Below, in pieces: positions 1 to 64,000 of a stretch of DNA of 64,000 nt. Positions within the stretch are counted from its first letter, which is position 1, and every line of letters begins with the position of its first letter. Position numbers and translations under genes: made by a program. The notes beneath the pieces were generated by a model. That model saw only the letters and a program-made list of their open reading frames with translations, was not told where the DNA came from and made no database searches. Location of the stretch: positions 3,024,265 through 3,088,264 of the forward strand of contig CM082597.2 in assembly GCA_040954595.2 (NCBI GenBank). The letters are read 5' to 3'. The DNA comes from Balanoglossus misakiensis. Taxonomy: Eukaryota; Animalia; Hemichordata.

Positions 1-239
1 ACCAGACACAGATACGTCACCATAAGAAGCATAACTTCCCTGGGAAACCTGTGGGGGCGCTAACAGAAGTGTGCGCATTGGTGGCACGTTTTTCATAGTT
101 ACCATGGAGAGCTTTAGAACAGTCCAATGCCAGATTTTCACGGGGTGGCCACGCGAAAAATGAGCGCCTCGTCATGTTCTTTAGAATACCATTAAGATGG
201 CTATATTTAAATTAGACGGAGGTGACTGTATACCTTTAA
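1..239. mobile_element. Partial MITE with TTAA-AGG terminus (Kolobok/T2-like), same family as 27775-27961
   Basis: Ends in ggaggtgactgtatacctttaa (218-239), the exact reverse complement of the left end of the element at 27775. Internal similarity (gttaccatgg, cacgcgaaaaa, tgttctttagaat). The other end lies outside the window. Confidence 0.7.
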
Positions 240-1307
240 TGTAACAGCTTGGTTACCAGTGTCCAATTTTACCATTGAGCACCAATGTGATGAGATGCCT
301 TCAACTCATACAGTAAACGCTTATCGAAATGAATTTCGAATAAATTGAGCCGATATTCCTTCCTGTCTGTCAACTGATTTAATTTTTTCATACTTGCGCG
401 CACCCTATGGGCCTATTGACAATTTTAATTGCGTCTTCCTGGTTACTTCATCTTACCGATACTCACTTGGAAGTTCTCGACTGGAGTCAAGTAATTTTCC
501 ACACACAAACCTAACGTATTGATTTGTGTTGACAACGCCCTCTCCCCTAGAGTGGCGATAACCACACTTTCGTTTTATACTCCGGTCGACCCATGGCCTA
601 CATCTGGTATGGAGAAATATCATTGGTCGACGCCCATACACCATATGTTACAGAATTAGAATTATTTTTCTGACTTCGTTTTTCCGCGTTCCATTCAAAT
701 GAGAACACATGCACTTTTGAACCTAAGCTGGCACGTACATCGCCGAGTGTCTACCACTCAACTGACTTAGGAGCTGCATGATGATGAATATCCAACCACT
801 TTCCAACATGAGGCAAACGGGCTCCTATTCCCTTTACCTGTTGGAAAATTTATTGGTGTATTCCTAATAACATAAGTAGTGGAATTGATGATATCAGCAA
901 ATAAAAATAATCAATGCAAATGATCAGCCCACTCCATGTACACACTTCCCAGTCTTAAAGAATTAATGTAACAAACACCTGAACGGGGAAAGGTATACGG
1001 TTTGATGTGTATAGAGCGTTTCCGCGTGTCACAACGGTTGACCTAAGAAAGACAATCAAGACCTTGGCAAGGGTAACCTAAATTCTAGCACGAATCAAGA
1101 CTTCCGCATTTGGGTTTTTTATTTGCCCAATCCTCTATTGATTTCACTAAGTATTATGGTGTGTGTTTCTGTGTGACTCACTACTGCTGTGCGGAAGTAC
1201 AGGTAAGTTAATTTTCCAGGGTCTCTTAGTTCTTGACCCGCCTTTTGTGCTGTGACGCATATGAGCTTTCACTCTCCACGCCCAATCCTGTTAGTCAGAA
1301 ACAGGTG

Positions 1308-1395
1308 AAGAGAGAGAGGGCGAGAGAGGGGGGAGAGACAGAGACAGGCAGAGAGAGACTGACAGACACACACAGAGGGGGAGACAGGGGCAGTC
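1308..1395. repeat. AG/AC-rich low-complexity tract
   Basis: gagagagaggg...gagacagagacagg...gacagacacacacagaggggg. Confidence 0.7.
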
Positions 1396-2704
1396 TGTCA
1401 GAATGATAACATGCCCAGAAGCAAACAAACAAATAACCAAACAGAGCGAGTAGCCTTTGTGACTTTATACACACTGAGAGTAGTACTGCCCCGGTGAAAG
1501 GCAACATTAGAAACTCCAGGAGTTTGTAATATTGTTATTTTTCTCACGAGGCCAAGAAGTCGACCGTGGTGAGCTTTGACCCTTCAAACACGATGCCCTG
1601 GAATTTGGAAGATCCTCATTTTTCTTAACTCACCACACCAGCCAGAAAATGTATTGAATGCATTAATGGCGTCCATTAGATTTATTCTTGAGCCTGGACA
1701 GTCTCCAAATGTGTCTTTAAACAAACCACTTGTAAATCCGGTCCTGACCTACAAAAAAGTCAGTCTTGCCTACGGGCACAGAAACCGGGTTGGGACTTGC
1801 GGACTGCCACTTTTATAGTGACATTATAATACCTTTCTTTTTTTTACTCTGAATTATGGCTGAAATTTAGGCAGAGCCTCTCCGCGGCATATTCATGAAA
1901 CACTATAAACAGAAAAGCCACCTGTTATCAGTAACCAATAAATATGTCAAAAAGAAATGACCCATGTGTCCAGATGGTATGACACCCACGAAATCCTTGA
2001 GTATTACGGCTTTCACCAGAGGCCAGCCAAAGTTGACGTGACCTCAAAATTTAGTGCTCACAGAGCATTATCTCAAAAGGTGGGCCGGAATTGTAGACTT
2101 GTGTCCACTTCAAGCTTAGAAAAAGTTTTCTTTAGCTGTTTACACACGGATAAATTTATCGTCGTGACATTCTGACCCCGTCGAAGTCTCCTGACCTTTT
2201 GAGGAAGAAACTAAACTTGCAGATATTTACACGCTGCGTTGAATCCATTGTTGAGTTGACGTTCCTGCTATAAACTGTCGAATGGGTTGACAAGATGAAC
2301 ATATATACTTGTTCAGATTTTCAGACCCCTCAGACGACGAAGAAACTGCACTGGCGTGCATTTCACGTGATTGAAGTATTTTCCGTTATATTTGCCGATA
2401 AGAGTTCAACACATGTCGGCAATGTGACAGATTGCTTGACTTGTGTGTACACACGGTAAAATTTACAATTTAAAAACATGTAATAAACGCAACTTTAATC
2501 GCAAAATTGGTTACTTATTAGATTTTCACTCGAGATAGACACGAAATTCACACACCCTTTCAAACGGAATACAATAATATATGGTGTCTGCTTTTAACTT
2601 GTGAGTTGGTTGTTTTAGGGTAGATGCAACACGAAAATCAAAATCTTATTTTTTTTCTCATATTTCGCCCAATGCCACTTAAGATTATTCTCGCTTGTAA
2701 TTGA

Positions 2705-2785
2705 AAATAAAAATTGGGGGTCAGTGTGTAAAATTTTGAAAGAGAGAGCAAAATGATCTCAAGTTTGAATTTCAAAATGGCCGCC
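2705..2785 (+). repeat. Dispersed repeat fragment (second copy about 5155-5236)
   Basis: aataaaaattgggggtca...aaaattttgaa.gagagagc...tttgaatttcaaaatggccgc resembles aataaaaaaattgggtcacc...aaaattctgaatgagagagagc...tttgaagtccaaaatggacgc. Confidence 0.55.
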
Positions 2786-4404
2786 AGTATCTGTGTTAAG
2801 ATGGTGAAAACACATTATCTACGAAGATGGGTGGTCGGGTATTTCTACGGACAGATTTAACAGCCCGATATTTTTGTCGAGCGCGCGTGTAAATGGAATT
2901 TATACTGATATTTTGATCAACTGATAGACAGATAAACCGTTCCCGAGTCATTGGTGGCACGTCCTCGCCATACTGTATTCCGTGACCCCGCGTTGACCCC
3001 GGAAGTCTGGAGAGGGAAGTGAAATTTGAGTGTGTAATTTCGATCTCCAGATGGAGAGAATTCGCTATCTGACGTCATGGCAACTCAATTCGACCACATC
3101 GAAATGAAACAAGCACAAAACAACTGTAGCCCTGGAATTCGATTGACATTTGAACTCTCATCAACTGTTATATATAAACCACAATAATTTACTACATGAA
3201 ACGCTATCCCCTTAAACATTATAAAATGTAATTCCACCCTGGTCAAGCTGTCTGGTGATTAACAATTATTTTCGTAATGCCAAAGGTCAGACAAGGACAT
3301 TCACCATGTAAAACAGTAGTAATTAAATCCATGTGATCATATTCTATAAATTGCAGTTTACTTTGGAGTCAGTGGCGTAATCATCATTAATGGAGGAATT
3401 TCATTTTCATGTTATCACGTTCTGGGCTGTATTGGTCGCTGTGGTATACTGCGTCACCACATACATGTATAAATTGACTGATTATCGTCCTGGTATAATA
3501 CCTGAACGTTAGGGTGTGTCAGAGATTTGATTTAAGAACTTGAACAAAATTCACTCTGATTGAAATAAACCCACTGACACAGTCGTTTGTTTGACACATG
3601 TTCTCAGTGTGACCGACTAGTCAGGATTAATGATAACGTGTGGTTATTTTGGTGGAATTGAAATGGAACTTGAAGTATGTGTGAGTCATCATTCCTGGAA
3701 AACGAAAGTTCCCTTTCCAGACAAAGCCTTAAATAGAACACCATCAAATTGGAATGTGAGGCCCAGGGTCTTATGTCCTGGCATTAGATGGCAGAATGTG
3801 TCTCTGTTTGACATTTGTTTCCCCAACAGATATATTGCTTTACACAGCTTGTTATACAAAGATAATAACTTCGGGGAAAACTCGTTACAGGAACAGAGCA
3901 GACGTATATTGTACGTAATGTAGAAGCGGTCTCTACACGTTTAGTTAGCAGCCACCCTTCATTTCAAAAAGTGTCCTGCAGCTGGAAAACATGAAAAGCC
4001 CTATGGCAGGCTGCCTTGTACAGAAAGTCGTCACAGACCAACTTTCTATCGGCCACAGGTCTGTGCCCGCATTAGAAAAATACTTTGCTTCTAGATATAA
4101 TTTGACCTTAACTTCAAGGTCATACTGTTCTCCAAAGTCATACTAGGCAGCTCGGACTGACACAATTTGCTTTGAGGACAGAACTCCAACCATAATTTAG
4201 ATTCAGCTTTCTTAGTGCACCGGGGGTCAAGCAAGATAAGATTAAACGCTAAACTTCCTCGTATCGTGTATCATAGACAACTGGTTATGTGAAGTGACCC
4301 AAGTTTGCCTGGGACAGCCACACTGACTTGTATGGGTGGGTTATCCCTTTAAAAGCAGCTGGTTTGTATTCTTAACAACAGTTACATTTGCATAGTTATA
4401 CCAA

Positions 4405-4462
4405 CACCATCATCGTCATCATCAGCATCATCATCACCACCTCCACCACCAGCCCCATCATT

Positions 4463-4493
<31 letters not shown>

Positions 4494-4495
4494 CC
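4405..4495. repeat. (CAT)n/(CAC)n microsatellite
   Basis: catcatcatcatcatcatcatcatcatcatca with flanking cac/cat triplets. Confidence 0.85.
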
Positions 4496-5364
4496 CTGCT
4501 ACTACTCTCAACAAAATAAACTGACTCCAAATGCCCATAGATATCAAACGGTTATTTGCCTTGGCAAACTAATTTAATGGTAGTCATATTTTCGCTGCAG
4601 AAAATTAATATAAAGTTTTACAATTAGTGCTATACAAATAATATCTTAATTTATAAAAAAAAACATACAGGTAGTTCCTTAAATTCCTTTGGTATTTGTT
4701 TTAATACTGCTGATGGTATTTCGCAATAGCTGATGTATTATTTATATTGTGCATATGTTCATGTATTCATAACTTTATTTTGTTTATAATAAATGAAATC
4801 AGGTGACCATCTTTTTTCTATTTTCCCATTTTATTCCCAAAGAATTTTCACTTGGACATGTATAGTTTGGAAAATACATTCCCTATGACTGAGTTACTAT
4901 AAACTGATGTAAATAGCTAATAATGGTATCATAAATCGGTTTTGTGAAATGATATAAAAACGTTTTATGAGTGGAATTCTTGGTGGTCAAACAATAAGCA
5001 AAGATACAAAATGTACAAACTTCTTGCTGATTATTAACGGAAAGACCACTAAACGCAAGACACAATTATTTCTTTTGAGGTAATATTAAATACACTTGAC
5101 TACAGAAACTGTTGAAGAGGAAGAATTCTACTCAAATCAATCCTTAAAATTGATAATAAAAAAATTGGGTCACCATGCAAAATTCTGAATGAGAGAGAGC
5201 CATATTGTTTCAACTTTGAAGTCCAAAATGGACGCTAGTACGGTATATGTGTAAAGGACTATGGATTTTCTGAAACTGTTTTCCTCAGGTGCATTCTTCC
5301 TAATAATGTCACTAATTTCGCAATTGTATGCTAGCCATACATCACACTGAATACTAGACCGAGC

Positions 5365-8300
5365 CTATTTATCACCCTTTGCTTGGGCGGCTGTCTTTTG
5401 AATGTCCACCGTTGCATACTCTGTTGCTTCGTCCTGCACTGGGGGTTTATTGGGCTGCGCGGCACTAGGTGTTCCAGCATGATCCAAATCAGCGTACACG
5501 AGACCCTCCACATTGTTATCTGTATTGTACTGATAGTGAACAAAGTTGAAAAAAAAACATGTTATTGATATCTCAGGAAACTCAAAATAACCAGTTGACC
5601 TTTTGAAATGGAAGTGTTGGTTATAGTCACACAAGGGTATTTAACTTGTGCACTCTGCCCTGATTTCAATCAAGGTGCCTCCAGTTAAACAGTTTTTGAG
5701 TAAACAACAAAATGGCTAACGGTACATGTGTTTTACAGGTCCTGGAGGTGGTTCTTTGAAGGAAGTTCAGTGTTTTAACCCGGAAATGCGATTATTTAGC
5801 ATGGGGAATTATGATAACTCTGATGTGCACAGTTTAGTTCCTGCTTGGATTGTCAGGAAAATTGAAACGTGCAATAATTCAAGACAGGTTCATAAATAAC
5901 TCACCATTCTTGGTGGTTCTTGTGGTGGCATTTCCTCATCTTTTTGATCTAATGGGAAATGATAAAAAGTCGAGAGAGAATATTACAACATAAACCAGTA
6001 ATCAATTTAGAGCCATTTCCTGAATAACAGCCATATATCTTAATTTTCTCATCGATATAAAGTGAAATTTTCAAGAAGTCATAGAGTCTTAAAATCAGCA
6101 ATGCGTACCAGTATCTGGTTTCTTCGAGATGCTATCCTTCTTATCCTGGTATAAATGAAATAAATGTCATTAGTAAGAATGTCTTGAGATCAAAATTCAG
6201 CGTGTTGAACACGAAATATGCTATGTGCTCAGGATAGTGAGAACCCACATTTGTTCTGTGTTGGGTTATTTTGGTTAATTTACTGCAGGCTATATGTGTA
6301 ATGTACCAATTAATGACATTAAATAGAGAGTCAAGCTCAGAATACTGAAATGGAAATGGTGCAAAATGTAAAAAACGGGAGAGAAAAAATTGTCCACTGT
6401 CACCTTTTTAATGGACTTCTTGGTGGGTTGTGAATATAGATTAGCAGGGTCATCAATATCGTCTACCTTTCCACCAGTGTTGGTTTTACCGAATGAAGAT
6501 ATAGGTTCCTCTGCCAAGGAAAAGAGAAGAATTCATCAGACATTAATGAGTTTGCGATGACTGATGCATCATTTATGACAATAGTACAGTTTCCATCTCT
6601 TTTGTGTTTACTGCTAGAGTAGACAACGTTCCAGAGTCACAACCCGAAAAAGAATTAAACTTTAAGTACCGGTGAACATATCAGATCCTCGCTTGTCCTC
6701 CATGCCATTAGCAGCCTCAGATCCCGTACCTACAGGGCTTGGTCGAATTCTTTCTGGATTGTCGTAATCATTGAATGCCTCTGGAGGTCTGTTATAGAAA
6801 ACACAAATGTGTTCATCAAACTCATAAAATCAGCTGCATACTTCTGCAACTTCTACAGAACTAAACAAATATGATCTATCTATCCGTCAATTCATCTATC
6901 GTCTGCCAAATATCCGTCAATGTATCTGGCCTCAACCCATCCACCCATCTGTCCCAATACCCACTCGTCCGAATCCATCTATCCATCCAACCACAAAACT
7001 GTATCTTCCCCTATTTCTGTCACTCTTGTTTATCTAGAATGTTATTGTACTTACGAATCATAATTTAATGCAGCCATCTCTGAAACAAAAGAGAATATAA
7101 TTAATGGTATCCGCATATGAACCATCTCTTTCAATGTAAACTTACTTCATGAATAACTTTAAATCCCACAATTGATTTGTAATATTATCCTTACCTGAAT
7201 CAACGTTTCGGTTATCAGTTGGCTTTTTCTGACGTTTAATCATGACAGCGAGCACTATTATGATGATAATAAGGAGAAGAATTCCACCAGAAATGCTGGC
7301 AATGAGGGGGACGGGTATTTGTGTATTTGGCTGTTTAGCTGAAAGTTGAAAGTAAATTATTCAGAAATAAATCATGCATGTCTGAAATGTATCCAGTGAA
7401 TGTTCACTTTGCCATCATTCAAAACGTTGCCCATGTCACATGAAAGTGTGCTTACATGTCATGTAATCTATACTTTGTTGCGTTCATATTTTTTTATATT
7501 GACACAGACCAGGCACACTGTAGGTGAATAGCCATGCATACACCATAAATATTTAGTCATAAACAAAATTATTATTACACATTGTTAGTACCTGTCAGAA
7601 TTGCAATAAAAGAATTTAGGTCTACGCATCTTACTTGGTTTTTCCTCAACAGTTAGCTGTATTTTATGAACATCTGAACCAACATAATTAGTGGCGGTGC
7701 ATGTGTACTCCCCTCCATCAACATCTGAGACACTCGCAATGCGCAAAATCTCGCCATCTCCTCTGTGTGTGCTGCCTTTCATCCAAGTGATGGTGGCCAA
7801 GGGATAAGCATCGACGTTGCATTGCAGGTTGACTGCCTCTCCAATGGTTGCTGTCACAGCATCAACTCCCTTGTTGGTTATACTTGGCGCGTCTAAAATG
7901 TAATGAGACATATGGCAGATCAATAATGTTGTCCAGTTATCAAATAAAATTACTAAGTCAGTCTCTATGGATATAGAGCACTTATTCAATAGACTATCCA
8001 CAATCTCGGCAAATTGTTGGGGGATTATGATCCATACACTAGCTTACTCTTGCTTGGTGGTCAGTGCCACAAAATTTACTTATCTACCAGTTAACGAATT
8101 GATTGATTGATTCGACCAACCTGTGGTCTGTATACACGGTCTCTACTGTAGATCTGTTGATAATGCTGTTAAGCTGTAAAGTACCAGAATTTATTATCAT
8201 AGTCATAAAAATGACTTGACGTTCTATAGGTATATTCTGCATACGTGATTTAGTTATAATTAGGGCCTACTCACAGTGAACAATGATCAATACTGATGAA

Positions 8301-11300
8301 CTTGTTCCATTGTCAAAACTGCCGTCAACAAATTCTGTGGTGGCCGCACAGTAGTAACTGCCATTACGCCATCGCTCAATAACCCTGAGGTCAAATGTGT
8401 GATTTGTGACCCCGTCCTCATTCACCATGGTGTCGACCTCGTTGGTTGTTTCATTAACATGATACAGTGTAATAGAGTGTGGATCCGGAATACCGTCAGT
8501 CACTGTACATGTTATCTTGGTTTGGTTGCCTTCTATGAGAACATCAGTTGGCCCAGTAACTTCAACATCTGCAATGTCTGGTAGGTGAGAAGTTCATAAA
8601 ATGAAAATTAATTCAAAATTGGAATCAATATACAGCACAAAACATATTCCAAAATATTTCATATTCATGAAATTAAAAAAGTGTTTGCACTCAAATAAAA
8701 TTAGAGTCTGACTTACATTCCACAATGATCTCAGTTGTATCAAATCCAATACCAACATCTCCATCATCGAATGCAGTTTCAGCTGAACAGTTATACACAC
8801 CAGCGTCCAGACGTTTGATCATTTCAATGGTGTGAACCAATTCTGATGTGATTATGTCACCATCCTTTGTCCATTCCTGTGTTGCCGGTGGATTAGAAGT
8901 AACTGTACATTGAAGAGTCACTTTGCCATTTTCTTTAATCCTGTTAGAAGTTGCGTTTACTACAATTTCAGGTCCAACTGTTAAAATGAGCGGAAGTTAT
9001 TACTAATTAGGTAAATTAAGCATTAACATTAAATAATGTAAACGACACATACTATATATTTTGCAAGGTTTATCAACTATCAATCAATACTTACATTGGA
9101 CATCGAGATAAGTTCTTTTATTTCCTGAGCCCTCTGTGCCATCATAATATGTGTTATTTCCAATACACACATAAAATCCAGTCATACTGCGAATGACGTC
9201 ATTCAAGATAAGTTTTGAACCAGACATTGTATCCCCTTGAGGTAGACGCCATGTGAATTCGACACTAGCCGGGTTCGCATCTAAGACGTTACATATAAGT
9301 GTGACATTCTCATACTCTCTAGAAACATACCCCATGGGCAATGCAAGTCTTGGTGGATCTACAAAAAAAGTTATACTTTAGTGTGATACATTTGTTAATT
9401 GACTTTTGTCATATTTTAAGTCCCTTTGAGTTTCAAAAGAGGATGTAAATTAATTCATGGAAGGTAACTACCACACAAAAATTCATATAAATGCACCTAT
9501 AATATAAAGAAAACTTACACTGTACATCAAGGTTAAACGCCTGTGTGTCGGTCATGGTAACATTGTTCCAAAATGTAGTCTTTGCTTCACAAGTATAGTC
9601 TCCACTTTGATGGCGCATGACATTTTCAAATCTCAGTATTTCACTATTGGAGACGGTGCCTGTTGTTGTCATCCACTGAACATGTGGTGCAGGATTGGAA
9701 CTGACGTTGCATAGTTTTTCAAATTCCCTGTCTTCAACTTCAAATATTGTCTGTTCAAAGTCTTCAATTTGCGGCGAATCTATGTTAAGAGAACTCATGA
9801 TTAGTCTTTAAGTTAAGCTCCAAATATAACCTAGACTGAATAACAATATATATAATCCCAGGAATGTTTGTTTTAAATGGCAGTTTTATAAATTGAATTA
9901 AGTGTTACTTACATTGAACGTCAACAAAAATCTCAGTACTTCCAGTGCCTTCCGATTCATCCCAGAATTCATTTGTTGCAATACATGTGTGCAAACCATG
10001 ATCATCCCTTGAAACCGTCGTTAGGTTCAACCATCTACTGTCATTACCAGAAGTGTCTTGCCAATAAATTGCAGTAACATCAGGATTGGCATCAATAACG
10101 CTACATTCTATATATATGCCATCACCAGTAATCACAGAACCACTGTTGCTAGCATCTCCATGAACTGTAGCTTGAAGGGAAGCGTTGTCTAATATAATGA
10201 GAACAAATAATCATAAATATGTAATCAATCAAAGAAGGTGTCACAATGTCTCAGTTATTGACAACGTCAATTTTTATATATATTCTCTTATAAATCTATA
10301 CTCACACTGTACGTCCAGTTCAATCATGTCACTTCCGTATCCTTGGTTTTTGTTGAAAAATGTATTATTGGCATGACACGTGTAAATTCCCCCGTCTGTT
10401 CTCTTCACATTGCTGAGGTGGAGCTGGGAAGTATTGTTAAGCCTGCTGTTGTCAGGGCCTGTCCATGAAACAACTGCTGGTGGGTTTGCATCTACTTCGC
10501 AGGATGCATTGTATTGTTTTCCGTCTATTACTTTCCCATTACTTTTGTCAGTTATAGTTGCAAATGGTCTGTCTGTTGAAAACATGATACATTTATACAA
10601 TATTTATAGCATGATTAATGCTTAGTAGCCAACTTTGTTTTAGTAGCTGTGAAATAGTCTACCTTGCATGAATAAAGTAATGTTGATCTCAGACGTAACA
10701 AACAGCGTCATGAATGTAAGTGAAAATGAATAGTGAGTATTTCACAACTGAGAATAAATGGTTTCTAGCTTGCTCTGATAGTTTATCATAACAGTAACAG
10801 TTGCCATATTAATCACACTGCGGAATTGACAGTAATGATAAATTTGTAAATGAATTATACTTGAACTTACAATGCACACTCAGTTCTACGGATGCAGTAC
10901 CATTCCCCTTCGTACCATCATAAAAAGCATTCTGAGCGACACATTTATACGTCCCGTTATCTTCCCTGGTGGCATTTTCCAGTATGAGCGTCAGGTTCTC
11001 ATAAATGTCACCATTGGGTAATAGCCAATACCAATTATCAATTTTATCCGGGTTTCCCATCTCCTGAATTTCACACTCAGCAAAGTAGTTATCACCTTCT
11101 ACAACCACATTGTCTGTTGTCTTGGTAACATTCACGATCGGCGGAACTAAAACGACAAAATGCACAGTGTGTGTTATATCAAAGTACGCTTATGAGATTA
11201 ATACACTGAATAAATATTTACAAATCTCAGGACACCTATAGTTTGAAATGAATTTTGAATCAGCTGCCCAAGCATCAAAGAATGTCAAGATACTGAAACC

Positions 11301-13174
11301 CGTTCACGCGAAATTTTCTTTTGAACCCAAGGAAGTTATGAAACTCTGTAGGGATTTACATTGACAGAATACTGCAGAAGAGAGCTCCTACAGTTGAAAT
11401 ACCAGTACTATATCTGAAATGTTATCTCAGGCTAATAAAGCATCCTCAATATTGGCAACATTGACTTGTGTACCTTAATTTGTATATACAATAATGAAAA
11501 TTAACACTTGATGTTATAGTTGGAAAATTGTGTGTTCCTAAATTAGGATTCTGCATGTTGAATTATAGAAATAAAACCAAGATATTTTAACAACTGGTTG
11601 CTGAAAATGAATCATATAATAGAGATGTCCCTTACACTCTACGTTCATTGTGATACTCTCACACATTAAGTTGCTTTCGCTTGCCAGGGGTAGCGTGATG
11701 TAATCAATTCCACAATATAGAGTGGCTCCATTTTCCTCTCTGGTAAATGATCTTGAAAATATGTGTTCTTGTGATGCATTTCTAGACTCTTCTTGACCAT
11801 TCACAATCCACACTGTTTCACCTGGTGGTACTCCATTTTCACTGCTGCAATTGAATATTGTTTCCTGTCCTTGTATTGTTGTTTGTCCCGGATAAACTTG
11901 ACATGTTGGACCCGATTCTGCAGTGAAATAAAACACATACATTACTTGAGTCATGACCTGTCTGACACTTTTTTCTACATGTGAACATTCATCATTTGTC
12001 TTGTTCAACTACTTTCACCGTGATAGGTATGTGCACTGCTACCTGCCAATGTCGAAATAAACACGCAAGAAATTTTGGCAGTGTCTAATTATCCCTAGCT
12101 GATAGTATTGGCTAAAATAAAGCTGGCATGGACTTAAAAGCAAGTGGAAAATTTGCAAGTTGCTGCTGATAGTTGACCCACATGTAAGACGCTATCTTTG
12201 TGATTCAGGCTTCTAGATGTAAAAGCATTGTACAATTGTTGCAATATTCCCTGTGACCTCATTGAAATATGCACTGCTTTATATGTTTGCATATTCAAAG
12301 TGGAATACTATTCATTTTTAATTCAAAACTATGCTACTGAATAGATATGGACAGATCAAATACATTAAAACAGTGGCTGTTTCAAAATAGACAGATCTTA
12401 CCTATAACATACAAGGTGATGCGTTTAGATACTGAATTATCATATGCTTTGCACTCGTGGTCCCTTTGAAATTCCGTTGTAACATTTTCTATATACAGAT
12501 GATAGTAATATTCATTTCCCATGGAACCTATCTTCACGGCATAATCATGATTGGCGATAGTACTACCAAGTGATATCTGCGCAGGCGTGTCTGCTGTATA
12601 CCTATACCAAGATAATAGCTTGCCTCCACGTTCGACAACACTGCAGTTTATTTGCGTTGTTGTATTGATAATGGCCAAGGTTGGTATTGGTTCTTCTTTG
12701 AATTCAATTGTCCGACCTGTAAATAAAACAGTATCTAACGTCCATCTGCTATTATATTTATCTCATGTAATTATTTTGGCTTACGCCTGGCAGTATATTT
12801 GCATAGGCGAGATAGTAAGCTTACTTAATGTTAGTTTTTTCTAGAAATGCTCTTGTAAGTAAATTTAACACTCGAGCTAGAGTCATGAAACTGAAAAATA
12901 AAAGAAATACAACATAATTTTTTTATGGTACTTTGTGCTCTTGATAAACCAGCAATATCAGAAAAAATATATTTGATACACCAATCACAACAGCCATTCT
13001 TAAAATATCGATTGCACAGACAGGAAGGTAGACAGACCAGTGTGACATGTTTTGCGCAGGGCTAAACCGATCACATTGTCTAAAGTAGATGCACTTACAT
13101 GTCCCCACAAGAACTGCAACGATCAGAATAAAATCGATGAATTTAACCTTGTTCTCTGCGATGAAGATCCCCAT
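5365..13174 (-). CDS. Receptor A: type I membrane protein, 10 Ig domains (nephrin/Kirrel/CD22-like), cytoplasmic ITIM+ITSM; about 1139 aa, 18 exons
   Basis: GT-AG exons with consistent phases: 13174-13099 (signal MGIFIAENKVKFIDFILIVAVLVGT). Ig1-10: 12716-12402, 11917-11636, 11146-10871, 10572-10306, 10188-9913, 9779-9519, 9358-9095, 8977-8717, 8577-8275, 7892-7635 (all phase 1-1, C...W...C pattern). TM 7338-7195 (LIASISGGILLLIIIIIVLAVMIKRQKK). Tail: 7079-7055, 6788-6730 (alternative donor 6670), 6510-6404, 6145-6109, 5948-5905, 5529-5365 (GLVYADLD...ATEYATVD, stop TAG). Confidence 0.9.
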
Positions 13175-16100
13175 GATGATTCAAATCCTACCCACGGGTA
13201 GAATTATCGGAACACAATTTGAGCACACAGCTTACCCACCACATTGCTTACAGCAATGGCGCAAATAGCATTTGCAAACTAGGTTCACTGCACAGTAGTA
13301 CCATCCACGAAATTCAGCTTTAACACTATCTCCAGAGGGCGTTGTACATTTTCCTCTGACATGAGTTGAAATGTATACGAGGACAAGCGGGATTAATGAC
13401 CAACTGGCGTATGATACTTCAAAATGAATGCCATTATTACAAGCATTCTATGACACTTTCAATATTTATGACATTTCAGAACATCACAGGGAAATGAATA
13501 TCAGAAGACGGACATATATGGACGAATTTAAGGCAAACGTGTTTATAAGCTGTACCTGTTTTGTAACAGTATGTGCCTTTCTTGCAGGAAAATGTGAGTT
13601 TTACACTTTACAAAATGTTGAGTTTACCAGCCTAATTTTGATTGCATAATAGCAACGAAAATTATGGTCACTTAACTGGATTTCTGCCATATTACCTATG
13701 TTTGGAAATGCTACATGTATAATACAAATGCGACATAGACATACAAGTCAGCCAATGTAAATTCAAATGTGTATGAATTCTAGGGCGTCTTTGCTCAAAT
13801 GTTTTCCTAGAAAGAACTTTCTTGATAGAAATATAGATATGGTTGCGATGTGGTGTCTTGTACATGTTAGACCTTGGTTTTACATGCAGGTTATTCAATT
13901 GAATTCAAAGAAGAACCAATACCAACCTTGGCCATTATCAATACAACAACGCAAATAAACTGCAGTGTTGTCGAACGTGGAGGCAAACCATTAACTTGGT
14001 ATTGGCATACTGCAGACAAGTCTACGCAGATATCTCTTGATAGTACTCTCGCTGATGATGATTATGCCATGAAGATAGGTTCCATGGGAAATGAATATTA
14101 TTATCATCTGTATATAGAAAACGTTACAACGAAATTTCAAAGAGACCACGAGTGCAGAGCATTTGATGGATCGATATCTAAATGCATCACCTTGTATGTT
14201 ATAGGTAAGATCGGGATGTTTAATGTATTTGATCTGTCCATGAATCTATTCAGTGAATTATATAATAGTTTTGAATTAAAAATGAATGTTGCATCGATTT
14301 GAATATGGCAATATATTAAAATTCTGCATATTTAAATGAGATTGATATTTACCAGAGGGAATATCACAACAAATGTACAATGCATATAAATCTAGAAGTC
14401 TACCGGCAATAATAGTGTCTTACAGATGGGTAAAAATATCAGAAGCAACAGGCACAGTTTCCACTTGCTTTTCAGTGCATGCCAGCTTTACTTTCACCAT
14501 AACTATCAACTATGAATGGGTATACACTGTCCAAATCTTTTGCGTTTTTACCTTGAATGCTGGCAGATAGCAGTGTCCCTAGCACCAGAATGAAAGTAGA
14601 TGGCCAATGAATATGAATGCAAGCATGTAGAAAAAATGGGTCAAAATATGATACAGCAATTGTACAAATGTGTGTGTGTGGATATCTTTCGCATTACAGG
14701 TAATATATCATTAAATAGGATCATGGCTCAAGTAATGTTTGTGTTATTTCACTTTATCCACAGAGTCTGGTCCAACTTGTCAGGTTTATCCAGGACAAAC
14801 AACAATACAAGGACAGGAAACAATATTCAATTGCAGCAGTGAAAATGGAGTACCACCAGGTGAAACAGTGTGGATTGTGAATGGTCAAGAAGAGTCTAGA
14901 AATGCATCACAAGAACACATATTTTCAAGATCATTTACCAGAGAGGAAAATGGAGCCACTCTATATTGTGGTATTGAATACATCACGCTACCCCCGGCAA
15001 GCGAAAGCAACTTAATGTGTGAGAGTATCACAATGAATGTACAATGTAAGGGAAAACTCTATCATATGATTCATATTCAGCCACCAAATGTTGTAAACAC
15101 ACACACACAATCTTAATTTATGAACACATCATTTTTACAACTAACAACGAGAACTCTAATTCTCAAGAACTCATGCTCAAGCTATTTCAGATGTTTTGAC
15201 AGCAACACGCTTTGGGGCTAATTATTCTTTCATCTTCAAATCTATATAGACGATGCGACACTCGCAACTGAAGTTCATGGATATGCTAGCGACAATGGTT
15301 CTGTAATTAATGGCGATGACATATATCTGAAATGTAGTGTTATTGATGCCAATCCCACTGTCACTGGAATATACTGGCAAGACAATCCTGGCGTATACAG
15401 TAGATGGTTGAACCTAACAGCAGTTTCAAGGGATGATCATGGTTTGCACAAGTGCATTGCAACAAATGAATTTTGGGATCAATCGGTAGGCACTGGAAGT
15501 ACTGAGATTTTTGTTGACGTTCAATGTAAGTAACACTTAATTAAATTTATAAAACTGCCATTTAAAACAAACATTCCTGGGATTATATATATTGTTATTC
15601 AGTCTAGGTTATATTTGGAGCTTAACTTAAGGACTAATCACATGAGTTTTTTTAATAACATAGATTCACCGCAAATTGAAGACTTTGAACAGACAATATT
15701 TGAAGTTGAAGACAGGGAATTTGAAAAACTATGCAACGTCAGTTCCAATCCTCCACCACATGTTCAGTGGATGACAACAACAGGCACTGTCTCCAATAGT
15801 GAAATACTGAGATTTGAAAATATCATGCGCGATCAAAGTGGAGACTATACTTGTGAAGCAAAAACTACATTTTGGAACAATGTTACCGTGACCGACACAC
15901 AGACGTTTAACCTTGATGTACAGTGTAAGTTTATTTTCAATTATAATGAAGTGGCATTTATATTAATTTACATGGTGTAGTAATCGTCAGTAAATTAATT
16001 CACAGTCTCTTTTAAAACTCAAAGGGATTTGAAATACCTGTATAACGAAAGTAAATTAACAAATGTCTCACACTGAAGTATATCTTTTTTTCTTAGATCC

Positions 16101-17178
16101 ACCAAGACTTGGATTGCCCATGGGGTATGTTTCTAGAGAGTATGAGAATGTCACACTTATATGTAACGTCTTAGATGCGAACCCGGCTAGTGTCGAATTC
16201 ACATGGCTTCTACCTCAAGGGGATAAAATGTCTGGTTCAAAACTTATCCTGAATGACGTCATTCGCAGTATGACTGGATTATATGTGTGTATTGGAAATA
16301 ACACATATTATGATGGCACAGAGGGCTCAGGAACTAAAACAACTTATCTTGATGTCCAATGTAAGTATTGATTGATTGTTGATAAACCTTACAAAATATA
16401 TAGTATGTGTCGTTTACATTATTTAACGTTAATGCTTAATTTACCTTATTAGTAATAAGTTCCGTTCATTTTAACAGTTGGACCTGAAATTGTAGTAGAC
16501 GCAACTTCTAACAGGATTAAAGAAAATGGCAAAGTGACTCTTCAATGTACAGTTACTTCTAATCCACCGGCAACACACGAATGGACAAAGGATGGTGACG
16601 TAATCACATCAGAATTGATTCACACCATTGACATGATCAAACGTCAGGATGCTGGTGTGTATAAATGTTCAGCTGAAACTGCATTCGATGATGGAGATGT
16701 TGATATTGGATTTGATACAACTGAGGTCATTGTGGAATGTAAGTCAGACTCTAATTTTATTTGAGTGCAAACACTTTTTTAATTTCATGAATATGAAATA
16801 TTTTGGAAAAGCATGTGCTGTATATTGATTCCAATTTTGAATTAATTTTCATTTTATGAACTTCTCACCTACAAGACATTGCAAATGTTGAAGTTACTGG
16901 GCCAACCGATGTTCTCATAGAAGGCAACCAAACCAAGATAACATGTACAGTGACTGACGGTATCCCAGATCCACACTCTATTACACTCTACCATGTTAAT
17001 GAAACAACCAATGAGGTCGACACCATGGTAAATGAGGACGGAGTCATAAACCACATTTTTGAGTTCAGGGTGATTGAACGATGGCGTCATGGCAGTTACT
17101 ACTGTGCAGCCACCACAGAATTTGTTGACGGCAGCGTTGAGAGTGGAAAGAGTGCAGAAATACCAGTATTTGTTCACT
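8275..17178. repeat. Large imperfect inverted repeat: arm 8275-12716 versus arm 13890-17178
   Basis: Ig exons of A and B have identical lengths (315, 282, 276, 261, 264, 261, 303 nt) and largely identical sequence. Several introns are near-identical too (9780-9912 vs 15526-15663; 8978-9094 vs 16361-16477; 8578-8716 vs 16739-16875). Confidence 0.92.
13175..13517. promoter_or_regulatory. Putative shared bidirectional promoter/5'UTRs of receptors A and B
   Basis: Only 343 bp separate the divergent start codons (13174 minus; 13518 plus, with an alternative in-frame ATG at 13494). Confidence 0.55.
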
Positions 17179-20100
17179 GTGAGTATTTTTTGTAAAAATT
17201 GGATTGTCTGCTGAATCATCATGTTTACATGAAGGCAGTCATTCATTTACCAATGACTCGTCATTGTATCACATAATTGCAGATCAACCTACAATACTCA
17301 ACAAGACAGGTGATGTAATTGATGCAGCTATTGGGGATACAATCACTTTTGCCTGTACTGTGGATGCCTACCCAGACGCTACCATCACATGGACTAAAAA
17401 CGGCAGTGTGCTGCAGGAAGGATCTACCAATACTTTTACAGTTAGTGATGCTGTGGTAGAAGATGAAGGAATGTATAAGTGTACTGCACATAATTATCTT
17501 GGCTATGATGAATATACTATTCAACTCAAAGTAAACATGGCAAATGGTAAGCACCATTTATTCCTAACCATTACATTTTTCGATTCTGATGATAATGATG
17601 ATTGTGATGATCAGTCAAAAGAATATGAAACTAACAACAGTATAAAATGTCAATGTCCATTTTCAGTTTCATCCACGTCACCACCACTTGTGACAATTAT
17701 ATCATCAGTGGTCTGTGTAGTGGTCGTGGTTGCAGTGACAACCATTATTGTGTTTAAAAGGTGCAGAAACACGAAGCATCCACGACAGGTAAAACAGGTA
17801 AATCGTATTTTAAACATAAATGTGTTTTATTTCATATTTATTGACCCCATAGAGATGAATAGAATTGGTTAGGTAGGACACAGGTGACTACAGAAATTAG
17901 ACCATTCTTTCATGCAAATGCATGATCAGAATTTTAAGAACATCATGCAGTGTATATGTAGAGTCAACTAAGTATACCAAGCTGGTCCTTCATTGTTGAA
18001 TTACGTAGTTGGGAGTATGTAGAAATGGGGCCTTAACGCCTGATAGAAGATATATCTAAAGACAGGGGTCGAGAAAGACAATCCAGAGTTAACACAAGGA
18101 ATGTGGCCAGTAGTTATAACTCTTGATCAGTTTTATATCACCGTTATTTGTGTTCTTCAATCCAGAGAGAAGAAAGTGAACCCTACGAAGACTTGCAGAG
18201 CGGATACCAGGTATGATACATGCTTGGGTTTTAGATTCCATCCTGAATTGACCACATCTCTATTTTCTGCAAAGAATAATTAACTATGGCCCAATTGTTT
18301 ACTTAATTACTAAAAAAATAGATTTCCCATTGTGAAAGGGCCAATTTTCAATCCCTGATGCTCGCATTAGTTGTTGACAATATGTGATGGATTGACTTGA
18401 TAAGATTTTGAACAAGGCTTTCCACCACATTCACCTCCATCTACGATTTCTTATTTATAGCCTGCAGAGTATACATCTCTTGAATTACCGGTATACACTA
18501 ATCCGATACCTGACAATGAACCTGTCTACACAAAAGTTGGAGACGTGGTGCTGGAATTTCCCCGAGAACTCGTTCGGAAGGGAGATTTCATCGGAGAAGG
18601 CACCTTTGGCAAAGTCTTCAAAGCTAAGGCACGTGACTTTGCTGGTAAAGATGGAGTGACGGTGTTGGCACTGAAGATGTTGAAAGGTAAATGTGTTTAT
18701 ATCACTGCAAACACCTGTGAATTTTAATTTAAAATCATTTACTAATTTGTTCATTGAGGATGAAGATTATAACCCTTACAAGGAACACAAACCATTTATC
18801 AGTCTGTCCAGGTAATATTTCCATACATGCATGTATTTATTGTCAATTGCTTTCTTCAGATAATGCCTCAGATGAGGATAGAATAAAATTCACTTCTGAA
18901 TTGGATTTGCTGAAACGTGTTGGTCAACATGAACATATCGTATGCATTAGAGGATGCTGTATTGACAAAGGTATGGTGTATTATATTCTGTCATTGACTC
19001 TTGTATGTATGTATGTATGTATGTATGTATGTATGTATGTATGTATGTATGTATGTATGGTATGAATAAAAATTTATGTGATGATAAAGATAACATTTGT
19101 CGCATACTACAACCACAGAACCCCGCTATATTTTGATGGAATTCATGTCAATCGGTAACCTGAAGAAATATTTAAGAGACTGTCATAAAGCAAACACGGA
19201 TAGTTATGCCAACGCCAGAGTCAAGTTATTCGACTTGAAAAATGAGGATCTCATCACATTTGCGCGGCAAGTTGCTAGTGGAATGGAATATCTGGCATCG
19301 AAAGAGGTAGGGGGACAATAGTTATGTATAGATACATGAGCTACTAGCTTACACCAATGACAGTGCGTAAATTTGCATTCTGTACCTTTGAGCAGATATG
19401 CCACAAATAGTGGTAAACACCTGAAGCATATACTTGCTAGCATATGTACCTTAGAAACTGCTCTGGCAACAGATGGTATAAAGCTGAAACAACTAACAAC
19501 CACTGGTGATTGAATGGAGAATACGAACAGTGATTTGAAGGGGCTCTATACAAACAACCACAAGGGAATCATAGTATATTAATCTGATTAATCTGATTTT
19601 ATCTTGATTGCCTAGTGTGTGCATGGTGATCTTGCTGCTAGGAACATCTTAATGAATGCCAACAGGGTTTGTAAAGTGACGAACTTTGGTCGTATTGAGG
19701 ACACAAAGATGGGTGAAGATGCGGACAGTAAACAGGTACTGAAAACACATGCGTGAAGTATAATGATGCAGACAGTAAATAGGTTCTGAACCACAACTAA
19801 CACATATATTATAAATATGCCGATTAATATATATACTGACAATAATCACAATTTATGTTTGTTCCAAAGAAACGCCTGCCAATTCGTTGGATGGCTCCTG
19901 AAGTCTTGTTTTCATCCGAGTATTCCACCCAGGGTGACGTTTGGTCATTTGGAGTGGTTGTTTGGGAGATCATCACGTTGGGTAATGAACAGTAAAATAA
20001 ATAAGTAAATAAATAAATAAAGGTAGTATGCAAGAAATGAAAGAAAGAATGAATGGATTTAATTAATTAATTATTTACCCAAGATGGGTAATGACGAAAG

Positions 20101-20830
20101 TTCATCTTTCATATCAATGGATACAATTCTTCCAGGTAACACACCATATCCGGGAATGTCATCCCAAGACGTTATCCAATTCCTTCAAGAAGAAGGTCGA
20201 ATGAGTAAACCGAAGTATTGCAACAGCGATCTGTAAGTACGGAACAAAGAGATTGTAGAGAGGAGAGACACAATGGGGAGGATGGGTGCTGAATAAGTCA
20301 AAACTAATTGGCAGACTAAACTGGACCATATAAACACGACATGGATTATATTGAGGTGTTTCTCTAAACAACTGCAATGTAAGACTGAATTGGTATCTGA
20401 AGGAAGAACAATAAGTTATGTTTTTTCATCAATAGGTACGTGTTAATGATGAACTGCTGGTCTCAGAAAGCAAGCAGACGACCATCATTCACTCAACTAG
20501 TTCGGGAACTGAAGGAATTTGAGAAAGAGAAAGAGGTATGTACCGGTATGCATAATTCAAGACTATCCGAAATTCAGTTTTCAACATTCTGCATTCGTGA
20601 TCTCTGCCATATTTGTTAGTGTTTATCGTCAAGTAACATCAGGGAAGTTCAGTGAAATGCTGGAGTCAATCTAAACTGAAAATTATCGACTTGAAGAATA
20701 AGCTTCCCAAGCATGTTTTTCCAAAACGCCTACTCATAAATTTGACAACACCTTTATTTTCTCTGTACAGCCCTATGTCGATATACACGGTGCGTATGAA
20801 GATGTGCAAGGACTGGAAATGAAAGACTGA
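13518..20830 (+). CDS. Receptor B: 8-Ig receptor tyrosine kinase-like protein (FGFR/RET-type kinase domain, probable pseudokinase) with juxtamembrane ITAM; about 1160 aa, 19 exons
   Basis: Exons: 13518-13593 (signal [25 protein letters not shown]). Ig: 13890-14204, 14764-15045, 15250-15525, 15664-15924, 16097-16360, 16478-16738, 16876-17178, 17283-17546. TM 17667-17788 (or 17797). Then 18166-18210 ([15 protein letters not shown]), 18461-18686 (PAEYTSL...LEFPRE...IGEGTFGKV...LALKMLK), 18860-18970, 19119-19306, 19616-19735 (VHGDLAARN...VTNFG), 19870-19981 (LPIRWMAPE...[12 protein letters not shown]), 20136-20232 (GNTPYPG), 20436-20535 ([12 protein letters not shown]), 20771-20830 (stop TGA). 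The frame stays open throughout. Confidence 0.9.
19003..19039. repeat. (TATG)n microsatellite in an intron of B
   Basis: gtatgtatgtatg... about 9 units. Confidence 0.9.
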
Positions 20831-21139
20831 CTGCACGATTCATCGCTCTGCTCTGACTGCAATTTAGACTGACCTTCTTAGCAAATTTCCTCACAGAAAA
20901 CAGCAAGACATTTCAACATGTGTGATGCAGAAGATTAAATCATATGCTTGCCTTATAACCCTACTATAACCCAACTATAGAAAGAAACGCAAATGCACTT
21001 TAAGTAGAAGTTGGCAATCTCCAGAACATCTGCTTGTAGCATTCTATACATATGCCAATGAAATCATAATATTCAATATAATCCTAAAAACAGACGACAC
21101 AGACATTTCTTAATTTCAATGTAAAAGATCAATTTCACA

Positions 21140-21145
21140 TTTATT
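21140..21145 (-). terminator. Candidate polyadenylation signal (AATAAA) of PRDM10
   Basis: tttatt on the plus strand about 1.1 kb past the PRDM10 stop. PRDM10 and receptor B converge tail to tail. Confidence 0.35.
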
Positions 21146-22280
21146 TCCAATATGACAGATAATAAGTCATTCCTATATAATTCCAGAGATAAATCAAAAT
21201 TGAACCACAAAAAAGCAATATACAAGCAGACATATTGACACTGACACAAACTAACAATAACTGGAATTTTTGAAGAAAAAAAATCTGAAAACTACAAGGT
21301 TAAATTCTTGTCTCAATTTCAAGTAAACACTTCAACAATTTATATGATATGCAGCCCCTAAAGGGCTGGGACCAAAGCAGGCCAACAATTACTTGTAGCT
21401 CATCTCAATCTTGATTTAATCAGAAAGCAAGGTGTTATTGTTGTCATGTTTATAATTAAAGATTTGGTTTAAACTAGAAAAGAAAATACATCATCCGGAC
21501 AATGGGGTACAGTGTACAATGCAAGCAGCTACATTTGAAACTGCTGACAGTATGAAACTCAAAGTGGTATGCTTCTACACAAGTACCAGTAACTGCATAC
21601 CATGTAAACACCTAAGGAAATCTTTTTAAAATATAAAATGAGACAACAGCCAAATATCTTCGTTTTGACATTTTCGCAAAGGGACAAAATTCAGCTTGTA
21701 AAGCCCCGTTCTGTGTAGTGTAACCCTGGTACAAACTCTCACCACAACTAATCAGAACTGAATGGGAATTAAACTGTTCCAAAAAACAAGCAGATTGTAA
21801 ATGGTTCTGCGACCTTATATGAAAATGGGACACAATGAAAATGTCATGGTTAGCATTTGCTTAGATAAGAAAATGTTGATACCGTATTATAGTGATAATT
21901 TCTGGGAGTATGCGTAGTTATTGTCTCCAATATTTCACAAGCTAAGCAATATTTTTCTGGCTGAAACAATTCTCAACATTAAATTTAGTAGTGGTTTCAA
22001 ATGTTACGATTTTCAGAAGTGATACAACTTTCAAAACTCGTATATGGCCCCTATACTTTAAAATACACATGGCGCCAAAATGTACAGCCAGAGATGAATA
22101 TATTCAAACAGGCTAAGTCCACAAAGTTTTCTTCACAAAGGAAAAATGCAGCAGAAATGAGAAGGATTGAAACTACGAACTCTGGTGAGCTAGCATTTTT
22201 GTCAAGTGACAACATGAAATGCATGAATAGAGTTTTGAATGAAGTCCAAAAGTTCAACTGCTGTTTTGTGACTGTGGTGC

Positions 22281-22786
22281 TCAGCGATAGTTGTAGTTCT
22301 GCCACGCGCGTGAAACGAACACCTGGTTTCCCTGTACGGTGACGGGTACTTGTATCTGCGTTGTGACTTGTTGGTGCTGCTGCTGTTGTTGTTGGGCCTG
22401 CTGTTGTTGGGCCTGCTGCTGCTGTTGGGTTTGTTGTTGCTGCTGCTGCTGTTGCTGGGGCTGTTGCTGCGTCTGGATGGGACTCATGGGCTGCGGCGCG
22501 TTCTGCAGGTGAGTGAGCTGCGGCTGCTGGAAGTGGGTGGGCGACTGCCGCAGGTGGCTGACGTCCACGGTGGAGTGGGACACCGGGATGGCCTGCTGCA
22601 CCAGGTGCGTCTGCACAGTCTGCTGCGCGATCCGCTGCGTGATCTGCTGGTACTCGGCTGGCTGCGGGCGGTACTCGCTCAGCGTCTGCGACAGCTCGCT
22701 CATGGCCTGTGTCAGCAGGTCTGCTGCTTGGACGGCCTCTTGCTGGGATGTTACGACGGCCTGTTCGATGAATCTCACTTGCGTTG

Positions 22787-22818
<32 letters not shown>

Positions 22819-25800
22819 ACCACTTGGGAGATCACTCTCTGCACTGCTGGGTCGGTGGTGATGGTCGTTTCGGTGACTGGCTGCGGCGTTCCCGTGGGCG
22901 TCGGTTGCTGCAGTTGCAGCTGCGGTTGGAGAGAACCAGCAGCTGAGGCAGCCACAACAGCCGCTGGACCCGACACTGCAATCTGTGCCGGTATCTGGGC
23001 TTGCACTGTAATGGGAGCAGTCAAGGCATGCTGTGTGGCTAGCGTAGCCACTTGTATTGGAGTGGGCTGCGCCACAACTGCGACGACCGTGGGTGTGTGC
23101 GTCTGCTGACCAGCCATGTGCACTGATGTAGCCTGGGCCGCGGCTGCTGCTTGGGCGGCTGCTGCAGCAGCCTGCATTGGCTCCATGTGCTTCTTGCGAA
23201 CGTGGTCCATCATCTTGGCTTTGGAGCTGTACTGGCGAGGACAGTGAGCGCACGCGAAGTAGTGCGTTGTCGTCGTCCCTGCAGGCGCCGTATGGGTGTC
23301 GATGTAACCACCGTCCTCCGAGCTCTTGCTTTTGCGAATGCTCGGTGGCAGCTCGGCGCCCGGGTGGTTCTTGATGATATGTATCTTGCGCTTGCTGCTG
23401 CTCTTGTACACCTTGTCGCAGTAGTTGCAGAAGTAGTTGCGGTTGGGCTTGACGATGGGCAGGCTCAGCTCCGGCACGGTCTCCGGGCGGATCTCCGGAT
23501 GCCGCTTGGCCAGGTGGTTCACCAGCATTCCGCGGCGACGGAAGCCGATCAGACAGATGCGGCATTTGAAGGTGAACTGGTCGAGGTCTGTGGGTGGAAC
23601 CTTGGGCTTGAATGGCGGTTTCTTCGGGCGGTTGGCTTTCATGGCCTGCTTGGCTTCCCTCTCCGGGTTGTGCATCCGGAGCATGTGCTCCTTGAGTTTG
23701 TCTTTCCGCTTGAACTGTTTGCCGCAGTTGGCGCACAGGAAGTCTTTGCGGTCGGAGTGCCTCAGCATGTGGAGCTTCAGCTTGTCGGGTCTGGGGAATA
23801 TCTTCTCGCACTCCGGGCAGGGATACTCCTTGCTGGAATGGAACCCGCGGATGTGCTTCCTCACTTGCGGATACTCCGTGAAAGTCTTGCTACAGTGGGG
23901 ACAGTGGAATATCCCGTTCACGCTGTGGACCACCACGTGTTCTTTCAGCGAGTCGGTGCGGTCGAACCCCTCGTCGCAAAACGGGCACCTGTAGTACTTC
24001 TGGCCACTGTGTGTCTTCATGTGGCAGGCTATGGCGGAGTTATTCAGGAAACGCTTGCAGCAGATCTCGCACTGGATTGGTTTCTCGGACTCGCGGGAAT
24101 GCAGCTCCATGTGGCGGTCGAACTTGATTCTCTCGCGGAAGGGCTTGTTGCAGGTATCGCAGCGGTAAGCAACTCTCGCCAGAGAACGCCTCACCATGGT
24201 GGATTTCATCTTGGGTTTCCCATGCGCGGTAGCATGAATCGCCAGCAACTTCTGATCGTTGAACAGTTCATCACAGTCAGGACATCTCAAGTCGACTTTG
24301 TCTAGTTCATTCTCAGCTAGCTGCGGCACCGCTGATAGGCTACCAGGAACGTTTGCGTCGGTGGAACTTCCTGCTACTTGTTCGACCTGGAGAACGGCGG
24401 CCCGTTCCACATCGGCCATGATGTTTGTGCCTGCCTCCATGACGTCGTTTACATTGCCAGTGGAAACGGTCACCTGGCCATCGGCGTCAACCAGGGTTTG
24501 TACGGCCACAGGTACTATATCCTCGGGGAGGACAGCAGTCCCGTTCTGTACAGCCACAGCCGCAGATCCGTTCTGCGCTGCCGCAGTCGCCTCTTCCAGA
24601 CTATCGTTTTCATCTTGCGTGTGAGTCAACATGTGTAACGTCAGCAATCTAGCGCTTTCAAACTCCAGATCGCACTGGGAGCACGTCAAGTCACTCTCGC
24701 TTTCCCCGCTCTCTCCCCCGTCGCCGACTTTATCTTTGTACACCACGTTGCCGTCCTCATCCACGCTCTCCCCTCGCTCTTCGTGCCGACGCATGTGTCG
24801 CGTGCGGTTGTAGACGTGCGAGAACTTCTTCGCGCAGATCGGACAGGTGAAGTTTTTCTCTCCGGAATGCATCACTAGGTGGCGCTGTAGACTGTACGAT
24901 CTCGGGAATGTCTTGGCACAGATATTACACGAGAACGGTTCCTTCTTGCGGGCTCTTGCCCTCTGCACTTTGGCCAAAGCAACCTTCTTCTGAGTAAGAG
25001 TGCCATAGCGCCGTCGTCTTCCCCTTTTGCCCTTTGGTTTTGGTCTTGTGTGCAGAGCATCATGAGTGGCTAGATGTTTCTGTAGGAGTTCGGACGATCG
25101 GAATCGCTTTGGACATTCAAAACAGGGCCATGTATTCTCCTTGTCTTGCATTTCTGAAAAAATACAACAGTTTGAATTAATAATCTTTTTAAGAGTGTGT
25201 TCAGGTAAATTTGTTTCAAAGCCGAGCTTACAACAGCTTATAAGTGAGAACCACTGCAATGTCGCACAAACACGTAAATTAACTGTATGTACCTTGTAAT
25301 TCCTCAGCAGTGATTTCAAAGACATCGGCACCGACATACTCAGCATAGGACGCTGCGTACCAGACTCTCATTTCTTGCTTGGGGTCAATATTGCGGATAG
25401 TAGCAAAGAAGATGTGCCCGTTGTTCTGATAGGCTATCAGATTCTGCTCGCTGTGACAGGTTGCTGGACGCACAAACATCATCCAGTTGCTTTCGTTCTC
25501 ATCACCGGCGTCTAAATACACAGTGCCTCCATCATTACTCTGGAGCTGTAGAGAAAATCAACAACCAAGTCTTGTATTGTGAATTCGAATATGGTGTTCT
25601 ATGGTACAATAAAGATCTATATATACATGAAAGCTATGCTCGAACAGTAACATTTATTTTCTCAGTAAAATCGTACAAGATGCTCACATAACACGAACCC
25701 ATACTAGAAAATTCACTTCTATATTTGTATACCTTTGGGCTAAATTATTGAGTGTGAGTCAAGAGTGACCAAGGCCAGCTTTGGTCTGTACACAGAATTT

Positions 25801-28176
25801 TTTTAAACTGCTTTATTATATCACTACTCACCTTCCATGTCATTCCATCAATCGGAGCTATTGCTACCAGTTTTCCCTCCAGTGGGCCAAACTGTGTTTT
25901 CTTTGGAATGGCTCGCTTGGCAAACACACCTGTAAGTAGGGAATGTGTAAGAGTGTGTATATCAGTTCTATTGTTGATGTTTGTTTGTTTGTTTGTTTTT
26001 GGGGGGGGCTGGTTAAGTGACAATTTGGTTTGATTTTTCACTTTCCAAATTCCCTTCATACACGTAGATCTGGAAAATTTTCTGTGTATTTAGAAAATGT
26101 ATTGCGATCAAAAGTTGAAATGTACTTACCAACTTTGTCATCATCAACCTTGAATATCTGCAGCAGGTTAGGGAGGCTGGCTCTAGCTCTTGTCAATACC
26201 GGTTTGTCTGATATCGTCTGAAGAGCCCCATCTTCTCCAACTGTTGAAAAAAACACGAGAATTGTTACATCTTACATGTGATTCAACTGCTTAGCATTCT
26301 CAGTGTAATCAAAAGTAATTGAATGGTTAAAGCTGATGTATTTCCCTGTGATCGGGCTATGGTAAGTGAACTGAGATCAAAAACTTCCCAAGCATTATCA
26401 CAGGCGTTTAATTTCTGCCCATGAAATATCAACTCCTTGACTCAATGGGAATAAGCCAAGCAGAAACCACTGGGCATTTATACAACTATCTGATATTAAG
26501 ATTTTGCTCAAGGACACAACATCGCGGCCATGAAGTAACCAGCCTCAGATAGAAAATCCACAGCCATGTCCGTGTCTGGGAATTGAACCCACAACCCTAT
26601 GGCTGTAAGTCTGCTACCCTGACCACTGACGATATCTCCTGGAAAGCCAATACAAATGTACATTGTGTAAACAGACCACTGGATACACAGATGCTATACA
26701 CAATACTTACACAGCTCCTTTGTATCGAATGCCACTTTGACTTGCGCTTTCATATCACCTGATAGAACATCATCATCATCCTCGTCATCTTCATCCTCGT
26801 CGTCTTCATCCTCATCCTCCTCTTCTTCTTCATCAGTCTCCATGGCGATGTCTCTGCCAACATCTATGAGGTTGAGAAATACACATTAGCACTTCAATCA
26901 CTTTGAACTTGTGCTATACACGAATAAAGAAACGTTTCGAATTTTAGGACCATACTCACTCTGGGAACTGGTTCCTGGGACAGGCATGTTGCCATCGACC
27001 GCCATTTCAATGTCCGTTCTATGGAATGTCACAGGTGTCATCATTTCTACGTCGGTCGTGGTGGACGGTCCCACTGTTGGATCGCTGGGTTCGTCATGGA
27101 TGTGTGTTATGAGCGTGACACTGCTACCACTCACTGTTGATAAAATGCAGAAGAGGGAAATCAATACAGTATGTTGATTAATAAACAAATTTCCTATTAA
27201 ATGAATCAGCTGTATTACCTCAGCCTAGGTAAGTCCAATTTAGCACCCCACTGTTGAAAACCATTGCCATATACATAATAAATAAAAATCTACCTTTATT
27301 TTATCCAATAGTACAGTCTACATGTATCTATTACATTGGCACAAGTTACACAAGCAAAATTAGTTATTGTTGCTATGGTAATGACAATCCACACAAACAA
27401 ACGATTTTCACTAATAAACACTGAGGGCGCCATATCATGTAGATCCAGCGTCCACCTTTTACAGTGAGAATACCCACCGGGCTCTTGACCAGTTGCTTCG
27501 TTGTCATCGCTGGGTCCGATGCCGACACCCTCGGCTTCAGCAGACATTGTGGTCTCGTACTCCGTGACCGTGGATTCTGGCAAGCCACTTCCCGATGGTG
27601 CCGTGTCGTCCACCACTGCCATGGTCTCCGAGTGGTCGTACGCCTGTCCGCTGGGTTCAGGACCACTGCCATCATGGACTATGCCAGGACTGTAGCCAGT
27701 TGCCTGTGAATTCAACATACAAGCTTGTTAATACAGTACACACCAAGAATTAATCTCCTAATTTTGGGCTAACATTAAAGGTATACAGTCACCTCCAATT
27801 TACATACACCCATATATACATGTATGGCTGAAATGGCGCATTTGAGCATTCTAAAGAACATTTTTTCGCGTGTGCCACCCACTGAAAATCTGTGATTGGC
27901 TAGATCTCAATTTGCCATGGTAACTATAGCTAATTTTTCATAGGTGACCGTATACCTTTAACAATGCATTGAAATACTCAATGATCTCAGAAATGATCTC
28001 CCCATCAAGGACAGATATATACACAATGAAATGAAACTTACATGTACCTGCATTGCGGCCCCAGAGCTCGACACTGGCTCCATGTTCGCAGCGTCACCAC
28101 CGCCATGATGCACCGTGACTATACTGGCATGGGGCGGCCACACAGGTTGATTGTTGTCGCTGCTGCCTGGTTCCAT
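22281..28176 (-). CDS. PRDM10: PR/SET domain zinc finger protein 10; about 1338 aa, 8 coding exons
   Basis: Exons 28176-28048, 27703-27478, 27133-26960, 26863-26711 (acidic D/E run), 26240-26130 ([12 protein letters not shown]), 25929-25832 ([16 protein letters not shown]), 25545-25293 (NWMMFVRPA...EQNLIAYQ...[10 protein letters not shown]), 25153-22281. The last exon holds the C2H2 array with PRDM10-typical [30 protein letters not shown] and [17 protein letters not shown], a Q-rich tail and [14 protein letters not shown]. Confidence 0.93.
22376..22450 (-). repeat. Coding CAG/CAA polyglutamine tract in the PRDM10 C-terminus (second tract 22786-22817)
   Basis: Translates as [34 protein letters not shown]. 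Confidence 0.9.
26340..26630 (-). mobile_element. tRNA-derived SINE in a PRDM10 intron
   Basis: Minus strand reads agtggtcagggtagcagact (A-box-like)...gggttcaattccc (B box, 26578-26590), followed by gttgtgtccttgagcaaaa, a central motif typical of SINE conserved domains. The 3' boundary is approximate. Confidence 0.65.
27775..27961. mobile_element. Complete 187-bp MITE with TTAA ends (Kolobok/T2-like)
   Basis: Terminal inverted repeats ttaaaggtatacagtcacct ... aggtgaccgtatacctttaa (one mismatch), TTAA at both ends, and a second copy at 1-239. Confidence 0.85.
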
Positions 28177-29889
28177 TTAGACAGCAGATCAATTTTCCAT
28201 TTACCAACAACTGTGAAAATGACACAATAACAAAATACAGTTTAGGATAACCAGTATATGGAAAGACAAGGTACATGTATAGTGGCCTTCTTAGCCCATA
28301 TGATGCACTACTGACTCAAAAAACTCACTGGTGACTCAAGCAAATTATCCACACGACATGTAAAAGTATGGGGCCGAATAAGAGAATCTTATAAAAATCC
28401 TCAAATTGACTCAAGGCTTTCAAAATATTATGAAGTTGTTGGTAAATATTGAGGGGTCAGGTACATGTAGGCATATTCCTTTGTCTTTCATTTCACAAAA
28501 TATCATATCCAATTTAATCAAGGGTTTCAGAGAAGTAGTATTTTTATTTTTGTTCTGTAAAAGTTTTTTCTTGAATCAGAATGTGGCTAAAATATTAATT
28601 CTCTTTATTTTTTGTTTTATTTGTTAAGGGAAAACCAATATCTTTCAATACCTTCACATGCTTTGTTGATTCATTTTCACCCATGGCATAGCTATGGCAG
28701 TGTATGAAAAACCACACTTGATCTATTCACGTGTTTGTTTGGTTTTTATTTAAGTTTTAGAAAATACATGAATCAATCAAAAAGGCCTGCTTTAGCTCAT
28801 GGGTCTTCATACATGTACATTTCTATCATAACAAATACATTGTAACGCTGGTGTAATAGTTTTATTTCTTTGAAACGCATGTCAATCAATGTTGTGTAGA
28901 GCCCAGTTAGTCATTCTGGGAGTTGACCGGGAATGACACGCCTTCGAAATTCCCTAAACAGTGGACATACCACTGCACGTATCTACGAAAGGGACATAGC
29001 ATCAGCGACGCGGAGCAAGACGCACTGTGATCCGTTTCATTGAAATCGACAAACAAAATGGCGTCCAATCGCTTCGCGTCGATTACAAATGCCTGACCGG
29101 GTCATCATGACGTACGGGTCTTTCGACACCTTGTTTCGGAGGTGTCCGATTTTAAATCGGGCACGGAAATATCGACTTGTCAAGATAGACTGGTCGGTGG
29201 GAGTTCCGACTTGTCGTTGTGTCCCCTGTAGCCAAAGTGGTGTGAACTGCACATCATCAAAAGACAGCAGGACTGTTCCATCTTGAAAAACAACCTCAAC
29301 ATGGCCTCCGTTTTGACCAGCGTCTGCAGGGACGTACTCAAAGCCGAAAACGACAGAGAAAACTCACCAGAATCTCACTTTGTGAGCTAAAAACAATATG
29401 AACCACAAGAGGAGAGGGTTTTCACAGCAGATCGTCTCAAAATTAAGGAAATACAGCCCAACTTCGAACGACAACCGACTACGTGATTAGTTTATGCAAA
29501 TATGCCCAGCTCCCCCTTGTGTACAATGGTGGTCAAATAGTTTTAATAAAATTTTCGACTCCCAAACGGGCAAATCTAGTACAATTAGCCTTTTTCACAT
29601 TGTCCCATGTCGCTAAAATATTGTGAAAATTTTCAGAGCGCATCAATTCGCGCAGACACCAGATTTCCCCAAAATTGTGGAACCGTTCAGAACAAAGCAT
29701 AAATTTTCGGGTGGGTCCCACCCCCGGCGAGTGTGGGACAAGTTTTCACGCTGTCTACTCGGTATCTTGCATACAACGTCATTTTAAACGTATGGGTACA
29801 TAGCAATGGTTGTGACAGGGGGTGAAATTCAGCTGAAAGGTGTTAAACGTGTCAGAATTTTGAGAAAAATGGTAGGGGAAAAACTGGGA

Positions 29890-30340
29890 AAATTGCTTAC
29901 CTCTAGAACAGCGTTGTTTGCGCTATTGAACGAGCTGCGCACGCACGCTTGAAATGCGACATTTCATTGGTTCAATTTCAGTATTAATACAGTCACTGTT
30001 GCTCGATATCTTGCGTTATATGCCACTTTTCTGTTTTCTTTGCGCTAAAACATCTACATTTATCGATGTTTTCCAGTAAACTTTAGTTTCCTTTAATCAT
30101 GATTTTACTTCTGTTGAGTTTTTCAACCCTGTGTTGAAATTGACAAGCTTGTGGCGCGGCCAATCACATCACAGCTTGTAAACAGACCAAGCCATTAATA
30201 ATTATCTATTCAGCCCGCCACAGATAGAAGAAAGCCGCTTATTAACATAATCAATAGGAGGGACTGCATCATATCAACGGGATGTCGGGAAGATATCGCA
30301 CAGTAGCGATGAAACCAACTTTACACCAATCAGAGGGATG
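29890..30340 (-). promoter_or_regulatory. Probable PRDM10 non-coding first exon and promoter
   Basis: Minus-strand donor GAG|gtaagc at about 29900, an NRF1-like tgcgcacgcacgc (about 29937), CCAAT boxes (about 29965, 30158, 30326) and locally high CpG. The ATG exon has an upstream acceptor (about 28211), so a 5'UTR exon is needed. Confidence 0.4.
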
Positions 30341-30991
30341 GGTGAAATGACAGGAAGGTGGAAGCGAAAATTAAACATATTTTCAAGTCAGCAAATATTA
30401 ACAGAGTACATGTATTGTCCTATACTGACTAGCGGGCGATCTGGTTTAGTACAGAGGCCTATTGGGAAAAGTTGACAGGTCCTAAGCTTATGTCCGGGGC
30501 TTATGTAGGCCTAGGCCCTATACTTGATTGCGACCATGTTTAACTGTGAGACTGTAGATATTGCTAAGCCACATTACTGACACTTATGTCAGAATTATAT
30601 TATCATAATTAATTACGTTATCATGGAATTCATTAACACCTTTATTTAAAACATTAATCTGACGAAAATGACAACGTCCCTTAAAAATTAAACGACACAG
30701 GTCTTCACATACACTGCATTGCATACGTCCTGTTGGTTGTAAATTACACAGCACAAGAAAAGTCTACGAGACATGTGACTCTCACGTGACTCTGCAAGTT
30801 TCCATGCCATAAACGTAGACTTTACGACACAGTTCCCTGGCAACCAGATAGAGAGGTAAACAGTCGCCATAGCAACTACGTAGCTTGTCAAGTATCCTAT
30901 CGGAGTACCTGAGAGGAAAGAACGAAAGAAAATTGCTTCAGTGAAATGTGTTTGCGATACGTGTGCGGACGTGGGTTTTAACATTTGTTTC

Positions 30992-32130
30992 CTAGAATGC
31001 CAGAGAACCAGTTAACAGCGCTAACCTGCCAGCTATGACGTCAGCACTGAGCGGAATCATAAACTGTTGGGGAAACCTCTGTCGGTGGGCGCTAAAACTC
31101 CGGATGACATTATCAGTTGCCATGACACCACTCTTCCCCACGATGAGGTCGAACAACGGCAGCCAGAGAACGTCACTAGAGTCTAGTTTCTCGGCCAGTG
31201 CCACTATTTTACCGCCACCCATTTCCGAGAAACGGTACTTCTTCAAGTCCGCGGACGTCATTTGAGAAATTGTGACCTTTGACGGGTGGTCACTTGTACT
31301 CTCCAGACCGCATTTAAACGTCAAGTCGGCTTCTTCCAGAGAACAACTTCCCCCGTTCCAGTTTTCTGTCGTACCGACCACGGCACAGTTGACAAGATTT
31401 TCAGTACTAACCGGCATATTCTCTGGCAAAATATTATGCAGTTCCGCTGAAATTTTATAAGTTCTGCTGGAAAACTGGTCGAGATGCACTGCCATTCCCG
31501 TCTTGATGTTTTCTTTTGTAAGAATGACATCGTTTAGAATTTTTGCAGGGGATTTGATTCCTGATCTGAAATGGGAAAAATTTCTTGGTTTAGTTACAAT
31601 CAGAAGCACGCTTTAACTTATCACCAGATTTTACAGGGTTTTCGGAAACAACGATACCATCTCCAGATCATGGCAGTACCCATTTGTGTATTTCTTCGTA
31701 AGAAAGTGACACTTTACCAAGTTGAAATGCCATACAAACCCGTTTTTGCGGCTGTCGTCAAATTGCCAATGGCCATCGTAACACACAGCCGTTCCTTCGC
31801 TGAATTGAAAATTGTCTATGTCTTCATGAACCACGCTAACTTTACTCCTTGTAGGAAAGAAGCAAAACGTGATAAGCAGTCGCGAAATTCATCAGTTTGA
31901 AATACGTTCATCCTATAAATATGCACCAAATTGATGGATGTACGGACGGACGGACGGACGGACATTCAGACAAAAAAATGAGTCTTACATCATACACATA
32001 ACAGTGCAACAACTATCGCTTACCCGAAATTATATGACGTCGTCAGTACATGGTTTATGGGCTCACAGAAGTATACGACCAAACACAGCGTTGCAACTAC
32101 GATTATGAACATAATCGACCCAATTTTCAT
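30992..32130 (-). CDS. Uncharacterised protein with N-terminal signal peptide/anchor, about 280-300 aa, 3 coding exons
   Basis: Exon 32130-32024 (MKIGSIMFIIVVATLCLVVYFCEPINHVLTTSYNF, donor GG|gtaagc). Exon from 31847 (SKVSVVHEDIDNFQFSEGTAVCYDGHWQFDD...; donor uncertain, about 31680 or 31635). Last exon 31565-30992 (about 190 codons, GC-richer than flanks, stop TAG). No family recognised. Confidence 0.6.
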
Positions 32131-35100
32131 CTAAAGAAAGAATACAGCTAGTTTAATATATTTACCACGAGATCCTTCCAACTTTCTAACTAAATCTATC
32201 TGTCTGTCTGTATACATAATACATGTACAAAATTACCTTCAAAATTCGTATTGCAGCCATCATTCAAGTCGCAGAACCGGCAGAATCGATCGGCATGGAC
32301 TCGTGTCTTGAAATAGCCCTGCATAATAATTGAACTGTCATAAGGTCGGCAAATTGAGAAGCAACATGACGACAATGCCAATAAGTGAATGCTCGTTAAA
32401 GGTGCGCCTAACCTAAAAGAACTGGACGTGTACGCAGAAATCAGCGTCTATGGAAAAAATAATTTAATTAGTTTTTAAGTGGGCAATTCTTTAGTTTCTT
32501 AGCAGGAAAAATCATCCGTTTTGACTCGCGTTACTGGAGGTAATTAGATAAAGCCGCGGGCATTTATTTTGTTGCCGACAAGGCATTAATTTAAAAGGAT
32601 CAGTTTGTCAAAGAAAGACATTTTGACTCAGCGAACGACACATGACCTGTCGTCTAGATACCCAGAGTAGACCTTACTTGTTTACATATTTATTTATTTA
32701 TCTATTACACAATATAAATCCATCCATCCATACCATATTACATTCTAGGCGGAGTGTATATTCGATACAGACAGAACAGAGCACGTAACGAACCATGTGA
32801 GCGCAATACATCTCGAGAAATGATATGATATGATTTTTAAATGGTCAAACGTTTATCATTGAAACGTCAAAATAATCACAGCGTTTGTCACGTAATTGAA
32901 AAGCCTTGTAGCGTTCTTTGCGTGTATTCAAGACTGTTATCAATATGTCTGTCTGTATCTATGTCCGCATCACGGATAAGTGAACATTCGAACTCACAGC
33001 TATAGGTTTCACTTCCTAATCGTTCGGATGTGAGCTTTCACATTGTGTTTCTTTCCGCGTGTCTCACTCAAATAGCAACAAAAAGAATTCGATCTGGTGC
33101 TTAGCAACGCACTGAATTCTGCAAACTATTCGCACCCATAAAATTTCATTTACTTTCCCCACTTGTAAAAATACCACTAATGGAATTAGTTTGCAAGCAA
33201 ACACTTGAAACTGATATTACGCTTTATGGTGTCAAATAACAGTGGTTTTGATTACAGGAATTTGGGGCAGAAATTGTTGCAGACAGAAGGAACGAAGGAT
33301 TTCCTGACCGTCAGCAGCTATCCATGGTCACCAAAGCGATTGCGATCAGTCCAGATCTGCGCTCTTTATCAAGCAGCAATATTTTGTGGGACACACGGTG
33401 TTATGCATTTTCACAATATTTATCTTACTCAGAAGTATTATTCTACATATTTCACGTTGCGTTAGGCCGTTTTAATCCCCTACTCTTCTTGACAAGCAAA
33501 CGCATCATGATGTAAATGTCGTCTCAGGCATCACTCTCTCAATATTTGCGTTCGGAAAGGATACTTCGCACAGTAAAATTCAGCGTCAGAAACGCTAGAT
33601 ATTAAGAAATAAGCGGCGATTTATCCTACCTGCTTCCAAGGCACGCTCCCCTGACGACATGGAGCAATGGAAATAGATTTACCGACGCAAAAGTCCGGAA
33701 CTGTACAGTTTAATTAGCATGGCGTTATGAAAACCTTGCCGTATTTGTATTATATTACTTTACAAAGACGCAAACGATCTCAGCGCCGGTGTGCTGTTCT
33801 GACAAATAAGCTTCGCCCCTTCAAGTAAACGACTCGTTTAGATCTCAGTACTGTACAGCTCAATTGATTGTCAAGTTTGTCAGACATCTGGCAATATAGT
33901 TATTAATCTTCAAATATTTTGAGTTGATTATATGAATTAACCCTGCCTCAAATTGCATCCTACCCATCAGCAGCTCATCTTGGTCTTCGTGCACACCTGC
34001 ATCTGTGCAAGAGCCAGTTCTAGAGTGAATTGTGATGCATTAAGTTAACCATTCATCAACCTTAACTTATTTGCATGCAAATTCAGACATCACCACAATC
34101 TTTTTCACTGGCTTACTATAACACCATGAGCATTGCAAGCTATAATTACTATAATTATTAAGCTCGACCTTGATTTGTTGTGCTGGAGTTGGAAGGTTAA
34201 TTATGATTTCCCATATATGTATAGACTTTGTGCATACATTACATATGGATTTCTTTGCACTACACTATACTACTCTGCATTACAGTGCAATACAATACAA
34301 TATACTACACTACACTGCATCGCACAAGGCATAGTGGAAGGGCTAGTGGCATACATTTGTTCAAAAAGATCATATGTAAGTGTTAACACAACATTTTAAT
34401 AGGTAGCACTGAAGATTGGGGATGCATTCTTTACGCTAGGGGTGGAACACCACTGTTTGGCGCGACCAACACGAATCGATTGAATCGTTGGTAATGCGAT
34501 ATTTCCGCGCCGCAAGGAATCGATATCAACATATCGATAAACACAGACACACGGAAATAAGTGTTGGCCATGTTTAATCAGTGTTTGATATGCACTTAGG
34601 TAGACTCTGGATTCTTGTCAAATGTACACCAGCAAGTAGACACTGATGCCGATCGATAGTGTCGTGTTGTGAAATTTGAGTTTCAGACAGACGTGTATGG
34701 CTTCAGTAAACTGTAGTTTGTACCAGACATGTTCAATTGTAATGCGATTATGAAAGGCCTGTATGGTAAATATTTTAAAAACAATATTTGAATGTACGCC
34801 TGTCTGTTTCAAACAGTTACTGTCTGTCCATAATGTCAGTTGCCGTCTGTACCATCCATTTGTCCATTTCTCTCTCTCTCTCCATCCCCTCTCCCTTCTC
34901 TTCTCGCTTCCTGTGTCTCTAACTATATTTACAAGTTAAACCACAGTAAACCAAGTTGCCCTTTGGATAGTGCCTTCATGCTGATTTGTTTAGTATTAAT
35001 GGTGGACGACCGAGAGACACGGTGTCTAGGCAACCCTAAAGGTAAATCGAATGGTGATGTTTTCATGACATTTATATATGACAGTGCTGAATAGATCTTA

Positions 35101-36352
35101 GGCCCATGTTTGTCAAATTTTGGCCCAGCAATGGATTAAATGGATCTATATGACGATTCTGCTGCGACCCTCTTCAGTCGTTGCGGTGTGACCTGGTTTC
35201 AAACCTTTAACAAAATCATTCCTTTTCTCCGTCGATCTATAATTTCCCAGGTTGAATGGATTTTTGTTGTCGGCGAACCCACCAGCAAGGGGATGGCTCA
35301 CTAACCTCTTCAAGTGGAAAACATTGACATGTTCAGAAGTGCTTCCTGTCGAACAAGTTTAACGTCTGTTTTAGACAAACTAATATGCCTATTACATTTA
35401 GAATGCCACTGTTATTATTTTCGCCAATCATCAAAGATCATTTAAATGCATGTTGTGAGGACAGAACTGGTTGTGAAATAGAAAACATGTTACAATATTC
35501 ATAGATCCTCCAGGATCTATGATAAATTACATTACTATTACTCAAAAGACTGATGCCATACTTGCCAATACTTAAAAGGAAACATTCAATAAGATAAATT
35601 GGTTCATTTTCTGAATCAGAGGAATAAACGGACGTTGTTAACACTAATTACTGATACACATGGGGTCATCAATTATATAACCTAGCTGAAACTGAAAACA
35701 TCACAACAGATTCAGTATGTGCAGCATTTTGAAAGATAGTAATACCTCATTTAAATATGCAAATTAGTGACTGAAGTATGTATACAATCATTCGTCATCG
35801 ATTCGAATTCCCTATTGGACCTGCATAAATTACAAGACATGCACACCAGCATACATGACAACATTTGTGTCTGGTCATTTCCTGCGAATATTTTCTGTTT
35901 TCAATGATATTCGTCAGTTTGTTAATAATGGAGGCTACTTATATCCCGATGCAAGATAAAACGAATACGTAAAACAGCATGTGTGCAAAATGTTCGAGGG
36001 CGCAATGACTTTGTCAAATGTGCATGTTACTCGGCCGGCACAGAGCACATTTTGTGAAAGAGAAGTTACGACTTTATACAACAACCTTCATACATTATTT
36101 ATTTTATTTTTCAATTCCATTTAACTTGTCTCTGGATTATCAGAGAGTGCGATAAAGCACAGCAATACAATCGAAGTCCAACAACTGTGGCGTCCTTGAA
36201 GAAGAGGGAGAAAACATACTTCCCACAGGGGAAGAGCAATAATTCTTCCATTTGAATTTAAATCTTAACGTTTCTCAATTGGCGTGTCCCGAGTTCAAGG
36301 ATTTCCTGAGCGGAATCCCACCAAAGCTTATAATCTGCCACCTATATGTTAT

Positions 36353-36420
36353 TGTTAAGGAGCCTTCAGTATTTACAAGAGGTGGGCCGGGGGAATCAGG
36401 GGGTAGGTCACTTTTTACAA
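36353..36420 (+). mobile_element. Terminus of a dispersed repeat (PIF/Harbinger-type MITE end suspected); second copy 63928-64000
   Basis: tgttaaggagccttcagtatttacaagaggtgggccgggggaatca vs tgttagggagccttcagtatttacaaggggggatggaccgggggaatca. Confidence 0.6.
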
Positions 36421-36427
36421 ACCTATC

Positions 36428-36553
36428 ACCCACGCCGCCACCACCACCAAAACCACCACCACCAAAACCACCAACACCACCACCCACGCTGCCACCACCA
36501 TCAAAACCACCAACACCACCACCCACGCCGCCACCACCACCAAAGCCACCACT
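36428..36553. repeat. CCA-rich minisatellite, about 39-bp unit x3
   Basis: cacccacgccgccaccaccaccaaaaccaccaacaccac repeated with variants. Confidence 0.8.
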
Positions 36554-36558
36554 CATGT

Positions 36559-36786
36559 CTGTATGTATGTATGTATGTATGTATGTATGTATGTATGTAT
36601 GTATGTATGTATGTATGTATGTATGTATGTATGTATGTATGTATTGTATGTATGTATGTATGTATGTATGTATGTATGTATGTATGTATGTATGTATGTA
36701 TGTATTGTATGTATGTATGTATGTATGTATGTATGTATGTATGTATGTATGTATGTATGTATGTATGTATGTATGTATGTATGTAT
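36559..36786. repeat. Long (TATG)n microsatellite
   Basis: About 55 TATG units with two single-base interruptions. Confidence 0.97.
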
Positions 36787-39700
36787 AAAAAATGCAACAA
36801 CGTATGAAAATATTGAATGGAAGAAAACGATTTGCTCGTTTCGCCACTCAATTTCCATTACCCATCCAACGCCGACGTCGCTTCAGTTGGATGAATTCCG
36901 ATGGTGTTTCTCTGTAGTTTTGTATCCACGGCAACAGCCACTTCCGTTGTCGGACAGGGTGAAATGCATTTCCCGTCGTTAATCTCCCACTTCCATGGTT
37001 GGACGTGAAGAACGACAACGCGATAGCTACAGCGCCTGCGCGGATATCATGTAAAGCGTTTTACGTTCGCCAGGATATAAGCCAATGGTAGTGTTTGCGA
37101 CTGTTATATTGCACTGGATCAGAGAGAAGTGCGGTTCACGAAAGAAGTACAGCATGACTACCATACACCTCATTCCAAGGGTAAGTTCAAGTCGTATAGA
37201 TGGAAATAGTTATGATAAGACGTGTAGTCACCAATACATTAATTTCAGCTTGTTGCCTAGACTTGCTCCAAGTCTATGGGATGTGTAGGGAACGTGTCGG
37301 CCCATAGACTTGTACACCTTGCGGCTTTCCGGTTGCTATGAATTATTCATGTTGACATCATTTATGAATATTCATTAGCTAATTTAAATAGTGGGCGGAG
37401 TTTCAATGCATTACCTTGAGTACCCGAAAATCATATTTGGGTATCTCATAGCGAAAACGCAAACGGGTACATTTCTTTTTACTCATTTTTAATATGAAAT
37501 TCGGTCATCAATTTTTATGGTCGCCCGATGGCTGAAACCATAGTTGCAGGGCAGCGACACAGAGTACGATGTATACGCTCAAATTACAGAGTGCGCGTGC
37601 CACACAAACAGACGTTGACATCACACTCACAGGTCGCGCCGTACTTGACTTAGACTTTAATAGAGTATAACTAGTTTTCAGGTACCAAAGTCGCTCATTA
37701 AATGTCGGAGGACTATAGGCGTCGATCGATGTCATTTATTTGGTCAACTTCGAAGTGTTTGGTTGTATTTTTCACGGCGAATTACGTTCTCAGCTGGGTG
37801 ATCGTGCACGGTCACTCGTGACCGTGGATCGTTTCATACCGTGTCTCATTGTACACGAACGTGGGTTCTACATACATGTTCTACGCGTTCACGTTATATC
37901 ACATCTCTTTATTCTCATTGGCGCACGGGATCGACGCCCCTGTCAATCATTCTCGACTATGTCAACAAACGGCCTGAGCGTTTGTAGATTTTGCAAGGTG
38001 TACTAGTCGCTTGGTCGACGCTACCCGAAACCACAAGCTCAGTCGCAAATTCGAAACTCGCCTCACTACCAAAAACACGCTAAAGGCAAGCATGCACGCA
38101 AAAAGTATTGAAATTATTTATTAAGACAAAAAACCACCGAAAACACAAAAAGTATTGAGATTTAAAAATCACCAAGCGACTAGTGGGCTAGTCTACTTGT
38201 TGCCCATTCAAAAACAATTCCATATTCTTTTAATACTTAACAGAGTTTTATTTACTCATAGATTAAGTAATCGGTTATTTCACGAACTATTTACTTTCTG
38301 GAATCTACTGTGTGAATGTCTTGAAGCACGAAACACAGAAATGAGTGTTTTATGAATATAAACTTATAAGCAAAATTCTTCAGAATGGGTTTCTCTTTAT
38401 TTTCAATTGAATCTTTAACACAAGGCCAATCCTAATTAAAGGGATATCATTCATGTGTTGAGTTATTTCTCACATCAGAGTATATGACGAGGAAAACGTA
38501 GTCAAATGACAGCAGCGTTTTATAAGTTGCATAGAGCCAGTGTTCTTGGTTGGGGAGAGGAAATTGGATAAGATTAACAGTGGATGGAACGTGACACATA
38601 CAGACAAATGCGATTAAGTGAAGATGGGCAGCGTCCAAATGGATCATTTTTGACTTGGTTTTGGTTGCCGCGGCAAGAAAGTCTGACACAGGGACATCAA
38701 ACTTGCCGTGACAGTGTTTTTTTCGTTTACTCATAAACCCATGTCTGCACGCCAAGGCCACCTTGATTAAAGTCCGTGACTTGCGCATCATCAATTAAGA
38801 AAAAGCATTGACCTCGTTGTCTCTTGAACGGGCCAATTCAATTTACATCCATTTACATCAGAATTACACATCTTACATCCTTCACCAATATGACATTGAA
38901 AATTTTCAAATATAATAATTGGATTGAATTCAATGGCAAAGGTGTCATCTTGAGATGAGAATGATGTGCAAACACTCTGAGTTCATACTGTTATATGACG
39001 TGTTATCACTTATAAAGGCAATTTCATTAAGGGTTTGCTTATTACTTTGGGTGAAAATGTATTAAACAAAATGAAGGTTATCAACTACGACCCCCATTCA
39101 CAGCCTGATATATAGGTTTCAACAAGATAACATAACTTCAAGATAACCTTCAAACCATTTTGGTCAATTTATATTATTTACCTCACAGTAGCTCGAAGTC
39201 AACACAAATTCATATTAATTAGGTGAATGAGTTGTCATAGAAATAACATACAACCTATACCCAAATTAATGATTGTAGTTGTCAAGTATTAAATTTGCGC
39301 ATCACTAACATATATACATATATTAATTTACCTCAATCAACAGATAAATTATTCGGTTGTGATTAATTGCTCTAAACTAATTTTTGGCCAAAATTGTAAT
39401 TTGAAAGATTAATAAAAAACTTTAATTTGTCCACACGCTATGGTGTAAATAGTATCTCTATGGGTGTAATGGGAAACTACTAATATATGATAAATTATAC
39501 TAGTCTATAAGTCAATTAAAACTCTCACATTCAGTGGACTCAGTAATTACATTGGAGTGTGGTATTCATGCAACTTGATGGATATATTGCTGAGTTGGTC
39601 ATAGACATTTTATGTATGCAGAAGACCAGAATGGCAACACAGCAGGACTGGTGGTTATTGAGTCGACTGAAACCCATTACAATGAGAATCCTTCGCATTT

Positions 39701-42700
39701 GGAACCGGCAAAATTGAATACAAACACTAGAAATTTGATAAACTAGACGCACATGTAATTCACTTATATATTCTGCCCTTGTCCTGTGTCCTACATACAA
39801 GTAATTGTTACCCTAAGGTAGAAATGCAGTGTTTCGGATAAGCGCAACAAGAAATGTTTAGATAAGCCTGTATATGCCTACTGATATACAAACCTTGAGA
39901 TAACTTTTATCATAACCGCTTATAGCTCATATTTATAGTTTAAAATGTCATTGTTGTAAATCATAAGCGCATTGCGGATACCGCTGTCAGAAATCAATAA
40001 TTCAGCGTTTTATGCACGGCAGCAAAGAGCCACTAAAACATCTCATGAAAATCAACAATTATTCTAAATCTCACGTGACTCAAACTCATTCAAAGTTACT
40101 TCATACCTTTAATGCGCTTTCTGTAAAAGACTGTCTTGTCAGAAATCAGCTTAATGCAAGTATTACTTAGAAACGGCGATATAGGATTATACAAACTATT
40201 GTCCTGTTTTACCTTGACCTGACAAAAACAAAATAAAATTGTAATTTATGTCTCGTGCATGAAAGTAATATGAGTTTTTTTATCTGTGCATTTGGAGATT
40301 AACCTCGTAAACCTCCCAATTATACGGAATTGATGTCATCTATGTATTTTCGAAAACCACAATGACAATGCAACGTTTGTACAGAGAAAATATAACTTTT
40401 TAGGAAGAGCGCATGTAGACAAGTCCTACGTATTACTATTTTTGCCCAAATACTCGATCCCCTTGGGGCAGTAATATTCTAGGCACATAAAAAAAACTTG
40501 TCTTGTTTTACAACTGTACAATGTAAAATCAACCAGACTGCTCAAACACCCACGTCAAAGTAAATTGAAACGAATTTTCGTAATTTAAGATATTTCTTTT
40601 CAGACTTTCCTCAATACTTATTTTCCAATATACCAACACAGGAAATGAATTCTGAACTGCCGTGACTAAAAACATGAAGCTCAGCGGCTGCTGATGTGTG
40701 CACAGTGGAAGTGGGAAAAAAATCGCAATTGTCAAATCGCCTGGAAGTATTCGATAATGGAATATTTAAAACAAATATATCCTGCTGGTATTTTCTCCTT
40801 TCGTAGAATAACATGTTTATTTTATACGGTTTAATCTCAAAAAAACTTAACTAATGACTTCTTTTTTATCTTGAACAAAATTGCCCTTGTGTCATCATAG
40901 ATAAATAAAAAATGACTTGCTGTATCAAACTGTAAGCTTTTTGTCTGTCTGTTTGTTTGTTTGTGCAAAGGCAAGAGCTTGGATTTGGTCTGGAAACGTT
41001 ATGCCATAAACCAATGTATTGCGTGTCTACTTACATTTTTATGTTGCCTTTGAAACAATTTGGCAGGTTGCATCATTTTTCTGAACTCAACCGTGAACCA
41101 ATACCCACGTCTTTTTTCTATGTCACTCTTCAATCCGGGCGAGCGGCAGAGTAGACACATGGCTTCCAGTCAAGCAAAGATAACAGCAAACGGGTGACCT
41201 CGCCACGGGGATTTCTCGTTCAATTTGGCTAAGATCACTTCGGTATATGAGCAGAGGGGAAATCATCTGATGACCTTTCGGTATGTCATGTTTTCTGCTG
41301 CTGCAAAGACACGTTTAAAGATTACGCTCAAAGGAAGTATTACCTCAACAGTAATATCCTGTTCTGTACATTCACATTAGAGGAACGATTTGAAAGCCTT
41401 TAATTTTTCCAGCAGACTCGTGCTGATCAGCATCTAATCCTGTTATCTTAATATATGAACATGTATGGTGTTCACAGTGGAACCTTGAATGTTTCTGAAA
41501 CTTCTCAGCTCAAATACTTGCAATAAATTATAAATTGTGAACAGTTTACACAGAATAATGTACCGGTACAGGTATGTCAGTATTTAAGCTGAGACGTTTC
41601 AGATACGTTTCAATGATTCCTGTGTGAACGCCATATGTGGGACCGTGAGCCACGGTGATGGCCACCATCAAACAAGACGGATTGAGATAAGAATAGCTAT
41701 TTTCCCATGACAAAGAGACAGGCCAGCTATCTACTGGCGCCGGCATACATGTACAATGATTTGATAGTTTGACAAGCCACAAAAAGGAGCAATTTACTAA
41801 TTGCTAATTGGAACCCACTTTAAATATAACATGCTAGATTGATTTTAACCGATAGTGTATGGGCCCGGGATTTAATCTGCTTTGCTGGCTATCCATTTAG
41901 ATAATACATGCAGTATCGAGTGAAAGTTAAGAGTTAATAAGGTTTTTCCCTCCTGCGATGTCCTATATTTAGCGTCGTGGGTGGGAAAGTTTCGATTTTT
42001 AAAGGGCGCACATAGCAAACCTTTATGTAACAACTAAACTTTAGGAGGAAATTACGCTATAAATCATACCAGTCTTTTACAGGATTGGTTATTGCACAAG
42101 GATAATTAATTTTGGTCTCATTCTATTAACCTGGATTTGATATCCAATTTGCCTTGGGTTGGGCAGCATTCACAAGGTGTGTATAACATAACCTGCAAAC
42201 GACACAAAGTCAGAGCAACGTCACAGCGCGACGATTTAAAAAAAAAATTATTAGAATATTCCTCTGTAAGTGAATATGAGGAGACTAACATATGTACACT
42301 ATCACCAGAGGTCTAGTTATGCTGACAATACTATCACAGACATATAAATCCCACGCCAAAAGTACTATTTTATCGTCAACTAATATAGATGATTGCATAC
42401 AAAATAAAGCTCATATCAGATGACAGTCTTCGAAATTTTTTAAATGGTGTATACTGGAATGGTAAATGACAGAATGCCTATATTGCCAACAAGAAACATT
42501 CACGAGATATCTGGGCGTTTATGTGTCAAAGATCATTAATAATCGGGCAGATAAGAAATCACAGGCATACTTTAGTATCATACACGAGATATCACCCACA
42601 TGAGTCTGCTCCTATATGCCTTTTCTGTTGACTGACTCGCATACGTGATTTGCTTTCAACATCATGGCATGTGTGCTAAATTGAAACGGGCATGTTGAAA

Positions 42701-45700
42701 GGAAGATTCACTTTGCAGAGTTACGGGGAGAGCCGACCACAAGTAAATACCCAAAAGAAAATTGATCTTAGGGGAATAACTCTCAAATATTTGCCAGAGT
42801 CCATTACAATAACAAATTTCCAAGTTAGCCATGCTATCCAAAAGGCGTGCTTGAAATCTTAAATTATGAGTGCTGCCACAACAGGGGTAGAAAATCCTTG
42901 ACATTTCATCTCAGCACCGTGAAGAAGGAACTGTAAGTATTCAAGTAGCTGTAACATGCCGAGCCAAACTCTATAATTTTGCACACCACCCTAAAACTGA
43001 ATGCTGGAAGCAATTATTACTCACATAGTGATACTGTTTGTCCCATGTGGCAACAATAATTGCTTGACGATAATGCGTCCTAGCACATCTGATTCGTTCC
43101 AAACAAGCAGTTCCAGTAATGATTTTACACTTCCTGAAGAAAGTTATGGGGCATGGACATTGCATGTAGCAGCCCTGTCACAAAAAATCGTTTACTTAAC
43201 GCGATTTGCCATCTGTGTCACCACACATTCCATCACATTGACATGCTGTCAATATTTCTTTGAGTCCAATTCAAACTTCTCCACTGTAATTAGTTTTCCT
43301 AAAGAACCCCGCCTCGGGGAAGAAGTGTTTCGGCAAACATCATACACCGTTGCTTAGCTATGCATATTCAAAGGCATATACACTTGCTGCAATGGATGTC
43401 TAATCTCCATGGATACAGTTCATTGCTAAGTTCGAGTGGCTCTTTGGAGACCATATTAAGAAACCAGAATGCGGTGCGATATCGATCAAGTAAATGTATA
43501 TTGTATAATGAAACCTACGTTCGCACATACCTACAAAACATTTGGTTCTGTCTAAAAGCACTGATCAGAAATTGAACGAATCTCACACTAAGCTTCAGGG
43601 TATGTATTCACATAGGCACATATTGCACGCACCATATGTTACACTCTCAAATTTGCATTCCAGCAATAGAGGTGTAGTTATGCCCAAGTCAATTGAAACC
43701 CTGTGGAATGTTTTAACCAGAGTTAACAGCCAGTCATGTACAAAAAAAACTATTAAACATAAATGAAATTTGTTTATTTGAAGAAGTCTGATAAATATCA
43801 TAAACTATGAACATGGTCGATGAAACAAGGTTTCCTAATGCATCGCGGCACAGAACCTGGAGGTGACGTCATGGTTCGAAATATTTATGCCATGCTCTGA
43901 TTATACTAGCTGTTTATGGTTTCACCTGATGTCACACACATAAACTTTTGTCAACCGTAATTAATGAAAGCTTTTAATGGTGAGGTAGGCGACCCAGTTT
44001 GCGCATTTTCCCGAATAACACATCTAAAGTGAAGCGGGAATGAAAGAGGGAATACTATCATCAAAGTTTAGCGAGCGACGTCGCTCAACTACAATTAACA
44101 CAGCACCGGAACTCGGTTATGATCCCTAGAGCGCATCAACCTAAAATATTCATGTTGTCTCGCTGCTTTTGGCACCGTGACGATGTTTAACAGGTCCAAA
44201 GGGAATCTGCTTCGCCATGTCCAACACGATACAGCATGCAATTGAAATGAAAACAGCGCTCTTTGAAGAAATAATCACAGATTCTCAGACACTTGGGAAT
44301 TGCAAAGGTCACTATTGATTGTACTTTTTTCATTTTCTTGATTAAAAGAATTATCTCCGAAAACACAGGGGCTTTATTACAGTTATCTCTCTCTCTATTC
44401 ACATTCACCTACAGACAACAGAAAACAGCCATTGTACAGATATCTTTGCAATACACTAATCAAATTTGTTAATGGACGGTCATTTTAAAGTAAGTGCATA
44501 GTACTTTTGGAAGATTAAACTATAACAAAAGTAAAATGAGCGTCGTAATCGGTCACTGCCATAGAGCGCTTGGTAACCATGTCACATGACGTCATCATTA
44601 CCCTACGATAGTCAACCTGGTAGATTCGTAACAACTTAACGGAAGTATAGGAAGGACCAGGCTGTATTAGTAAGGTTATGTAGGGGTCATGGAAATGGCC
44701 GATTAAGACTCGGTGAGGCCTTAGTCCCCATCAAAGCCTTTTGAATAAGAACCAAGTCAGCTGATTCTTATCCCCGATACTGTTGGAACGAAATATCCAC
44801 AGAGTGACGATATGTTCATCAAGTAATCAAAAAGCTCTGCGATGTAATATAATATTTGTCAAATATTCAATTTGGTTCAATTATTGGCACTTTGTAATTT
44901 CATAATTAGAAACCAGGATAAGGTAGTCTGATAATAAAAGAGATGAATACACAAGGGTCATCGGGAGATCCTGATCAGATTACACAGTCATTACCACACG
45001 GGTAAACTTGAAAATGACATTCTTATTGCCTGGCAACTATAATTGACCGGGAAAACCTCTTTTAGAAATAGATAATTTGCTGTGTGTTTGCACGTGACCT
45101 TCAGCGAGAAGATTTACAACAAGGATGGTCTTCGAGGTGAACCGTATTATTTATTTAAATCACCGCAGATTAAACATGATCCCGGCTTATCTTAAAAAGA
45201 GACCGCCACTTGATCGCAGGAGATGAGGAAAATAATGGTATTAGTGAGAGCTTTTTGCCTGCAGTTTCCCTATGATTGTTTCCGTTTGTATCTATCTATC
45301 TATCTATCCATACATGTTTGCCGTTTTCTTTCTTCTGTTGTTTGTCACTATATCCTTCCAGCAATGGTTCACCTTTGTCAATTACTCCAGTTTGATTGCC
45401 CTAGTCTGTCTTAATGTTGTCACGATCGCAAATTGAACACTGTTGTTAAATTACAATTTCAAGTTATCCTTAGCAGTAAAAAATGATGTTTGATATCAAT
45501 AAAAAGACGCTTCTGGCGATGCAATATCAGAAAAAGCACTTCCTAGATATTGTCAATTGACTAAAGGTGAAACCGTGGAACTTCAATTGTGGTAAAGGCC
45601 GCAGGGTTTGAGTTAGTTGTATGGAATCACTGGACGTGATGATTTGGTCGACAGTGTCAGTGGCCAGCGAGCTTAGCTAGGATAACTTTTCGCTTATTGC

Positions 45701-46112
45701 AAGACCTGGTAAATACTGTCACAGTAGCAACGGGTTGCTAGCCAACTAATACAAATCAAGTTTTGTATGAAACTAGAGTAGGTGGCAATTTGCTCTGCAT
45801 GCCTGATCAAGAAAACTTCACATCATGTTTATCACACTTATCATCTCATCAGTACTGATGGTTCAGCCACAAAGCTATGTGACCTAAAGTTGGAAAATCA
45901 CCATGCTTAGAGTTAACCTGTAAACAGGGCTGTCCGATAGTCATCAAACTTGATACCGCTGCGAGATTTCCATCGAGCAGATCGCAGGTGGCATGCTTTT
46001 CCCCTGGGCATGCACAATTGTGTTGCCGTCACCACACACTCTTGTTCATGCCAGTGCAATTTCATCAAATTTCTACTGCCTACATCATGGTGTTGTGTGG
46101 AAGGACTGTGTT

Positions 46113-46174
46113 TATGTATGTATGTATGTATGTATGTATGTATGTATGTATGTATGTATGTATGTATGTATGTA
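46113..46174. repeat. (TATG)n microsatellite
   Basis: About 15 TATG units. Confidence 0.95.
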
Positions 46175-49100
46175 TCCACTTTGCCTGTTAAAATGTATAT
46201 TCAGTAAGCGTACGATACTTTCACAATTTAAGAGTTTTAAATATATGAATTACAGAAAACCAACCATGTATTACAGGAATGTGGCACCTAAATTTGACTG
46301 TTAAAATACATTTTGACGTCATGTTGAAAATAACCGTAAATCACCACTCTCCATTAAGTAGAATATCGTAGGCTTGTAAAATGTGATATTCTGACTACAG
46401 TAAAACATCAATCGGTCTCATCTAAAGATGTTACCAGTGATTTATGAATGGAAGTGTATCTCGCATTAAAGTGTCATAAATGTGTGATATTTTTCTAAGG
46501 ATTTCCGAGTCTGAAGTGCTTAGTTTTTATCGAAGGGGTGACGCGATTCGTGGCGTGGCAGATGGTAGATGGCTTTGATAACTTTACATTGAGGGATACG
46601 ATTCTTCCCTAATGGAAACGCTTTTCACTTAAACAGCAAAAACCCACATGTACACCGTTCTACAATTCCTCATTTTTCAATGTTGAGTGGCTGTGTTTCA
46701 CAAAAAGTTAGCAGTTGCTAAGTTATCTGTAGCACATGATCAACTAATGCATTGTATTCTACGTCAATGTTGTTTTGCCAAGTAAACTTTCAAGATGGAC
46801 CTCTCAAAAAGTGACTTGAAGGTGTGTGTGTGTTACTTCACAATTTGTGTAATTTAATTCAGTTACTCAACCAAGTCTCTGTGCTCTCATTTCGCATGAA
46901 CCGCACTACTTTAAGTACCGGTATACGTCTTGCCCCCTAATAACGAAGTATCTGCCACTTTAATTACCTTCAATAGTGGATCTTTCTGCGAAGACCCTTA
47001 ATAAACAGAACGAGAAGATCCACTCGTTTCTGAGTGTTGCGATTATCGATGCCAATAAATACTGTGAATCTCCTCTCCGTGTTCGCTCCTGTTCATTTTA
47101 CTGTCCGAGTCAATCGACTCTCTCTGATTAGCATGGCATGCTTCAATGTGATTCTACTTGCAGCCTATTTGCTGATTTGCAGTTTTTCCACCACTGATCA
47201 GATTAGTCCCAATGATTAACGAGGGAACCAATTCAAGGGCTGGCCCCAAATTGCATTTCACGCAGTGAAAATTCGATACCCCACAGTTTTGTTGCCCGTG
47301 CTGCAAGCAAATATAACACGGGAAACTTTTTTGTCAAGCCGTGCATAATTCCCAATATATCCTTGCCTCAAATCTTCTATTCACTTTCCTTATGTGTGTG
47401 TTTCCAACTAGATCCACCTTTTTACTTTCTTGAGATAATTAACTTCTTTAAAGCTTCAATGCCTCCTCCACTTACTTGGTTGCCCGTGAGACTTGTGTTG
47501 ACAACGAAATCCAGGAATGAAATCAAGACTATTGTACTTGTTTAATTCACTCTCATAAAGGAAATATTTTTTATTCACCGGCCAGAATTATTATACTTCC
47601 TGTTGACGATTCAAGAAAAATATTTTGACGTTTTATTTAATTTAAAAGTTCGTAGTTTGGCATTGATTTATAATTTAAAGGGAAAAAGTGACTGAATGGG
47701 AAGCTTGGTGTCGAAGAATTGTTTTTTCGACAGTTCAGACCTTACTTATGTATATTTTGGCATTCGAACAAATTCAAAGAGAACTTTGCAATCGCATTAA
47801 ATTTTGAAGGGGGAGAAAGCATCGCATTGTTAATGCTGTTAACCTGATATGAACTGTTTCTATGATCTAATTCCATTCTTTGGATACTCATTATTTTTTT
47901 TCTCCTTTTATACATTTCTTTCTTCTAATGCACAGTCCTAGTACCGTTTTATTCGCACGAGCAAGACGCGATTTTAAATAGGCACCGGAAACTTTACTCC
48001 GGCACGTACAATTTTGACTAACACACAACCATCCTTTTGTAGAGAGAATTTAATTATGTTTCCAGTTCATGGCGTAAACAAAATGTACGAAGCAGACGCG
48101 AATAATTGCTATGCACTTGAACACGCTCCGCACTTGAGGATGACACGCTCCTTGCGAAGAACATTAACAATGGTTGGGACATTCAAACGAGTATGGTCGG
48201 CATACGTGCCTTCGTGGTACGTATAGTAGTGATAAAAATAGACGTACGACAATTAAATGAAATATAAACAAATTATCAGGTTCATGAAATAAACACAAAA
48301 ATAATGGCAATTACCAAATGATCATCTCACACCATCAGGTGTACAGAATGGATAATCATACCCGTCTATAGAATGTTACTTCCGTCAACATTGGGTCAAA
48401 GTGACAAATTCAGAGTAATTCGGCTAAGCCACCAAATTGTTGTTGTGAGTCAAATCCAAGGATACAGTCACTCATCATTTGAATACTAAACACCTGTCAT
48501 ATGTGGGAACAACATTTCTAACATCTAACATTTAGAGAACTTCTTACATGTTCTGACTATCTGAGAAATGTAGTCTAATGTGAATAAAACAATAAGGAAT
48601 AGTGGAATACAAGTGGTACTAAGGAACGCTTTCCTGCCCCCTGGGGGTGTTGCTTAACACATTAAGGTAATTCCAAGAGACCACAGCAGGTATAATGATA
48701 AATAGCTGATGTCATCCGGTGCATCACTCTGCTATCATATGCCATTTAAAGCCAGGAGACAGTGGAAGATAATTTGTCATCACTGAGTGACGATATTGGT
48801 GAGATGTCTGACAACGTCCTGATTGAAAAAGGCATTCCATCTTTACACAACCTCAAGCGAATGCTTTACTCTTCAAGGATGCGTGGATCATCTATTTAAA
48901 CGCGCTGTCTTTTTTTACGGTTTGAGCAATTATCTCGGCTTGCGGTTTGCAATAAAATCAATCAAGACAGGGCGAGGATACAAATAGGGGAGAGATGGTT
49001 GACAGTGACCATGCCCGACGTGACTTTTCTTGGAATCATTTTGCTTTGAAGTATTCAATGTAAAAACCCTCCTCGTGTGTCGAGCATTAGACTGAGAATA

Positions 49101-52100
49101 GTGTTGCAGTAGGCGATGCAACTTGTAACATAAAACTGCATCGCCTACGCATTCTGAGTACACGCACCAGCACAGCAAGTCTCTGTATTACGCTTTCGGG
49201 TGAGAATTATCTTCATTGAATGTATTCTAGGTGTTATCGGATTTCGGGTCTGGATTTCTAAGCTTCACTAGATGCTCATCAACTCAGGCTGTTTGGATCA
49301 GCAACATGCTTTAGTATTCTTCTGATGAGCCAGAGATAGCATTTCACAATTTTCCTGTGTGTTGCTATGCATACGATTTGATTGTTTGAATCTAGTTATT
49401 AAAGCCTGGCTCTATTATTTATAAAGAGTCGAGTTCCTTTTAGGTTCAGGCAAAATGGAAGATCACACCAGCTGGTAGATCTGGGGTAATGTATTTCGTC
49501 TATTCCAACAAGCAATTTTATGGTATCTAGTTAATATAACTCATGTTACGAATATAACCGAATATACCAGGATCAAATAGACTTGTATAAAGGTTACCTT
49601 AGTCGAATTCTGCAGTAAGATGTTGAACCTCATATAACAGGTGGATACATGTTAAAATCTCACGATGCACCATTTGCACAAAAATCAAAGGAACCGTGGC
49701 TATATGCCGCAAGGCAGACGAAAGCAAGGCATATTCATAAAGAGTATTGACAACTTCCGACCATACAAGTACTCAGTTGTGACTGCCTATTAATGTCATA
49801 AACATTGTCGAGAGAGAATGACGACTTCTTGGGGAGAATTTTGTTCTATCGTTGAAACGCTCTTTTGATTTTTATGTGTCACTCTAAGTGGCCATTAATT
49901 GTCCTACCTTACACATAACTAGTAATGCATCCGTGTACAGTCACGACGAGCATGCATACGACATAATGTGTATATTCCACCGGGTATATTAAAACACAAA
50001 TGGCGAAAATGCTTTTGACGGTTCCGTTGGGAGCGATTGCGGTAACTCATCACAGGGCATCGTATATTTTTCGCCTCAGGGAAAATGTCAATATTGGTGC
50101 ATGGTGAGCACAGGAAAATAAGTCCCCAAGCCTGTGAAGCTTTTGATTTGCATGCTAGAAATCAAGAACATCGAACAGTGTTATATGATATAATGTGATG
50201 TGGTGTGGTGCGGTGTGATGCTACATGTGTGAAACGGTGGCCACAAAGGAAACTCGAATCTCATTTTAGCATGAATTCAAAATGGAATCAACTTAAATGT
50301 TCACACGCGTCATCGATATCAAAATTACAATTTCAGTCACTCGCGCAGGTCATAAGTCTTTTGCGTGGACGACGGTATCGTCAAGCGAGATCTAATCAGA
50401 AAATAATGATGTCTAAAACCCGGGTAATTGAATTACGTACTTCAGAGATTCCGAAGTCAACACCTGCCAGTTAAGTGCGTGGACGTGCTAACAGTTTATA
50501 CACAGCTGGGTTAAAGATCTACAGTGTATTTCGAGTGAAATTATGCACTTTATCACATCAATGTTTGCGAAATGCAACTTTAATAGAGACGTGTAGTCAT
50601 GTATTCGACATACCGACGTTTTCATGTATAAAACAGTTAGTCTTACGGCTATGAAAAGTCTACCTTATACGTATTTTTGAATTTCACACATTAAGTACTA
50701 TTTAGTTGTTATCCACGAGGTTCAACTCATTTGCACACAGCATAGAAGAAGTATAGATCAATATCATACATTGTCTATCTTTCTATTATTTTAATTTTAT
50801 TAAGGTAGACATCCAGGGTTCCTCTCGTTACAAAAATGAAACAATAAATCTATAAATAACACATTGTCACCCTAACACGCATCCGATTAAATTTTATGTG
50901 GCAGAGTGAGACATTGTGAGCGATGCAACAAATCAAAGATAGTATGTTATTATGGAGAACACTCGTAATAGCAATGATATGTCCTGCTATAAGTTTTATC
51001 ATTATGAATTATGACTGATATGGGCGTGATGCATCAGCGAAGAATTAGTATAACCCCTTTCTAATTGGATTCAGCAAGCTAACTTAATATCACCAAATCA
51101 TTTTGAATATAATAAGGTGCTATTCACCCGTAGGGTGTTTCAGAAGGTATATGAAACTCGTATTTCATTCCACATGCATGCCGTGGAAATCTCGTGGTGA
51201 AGAAAATATCTGACTACGAGGGCATTGTACTTTATACAACCTGTACTCGAATCTGCGTAAAATACCGACTTCACAAAATGATATCACAGTGTACGGAAAA
51301 TTCTATTAATACGTTGTATTTGACATGCACTTTCTACCACGAGAAGTACGTCATAACTGTATCCACTTATGCGATTATTATAACTGATTATTATAAGAAG
51401 GGTGGGTCCAGTGCATTGTGGGTAGGTAGTAAAGACTGGTGCAATCTCGCCTCTCTGTCACTATTGACGTTAGATGGGAAGCATGAACAAGTACTGAATC
51501 CAGCAGGTTGGAGAAAGTGAAAAGGTAGGTTGTCACTCCAAGGAACCTCAAATGTGTTCACTTTCCTGTGACACTAGGCATAGTTTAACAAATGCTTAGG
51601 AAATTAGCTTGCGAAATTTATACATGTGGACTATGTGGAAGATTTCTAAGCAAGGATTTTATGGTGAAAGTGAGTTTTAGGAAATATCTCGTGTAAACTT
51701 TTAACCCATGCCAATCGCACGTTTGCGGTAGAGCCAGCCTTAGTTTTCACTGTCAACGCTGCTGTATAAATTGTATAACTGAAACATTGTGTCGAGATTG
51801 ACTCAAATGTGCTATAAATAGTATACCACGGAAAACATTATATTCCCTGGATATTAAGCTTTCTTCTATCAGTTCATAACCAGGTTAAATACCAGCACAA
51901 CACCAGTGCAAACTACCTGCGACAGATGTTTATAATTCTATAAGATTTCCCGGAATAAATATACTAATAAATGAACTTATATGAATACTGCTTAATTGAT
52001 AATTGATACATAGCTGTATGGATTATATGCCTGTTGAATAAATATGATATATTATACTGATAAATACACATTTGGCATTTTCAGAAGCGTTTAAGTAAAT

Positions 52101-54894
52101 TCAGATTTCAGTTCAGTACATCAACTCAATTTAAACAGTAATTATGCATCACCCTATGCCTCTCGGAAGAAACGAAGTCTCGAGGGAAAACTTTAACAAC
52201 ATTTAAAACACACCCTATGGGGTCGACTAACAAAAACCTATTTGAATTTCACAGCATGTATTAAACTTGATATTTCCCATTAAAGTTGAACTTTTGGTGC
52301 GCGATTAACTCTGCCAGATCCCCTTGTTTCTTCCGTGAGATATTGCTGTGATAAACTAAAACGCAAGATGCCCTATCTTGTCATGAATTGATAGAACTTG
52401 AAGTAATTGAAGCCATAAAACATTCCAATGCAGGACGATTAGGCCACCATTATCGGCGATGCTAGGTGGCCTTTTGCCTTGAAGGAGCCTGATTACTGGA
52501 AAATTGAACAAGAAGGATGACGTAGATCCTGTTTATCTTCAGCAAATATGACATTGACAGAGCTGACTCAAAATTACGGGATTGGTCTTTTAATCTTGGC
52601 CTGGATGTTGTTGGTTGGCTCGATACTTTCTCTGTTTCTTGTGTTATTTTAAGTTATTTCCTACGGCGTAGAAAAGAACGAGGAGTGATATTGCAGGCAT
52701 TTGTAACAATTTGGGCAATCAGCCCTCGGGTTGATGAATATTACATTACTGGCGGAATTCGTCAGAGGAAACAGACCTTCAGATGAAATGCTGCTTTTTG
52801 CAGAAGACGATTTCATTTCCCATGGGGCTGGGGCGGTGTAATTCGGACAGTAAATTAGATCCCTTCAAATCCCAAATGGAGTTTGTAGAGCGGACAGTTA
52901 CAGAAAGACAACAACATTCTGACCCCTGATCTGAAGACTACGCGTAATGAAGGAGCAACATAAGCCTTGTCTCTGACAACAATAACATTAAGTATTAAAC
53001 CCCCGAGCAGAGTTGGCCAACCTTGAACCAATCTCGGTCGAATATTGGTTAAATCAACCCACCGAAGAGAAACGGCGTGCTGAAAACACCATTGCACTAC
53101 ACCACAACTGAAAACCATGGTATTCTAAATCCCTGTTCTAACATGTGTGCATGTCAGCAGACACGGACAATGCAATACAAACCCAACACAACCCAACACT
53201 GAAGTGAAATCAATATTGTCGGTTTGTGTCCCCGGAATTTAGCCACTGTCGTTCGATAATGACAACCCTGTACGTGTGATGTGTGTTGATTTGTTAAAGT
53301 ACTTACAAGCAAGATGAATTTTAAAAGATATTACCTGTGGACGAGGCTGGATAATGATACACATGTAATTGCCTTATCGTCAATATTTGCTCGGTTATTA
53401 CTCACATTCTGTGTTTTACCTGCCAAGTGATCCACGAGTATATTTTTACATTCGGTATTGATTGCGGGTTGCTTTTTACCGCAAACTGAAGTGTGAAATG
53501 CATTCATGGTGCTTTTTGTCACAAATTATCAGAAACAGTTGCCTAATGGTGATCGATCAGCCGGTTAATCAAAGTAAAAATGGTCGAAAAACAACTTCAC
53601 AAAACACGAAACTGGGCGAACCATTACGAGTACTATAGAATCAACCACAGACGCACAATTATCTGGGTTTTGCAGACACCACAATGTAAATACTTCCTCT
53701 GAATTTCTCAGGAAGAAAACTTCCAACTCTTCAGTGAACGAAACGTTCAATTTGTCGAAGTCAATAGACGGACGCTTATTTAAGAACATGTTTATGTTCA
53801 AAGAGATCAAAGAAGGCTTATTTCTCTATGCCTTTTAATCGCGAGATGTTTTGATTTTCTCCGAGTTTATCACACGTCATCAGACAAGACTTCTTTTCAA
53901 GGCATTCAATTGACTGTAACTGATTAACCACGTGCTCATAGTTTGTATTTAAATTAGAAAAGTTGTACAATCGACAAAGGAATGAACTTTTTTCAGGCGT
54001 TCCTTGTACATACTTTTACATTCACCTCAGCTTATCAACGTGCTGTGATTACACCAACCCATCTCATTGACATCCGACGGTTTCATTTCTACACGACAGG
54101 TATCACTTGAAATATGTCCACTCCAGAAAAAAGCTTTCAGTTGAGTGTGAAAAATGGCTTCCCCTCCCGTCTATTTACGACGGTCTCTATGGTAACACTG
54201 TTGACTTACTACGCTTTCACTCTCCCCATAATTCTGTTAAACGCAGCCTTGGAAAGGCAGTGCATTCATATGAGATAGAAACAGATGTATATAAGGTTTA
54301 CACCAAACAAGAACATACCTTAGTCAGAACATCACTTCAACTATAACATTACATGCAAACCAAAACATTTTGGTATTTGTAATATTTTCCATATTTTTAG
54401 ACATTGTGATAAATGCTTTACTGATCAAAGTGGAACTGAACGCTACACTAAGTTTGACCATTTTCTCTTTGTCCATAAGTTCAATGAGAAAGAATACCGA
54501 CACGGACGGTGAACATCTCACAGATACAACAGACAGTCCAAATCCCAGTTCACAGTAATCACTTAAATTTGTGTCACTATAAATTCACATTGTTTCATGA
54601 TTAAAGTGTGCAATGCTCCCGGTAATTCCATCTCAAGGTTATCAATCACCGTGTGCATCCTTAATGTAATAAGCGTGCAGATGGAAATCATTCGGTTCAA
54701 CGCTGCACAGCGTTTTCCTTTCCATTCTACAAGGTCAGGATAAATTAAAGGTATCCAGTCTAGTAATAGCGAGGATAAGTAATCCGATCATGGGCATTAA
54801 ACTTGACTGCAGAGCAAGTGACTTCACAAAAGACTGAGCAAATACGATAATCGAGTTCGGTCTATAATGGGGCAAGAACTACACCTATCGCCAA

Positions 54895-54925
<31 letters not shown>

Positions 54926-54998
54926 GTGTATGTATGTATGTATGTATGTATGTATGTATGTATGTATTTATGTATGTATGTATCTGTGTGTGTGTGTG
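54895..54998. repeat. Compound (TG)n/(TATG)n microsatellite
   Basis: tgtgtg...tatgtatg...tgtgtg just upstream of the aGPCR start exon. Confidence 0.92.
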
Positions 54999-55086
54999 CA
55001 TATATTGCTCAAAAGAGCAATTACATGCTGCTAATGGCTGGACCTGTGATAATGTACATGTTTTTGTTTCTTTCTCTTATTTTCAG

Positions 55087-58000
55087 ATGCTGACCATTTG
55101 TGTTCTATTGTGTTGTTTGAGTCCCGGCATATCAGCACTAAGTAAGTCATATTCTACTTCATTCTAAGGCATATATATGGGAAGAAATTTGTGTTTTAAG
55201 CTTTGTCCAACTCTTGAAAACAATCGATCACAAGAGCAAACTTTGTTTTTTTATCATTAAGGTTTTCTGGTTGAACCCAGTTCCACAACTGCAGCGGTGG
55301 GCAGTACCATAATCCTGCAATGCCAGGTGGCGGACAAACCAGTCGATGCAGTCGTCAGCTGGATGGGCGGAGGAGAAGTCTTGACCCTGGATACGACAGT
55401 TATTACCGGAGATGGAAGACACTCTGTCGTGGGTGATCAAGGCAGCGACGAATACAATTTCCAGATAACCGACGGGCAAGTGGCCGATTCCGACATCTAC
55501 CTATGCACAGTGTCGGTTAACTCAATTGTGCAGATTGTATCGGCGATGGCGACCGTCACAATTGATCGTAAGTACATCCCGTATATCAACGATGCCACAA
55601 AGATGCTGGCATTGCATGAATGAATGAATGAATGAATAAATGAATGAATTACTTCCATGTTGACTTCTCCTTGTTATTGTCTCATCCAAACAACAGCCAA
55701 TCTGACCCTGCCACCACCAGCTGATACAACAGTGGACACAACCATCGCATTGACATCTTCACAACCAGTGACGACACAACACCCTGCAGGTAAATTGACG
55801 TCTACTACAAGTATATAAGACGCATCTTTAAACACAGAGGTGTGTGATTTCGTATTTTATAATACAAAATTGTTGAAGTTATGATTCTTCCCCTCTCTCT
55901 TTCGCTCAGGTACACTCAACGACCTCGTGTCATTGCTGCAACACGTAAGTTAACGATGCAATGCTGGTGATAATTAAAAAGTCTTTGCTAACCTTCTCAA
56001 GCATCGGCAGTTTCTATTACTTTACTTTATACGTCCATTAACCCAATTATTTCAAACATGATTGATTGATTGACTGATGATGATGAAGATGATGAATATA
56101 TCGTCGTAAATCATATTATAACTGTTATGTTTTTGTTATTACTATTATCATATTACTATAACTATTGCGTTGTAGGTCACCGAGGATGATTACCTGACAT
56201 TGGCTGTTGGCCAGATGTACATGTCACGCCTAAATGATTTCTTCCAATCAGGAGCAATCACCGAGGCGTCCAACCTTACCATGGCAAATGATATCATCAT
56301 CAGTTTAATCTACAAGACTAATACCACCATCAGTGGTGACATCACTGCAGCCGATTTAATAAATTTTATCGAGGTGAATGTCATAACTTATTCATTCTGC
56401 TAACTAGCCTCGGTCGATGACATAGGATAATGTTTTGTTACAGCTAGCATGGACTTTGTGCAGGAAATGTTTTAATAACATTATTAAGTCCACATAATTC
56501 ATCACTGGAGAATTTGCCATATCTACTTTTATCTTACAGGTTACTTTAGACACAGCGGATCATCACACCGACCCTGCTTTAAGCAAATTATGGCTTTCCT
56601 CAGGCGAGGTAAAGTGAATTTGTACCTATATTTCATGCATAGAACTGGTGAAGGATATCTGCAATAAAAAGTCACAAAATTTAGGTTTCTAGTGAGCGGG
56701 AATGAACAAACGTACACATGATCCATCAATCTTAGCTAAGACTTATTATTACATAAGCTACATGTACATGTACAACCATACCTAGTGTTCCTTTTAGACT
56801 CTACTGTTCCCTTAGAGAGAGAAGAAGTCATTGACTGATACGAAAGCCAACCCTCAAAAAGAGGCTTGAGAAACGATATAAAAATTTAAATCACGTTGCA
56901 GTGAAAAATAATCCTGCTGCTTTTCAGAAGTCGCATGCATGACGACGAACAATGAGTCTGTTTTCATACTGCACACTGTTGAAAAGGCCTTTCTGCATCG
57001 ACAATGTAGTAATGCAAAATCGTCAATGTCTGCTCGGAATTAAGCTGAGTTTATAAATGATAGATGATAGTCTGAGATCCTTCCTGTAGAGGAAATCAAG
57101 AAATCTAGACAAACGTGATCACACAAAGAAGCTGACTCAAGATCTGTCTTTTACCGCCAAACATTATTATTCCTAACAACAGCTATCAATTCCATCTCCC
57201 AAAAACAGACAGACAGATCTAGACATGCAGGCAGTCATACAGGCCTACAGAGAGATATATACCGAGAGAAACAAAGACATATACAGACAGACAGTGAGAC
57301 GGACAAGGGAAAAACAGTTTGAACAAACAGCAGAATAAACAACAATCTAAACACAGCATCGAAATATCAACTTATTTCTTACACCATTTGCAGGGTTTGA
57401 GCATACCCGAGATGTCTGAGATATCTATACCCATCATTGGCACTTTGCTAGCACTTGACGAGTTTGCAGTGTGCATCAATGACTATGTTAGCGAGGATGG
57501 AGTTAATGCCTATAACACTGGACGAGATAATTTTGGTATGCTATGGGTGGAATTTTTGCCCTCTGATCCATATTATTTTGATATTTAGACTTTTCCTAGA
57601 CTATATCTGTTCATACTTTACACTCGAGGTATGTTCACCAAAGGTTTCATGGATTTTGTTTGTAGATGTCAACAGCAGCACGCATACTGTCGATGACCTG
57701 GACGAATTCTTGGTTATTCAGATCTCAGACATGATAACCTTATCAATTCCCAGAGCTCTATTACAGACAACAGGTATGGATATACAAGAGTTGTTTTGCC
57801 TAACAAATCCTTGTGTTGCTTTGTATGATATCAGTTTTTGAATTATTTTTACAGTGGTAAGTTCTGCATACAAATATACCAACACCATCTTAAGTCCCGC
57901 TATCAATGTGGTGTCTATAAAATTCGTCATGTCTATAAAATTTAATTTTATCAATTATGTTTATTTTTACAGATTCTGACGAGGTCATACTGACATATAT

Positions 58001-61000
58001 CATGTACAAGTCGATCTCTGAAATTATGCCTGATTCCGTTCTCATGGACACAGATACCATCGATGCAGATACACCAGAAAGTGTTCTGAATGTTAGTCTG
58101 GCCAGTTCCGTGATTTCCTTGACGATGTGGCCGATGCCAGATCTACCGTTCAGCCAGTCATTCATGTTATCTTTTTCCGATGTACAGGTACATATTTCTC
58201 TGCCTTCTTGTCTGTGTATCTGTCTATATTGACTCTGTGTCGTTCTGTCTCTCTCTCAAGAATTCAAGTGTGTCTGCTAGTTCTACATTACTGACTATGT
58301 CACATAACTTTTAACCCTCATGACATTGCAGGAAAACCTTGACGACGTTCACTGTGGCTCCATTGACATCAGCAGGTATGAGCACCAGGCCTAAATGATC
58401 ATAGACACAACACTAGTTTATATACACACCCGTCAAGAGTGCCTTATAGATACTAGGAGCTGGTGATTTCTATTTTGCAATTAAAACTGTATACTCTACT
58501 CTACATGAAAATCACCCACTTTTAATTAAAACCTCTCTTCATCTAGGGGCTGGACTACCCGTGGATGTGAGACAGTCACTAGCGATGAGAACACTGTGAC
58601 GTGTCAATGTCGCCATATGACAAATTTTGCTCTACTAGTTCAGGTCACTGACTTCGAGGTAAATGCAATTACTTTACATATAAAGGATGGTATTTTATGG
58701 CCAGATAGAAAATTAATATTTATATTCCAATTATCAATAGTGTGTCCTGTGATATCTAAAGACGCCAGGGGTGTAACTTAGCAACTGATTAATCCACGTG
58801 ATGCCTTGGTGCCTGGTTTGTTCTTTTTAAAGAGCTGCTCACTTTGTTTTGTACGGGTGCTAAAAGCGTTACAGTATGATTTACGGTACCGAGTTTATCT
58901 GAGTTGGTTTATAGCCTGCGTTTATTATCACCAAATTTTGCGTTGTTCAGTTTGTCTTTGCCCTTAAAAACCTCACGAATGTACACGACAATCTTTGCGA
59001 TCAAAACCAATGCTGTATGTCAGGCGATAAAGCCAGACAAATTTGCATAATTTATGTAAATGTTTGGATCCATCTTTGATCCCATCCTTATACACAACTA
59101 TAGTAAAACTCCAATGCTAGCATTTTATAATCCGAATGCGTGGTTAGTGATGACGCACAAACAAGCCGTTAATTTCGCCCTAAATTTAATCTAGGTTAAG
59201 TTAAAAACTATGGCAATTCCCGCGGTAATTCATCAATTAAACTCCGATAAAAAAAGAATACCCGCTTATCGTTAAATATTTAATGTAAGTCTGCTGCGGG
59301 TATTAATGATATTGCTCATCATAAATGCACCTGTAGGAAAATTCCTTCGATTTATAAAACTTAATACATGTACTGCTAAATGATTGCCCTATTGTGTGTA
59401 TTGACTGAAATTTTTTCCTCTTTTTTCGTAGATTGATAGCAGCCATTCCACAGCACTATCTATGATCAGCCAGGTTGGATGCGCTATATCGATTACCTGT
59501 CTTATCATTACATTCGTTATCATGGCTTGTCTCAGGTATAGCTCTCATTACATCTAAAGAGGAGTGTGGTATAAGCACACCACTGTCCGTCTTGGTATCA
59601 CTCATCAGTTAATCTACCCGAAGCAATAAAATCAACTGCGTTCATGCTTCATTTTATTGGCCAGCATTTATTTTAATTTAGGTTGACCACGGCGTTTCTT
59701 GTAAATGCTGATTAAACCGACATGGTCGCTAGCACACGTTTAATAAACTCTGCCTTTTGTACACATGTTAATTTAACTCACAATGAACTCTCAAAATGCT
59801 GGCCAGTGGATAGACAAGGCAGAAGGCGGTCAATTCAGTGTGCAAGAAAGTAACAAAATTCACACAAAAATATGTAAAATGCATGGTGGTTTCCAACAGT
59901 GTAACAAAATACAATGAGAATATATCAATCACTCATGCACAGACAGACAGACTGACTGCTGCCTGATGGTCAAAATACTGTAACAACAAGCTTGTGAGAT
60001 TGCAGACAGAAAACTTTCCCACGCCACTTGACGACCTTGAGATGTAGCAACTATGCCACTTTCCTAGCACTACCTATTGAAACAATTTGTTTTCAATTAT
60101 TGCAGACCTGATAAAAAGTACACAATGTAACAAATGCTTCCTGTTCTTTTATCGACAGATTGCGATCAGATCGCGCCATTATCTTAATGAATCTTGTAGC
60201 CGCACTGACATTGGCACAACTTCTGTTTGTGGCGGGAACATCAGCAACACACCATGTGGTAAGCATAATTATTCTGATCAGATAAGTTGTGGGGTCTATG
60301 GGATTTACACAATTGAAAATTCACTAAAAAACAATATCTTCTTTACTACATGATATATACAGTTCCTTATTTTTGTCGTTGTAAAGCAGGGACAAGCGAG
60401 ACTCAACAATTTGTAATGGATGACACTACGAATGAAAAAAGACACTTGGCAATACTTTAATAGGATCCAGTGATTAACAGAGTTTCCTATTGTCAAATAT
60501 TGTACTGACGAACATGCTTAGTTGTGACATTTACAAAAAGCGCATTGCATTTGCGATTTGTTATCAGCTTCTATTTCGAGGGGATGCTTAGCGCGACTTA
60601 ATCCATCGATCTGATTATTGTCGGATACACCTTTGGCAAGGCCAATCCCGATTTCGAATTCGTTTCCTCTCACCGCCATATTGTGATGGTAATGTTTTAC
60701 GAGTGTTTCTGAAAGTATCAGGTGAAAAGTGAAAAAAGCGCGGCTCATTAAAGAAATAATCTGTTCTTTTATGCATGTATGCTTTCAGCCATTATCCGGG
60801 AGGCCAGAATTTATGTCGGAGATTTGTGGGTCGTTCAAAGTTTACGGTTTAGCTGACGGCAAATGCACTATAAATCGCAGACCACAATCGCCAGTGAATT
60901 AATCGCATTTTCAGAAGTTTGGTTGAAATGCTACGTTCTCTTAACCTGCTAGGGTAATAATGGCACACCGCAAAATGAACTGACACCAGGTTGCAAAAAT

Positions 61001-62704
61001 CACTTCTGAGTAACTTTTTTTTTATTTGCAGATACTCTGTCGTTCATTGGCTATCTGCTTACACTATCTGTTCCTCGCCGCTTTCTTCTGGATGCTGATC
61101 GAGGGAATTCAACTTTACATTAAAGTCAGCAACGTGTTCGCACCGTCGTACAACTTGCTACCTTACTATGCGCTGGGCGGTTGGGGTCTGCCGGTGATCA
61201 TCGTTGTCATCACCGCTGGCATCAAGTATGATCACTATGGAAACGAGAGACTGTGAGTTTGCTCTTTATATGTCTTTCCCTCTCCCCAACTTTCATCAGA
61301 TGTATATATGTTTGGAATTGTTGGCGTTTCAACAGGTTGAAGGGTCGTTCCTTAAAGTAAGAAAGAGTCAGTGGTATTAAATTTGATTACTTTTAATACA
61401 TCTGCAGGTGTTGGTTGTCTACAGCTGATGGTGTTATCTACGCATTCGTCGGGCCCGTCCTCGTTATTACACTGGTATGTTGCACTTAATTTCATTTACC
61501 AGTTAATCAGTGTAGGCATCCACCCTCCTACAATAACAACACCCCTGGGCAAATTGTTAATTTGATGAAGTGCCCTGGATATGAAATTCTGCTGTTAATG
61601 AAGTCAAACTGTGGCAAACAATGATAGCCATTGGGTCTTATAATTATCATAATTAATGTTTTTATTATTAGGTGAACCTCTTCGTAATAGCAAATGTGTT
61701 GAGGGCATTCTTTAATGTCCGAGTCAACGCCAAGAAGACCGAAGCCCAGAAAATAAAGTAAGTTTTCCATAGAGAGAAGATTATCCATGCAAATAAAATG
61801 AACTTAACACCTATAGTAATTGATTGAAACTCCTGCAAACAACACCTTCCTATGTGTACTTATGAAGATGAAGGACATCCCCAATGATTTCCTAAACTGT
61901 TGTTTTCTGCTTCAGGGCTGGAATACGGGCAAGTCTGATATTGGTACCGCTGCTGGGACTGACCTGGCTGTTCGGCATATTTGCCGTCAACGAGGCAACT
62001 CTGATTTTCCAGTATATCTTTGCAATTTTAAATTCACTTCAGGTACGTTAGAAAAATAAATGATATCTAGATCTGTAGTTGAGCAAAGACGAAAAATGGT
62101 TTACGTGACAAATCTTTCAATTTTACAAAAATCAAGCAGTGTTAGCTCTCCTAACTTTTTTCAGTGTGCCTAAGCCCTTATTAAAGCACACATGTTATAT
62201 CTGTTTTCGTTTTGCAGGGAATGTTCATTTTCATTTTCCACTGCGCCATGAATGATGAGGTAAGAATGGAAATAATGAAAATTGATTTAGATCGACAAGA
62301 TGACATTACTTTGACTGCATCTTATTCAACACACATTCGTAAAGTTAAAATTTTGCCTGCAACATCTGACACACAACGTGTTTCATACACAGGTAAAAAA
62401 CAACTGTCACCGGCGCCTTGCCACCCGATTCTTCGCATCAAAATCCGGCGTGTCGTCTGCATGGGCAGACGATTCGAAGACAAAGAAAACAGCCAGTTCC
62501 AGACTTGGTTCACCGTCAGTAAGTGAAGCATGAAACTTTCAAAAAATTTTGCTATTTTGCTATTTTTGGAACAGAATAAAACCGGAAATGACCGTTATTT
62601 TAAACGTGCTTGTAACAAATTTATCTTCACAGCATACCAAAGTGGCTCCCCTGGAAGTCAACAAAGTCGACGTTGGATTGAAGACCAAAGACAGAAAGCA
62701 TTAG
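55087..62704 (+). CDS. Adhesion GPCR: signal peptide, single Ig domain, Thr/Pro stalk, GAIN/GPS, secretin-type 7TM (ADGRD/ADGRL-like TM region); about 773 aa, 20 exons
   Basis: Exons 55087-55141 (MLTICVLLCCLSPGISAL), 55262-55567 (Ig), 55697-55789, 55910-55944, 56176-56373, 56540-56608, 57394-57535, 57666-57773, 57973-58187, 58332-58375, 58547-58658 (GWTTRGC...TCQCRHMTNFALLV), 59432-59535, 60159-60258, 61032-61252 (HYLFLAAFFWMLIEG...GWGLP), 61408-61474 (CWLS...AFVGP), 61672-61757, 61916-62042 (PLLGLTWLFG...NSLQ), 62218-62259 (GMFIFIFHC), 62393-62518, 62633-62704. Phases are consistent. Confidence 0.9.
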
Positions 62705-63927
62705 ACAAAATATTTGTTTCATCTTCTACATTTTCACCATTGCACCTATTTTTCTTCTGATATGAGAATGTAATATATATTGGTAGCAATCTAAAGTCTT
62801 TATCGTCTACAAATGACATTATTGAATATTCCTTTATGGTATAAGAAGGATCACGAGTGAATTAATGTGACGTGAACTTAGTGAGTTTGTAACACCAAAG
62901 ATGGATGCTCATTTGGAGAGGTTCCTGGACAATGTTGGTCAACAATCAAGAGGTGCTGCGTGGGTGTATGGAAGCAAAGCTAGAATTCCCAACAAAGTGT
63001 CTGACGAAATCATCAAAGTCATAGCAGACTCTTTACAAACGGTAGGATAATTCAGTTCCACGTGACAATATATTTCAATATTAGATTTTATGTAACTCTC
63101 AAATATTTGACCCATCTACCATCAGAGACGCTGATTATAACGAGCTTGTTATTGGATATTTTGCAGATAATAAACCCAATGGTACTGTTATGACAATACC
63201 AAATCCTGCAGGACTTCAGTAACGTAGCAATCCACGTGGATACATAAACTAACCGCGGGGTGAACTTGGATAATTATGGAAATACACAGGGCCTCGCCGT
63301 GACTTCAGGAAATGTGTCCAATACTAGTATCTCATTCCTTGAATGGCTTTTTGAACGCCTACACGAGAATGTACCTGTGTGGACAAAGACACGTACTATA
63401 TTGCTGCAAGCGAATCTATTGTAATTTGTGAAATGGGTGAAGGGGAAAACAGTGTCGTGGGCTGAGCTTAGCCTTCTTACTTGGAGACGTATTACCATAG
63501 ATGAACCTGAGCCAGATTTGTGATACAAGGCAGTCACGACCAAACCACAGGGATCAATCATGGCGAATGTATGTTCATGTAAAAGTCAACGACAATATGT
63601 ACACCATAACAGTGTGGGATTTGACTGAAATGAGATATTCGCGTGTAATGTATACACATGTGAAGTTTGCAGACGATAGAACACAGCGCGATAGAATATA
63701 TAGCGAACAGTGATGACATCATCGCAATATCCACTTTGTACTAGCTACATGGACGTGAAGTTACATTTTCTCTGCTCACCCGACAACATGTGTCGTCAAA
63801 GTGATTCTATTCTGGATGTTTACAGAAATCGTCTTAATTCTTGGCACATACCGGTAGTTCGTTCTTATTAACTAAAACTGATGCGATTAACAACGGCCAC
63901 TAGTTCCACAAACATTAAGAACATCAC

Positions 63928-64000
63928 TGTTAGGGAGCCTTCAGTATTTACAAGGGGGGATGGACCGGGGGAATCACCAACACCACCACCACCAAAACCA
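63928..64000 (+). mobile_element. Second copy of the 36353 repeat terminus, again followed by CCA-rich repeats (cut by window end)
   Basis: tgttagggagccttcagtatttacaagg...ccgggggaatcaccaacaccaccaccaccaaaacca. Confidence 0.6.

What the first reader, a model, noticed from the sequence alone, without database searches (positions are those of the whole stretch)
5365..20830. Head-to-head paired Ig receptors: an ITIM/ITSM inhibitory receptor and an ITAM-bearing receptor (pseudo)kinase with a shared ectodomain
Seen: two divergently transcribed genes about 340 bp apart with homologous, mostly near-identical Ig ectodomains but unrelated intracellular parts. A ends in ITIM+ITSM; B has an ITAM plus a tyrosine kinase domain. 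Established: vertebrate paired immune receptors (SIGLEC5/14, head-to-head SIGLEC11/16, SIRPalpha/beta, KIR, LILR) couple similar ectodomains to opposite outputs, are homogenised by gene conversion, and mostly borrow their ITAM from adaptors such as DAP12 or FcRgamma. Inference: an independently evolved invertebrate paired-receptor system for immunity or self/non-self recognition, in which the activating member carries its own ITAM on an RTK scaffold. I do not know of this architecture being described, but could not search.
Basis: partly seen in the sequence, partly recalled or inferred. Interest (0 to 1): 0.95.

Follow-up and report, generated by a model that had tools for sequence, protein, structure and literature searches.

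The report
Acorn-worm paired receptors with dead kinase
Two back-to-back genes, likely from an acorn worm, encode receptors with almost the same outer domains but different insides, one with brake-type motifs and one with accelerator-type motifs on a predicted dead kinase, and they likely form an invertebrate counterpart of the opposing immune receptor pairs of vertebrates.

Summary
Observation confirmed. Gene A (minus, 13174-5365): 18 exons, 10 Ig domains, a TM and an ITIM+ITSM tail. Gene B (plus, 13518-20830): 19 exons, 8 Ig domains, a TM, YEDL-x8-YTSL and a tyrosine-kinase domain with Asn for the DFG Asp (predicted pseudokinase). Both are stop-free; start codons are 343 bp apart; seven Ig exon pairs are 76-97% identical. 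One run is spliced at four modelled A introns; B's expression is untested.

The closest relatives are hemichordate. Ptychodera flava has an A-type and a B-type protein, on contigs of the same length. Two mid-ectodomain Ig domains group by species (80-93% within, 41-51% between), while TM and tails keep their type: concerted evolution of ectodomains, as in vertebrate opposing pairs. The dead-kinase change is shared by the P. flava clade. The tandem YxxL/I is positionally conserved, but the strict ITAM spacing is B's alone. A third, about 17% divergent first Ig exon exists in the same sample.

Verdict: new variant of paired opposing Ig receptors; not a Siglec. Immune role, ligand, co-expression and signalling are inferred.

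The parts
5365..13174 (-). Gene A: signal peptide, 10 Ig domains, TM, 179-aa tail with ITIM+ITSM; 18 coding exons, 1159 aa
   Evidence: spliced joints at 4 modelled introns in run X3
5485..5502 (-). A ITIM (LVYADL), last exon
   Evidence: conserved in P0056, P0047, P0043
5407..5424 (-). A ITSM (TEYATV), Tyr 26 residues after the ITIM Tyr
   Evidence: spacing 24-26 in three relatives
7195..7338 (-). A transmembrane exon, no charged residue in the TM
10306..11146 (-). A Ig domains 3 and 4, absent from B
12402..12716 (-). A N-terminal V-like Ig exon; 81% aa identical to B's; a third version about 17% divergent is in the same sample
13175..13517 (.). 343-nt region between the start codons; inferred shared (bidirectional) promoter
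   Evidence: spanned without differences by X1 contig 12681-13925
13518..20830 (+). Gene B: signal peptide, 8 Ig domains, TM, tandem YxxL, tyrosine-kinase-like domain; 19 coding exons, 1160 aa
8268..10166 (-). Left arm of the main inverted duplication (A Ig 5-9 with introns), 91.7% identical to 15272-17185
15272..17185 (+). Right arm of the main inverted duplication (B Ig 3-7 with introns)
17667..17788 (+). B transmembrane exon, no charged residue in the TM; an in-frame second donor lies 9 nt further on
18184..18481 (+). B ITAM-type motif YEDL-x8-YTSL, split over two exons (18184-18195 and 18470-18481)
18461..20535 (+). B kinase exons; Gly loop, beta3 Lys, alphaC Glu and catalytic Asp kept; HRD is HGD (19622); DFG is NFG (19682-19690); activation loop short and without Tyr

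Best explanation
A and B are two intact, back-to-back Ig-receptor genes whose outer domains are kept alike within a species while their membrane and inner parts stay different, and they likely act as an opposing pair that reads the same ligand: A would damp signalling through its ITIM+ITSM, and B would activate through tandem YxxL motifs carried on a predicted dead kinase. Shown: anatomy, open frames, splicing of A, A- and B-type proteins in Ptychodera flava, species-wise grouping of two Ig domains, conserved motifs, the shared DFG-to-Asn change. Inferred: gene conversion between the inverted arms as the homogenising process; co-expression from the 343-nt spacer; a Src-family kinase (not B) phosphorylates both tails; A recruits an SHP-type tandem-SH2 phosphatase and B a Syk/Shark- or other SH2-type effector; the kinase fold serves as a scaffold; the ligand is a self-surface or pathogen molecule bound by the variable first domain.
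For: Ig domain 8: A/B 90%, P. flava A-type/B-type (P0056/P0001) 80%, across species 45-51%; domain 7: 93%, 72% (partial), 41-50%; TM exon the other way round: A/P0056 54%, A/B 15%. The domain 7-8 tree joins A+B (100/100) and rejects A+P0056 (p-AU 5e-31) and B+P0001 (4e-9); the proximal Ig+TM tree rejects A+B (0.027) and P0056+P0001 (0.007). This is the pattern called merohomogenization for vertebrate opposing pairs (PMC3210942, abstract and Discussion part 1). P0001, P0163 and P0056 have near-consecutive accessions on contigs of length 655,253. ITIM+ITSM in P0056, P0047, P0043 with Tyr spacing 24-26. YxxL/I-x6-12-YxxL/I in the juxtamembrane region of 8 of 13 hemichordate kinases listed against 1 of 117 other kinases with a TM. 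All 7 clade members whose model holds the motif have Asn at the DFG Asp; 113 of 120 other kinases keep DFG. dN/dS between the arms is 0.42 over 7 exon pairs. A third, divergent first domain is in the same sample.
Against: Adjacent inverted copies homogenise passively; introns are as alike as exons (94-97% for 3 of 10 intron comparisons), so homogenisation alone does not prove a shared ligand. The first Ig domain, the likely ligand binder, is less alike (81%) than domains further in. In P. flava only P0056/P0001 look homogenised, over 147 residues of two partial models; the tree does not resolve them as a pair, and P0056 is 50-59% to other B-types. The strict ITAM spacer (6-8) is met by B alone; six P. 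flava relatives have 10; P0001, P0011 and P0162 lack the pair. No B-type dead kinase was found in Glandiceps or Saccoglossus; their listed kinases have HRD/DFG and fall outside the clade. The first domain's nearest folds include adhesion proteins (neuroplastin, Neph1) as well as BTLA.
Confidence: 0.6

Rival explanations
1. A non-immune adhesion or growth-signalling module: A is a Neph/echinoid-like adhesion receptor with SHP2 docking sites, and B a PTK7- or FLOR-1-like pseudokinase co-receptor whose YxxL motifs are ordinary SH2 docking sites. Homogenisation is a by-product of the inverted, adjacent layout.
For: Nearest folds of domain 1 include neuroplastin, Neph1 and Dpr/DIP. V + CD80-like C2 + I-set string as in nephrin-like proteins. 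ITAM spacing not conserved. Introns converted along with exons.
Against: Lineage-restricted expansion in P. flava (at least 10 related kinase models), low identity between species and a third divergent first domain suit recognition genes better than developmental ones (inference). ITIM+ITSM order and spacing are conserved in three genera-level lineages.
Confidence: 0.25
2. B is a decoy or a decaying chimera: an old RTK that captured A's ectodomain, lost catalysis and now only soaks up ligand, or is no longer expressed.
For: The DFG Asp is lost. Two of B's acceptors are the weaker AAG. Several P. flava B-type models are truncated.
Against: 19 exons without stop or frameshift. The kinase domain is 58% identical to P. 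flava P0162. The Asn change is shared, so the domain has been kept since before the species split. Juxtamembrane tyrosines align across relatives.
Confidence: 0.12
3. Assembly artefact: two haplotypes or a fold-back joined into an inverted pair.
For: Near-identical inverted arms are a known assembly trap. No listed contig spans the whole region, and the DNA runs may be the source sample.
Against: The arms differ by 3-16% in exons, by two whole exons, and in unrelated 3' halves. A 1245-nt contig spans both first exons without a difference. A second species has both types.
Confidence: 0.03

Closest known systems
SIGLEC11/SIGLEC16 (PMC5701461, passages read)
   Same: Head-to-head inhibitory and activating Ig receptors with ectodomain exons kept alike by gene conversion in each lineage.
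   Different: Siglec-16 has no motif of its own and uses an ITAM adaptor; genes are about 9 kb apart. Here 343 bp, no charged TM residue, own tandem YxxL plus a kinase fold, and no Siglec-type first domain.
CEACAM1 versus CEACAM3/4 (PMC11646289, passages read)
   Same: ITIM/ITSM receptor and a partner with its own ITAM-like motif, in opposite orientation, homogenised by conversion.
   Different: No kinase domain; vertebrate; conversion centres on the N exon, whereas here the most alike domains are Ig 2 and the middle ones.
Hydractinia Alr family (10.1101/2022.03.04.482883, passages) and Botryllus FF/FcoR (PMC12582321, abstract and section 13)
   Same: Invertebrate Ig receptors with ITAM/hemITAM or ITIM tails, clustered and polymorphic; Botryllus genes come as cognate pairs.
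   Different: No kinase domain in the parts I read; Botryllus pairs are receptor plus co-receptor of different families, not a shared ectodomain. No sequence relationship appeared in my searches.
C. elegans OLD-1/FLOR-1 (PMC10523662, abstract read)
   Same: A lineage-specific receptor tyrosine pseudokinase acting in invertebrate immune signalling.
   Different: FLOR-1 partners an active kinase in one activating pathway; no ITIM partner or shared Ig ectodomain in the abstract.
FGFR/RET/Cad96Ca-type RTKs and RTK pseudokinases (PTK7)
   Same: B-type kinase is nearest to FGFR among solved structures of normal length (P0002) and is auto-named FGFR- or Cad96Ca-like.
   Different: It forms its own clade outside FGFR, RET, Cad96Ca and PTK7 rows, has 8 Ig domains, HGD/NFG and no activation-loop Tyr.

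Membership tests
Paired opposing immune receptors | Highly similar ectodomains in linked genes | tested here: met
   76-97% for 7 Ig exon pairs, 343 bp apart
Paired opposing immune receptors | Inhibitory member with ITIM/ITSM | tested here: met
   Motifs present, shuffle p 0.00015, conserved in 3 relatives; function untested
Paired opposing immune receptors | Activating member with own ITAM or charged TM for an adaptor | tested here: inconclusive
   B meets Yxx[IL]x6-9Yxx[IL] (definition); no charged TM residue; P. flava relatives have spacer 10 or lack a half
Paired opposing immune receptors | Ectodomains homogenised after speciation while signalling parts stay type-specific | tested here: met
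   Identity matrices and AU tests; firm for A/B, weaker for the P. flava pair (partial models)
Paired opposing immune receptors | Co-expression in the same immune cells, shared ligand, opposite outputs | not testable with these tools
   Only contigs of one sample were available
Siglec/CD22 | V-set domain with CxxxxC on strand B and the partner Cys moved to strand E | tested here: not met
   A and B have one B-strand and one F-strand Cys; 3 of 4 CD22 hits inspected show the CxxxxC plus E-strand pattern clearly, the fourth is a doubtful model; strand assignment for CD22 is recalled
Siglec/CD22 | Sialic-acid-binding Arg on strand F | tested here: inconclusive
   B has Arg after the F-strand Cys, A has Lys, three hemichordate relatives have neither
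Active receptor tyrosine kinase | beta3 Lys, catalytic Asp and DFG Asp all present | tested here: not met
   Lys and catalytic Asp kept, DFG Asp is Asn; lacking one of the three defines a pseudokinase by sequence (PMC4718504, passages); some such domains keep activity
FGFR, RET, Cad96Ca or PTK7 subfamily | Kinase domain groups with the subfamily | tested here: not met
   B plus 8 P. flava rows form a separate clade, SH-aLRT 99, quick tree of 25 rows; STYK1 and TIE were not among the rows

The most novel reading that the evidence does not exclude
Acorn worms independently built a polymorphic self/non-self or pathogen-decoy system in which one ITIM+ITSM receptor is matched by activating partners made from a receptor tyrosine kinase that lost catalysis and now serves as a built-in ITAM scaffold. 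The pair shares a promoter, gene conversion keeps it on the same ligand, and the first Ig domain is hypervariable between haplotypes.
Probability: 0.3. Interest if true: 0.9.

Novelty: new variant of a known kind. Interest (0 to 1): 0.74.

Why it matters
If it holds, the vertebrate design of opposing receptors with homogenised ectodomains also arose in a hemichordate, with an activating arm built a different way: a dead RTK carrying tandem YxxL motifs rather than an adaptor. It would give an entry point to immune or self-recognition signalling in a phylum where my searches found nothing on ITAM/ITIM receptors, and it shows that automatic names (hemicentin-, NCAM-, FGFR-, Cad96Ca-like) hide this family. 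It is testable in P. flava, which has the genes.

Tried and rejected
No whole genome is held, so copy number and the presence of Syk, Shark or SHP genes were not checked. A single Ig exon searched against longer proteins gave no hit.

No RNA holder was listed by the run search. Run X3, labelled 'DNA?', behaves as RNA (spliced joints in A) but gave no cover on B's exons at 90% or on 11400-15300 at 80%; it is shallow and lies at 3' ends, so this blank says nothing on B's expression. X3 contigs at 21114-21685 were considered as B's 3' UTR and rejected: the only AATAAA there is on the minus strand at 21140, which fits the PRDM neighbour.

Positive selection between the arms: not shown (overall 0.42; one exon at 2.7 rests on 1 synonymous and 9 non-synonymous changes). 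Siglec and FGFR/RET/PTK7 membership rejected. No further family member elsewhere in the window. The DFG tally for other kinases used a faulty pattern and was replaced; P0012 and P0269 were dropped from the kinase tree for lack of a Gly-loop match. A homodimer prediction for domain 1 and a wide structural search did not run, so homophilic binding is open. No earlier scan finding matched. Ten paper searches were run; five aimed at this system found no description. The library lacks most subscription papers, and I read no supplements.

Full report
Observation. I rebuilt both genes from the window. Gene A runs on the minus strand from 13174 to 5365 in 18 exons (1159 aa): signal peptide, 10 Ig domains, an uncharged TM and a 179-aa tail ending in LVYADL and TEYATV. 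Gene B runs on the plus strand from 13518 to 20830 in 19 exons (1160 aa): signal peptide, 8 Ig domains, an uncharged TM, YEDL-x8-YTSL and a tyrosine-kinase-type domain. All introns are GT-AG and neither frame holds a stop. The start codons are 343 nt apart. Pfam confirms Ig families on 9 of 10 A and 8 of 8 B Ig exons at E<=0.01 and the kinase family on 6 of 7 kinase exons tested. The first domain, weak in Pfam, is an Ig fold in the model (pLDDT 80), with neuroplastin, BTLA and Neph1 as top structural matches.

The duplication. The ectodomain arms are an inverted duplication with introns: 91.7% over 1916 nt, plus two shorter blocks. Protein identity per exon is 81, 97, 76, 94, 93, 90 and 84%, then 44% for the membrane-proximal Ig and about 14% for the TM exon; A's third and fourth Ig exons have no partner. 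Synonymous divergence is patchy, 0.02 to 0.30, with identical runs up to 179 nt; dN/dS over seven exon pairs is 0.42. Patchiness fits conversion tracts of different age (inference).

Reality. Contigs of two DNA runs cover the region, and one contig spans both first exons (12681-13925) with no difference; these runs may be the source of the assembly, so this is not independent. A third run shows joints at exactly four modelled A introns (5530/5908, 5948/6109, 6510/6670, 8577/8717), so A is transcribed and spliced as modelled there. B's expression is untested.

Relatives. The best hits to B's first kinase exon are Ptychodera flava proteins, with weaker hits in Glandiceps; the ectodomain search returns P. 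flava, Glandiceps and Saccoglossus proteins ahead of all others. The window is therefore likely from an acorn worm (inference). Of 19 hemichordate ectodomain hits inspected, many of them partial, 3 carry A's tail: P0056 (P. flava), P0047 and P0043 (Glandiceps), each with ITIM then ITSM and 24-26 residues between the tyrosines. P0056 (XP_070550563) and the B-type kinases P0001 and P0163 (XP_070550559, 557) lie on contigs of identical length, so likely on one scaffold; their orientation is unknown.

Concerted evolution. For Ig domain 8, A/B are 90% and P0056/P0001 80% identical, against 45-51% across species; for the TM exon A/P0056 are 54% and A/B 15%. Trees agree: domains 7-8 join A with B (100/100) and reject grouping by receptor type (p-AU 5e-31 and 4e-9), while proximal Ig plus TM rejects grouping by species (0.027, 0.007) (one search repeats the first result with other rows). 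So both types predate the split from P. flava, and the outer domains were homogenised afterwards. This matches the pattern described for vertebrate opposing pairs (PMC3210942, abstract and first part of the Discussion). Against: the P. flava pair rests on 147 residues of partial models and is not resolved as a clade; other P. flava B-types are only 50-59% to P0056.

The kinase. B keeps the Gly loop, beta3 Lys, alphaC Glu and catalytic Asp but reads HGD and NFG, with a short activation loop lacking Tyr. Loss of the cation-binding Asp marks a pseudokinase by sequence (PMC4718504, passages). B and 8 P. flava kinases form one clade (SH-aLRT 99, quick tree of 25 rows); all 7 with the motif in their model have Asn there, against DFG in 113 of 120 other kinases. 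The Glandiceps and Saccoglossus kinases found are intact and outside the clade. The loss is thus old, and the domain has been kept.

The ITAM. YEDL-x8-YTSL meets the consensus used for Hydractinia (spacer 6-9) and is rare in shuffles (0.0035). Both half-sites align with YQ[ED][LI] and Y[TSA][ST][LI] in relatives. With spacer 6-12 the motif occurs in 8 of 13 hemichordate kinases listed and 1 of 117 other kinases with a TM (an amphioxus RTK); with spacer 6-8 in B alone; P0001, P0011 and P0162 lack the pair and P0003 is a fragment. A conserved tandem SH2-docking site is well supported; a Syk-type ITAM is likely but not shown.

Variation. The same sample holds a third first-domain exon, with 54 differences and 4 gaps over 321 nt against A, and a contig 14% different at B's first exon. 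Of 27 substitutions shown, 18 fall where A and B agree, 5 match B and 4 match neither; 14 are at codon positions 1-2. It is a very divergent allele or a paralogue; I cannot tell which.

Mechanism. Most likely (0.6): the two receptors are made together and meet the same ligand; a Src-family kinase phosphorylates both tails; A recruits an SHP-type phosphatase and B an activating SH2 effector, with the dead kinase as scaffold; conversion keeps B matched to A, as expected if pathogens or non-self cells engage the inhibitory receptor. The roles of ITIM, ITSM and ITAM are carried over from vertebrate and insect work (partly, partly recalled). Rivals: an adhesion or growth module with passive homogenisation (0.25), a decoy or decaying B (0.12), an artefact (0.03).

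Comparison. It works like SIGLEC11/16 (head-to-head, converted) and CEACAM1 versus CEACAM3/4 (own ITAM-like motif, opposite orientation), but is no Siglec (cysteine pattern). Invertebrate Ig receptors with ITAM or ITIM tails are known from Hydractinia and Botryllus, a paired receptor family from hagfish (reference-list title only), and an immune RTK pseudokinase from C. elegans (abstract). I found no paper on a shared-ectodomain ITIM receptor paired with an RTK or pseudokinase, nor on hemichordate ITAM/ITIM receptors; the library lacks most subscription papers and I read no supplements.

Verdict. Real; a new variant of a known kind. Interest 0.74; 0.9 if immune function and opposite signalling are shown.

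Noticed in passing
window 22281-26089 and beyond, minus strand: PR/SET plus C2H2 zinc-finger gene (Pfam), resembling PRDM10 from recall, convergent with B; its likely poly(A) signal is at 21140, about 310 nt from B's stop.
   Followed up: partly
window 55261-55623 +: An Ig exon weakly like the first domain of Saccoglossus P0045 (E 7e-6; Pfam), part of a separate gene; the ORF at 62185-62526 looks like the end of a seven-TM receptor (recalled, no Pfam hit).
   Followed up: partly
window 7244-7326: Nine differences in 83 nt between two versions of A's TM exon in the DNA runs, 6 at third codon positions: high allelic divergence.
   Followed up: partly
window 18342-18376 and 18590: A short repeat in the intron that splits B's ITAM, and a contig that joins B's kinase exon only from 18590, perhaps a further B-like copy.
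   Followed up: no
proteins P0009, P0043, P0047 (Glandiceps): An intact Ig-RTK with YxxL-x9-YxxL has an accession close to two ITIM+ITSM receptors on a contig of the same length, but its ectodomain is only 23-36% like theirs: possibly the state before kinase loss.
   Followed up: partly
protein P0122 (Branchiostoma): A many-Ig RTK of amphioxus with a juxtamembrane YxxL-x11-YxxL.
   Followed up: no
proteins P0011, P0028 (P. flava): A second pseudokinase subgroup that has also lost the catalytic Asp (HGE, NIG).
   Followed up: no
window 30995-31612 -: A 206-codon open frame without a Pfam match.
   Followed up: no

Follow-up and report, generated by a model that had tools for sequence, protein, structure and literature searches.

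A head-to-head hemichordate gene pair predicted to encode activating and inhibitory immunoglobulin receptors

Two predicted receptor genes, A and B, lie head to head in the window (the whole 64,000-nucleotide stretch of DNA analysed here). Their ectodomains are nearly the same, whereas the tail of A bears an ITAM-type motif and that of B motifs of the braking type; therefore, the locus probably encodes an on/off pair resembling those of vertebrate immune cells. More specifically, we favor, with a probability of about 0.6, the reading that A and B constitute an invertebrate activating/inhibitory pair, in which the activating member is an ITAM-bearing receptor pseudokinase and the ectodomains are matched by gene conversion.

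Divergent genes with homogenized ectodomains

The following features define the pair and its shared tracts:

13518..20830, + strand: gene A, predicted activating partner (19 exons, 1163 aa; open model with AG/GT at every junction)
5365..13174, - strand: gene B, predicted inhibitory partner (18 exons, 1158 aa; open spliced model)
13175..13517: 343-bp gap between the divergent predicted start codons, a candidate shared promoter
17667..17797, + strand: transmembrane (TM) exon of A, with an alternative phase-0 donor at 17788
7195..7338, - strand: TM exon of B, 60% identical to Ptychodera flava (P. flava) P0001 and ~17% to gene A
15272..17185, + strand: main homogenized tract, covering Ig exons A4-A8, introns included; its inverted counterpart lies at 8268-10166 (91.7% identity across 1916 columns)
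13877..14636, + strand: further shared tract, 78.8% against 11969-12729
14721..15092, + strand: further shared tract, 92.2% against 11589-11956
10306..11146, - strand: two Ig exons of B that are absent from A, with P0002 counterparts at 57% and 45%

Gene A is predicted to encode, in order, a signal peptide, eight Ig domains, a TM segment, an ITAM-type juxtamembrane segment, and an FGFR/RET-like kinase fold. Pfam recovers Ig on all eight Ig exons and PK_Tyr_Ser-Thr on four of the five kinase exons scanned, and the TM segment is hydrophobic, with a 19-residue core devoid of charged residues. The gene B product comprises a signal peptide, 10 Ig domains, a TM segment, and a 179-aa tail without a kinase; from Ig8 to the C-terminus it matches the P. 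flava RefSeq protein P0001 at the residue level, with the TM segments 78% identical in the domain comparison.

The signal-peptide exons of both genes are 76 nt long. Amino-acid identity is 76-97% in the seven Ig domains shared by A and B, and three short introns match at 93-95% in DNA; in contrast, identity is 44% in the membrane-proximal Ig domain and 17% in the TM segment. The dS between A and B ranges by domain from 0.017 to 0.39, a spread expected if conversion had occurred repeatedly and at different times. Comparison of A with B does not demonstrate positive selection: across the shared exons, dN is 0.062 against a dS of 0.150 (overall ratio ~0.4); one domain has 9 non-synonymous differences and 1 synonymous difference, too few for a test.

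A comparable arrangement is suggested in P. flava, where P0001, with an ITIM+ITSM tail, and P0002, with an HGD/NFG kinase, have the same recorded contig size (655,253) and accessions four apart; their adjacency is read from contig size and accession order only. In two distal Ig domains, A and B are 93% and 90% identical and P0002 and P0001 86% and 80%, whereas cross-species pairs are at 45-52%. In the tree of this distal block, A and B form one clade (100/99) and P0002 and P0001 another (89/94), and AU tests on the block reject both B+P0001 (p 6.5e-60) and A+P0002 (p 2.8e-5). In the tree of the membrane-proximal Ig and TM block, A groups instead with the P. flava kinase genes (94/99), an A+B clade there not being formally rejected (p-AU 0.057). 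That partners are alike within each species and less so across species points to gene conversion, by which the outer parts of A and B have likely been kept matched. Similar ectodomains, opposing motifs, linkage, and homogenization restricted to the ectodomain (the last to be read with the proximal-block p of 0.057), by which paired receptors are recognized, are all found at this locus.

Opposed cytoplasmic tails

The signaling motifs map to these exons:

5365..5529, - strand: last exon of B, with ITIM Tyr1117 (codon 5496) and ITSM Tyr1143 (codon 5418)
18166..18210, + strand: mini-exon of A with the first YxxL (Tyr818); 45 nt, phase 0-0, with the splice scores given below
18211..18460, + strand: 250-nt phase-0 intron in the ITAM spacer, falling after spacer residue 5 of 8
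18461..18686, + strand: exon of A with the second YxxL (Tyr830), Tyr838, Tyr849, the kinase Gly-loop, and the beta3 Lys

P. flava P0001 and Glandiceps P0043 retain both the ITIM and the ITSM of gene B, and the two motifs co-occur in 0.18% of shuffles of the gene B tail. Neither tail carries its partner's motif, the ITAM pattern being found in A only and ITIM with ITSM in B only. Among the other kinase-free family members, five of eight lack both ITIM and ITSM; an 'ITIM' match in P0058 was discounted, as it sits within the TM segment. Separately, an ESM Atlas search with the C-terminal part of P0001 gave, as a lead only, CD22-, ICAM5-, and CEACAM20-named clusters at 0.90-0.92.

On the gene A side, the initial annotation had proposed that a mini-exon, when joined to the acceptor at 18461, creates an ITAM across the junction, and this structure is confirmed at the level of the genomic sequence and gene model. 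The 45-nt exon has CAG/GT flanks and phase 0 at both ends, the 18461 acceptor (TAG) is in frame with the kinase, and joining 18210 to 18461 yields YxxL-x8-YxxL in the predicted transcript within the open 1163-aa model. Scored with matrices derived from the remaining modelled splice sites of genes A and B (33 acceptors and 33 donors), the exon reaches 14.6 bits and ranks first; the region from the TM exon to 18461 offers 53 open phase-0/0 candidates, of which the runner-up scores 5.7. A search for an extra exon between 18210 and 18461 returned just two candidates, both with negative scores and neither credible. The rival in-frame acceptors at 18199, 18201, and 18470 were rejected, scoring -2.7, -7.5, and -3.6 against 8.5 and 4.5. 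Fourteen open in-frame splice paths exist; the motif appears in just two, both using 18166 and 18461 (with either TM donor).

The resulting motif, formed by Tyr818 (codon 18184) and Tyr830 (codon 18470) with a spacer of 8, is the only YxxL/I-x6-8-YxxL/I match in the 367-aa cytoplasmic part of gene A; in a post hoc test, the pattern arose in 0.32% of 100,000 shuffles of the 59-aa juxtamembrane segment. It had been called canonical, with upstream acidic residues. The acidic residues are indeed there, as Glu at -2 and -4, and pattern and spacer agree; however, 'canonical' slightly overstates the case because position -3 is Ser. Thus, of the two forms given in the available portion of PMC2832619, the motif matches the relaxed E/D-x0-2-Y and fails the strict D/E-x-x-Y.

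Relatives were sought with exon 18461-18685: a word-index search found none of 66 candidates significant, and an exhaustive search then gave 38 hits. A tandem YxxL/I is found in eight of ten hemichordate relatives against none of the 14 other RTK hits; as several of the eight are near-identical copies, they represent about four or five lineages. Among P. flava models with the full juxtamembrane segment, seven of nine have it. The expectation that its spacing would be conserved did not hold: the spacer is 10 in six of the eight, 9 in one, and 12 in one, such that 10 is commonest and x6-8 occurs in none of the ten relatives. In P0012, the two motifs are 15 apart. The ITAM-type role with predicted Syk/Shark binding is therefore partly supported, as the tandem motif in relatives, the likely dead kinase, and the ITIM+ITSM twin speak for it, while the unconserved spacer of 8 and the missing strict -3 acidic residue do not.

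These same data bear on a reading that we consider unlikely, if worth weighing, viz., that A and B are a real pair acting in adhesion or development, with the juxtamembrane tyrosines of gene A being ordinary single-SH2/PTB docking sites rather than a Syk-binding ITAM and the x8 spacing incidental. Across the family, the spacer varies from 8 to 12, the juxtamembrane segment has 3-5 tyrosines in differing registers, and the most conserved of them, Tyr849, which aligns with a tyrosine invariant in eight of eight aligned relatives, lies outside the ITAM. The gene B tail also has three YxxP sites, which are typical of Nck/Crk adaptors. Such a role would recall the human pseudokinases PTK7 (with seven Ig domains), ROR, and RYK, placed in Wnt/developmental signaling in the available part of PMC13259870. 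Against this, opposed motifs on ectodomains homogenized separately in two species are the pattern of leukocyte paired receptors (PMC3210942, in the portion available), the receptor family has expanded in P. flava, occupying at least five contigs, and gene A does not group with PTK7.

Splicing of the mini-exon

The initial annotation had also raised the prospect of a splice switch. Enumeration of the splice paths bears out its premise that skipping the mini-exon keeps the frame and leaves no ITAM; a regulated loss of Tyr818 would turn the receptor down and is compatible with the activating/inhibitory pair, though we hold it to be improbable. Donor 18210 and acceptor 18461 are only moderately strong (ranking within the bottom quarter to third among modelled sites), whereas acceptor 18166 exceeds 79% of modelled acceptors. 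The one hint from relatives is P0002, the kinase gene presumed to neighbor the ITIM gene in P. flava, whose RefSeq model joins the TM exon directly to the kinase exon, reproducing the exact skipped junction, and lacks the first YxxL; however, this model looks faulty because it also misses one entire Ig exon and some of the kinase, and the tandem motif persists in most P. flava models, as noted above. The exchange of ITIM and hemITAM through splicing in Botryllus FcoR genes, described in the available text of PMC12582321, offers a parallel. On the other hand, phase-0 introns are normal inside CEACAM ITAMs, where one splits a YxxL and in gene A one falls in the ITAM spacer (PMC5112662 and PMC2832619, as far as available); therefore, the symmetric mini-exon by itself is no evidence for a switch.

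A predicted pseudokinase and its clade

Two further exons of gene A are relevant to its catalytic state and its remaining tyrosines:

19616..19735, + strand: catalytic-loop exon, with HGD for HRD (19622) and NFG for DFG (19682)
20771..20830, + strand: last exon, with Tyr1146 (YxxI), Tyr1153, and the TGA stop

The best solved relatives of the gene A kinase are RET/FGFR. Of the residues whose loss marks a pseudokinase, viz., the beta3 Lys, HRD Asp, and DFG Asp, the last is Asn in gene A, and the activation segment has no tyrosine; the kinase is on these grounds likely catalytically dead, and signaling by gene A would rest on docking tyrosines. The Tyr1146 YxxI is also present in P0003, P0010, and P0024. 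The DFG Asp and the activation-loop tyrosines are lost together in A and in all three clade members from P. flava whose segment is complete, whereas four of four DFG-bearing controls keep one or two activation-loop tyrosines. A, P0002, and P0003 carry Asn in place of the DFG Asp, and P0012 and P0029 read NIG. HGD alone is no sign of a dead kinase, because P0157 combines it with DFG.

A reading that we regard as doubtful is that gene A encodes an atypical RTK with catalytic activity, able to phosphorylate the tyrosines of its own juxtamembrane segment, with B opposing a true kinase rather than a scaffold. The intact Gly-loop, beta3 Lys, alphaC Glu, catalytic Asp, and catalytic-loop Asn would suit such activity, as would the 59% identity of its kinase to P0003, the AlphaFold model of which returns FGFR kinases in Foldseek, and the case of Glandiceps P0010, with a similar Ig type and YxxL-x9-YxxL, in which HRD and DFG are both present. 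However, the residue replaced is the Mg-binding Asp, no activation-segment tyrosine remains, and without a canonical DFG Mg2+ binding is expected to be precluded, as is said of STYK1 in the available portion of PMC13259870. The P0003 model (mean pLDDT 65.7) is mute on catalysis because its catalytic/activation region, like the juxtamembrane segment, falls below 50. Cad96Ca-like and STYK1 clusters are among the nearest to P0003 in the ESM Atlas, an observation we record as a lead only.

In the kinase tree, six P. flava kinases form the sister group of gene A, which makes P0002 a co-orthologue rather than a proven one-to-one orthologue. This clade (98/99) stands apart from the RET, VEGFR, and PTK7 rows, of which gene A is accordingly not an orthologue; from FGFR it is set apart by its 8-Ig domain plan only, the tree being without a full FGFR kinase. 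Two Glandiceps proteins, P0010 and P0043, agree in recorded contig size and are 13 accessions apart, but we do not regard them as matched by conversion, since their Ig domains are by eye not near-identical and P0010 has HRD and DFG. The actual relatives of the locus bear the automatic RefSeq names 'FGFR2-like' (XP_070550559.1), 'Cad96Ca-like' (XP_070549486.1), and 'NCAM1-like' (XP_070550563.1) in P. flava and 'hemicentin-1-like' (XP_077985356.1) in Glandiceps talaboti; the P. flava and Glandiceps relatives share with it the kinase clade, Ig types, and ITIM+ITSM tail, with the pairing, motifs, and DFG loss going unrecorded in these names.

Finally, it is very improbable that gene A represents a recent copy, chimeric or in decay, or that the inverted repeat is an assembly artefact, leaving the motif functionless. 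Gene A does lack two Ig exons found in B and P0002, and many P. flava models are fragmentary, but the models of A and B each run open for more than 1150 aa with every junction AG/GT, dN is well below dS in the shared exons, and the copies differ mosaically by 3-21%, each having its own TM segment and tail with separate P. flava counterparts.

The predicted pair and known systems

Under the activating/inhibitory reading, both receptors may bind the same or an overlapping ligand and may be co-expressed from the 343-bp gap. Receptor clustering would lead a Src-family or partner kinase to phosphorylate Tyr818 and Tyr830 of A, which would then provide docking sites for Syk or Shark, kinases with tandem SH2 domains; the kinase fold of A would serve as a scaffold, and the gene B product would oppose A by recruiting an SHP-type phosphatase via Tyr1117 and Tyr1143. 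By analogy, the likely setting is innate immunity or self/non-self recognition, where paired receptors usually work. To our knowledge, acorn worms are not an established allorecognition model. As for the downstream enzymes, Hydractinia has Syk/Shark and SHP (10.1101/2022.03.04.482883, in the part available), but in one kinome paper Syk is classed as chordate/vertebrate.

Vertebrate paired Ig receptors under conversion include, in the available portions of the cited papers, SIGLEC11/SIGLEC16 (PMC5701461), CEACAM1/CEACAM3 and the Xenopus ceacam pairs (PMC5112662, PMC2832619), and the KLR and PIR families, for which the term 'merohomogenization' is used (PMC3210942). Like these, the present locus combines a homogenized ectodomain with separate TM segments and tails, and ITIM+ITSM with ITAM; the Xenopus ceacam pairs and SIGLEC11/16, as described there, also share its opposite orientation. 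The differences are equally clear: the start codons are 343 bp apart here against the ~9 kb given for SIGLEC11/16; gene A has a whole FGFR/RET-like kinase fold after the ITAM, where vertebrate activating partners have a short tail or a charged TM segment with an adaptor; and the host of A and B is likely an invertebrate (hemichordate), with resemblance to Siglec/CEACAM seen only in generic Ig folds.

Among marine invertebrates, Hydractinia Alr (10.1101/2022.03.04.482883) and Botryllus FF/FcoR (PMC12582321) resemble the locus, so far as the available text of these sources goes, in being clustered Ig-superfamily genes with ITAM/hemITAM and ITIM tails. FF/FcoR are likewise encoded as gene pairs, but as receptor and co-receptor rather than ectodomain-matched twins, and, unlike gene A, neither system is there described with a kinase or pseudokinase domain; the available part of PMC12582321 mentions neither 'kinase domain' nor 'gene conversion'. 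From the pseudokinase side, PTK7, ROR1/2, RYK, HER3, EphA10, EphB6, and STYK1 share with gene A the RTK plan, an altered DFG, and expected non-catalytic signaling, according to the portion of PMC13259870 available; its eight tabulated activation-loop motifs do not include NFG, and its main text, to the same extent, makes no mention of 'ITAM'. STYK1 further differs from the 8-Ig gene A in having almost no ectodomain. The combination in gene A of multiple Ig domains, an ITAM, and a kinase fold thus appears, from its sequence, to be without match among the known pairs compared.

Implications

Paired receptors with gene-converted ectodomains are known from vertebrate leukocytes, where they are taken to indicate that pathogens exploit inhibitory receptors. 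Our literature search found no hemichordate immune receptors of the paired type. This locus offers a concrete pair, with two named tails and one shared ectodomain, in a pattern repeated in a second species. If the pair works as predicted, it would bear on the age of the ITAM/ITIM balance in deuterostomes and on how pseudokinase receptors acquire new outputs. More tentatively, hemichordates, and perhaps sea urchins, may possess an undescribed immune receptor system that follows the paired-receptor logic of vertebrates, in which an RTK that lost catalysis and turned ITAM scaffold and an ITIM/ITSM twin are expressed from a shared promoter and, through gene conversion in each lineage under pathogen pressure, stay matched in ligand. 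Were this so, gene-converted paired Ig receptors would extend beyond vertebrates, and a route would be apparent from growth-factor RTKs to immune activating receptors.

A likely activating/inhibitory receptor pair

As judged from their sequences, the plus-strand receptor gene A and the minus-strand Ig receptor gene B are likely to be the activating and inhibitory partners of a hemichordate receptor pair subject to gene conversion, the activating one being an ITAM-bearing receptor pseudokinase. The relevant features are:

13518 to 20830, plus strand: gene A, 19 exons, 1163 aa open, AG/GT at each junction
18166 to 18210, plus strand: mini-exon of gene A, 45 nt, phase 0
18461, plus strand: acceptor of the next gene A exon, phase 0
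13174 to 5365, minus strand: gene B, 18 exons encoding 1158 aa; ten Ig domains, then a TM and a kinase-free tail of 179 aa

The tandem tyrosine motif of gene A

The spliced model of gene A runs from a signal peptide through eight Ig domains and a single TM helix to a tyrosine kinase domain, and its cytoplasmic part holds one match to the ITAM pattern (Tyr818 and Tyr830, spacer of 8 residues), a pattern that 0.32% of shuffled juxtamembrane segments reproduce. The initial annotation had proposed a canonical ITAM, YxxL-x8-YxxL, created by joining the mini-exon to the acceptor at 18461; both sites lie where it placed them, in phase 0, and the pattern is borne out as a feature of the open 1163-aa model. 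The term 'canonical' holds for the spacing and for the relaxed acidic form of the consensus, but not for the strict form with an acidic residue at -3 (both forms from sections of PMC2832619). Splice matrices built from the 33 other acceptors and 33 other donors of the two modelled genes score the mini-exon at 14.6 bits, against 5.7 for the runner-up among 53 open phase-0/0 candidates; two of the 14 open splice paths of gene A produce the motif, and the join from 18210 to 18461 is a predicted junction at the gene-model level. Acceptors rivalling those of the motif exons score below 0, as do the sole two candidates, within intron 18211-18460, for the intervening exon that the annotation had named as evidence against its proposal.

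Conservation in relatives turned out differently from the spacing then envisaged. From 45 sequences, two without a Gly-loop and 18 with <60 juxtamembrane residues were dropped; YxxL/I-x6-12-YxxL/I occurs in 8/10 hemichordate relatives, these eight representing about four or five lineages, versus 0/14 other RTK matches (10 named non-hemichordate, four unnamed). The spacer has 10 residues in six of the eight, 9 and 12 in the remaining two, and 6-8 in none of the ten. Ptychodera flava P0012 carries its two YxxL/I motifs 15 apart, and the P0002 model from the same species lacks the first, its TM exon being joined straight to an exon starting with PxxY. Since the relatives' spacers run from 9 to 12, we take the conserved element to be a loosely spaced tandem tyrosine motif and not one with the textbook spacer; as a whole, the earlier interpretation is partly supported. 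That these tyrosines are ordinary docking sites of a non-immune pair is a less likely alternative. A regulated splice switch at the mini-exon, itself compatible with paired receptors, appears unlikely.

A putative receptor pseudokinase

The closest solved relative of the first kinase exon of gene A is RET; those of P. flava P0003 are FGFRs. Gene A keeps the Gly-loop, beta3 Lys, alphaC Glu and catalytic Asp, with HGD in place of HRD, NFG in place of DFG and no tyrosine in its activation segment; in a P0003-EGFR alignment both replacements are in register. HGD alone is not decisive because another database protein, P0157, combines it with DFG. DFG loss is common to gene A, P0002, P0003 (all NFG), P0012 and P0029 (both NIG), and its presence in these four P. 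flava relatives argues that it is old and rules out a sequencing error. By the sequence criterion in parts of PMC13259870, this mixture of retained and replaced residues likely marks a receptor pseudokinase; an active atypical kinase seems quite improbable.

A YxxI right behind the kinase (20771-20830, plus strand) is kept in P0003, P0010 and P0024, and is presumably placed like the PLC-gamma site of FGFRs.

Gene B and the shared ectodomain

Self-comparison of the window gives three inverted tracts (8268-12729 versus 13877-17185; 91.7%, 92.2% and 78.8% identity) that fall in gene B, whose predicted start codon is separated from that of gene A by 343 bp and whose tail has an ITIM (Tyr1117) and an ITSM (Tyr1143) at its end. 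A and B share 76-97% identity in seven Ig domains and 93-95% in three short introns, as against 28% for the signal exon, 44% for the membrane-proximal Ig and 17% for the TM exon; directly past exon A8 identity drops from ~90% to ~50%. Synonymous distance is 0.017-0.39 depending on domain, overall dN/dS is ~0.4, and gene A being a non-functional copy is hardly credible. Conversion between oppositely oriented genes of vertebrate receptor pairs is described in parts of PMC5112662, PMC5701461 and PMC3210942.

Ig domain A7/B9 (16478-16738 versus 8717-8977) has nine non-synonymous differences versus one synonymous, too few to test, and is a possible site of post-conversion divergence. The gene B tail (6404-7079, minus strand) has three YxxP tyrosines (1001, 1011, 1068) ahead of the ITIM and ITSM, of which 1011 and 1068 align by eye with tyrosines of P. 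flava P0001; given these candidate adaptor sites, B may not be purely inhibitory.

Relatives and concerted evolution

One shared Ig exon used as query found a single protein among 43 candidates, P0001, which can be aligned with gene B across the TM and tail and carries the ITIM as well as the ITSM, lending the gene B model independent support. When the first kinase exon was searched exhaustively, 38 matches came up, P. flava proteins ranking highest, and a profile search found Ig-type relatives in P. flava, Saccoglossus and Glandiceps among the matches listed (120 of 216). Glandiceps P0043 also ends in ITIM and ITSM; of eight kinase-free relatives scanned, five have neither, and another only a false match in the TM, plus TxYxxV. 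The window probably comes from an acorn worm closer to Ptychodera than to Saccoglossus or Glandiceps (support 93/95), but distinct from P. flava, to whose Ig domains its own are 45-61% identical. A 19-row kinase tree, which left out matches with <170 residues past the Gly-loop (including P0007, P0016 and P0029), puts gene A in a single clade with eight P. flava proteins (98/99), to which neither Glandiceps P0010 nor the RET, VEGFR and PTK7 rows belong.

P. flava P0001 and P0002 lie on contigs of one recorded size with accessions four apart, a closeness read from records. Two distal Ig domains are 93% and 90% identical between A and B and 86% and 80% between P0002 and P0001, versus 45-52% across species; the membrane-proximal Ig is at 42-49% in every pair of the four, and the TMs of B and P0001 match at 78%. 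In the distal-block tree (8 rows, 139 columns) partners pair up by species, and neither B+P0001 (p 6.5e-60) nor A+P0002 (p 2.8e-5) survives an AU test. In the tree of the proximal Ig and TM, A clusters with kinase genes of P. flava (94/99) and B is nearest P0001, though the test falls just short of rejecting an A+B clade (p 0.057). Because the two tails are older than the divergence of the species, these sequences are most simply explained if the outer domains were homogenised separately in each lineage, ending at the same boundary.

The P. flava family (P0002-P0016, P0029, P0040-P0045, P0058) is expanded over contigs of 0.66, 0.71, 0.80, 2.96 and 50.6 Mb, and near-identical copies on different contigs suggest a polymorphic or multi-haplotype cluster. 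In Glandiceps, P0010, an RTK whose HRD and DFG are intact and which has a YxxL-x9-YxxL motif, and the ITIM+ITSM Ig receptor P0043 lie on contigs of one recorded size, 13 accessions apart; they may represent an older state of the pair system with an active kinase.

Other features of the window are:

22281 to about 27700, minus strand: PRDM-type gene, PR/SET and C2H2 zinc fingers (Pfam PRDM2_PR, zf-C2H2), tail-to-tail with gene A; a possible synteny anchor for locating the pair in other genomes
55261 to 55623, plus strand: lone Ig exon (I-set/V-set), with no DNA-level match to gene A or B in the window self-comparison; probably part of another gene
30992 to 31612, minus strand: open frame of 206 codons without a Pfam match

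Proposed signalling and its setting

D'Aniello 2008 is said to survey amphioxus tyrosine kinases, and another paper reportedly deals with an amphioxus ITIM receptor. Our literature search, mostly of the main texts of open-access papers, returned nothing on hemichordate ITAM/ITIM receptors or on a receptor pseudokinase that bears an ITAM and has an inhibitory counterpart; expanded invertebrate RTK families described in the amphioxus work, subscription papers or supplements could overlap with the gene A family. Among invertebrates, ITAM and ITIM tails on Ig receptors have been described in parts of PMC12582321 and 10.1101/2022.03.04.482883. The latter, in part, also covers ITAM-Syk/Shark and ITIM-SHP pathways and places both Syk and Shark in Hydractinia; a portion of PMC8662651 lists Syk as chordate-specific.

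From these pathways, we infer that a ligand would cluster receptor A, whereupon an outside kinase would phosphorylate its juxtamembrane tyrosines and a tandem-SH2 kinase could dock on them, while B, on the same ligand, would recruit an SHP phosphatase and cancel the A signal. ITAM-Syk/Shark and ITIM-SHP signalling are established pathways. We place at roughly 60% the paired-receptor reading, in which A activates through its ITAM and a tandem-SH2 kinase and B opposes it through SHP, with an immune role for the pair that would follow by analogy with vertebrate pairs.

Follow-up and report, generated by a model that had tools for sequence, protein, structure and literature searches.

We analysed a stretch of 64,000 nucleotides from the acorn worm Balanoglossus misakiensis (contig CM082597.2, positions 3,024,265 to 3,088,264; hereafter the window), in which two divergently oriented genes, A and B, encode immunoglobulin (Ig) receptors with different cytoplasmic parts (Table 1). 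Gene B was modelled manually, with splice signals and homology as guides. Pfam gave an Ig match in all three of the Ig exons of B that were scanned and a PK_Tyr_Ser-Thr match in all four of the kinase exons scanned. With its ectodomain, one transmembrane (TM) segment and a tyrosine-kinase-type domain with an AAR catalytic loop, B belongs to the receptor tyrosine kinase (RTK) superfamily. Papers are cited below by PMC number and from excerpts of their text.

Table 1. Features of genes A and B, in window coordinates.
Feature	Position	Strand	Basis or remark
Gene A (1161 aa in 18 exons): 10 Ig-like exons, TM, tail bearing an ITIM and an ITSM, kinase absent	5365..13174	-	all AG/GT, no internal stop
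ITSM of A (TEYATV)	5407..5424	-	sequence
ITIM of A (LVYADL)	5485..5502	-	counterpart motif in P0123, P0128, P0130
Stretch of ~320 bp separating the start codons of A and B, which diverge; candidate shared promoter	13175..13493	.	layout
Gene B (1171 aa in 19 exons): N-terminus resembling a signal peptide, 8 Ig-like exons, TM, ITAM-like motif, domain with tyrosine-kinase fold, tail with Tyr	13494..20830	+	all AG/GT, no internal stop
Block of B matching A 10166-8268	15272..17185	+	alignment; 91.7% identity, introns included
TM exon of B	17667..17797	+	hydropathy maximum at aa 786
ITAM-like motif, first half YEDL (Y826), in exon 18166-18210	18184..18195	+	sequence
ITAM-like motif, second half YTSL (Y838), in exon 18461-18686	18470..18481	+	sequence
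Gly-rich loop GEGTFG	18593..18610	+	sequence
beta3 lysine (LALK)	18674..18676	+	sequence and alignment
alphaC glutamate	18898..18900	+	sequence and alignment
Exon 15 of B: catalytic loop, Mg-binding motif, activation segment	19616..19735	+	AG/GT flanks, phase 0-0, 40 codons
HGD replacing HRD, catalytic Asp retained	19622..19630	+	CAT GGT GAT
NFG replacing DFG, Mg-binding Asp gone	19682..19690	+	AAC TTT GGT
Final exon of B, with YVDI and YEDV as tyrosine motifs of the tail	20771..20830	+	stop codon also present in second haplotype

The first-pass annotation had described the kinase domain of B as impaired in catalysis yet intact, with HGD for HRD, NFG for DFG and an activation segment devoid of Tyr. 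All of these were read in the open frame, and there is no Tyr from NFG to the APE motif. The Gly loop, the beta3 Lys, the alphaC Glu and the catalytic Asp, which were said to be retained, were each located in the sequence; the AAR Arg and the catalytic-loop Asn are kept as well. Neither stops nor frameshifts interrupt the domain, as the 19 exons join at AG/GT into a single frame. HGD alone is no proof of a disabled kinase, because decapod PVRs contain HGDLA (PMC11024359), and to this extent the annotation's point on HGD is supported. Its other point, that loss of the DFG Asp is a kinase-dead change, agrees with the requirement of this residue for efficient catalysis (PMC4718504), although ATP binding does not strictly require it (PMC4718504, PMC13519141). 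A protein that has lost at least one of the beta3 Lys, the HRD Asp and the DFG Asp is a pseudokinase by the sequence definition (PMC4718504, PMC13519141), and in B the DFG Asp is an Asn. The kinase domain of B is probably inactive as a catalyst, and some residual activity is possible, since it has lost neither the Gly loop nor the Lys, the Glu and the Asp and Asn of the catalytic loop. The annotation had also invoked the enrichment of non-RD kinases among innate-immune receptor kinases. That argument concerns kinases of the Pelle/IRAK type, which are active Ser/Thr kinases without the HRD Arg. It carries little weight for B, which is of tyrosine-kinase lineage and has lost the DFG Asp too.

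The AAC codon of NFG was followed beyond the assembly in Logan contigs from three DNA runs, all made from a single sample that may be the source of the window itself. Among the contigs of run X1 over exon 15, one was identical to the window (depth 34.6), whereas a second one (depth 36.1) differed from it by 14 substitutions and 2 gaps. All 14 substitutions are known; none falls within 19622-30 or 19682-90, and AAC is kept. The second form was found in run X2 as well; run X3 gave no matching contig. The depth of about 35 for each contig, and of about 70 where they are shared, suggests that the two are haplotypes, though the second could be a very close paralog. As AAC is carried by both and Asn occurs also in relatives from Ptychodera flava, an assembly error is largely ruled out as the origin of HGD/NFG in B. 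Five of the 40 residues of exon 15 are changed in the second haplotype (pN 0.068, pS 0.185), so that constraint on this exon is loose within the sample: it is polymorphic, yet both HGD and NFG are kept. Between 19080 and 20900, the 12 indels listed among the 19 that separate the contigs from the window are all non-coding, though 37% of this stretch is coding. Over 19609-19785 the haplotype contigs are about 8% apart, which is high for alleles and may reflect balancing selection or a close paralog. A third, paralogous contig spans 19613-19692 with 12 differences in 80 bases and a different intron and loop. This contig shows that the sample contains one or more additional members of the family.

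Among 121 homologous proteins compared, HRD/DFG was found in 110, and 6 gave no motif match. HGD/NFG occurred in P0001, P0004, P0005 and P0007 and HRD/NVG in P0006, all from P. flava, the species of the closest named relatives, and another of its proteins, P0122, likewise has HGD/NFG. Asn therefore occupies the DFG position in all six P. flava models that include exon 15 (P0001, P0122, P0004-P0007). The names "FGFR-like" and "Cad96Ca-like" borne by the P. flava relatives at NCBI are automatic labels. A HMMER search with P0001 added the Ig receptors P0171 and P0177, in which the catalytic Asp is replaced by Glu, the catalytic-loop Asn is lost and DFG reads NIG; they keep 61 of 71 positions that are invariant in 60 control kinases. 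A search with exon 15 alone yielded 1 protein among 4 candidates. After removal of the catalytic-loop and activation-segment columns, B grouped with the P. flava proteins and P0171/P0177 in a clade with support of 100/99, separate from FGFR, Cad96Ca and coral RTKs (100/100). An activation-loop Tyr was present in none of the eight clade members with this segment, versus 111 of 121 control kinases. The kinase of B falls outside the FGFR clade and has neither HRD/DFG nor activation-loop tyrosines; it also falls outside Cad96Ca, in a tree without vertebrate RET, and its ectodomain is of the Ig and not of the cadherin type. The B family is not alone in the D-to-N change, since P0242, outside the clade, has HRD/NFG. 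No NFG-type kinase from Saccoglossus or Glandiceps was recognised by name among the 10 of 150 representatives looked up, which is weak evidence of absence. Other degenerate relatives were P0173 (HRN/DFG), P0191 (HRD/GFG), P0212 (HRQ/GFG), P0216 (HSE/RIG) and P0167 (HSD/DFG). The motif survey suggests that catalysis was lost repeatedly within the receptor-kinase expansion around B. A lineage-specific expansion of tyrosine kinases has reportedly been studied in amphioxus. Lineage-specific expansions of this kind are on record (PMC8662651).

These data bear on the possibility that B is an atypical active kinase, in which HGD and the Tyr-free loop would make activity independent of phosphorylation and the Asn would hold a single Mg, giving low or constitutive activity. 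The Gly loop, Lys, Glu, catalytic Asp, Arg and Asn are indeed kept in B, P0004 and P0005, HGD is known in PVRs (PMC11024359), and low activity is on record for HER3, JAK2 JH2 and KSR2 (PMC13519141). However, HER3, JAK2 JH2 and KSR2 retain the Asp of the DFG motif, efficient catalysis needs this residue (PMC4718504), and the P0171/P0177 branch has lost the Asp as well as the Asn of the catalytic loop, which one would expect of a lineage that no longer needed catalysis. We regard an active B kinase as distinctly unlikely.

B retains 64 of the 71 positions invariant in the control kinases; among those lost are the DFG Asp, the HRD Arg and, as this alignment has it, the Arg after DFG. Between B and P0004, kinase identity is 89% at the invariant sites and 49% elsewhere, and overall identity is higher for the kinase (59%) than for the Ig block (50%). 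Identity of the B kinase to FGFR, RET and Cad96Ca amounts to 40-42%. As a stand-in for B, an AF2 model of its relative P0005 was used (pLDDT 82.5, pTM 0.78), whose best Foldseek matches were FGFR kinases (target TM about 0.9), with FGFR1-4 as the best PDB matches; the alignment behind this model consists mostly of canonical kinases, so that the model supports the plausibility of the fold and says nothing on inactivity. A kinase fold is thus indicated by the 64 sites in B itself together with the model of P0005. The neutral decay that the first-pass annotation had named as the outcome contrary to its reading does not agree with a domain that is conserved across the clade, keeps its invariant sites and shows the listed indels only outside coding sequence. 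By this comparison the remainder of the B kinase domain is under purifying selection, and B can be classed by sequence as a receptor pseudokinase of FGFR/RET-like descent, conserved and probably inactive.

A decaying pseudogene or an assembly error would be suggested by the state of the P. flava gene models, since the kinase domain is complete in only 2 of the 10 kinase-bearing models and incomplete in the other 8 (P0160 and P0303 are without exon 15), and by the five amino-acid changes in exon 15 of the second haplotype. The incomplete models may reflect faulty annotation or else pseudogenes of the sort that birth-and-death families produce. For B itself, this explanation is already largely refuted and highly improbable: AAC stands in two haplotypes, the frame of 19 exons is open, the same substitution runs through a deep clade, and selection is seen at the invariant sites and against coding indels.

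The juxtamembrane segment of B contains the motif YEDL-x8-YTSL, that is, YxxL-x8-YxxL, which satisfies the strict ITAM consensus Yxx[I/L]x(6-9)Yxx[L/I] (PMC9546547). This strict pattern arose in 0.6% of 20000 shuffles of the segment. Among the 10 clade members, the strict form (spacer 6-9) was found in B only and a relaxed form (spacer 6-12) in 7, with P0004, P0007 and P0177 missing even the latter. Among 131 control representatives the counts were 3 strict and 9 relaxed. Several matches within the clade are near-duplicate paralogs, and Fisher tests that pool these with the wider clade described below overstate the significance. Five of six other relatives outside the clade fitted the strict ITAM, including P0165 from Glandiceps, which has HRD/DFG and a loop Tyr. 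The Glandiceps protein P0167 (HSD/DFG) also has a strict ITAM-like motif. The first-pass annotation had proposed that the kinase became a scaffold and that signalling moved to the ITAM. B does have an ITAM-like motif, but the idea of a move fares less well, since such a motif is present in P0165 beside an intact HRD/DFG: because this kinase-intact protein has the strict motif, the ITAM is probably not a replacement born at kinase death. The motif comparison suggests that an ITAM-like motif was probably once present beside an active kinase and persisted through the loss of catalysis. A wider clade of B, P0165, P0167 and the other ITAM kinases obtained an SH-aLRT of only 82 in a quick tree and was unresolved without the motif columns. 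As the sister position of P0165/P0167 is not firm, we claim no order of events between ITAM and kinase loss.

The ITAM pattern also bears on whether B signals at all. As a passive decoy, B would share the ligand of A, and its cytoplasmic part would be a remnant that serves folding or trafficking without ITAM signalling. Such a role would agree with the variation of the ITAM pattern across the family and with the frequency of juxtamembrane Tyr motifs in RTKs (the relaxed pattern in 9 of the 131 controls). It is very unlikely, given that B fits the strict consensus, a rare outcome of shuffling, and that selection is strong across a domain of 280 residues.

Genes A and B share more than their orientation. 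Besides the block in Table 1, two further blocks are alike at 92% and 79% identity, again introns included, and the Ig blocks of A and B are 90% identical. The membrane-proximal Ig exon, in contrast, is only 54% alike and the tails are unrelated. P. flava has both types of receptor, P0123 with ITIM and ITSM and P0004 with the NFG kinase, whose ectodomains are 76% identical; their linkage is putative and rests on equal-sized contigs. The tail of A is 39% identical to that of P0123. A tree of the ectodomains (13 rows) grouped A with B and P0123 with P0004, both at 100/100. Since ectodomains sort by species and tails by type, these results indicate concerted evolution of paired receptors, although recent independent exon shuffling in each lineage may also account for the likeness of the A and B ectodomains. 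Two features of paired receptors are therefore present: the genes are linked and their highly similar ectodomains have been homogenised within the species, and the motifs are opposed, ITIM and ITSM in A and a strict-consensus ITAM in B. On these grounds A and B are likely to be a pair. Two Ig exons of A (11146-10871 and 10572-10306) are absent in B and match the P. flava kinase receptor P0007, so that exon content has been shuffled between receptor types. P0129, P0158 and P0159 of P. flava have a short tail with a single YENH, so that this ectodomain family comes with a third type of tail.

The reading that we prefer, to which we give a probability of roughly 0.6, is that B is an intact Ig receptor with a likely dead kinase as scaffold, and the activating member of a predicted ITAM/ITIM pair with A. 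All signalling steps set out here for A and B are inferred from knowledge of the motifs. The two genes would be co-expressed through the candidate shared promoter, and their products would bind the same ligand, either microbial or a self/allotype one. Clustering of B by the ligand would allow a kinase acting in trans, most likely of the Src family, to phosphorylate Y826/Y838 and the tail tyrosines, and a tandem-SH2 kinase of the Syk/Shark type could then dock on phosphorylated B. The folded pseudokinase may act as a docking or dimerising platform, perhaps still binding ATP. A would recruit an SHP-type phosphatase through its ITIM and ITSM and so counteract B.

B could instead be a co-receptor in the manner of HER3, with a role in growth or adhesion and not in immune signalling by way of Src and Syk, which would heterodimerise with an active RTK of the cluster and either be phosphorylated by this partner or activate it allosterically. 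In Glandiceps talaboti the kinase-intact P0165 (XP_077985343, HRD/DFG) may lie near the ITIM+ITSM relatives P0128 and P0130, judging by accessions and equal-sized contigs; the C-lobe is intact and the tail tyrosines are kept in B, and HER3 itself is a precedent (PMC13519141). However, no active sister kinase was seen in the 64-kb window, and a partner with ITIM/ITSM and a converted ectodomain suits paired receptors better. A HER3-like role for B is unlikely.

B resembles FGFR, RET and Cad96Ca RTKs in the fold and sequence of its kinase, its Ig ectodomain and its AAR catalytic loop, and differs from them in HGD, NFG, the missing loop Tyr, the 8 Ig exons, the ITAM-like motif and the partner gene with an ITIM. 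Its lineage differs from that of the receptor pseudokinases HER3, PTK7, ROR, RYK, EphA10 and EphB6; RYK, too, is a receptor tyrosine pseudokinase. We know of no receptor tyrosine pseudokinase that carries an ITAM or is gene-converted with an ITIM partner. Like B, HER3, PTK7/CCK4, ROR1/2, EphA10 and EphB6 are single-pass proteins with a folded kinase domain that lacks a canonical catalytic residue (PMC4718504, PMC13519141). NFG did not occur in either of the two reviews searched for it (one of them PMC13519141, with 0 matches).

In vertebrates, the paired receptors Siglec-11/16, CEACAM1/3 and the Xenopus ceacams resemble A and B in combining opposed tails with near-identical ectodomains. SIGLEC11 and SIGLEC16 lie head-to-head, about 9 kb apart, and their products are kept alike by gene conversion (PMC5701461), and similar behaviour is described for Xenopus ceacams with ITIM/ITSM versus ITAM-like tails (PMC5112662). 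Unlike B, the activating members of vertebrate pairs have no kinase-fold domain and rely on an adaptor or on a short tail with an ITAM; the candidate activating member here is derived from an RTK, and the pair is found in a non-vertebrate deuterostome. As ectodomain similarity to CEACAM/CD22 is only 22-28%, the likeness is one of analogy and not of orthology. Hydractinia Alr, which is clustered, and oyster CgIgIT2 are likewise Ig receptors of invertebrates whose tails carry an ITAM or an ITIM (PMC9546547, PMC11999971); the excerpts describe no kinase domain in them, and they are compared by description, homology to A/B not being implied. Receptor pseudokinases and ITAM/ITIM pairs are each well known, and we found no report of one protein as both. 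The full-text literature searched, mostly outside subscription papers and supplements, where hemichordate genome papers may list these genes, contained no account of the B family, nor of any receptor pseudokinase that bears an ITAM and has an ITIM receptor as its partner.

More tentatively, and in our judgement with a little less than an even chance, acorn worms may have made paired immune receptors from an RTK by keeping the ITAM, turning the kinase into a scaffold and matching an ITIM/ITSM partner through gene conversion. Paired receptors of the vertebrate style would then have been invented independently, and the family would provide a living intermediate between an RTK and a kinase-less ITAM immunoreceptor, with graded loss from intact through NFG to HGE/NIG. 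Such a natural series of kinase degeneration lets one ask why a dead RTK domain is kept. Should the pair function as predicted, paired-receptor immunity would reach the hemichordates, a deuterostome outgroup to chordates and, to our knowledge, a phylum with little described immunology. A and B would then form a polymorphic candidate locus for recognition of pathogens or of self.

Elsewhere in the window, a C2H2 zinc-finger gene with a PR/SET domain, a Gln-rich tail and a GC-rich long exon, which looks PRDM10-like, occupies 22281-26271 (-); it is convergent with B and ends about 1.5 kb from it. Two open reading frames, at 29044-29286 (+, 80 aa), with a Cys-rich stretch at its end, and at 30992-31612 (-, 206 aa), gave no Pfam match. 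At 55261-62526 (+) lies an adhesion GPCR with an Ig domain, a GPS motif and a secretin-family 7TM region.
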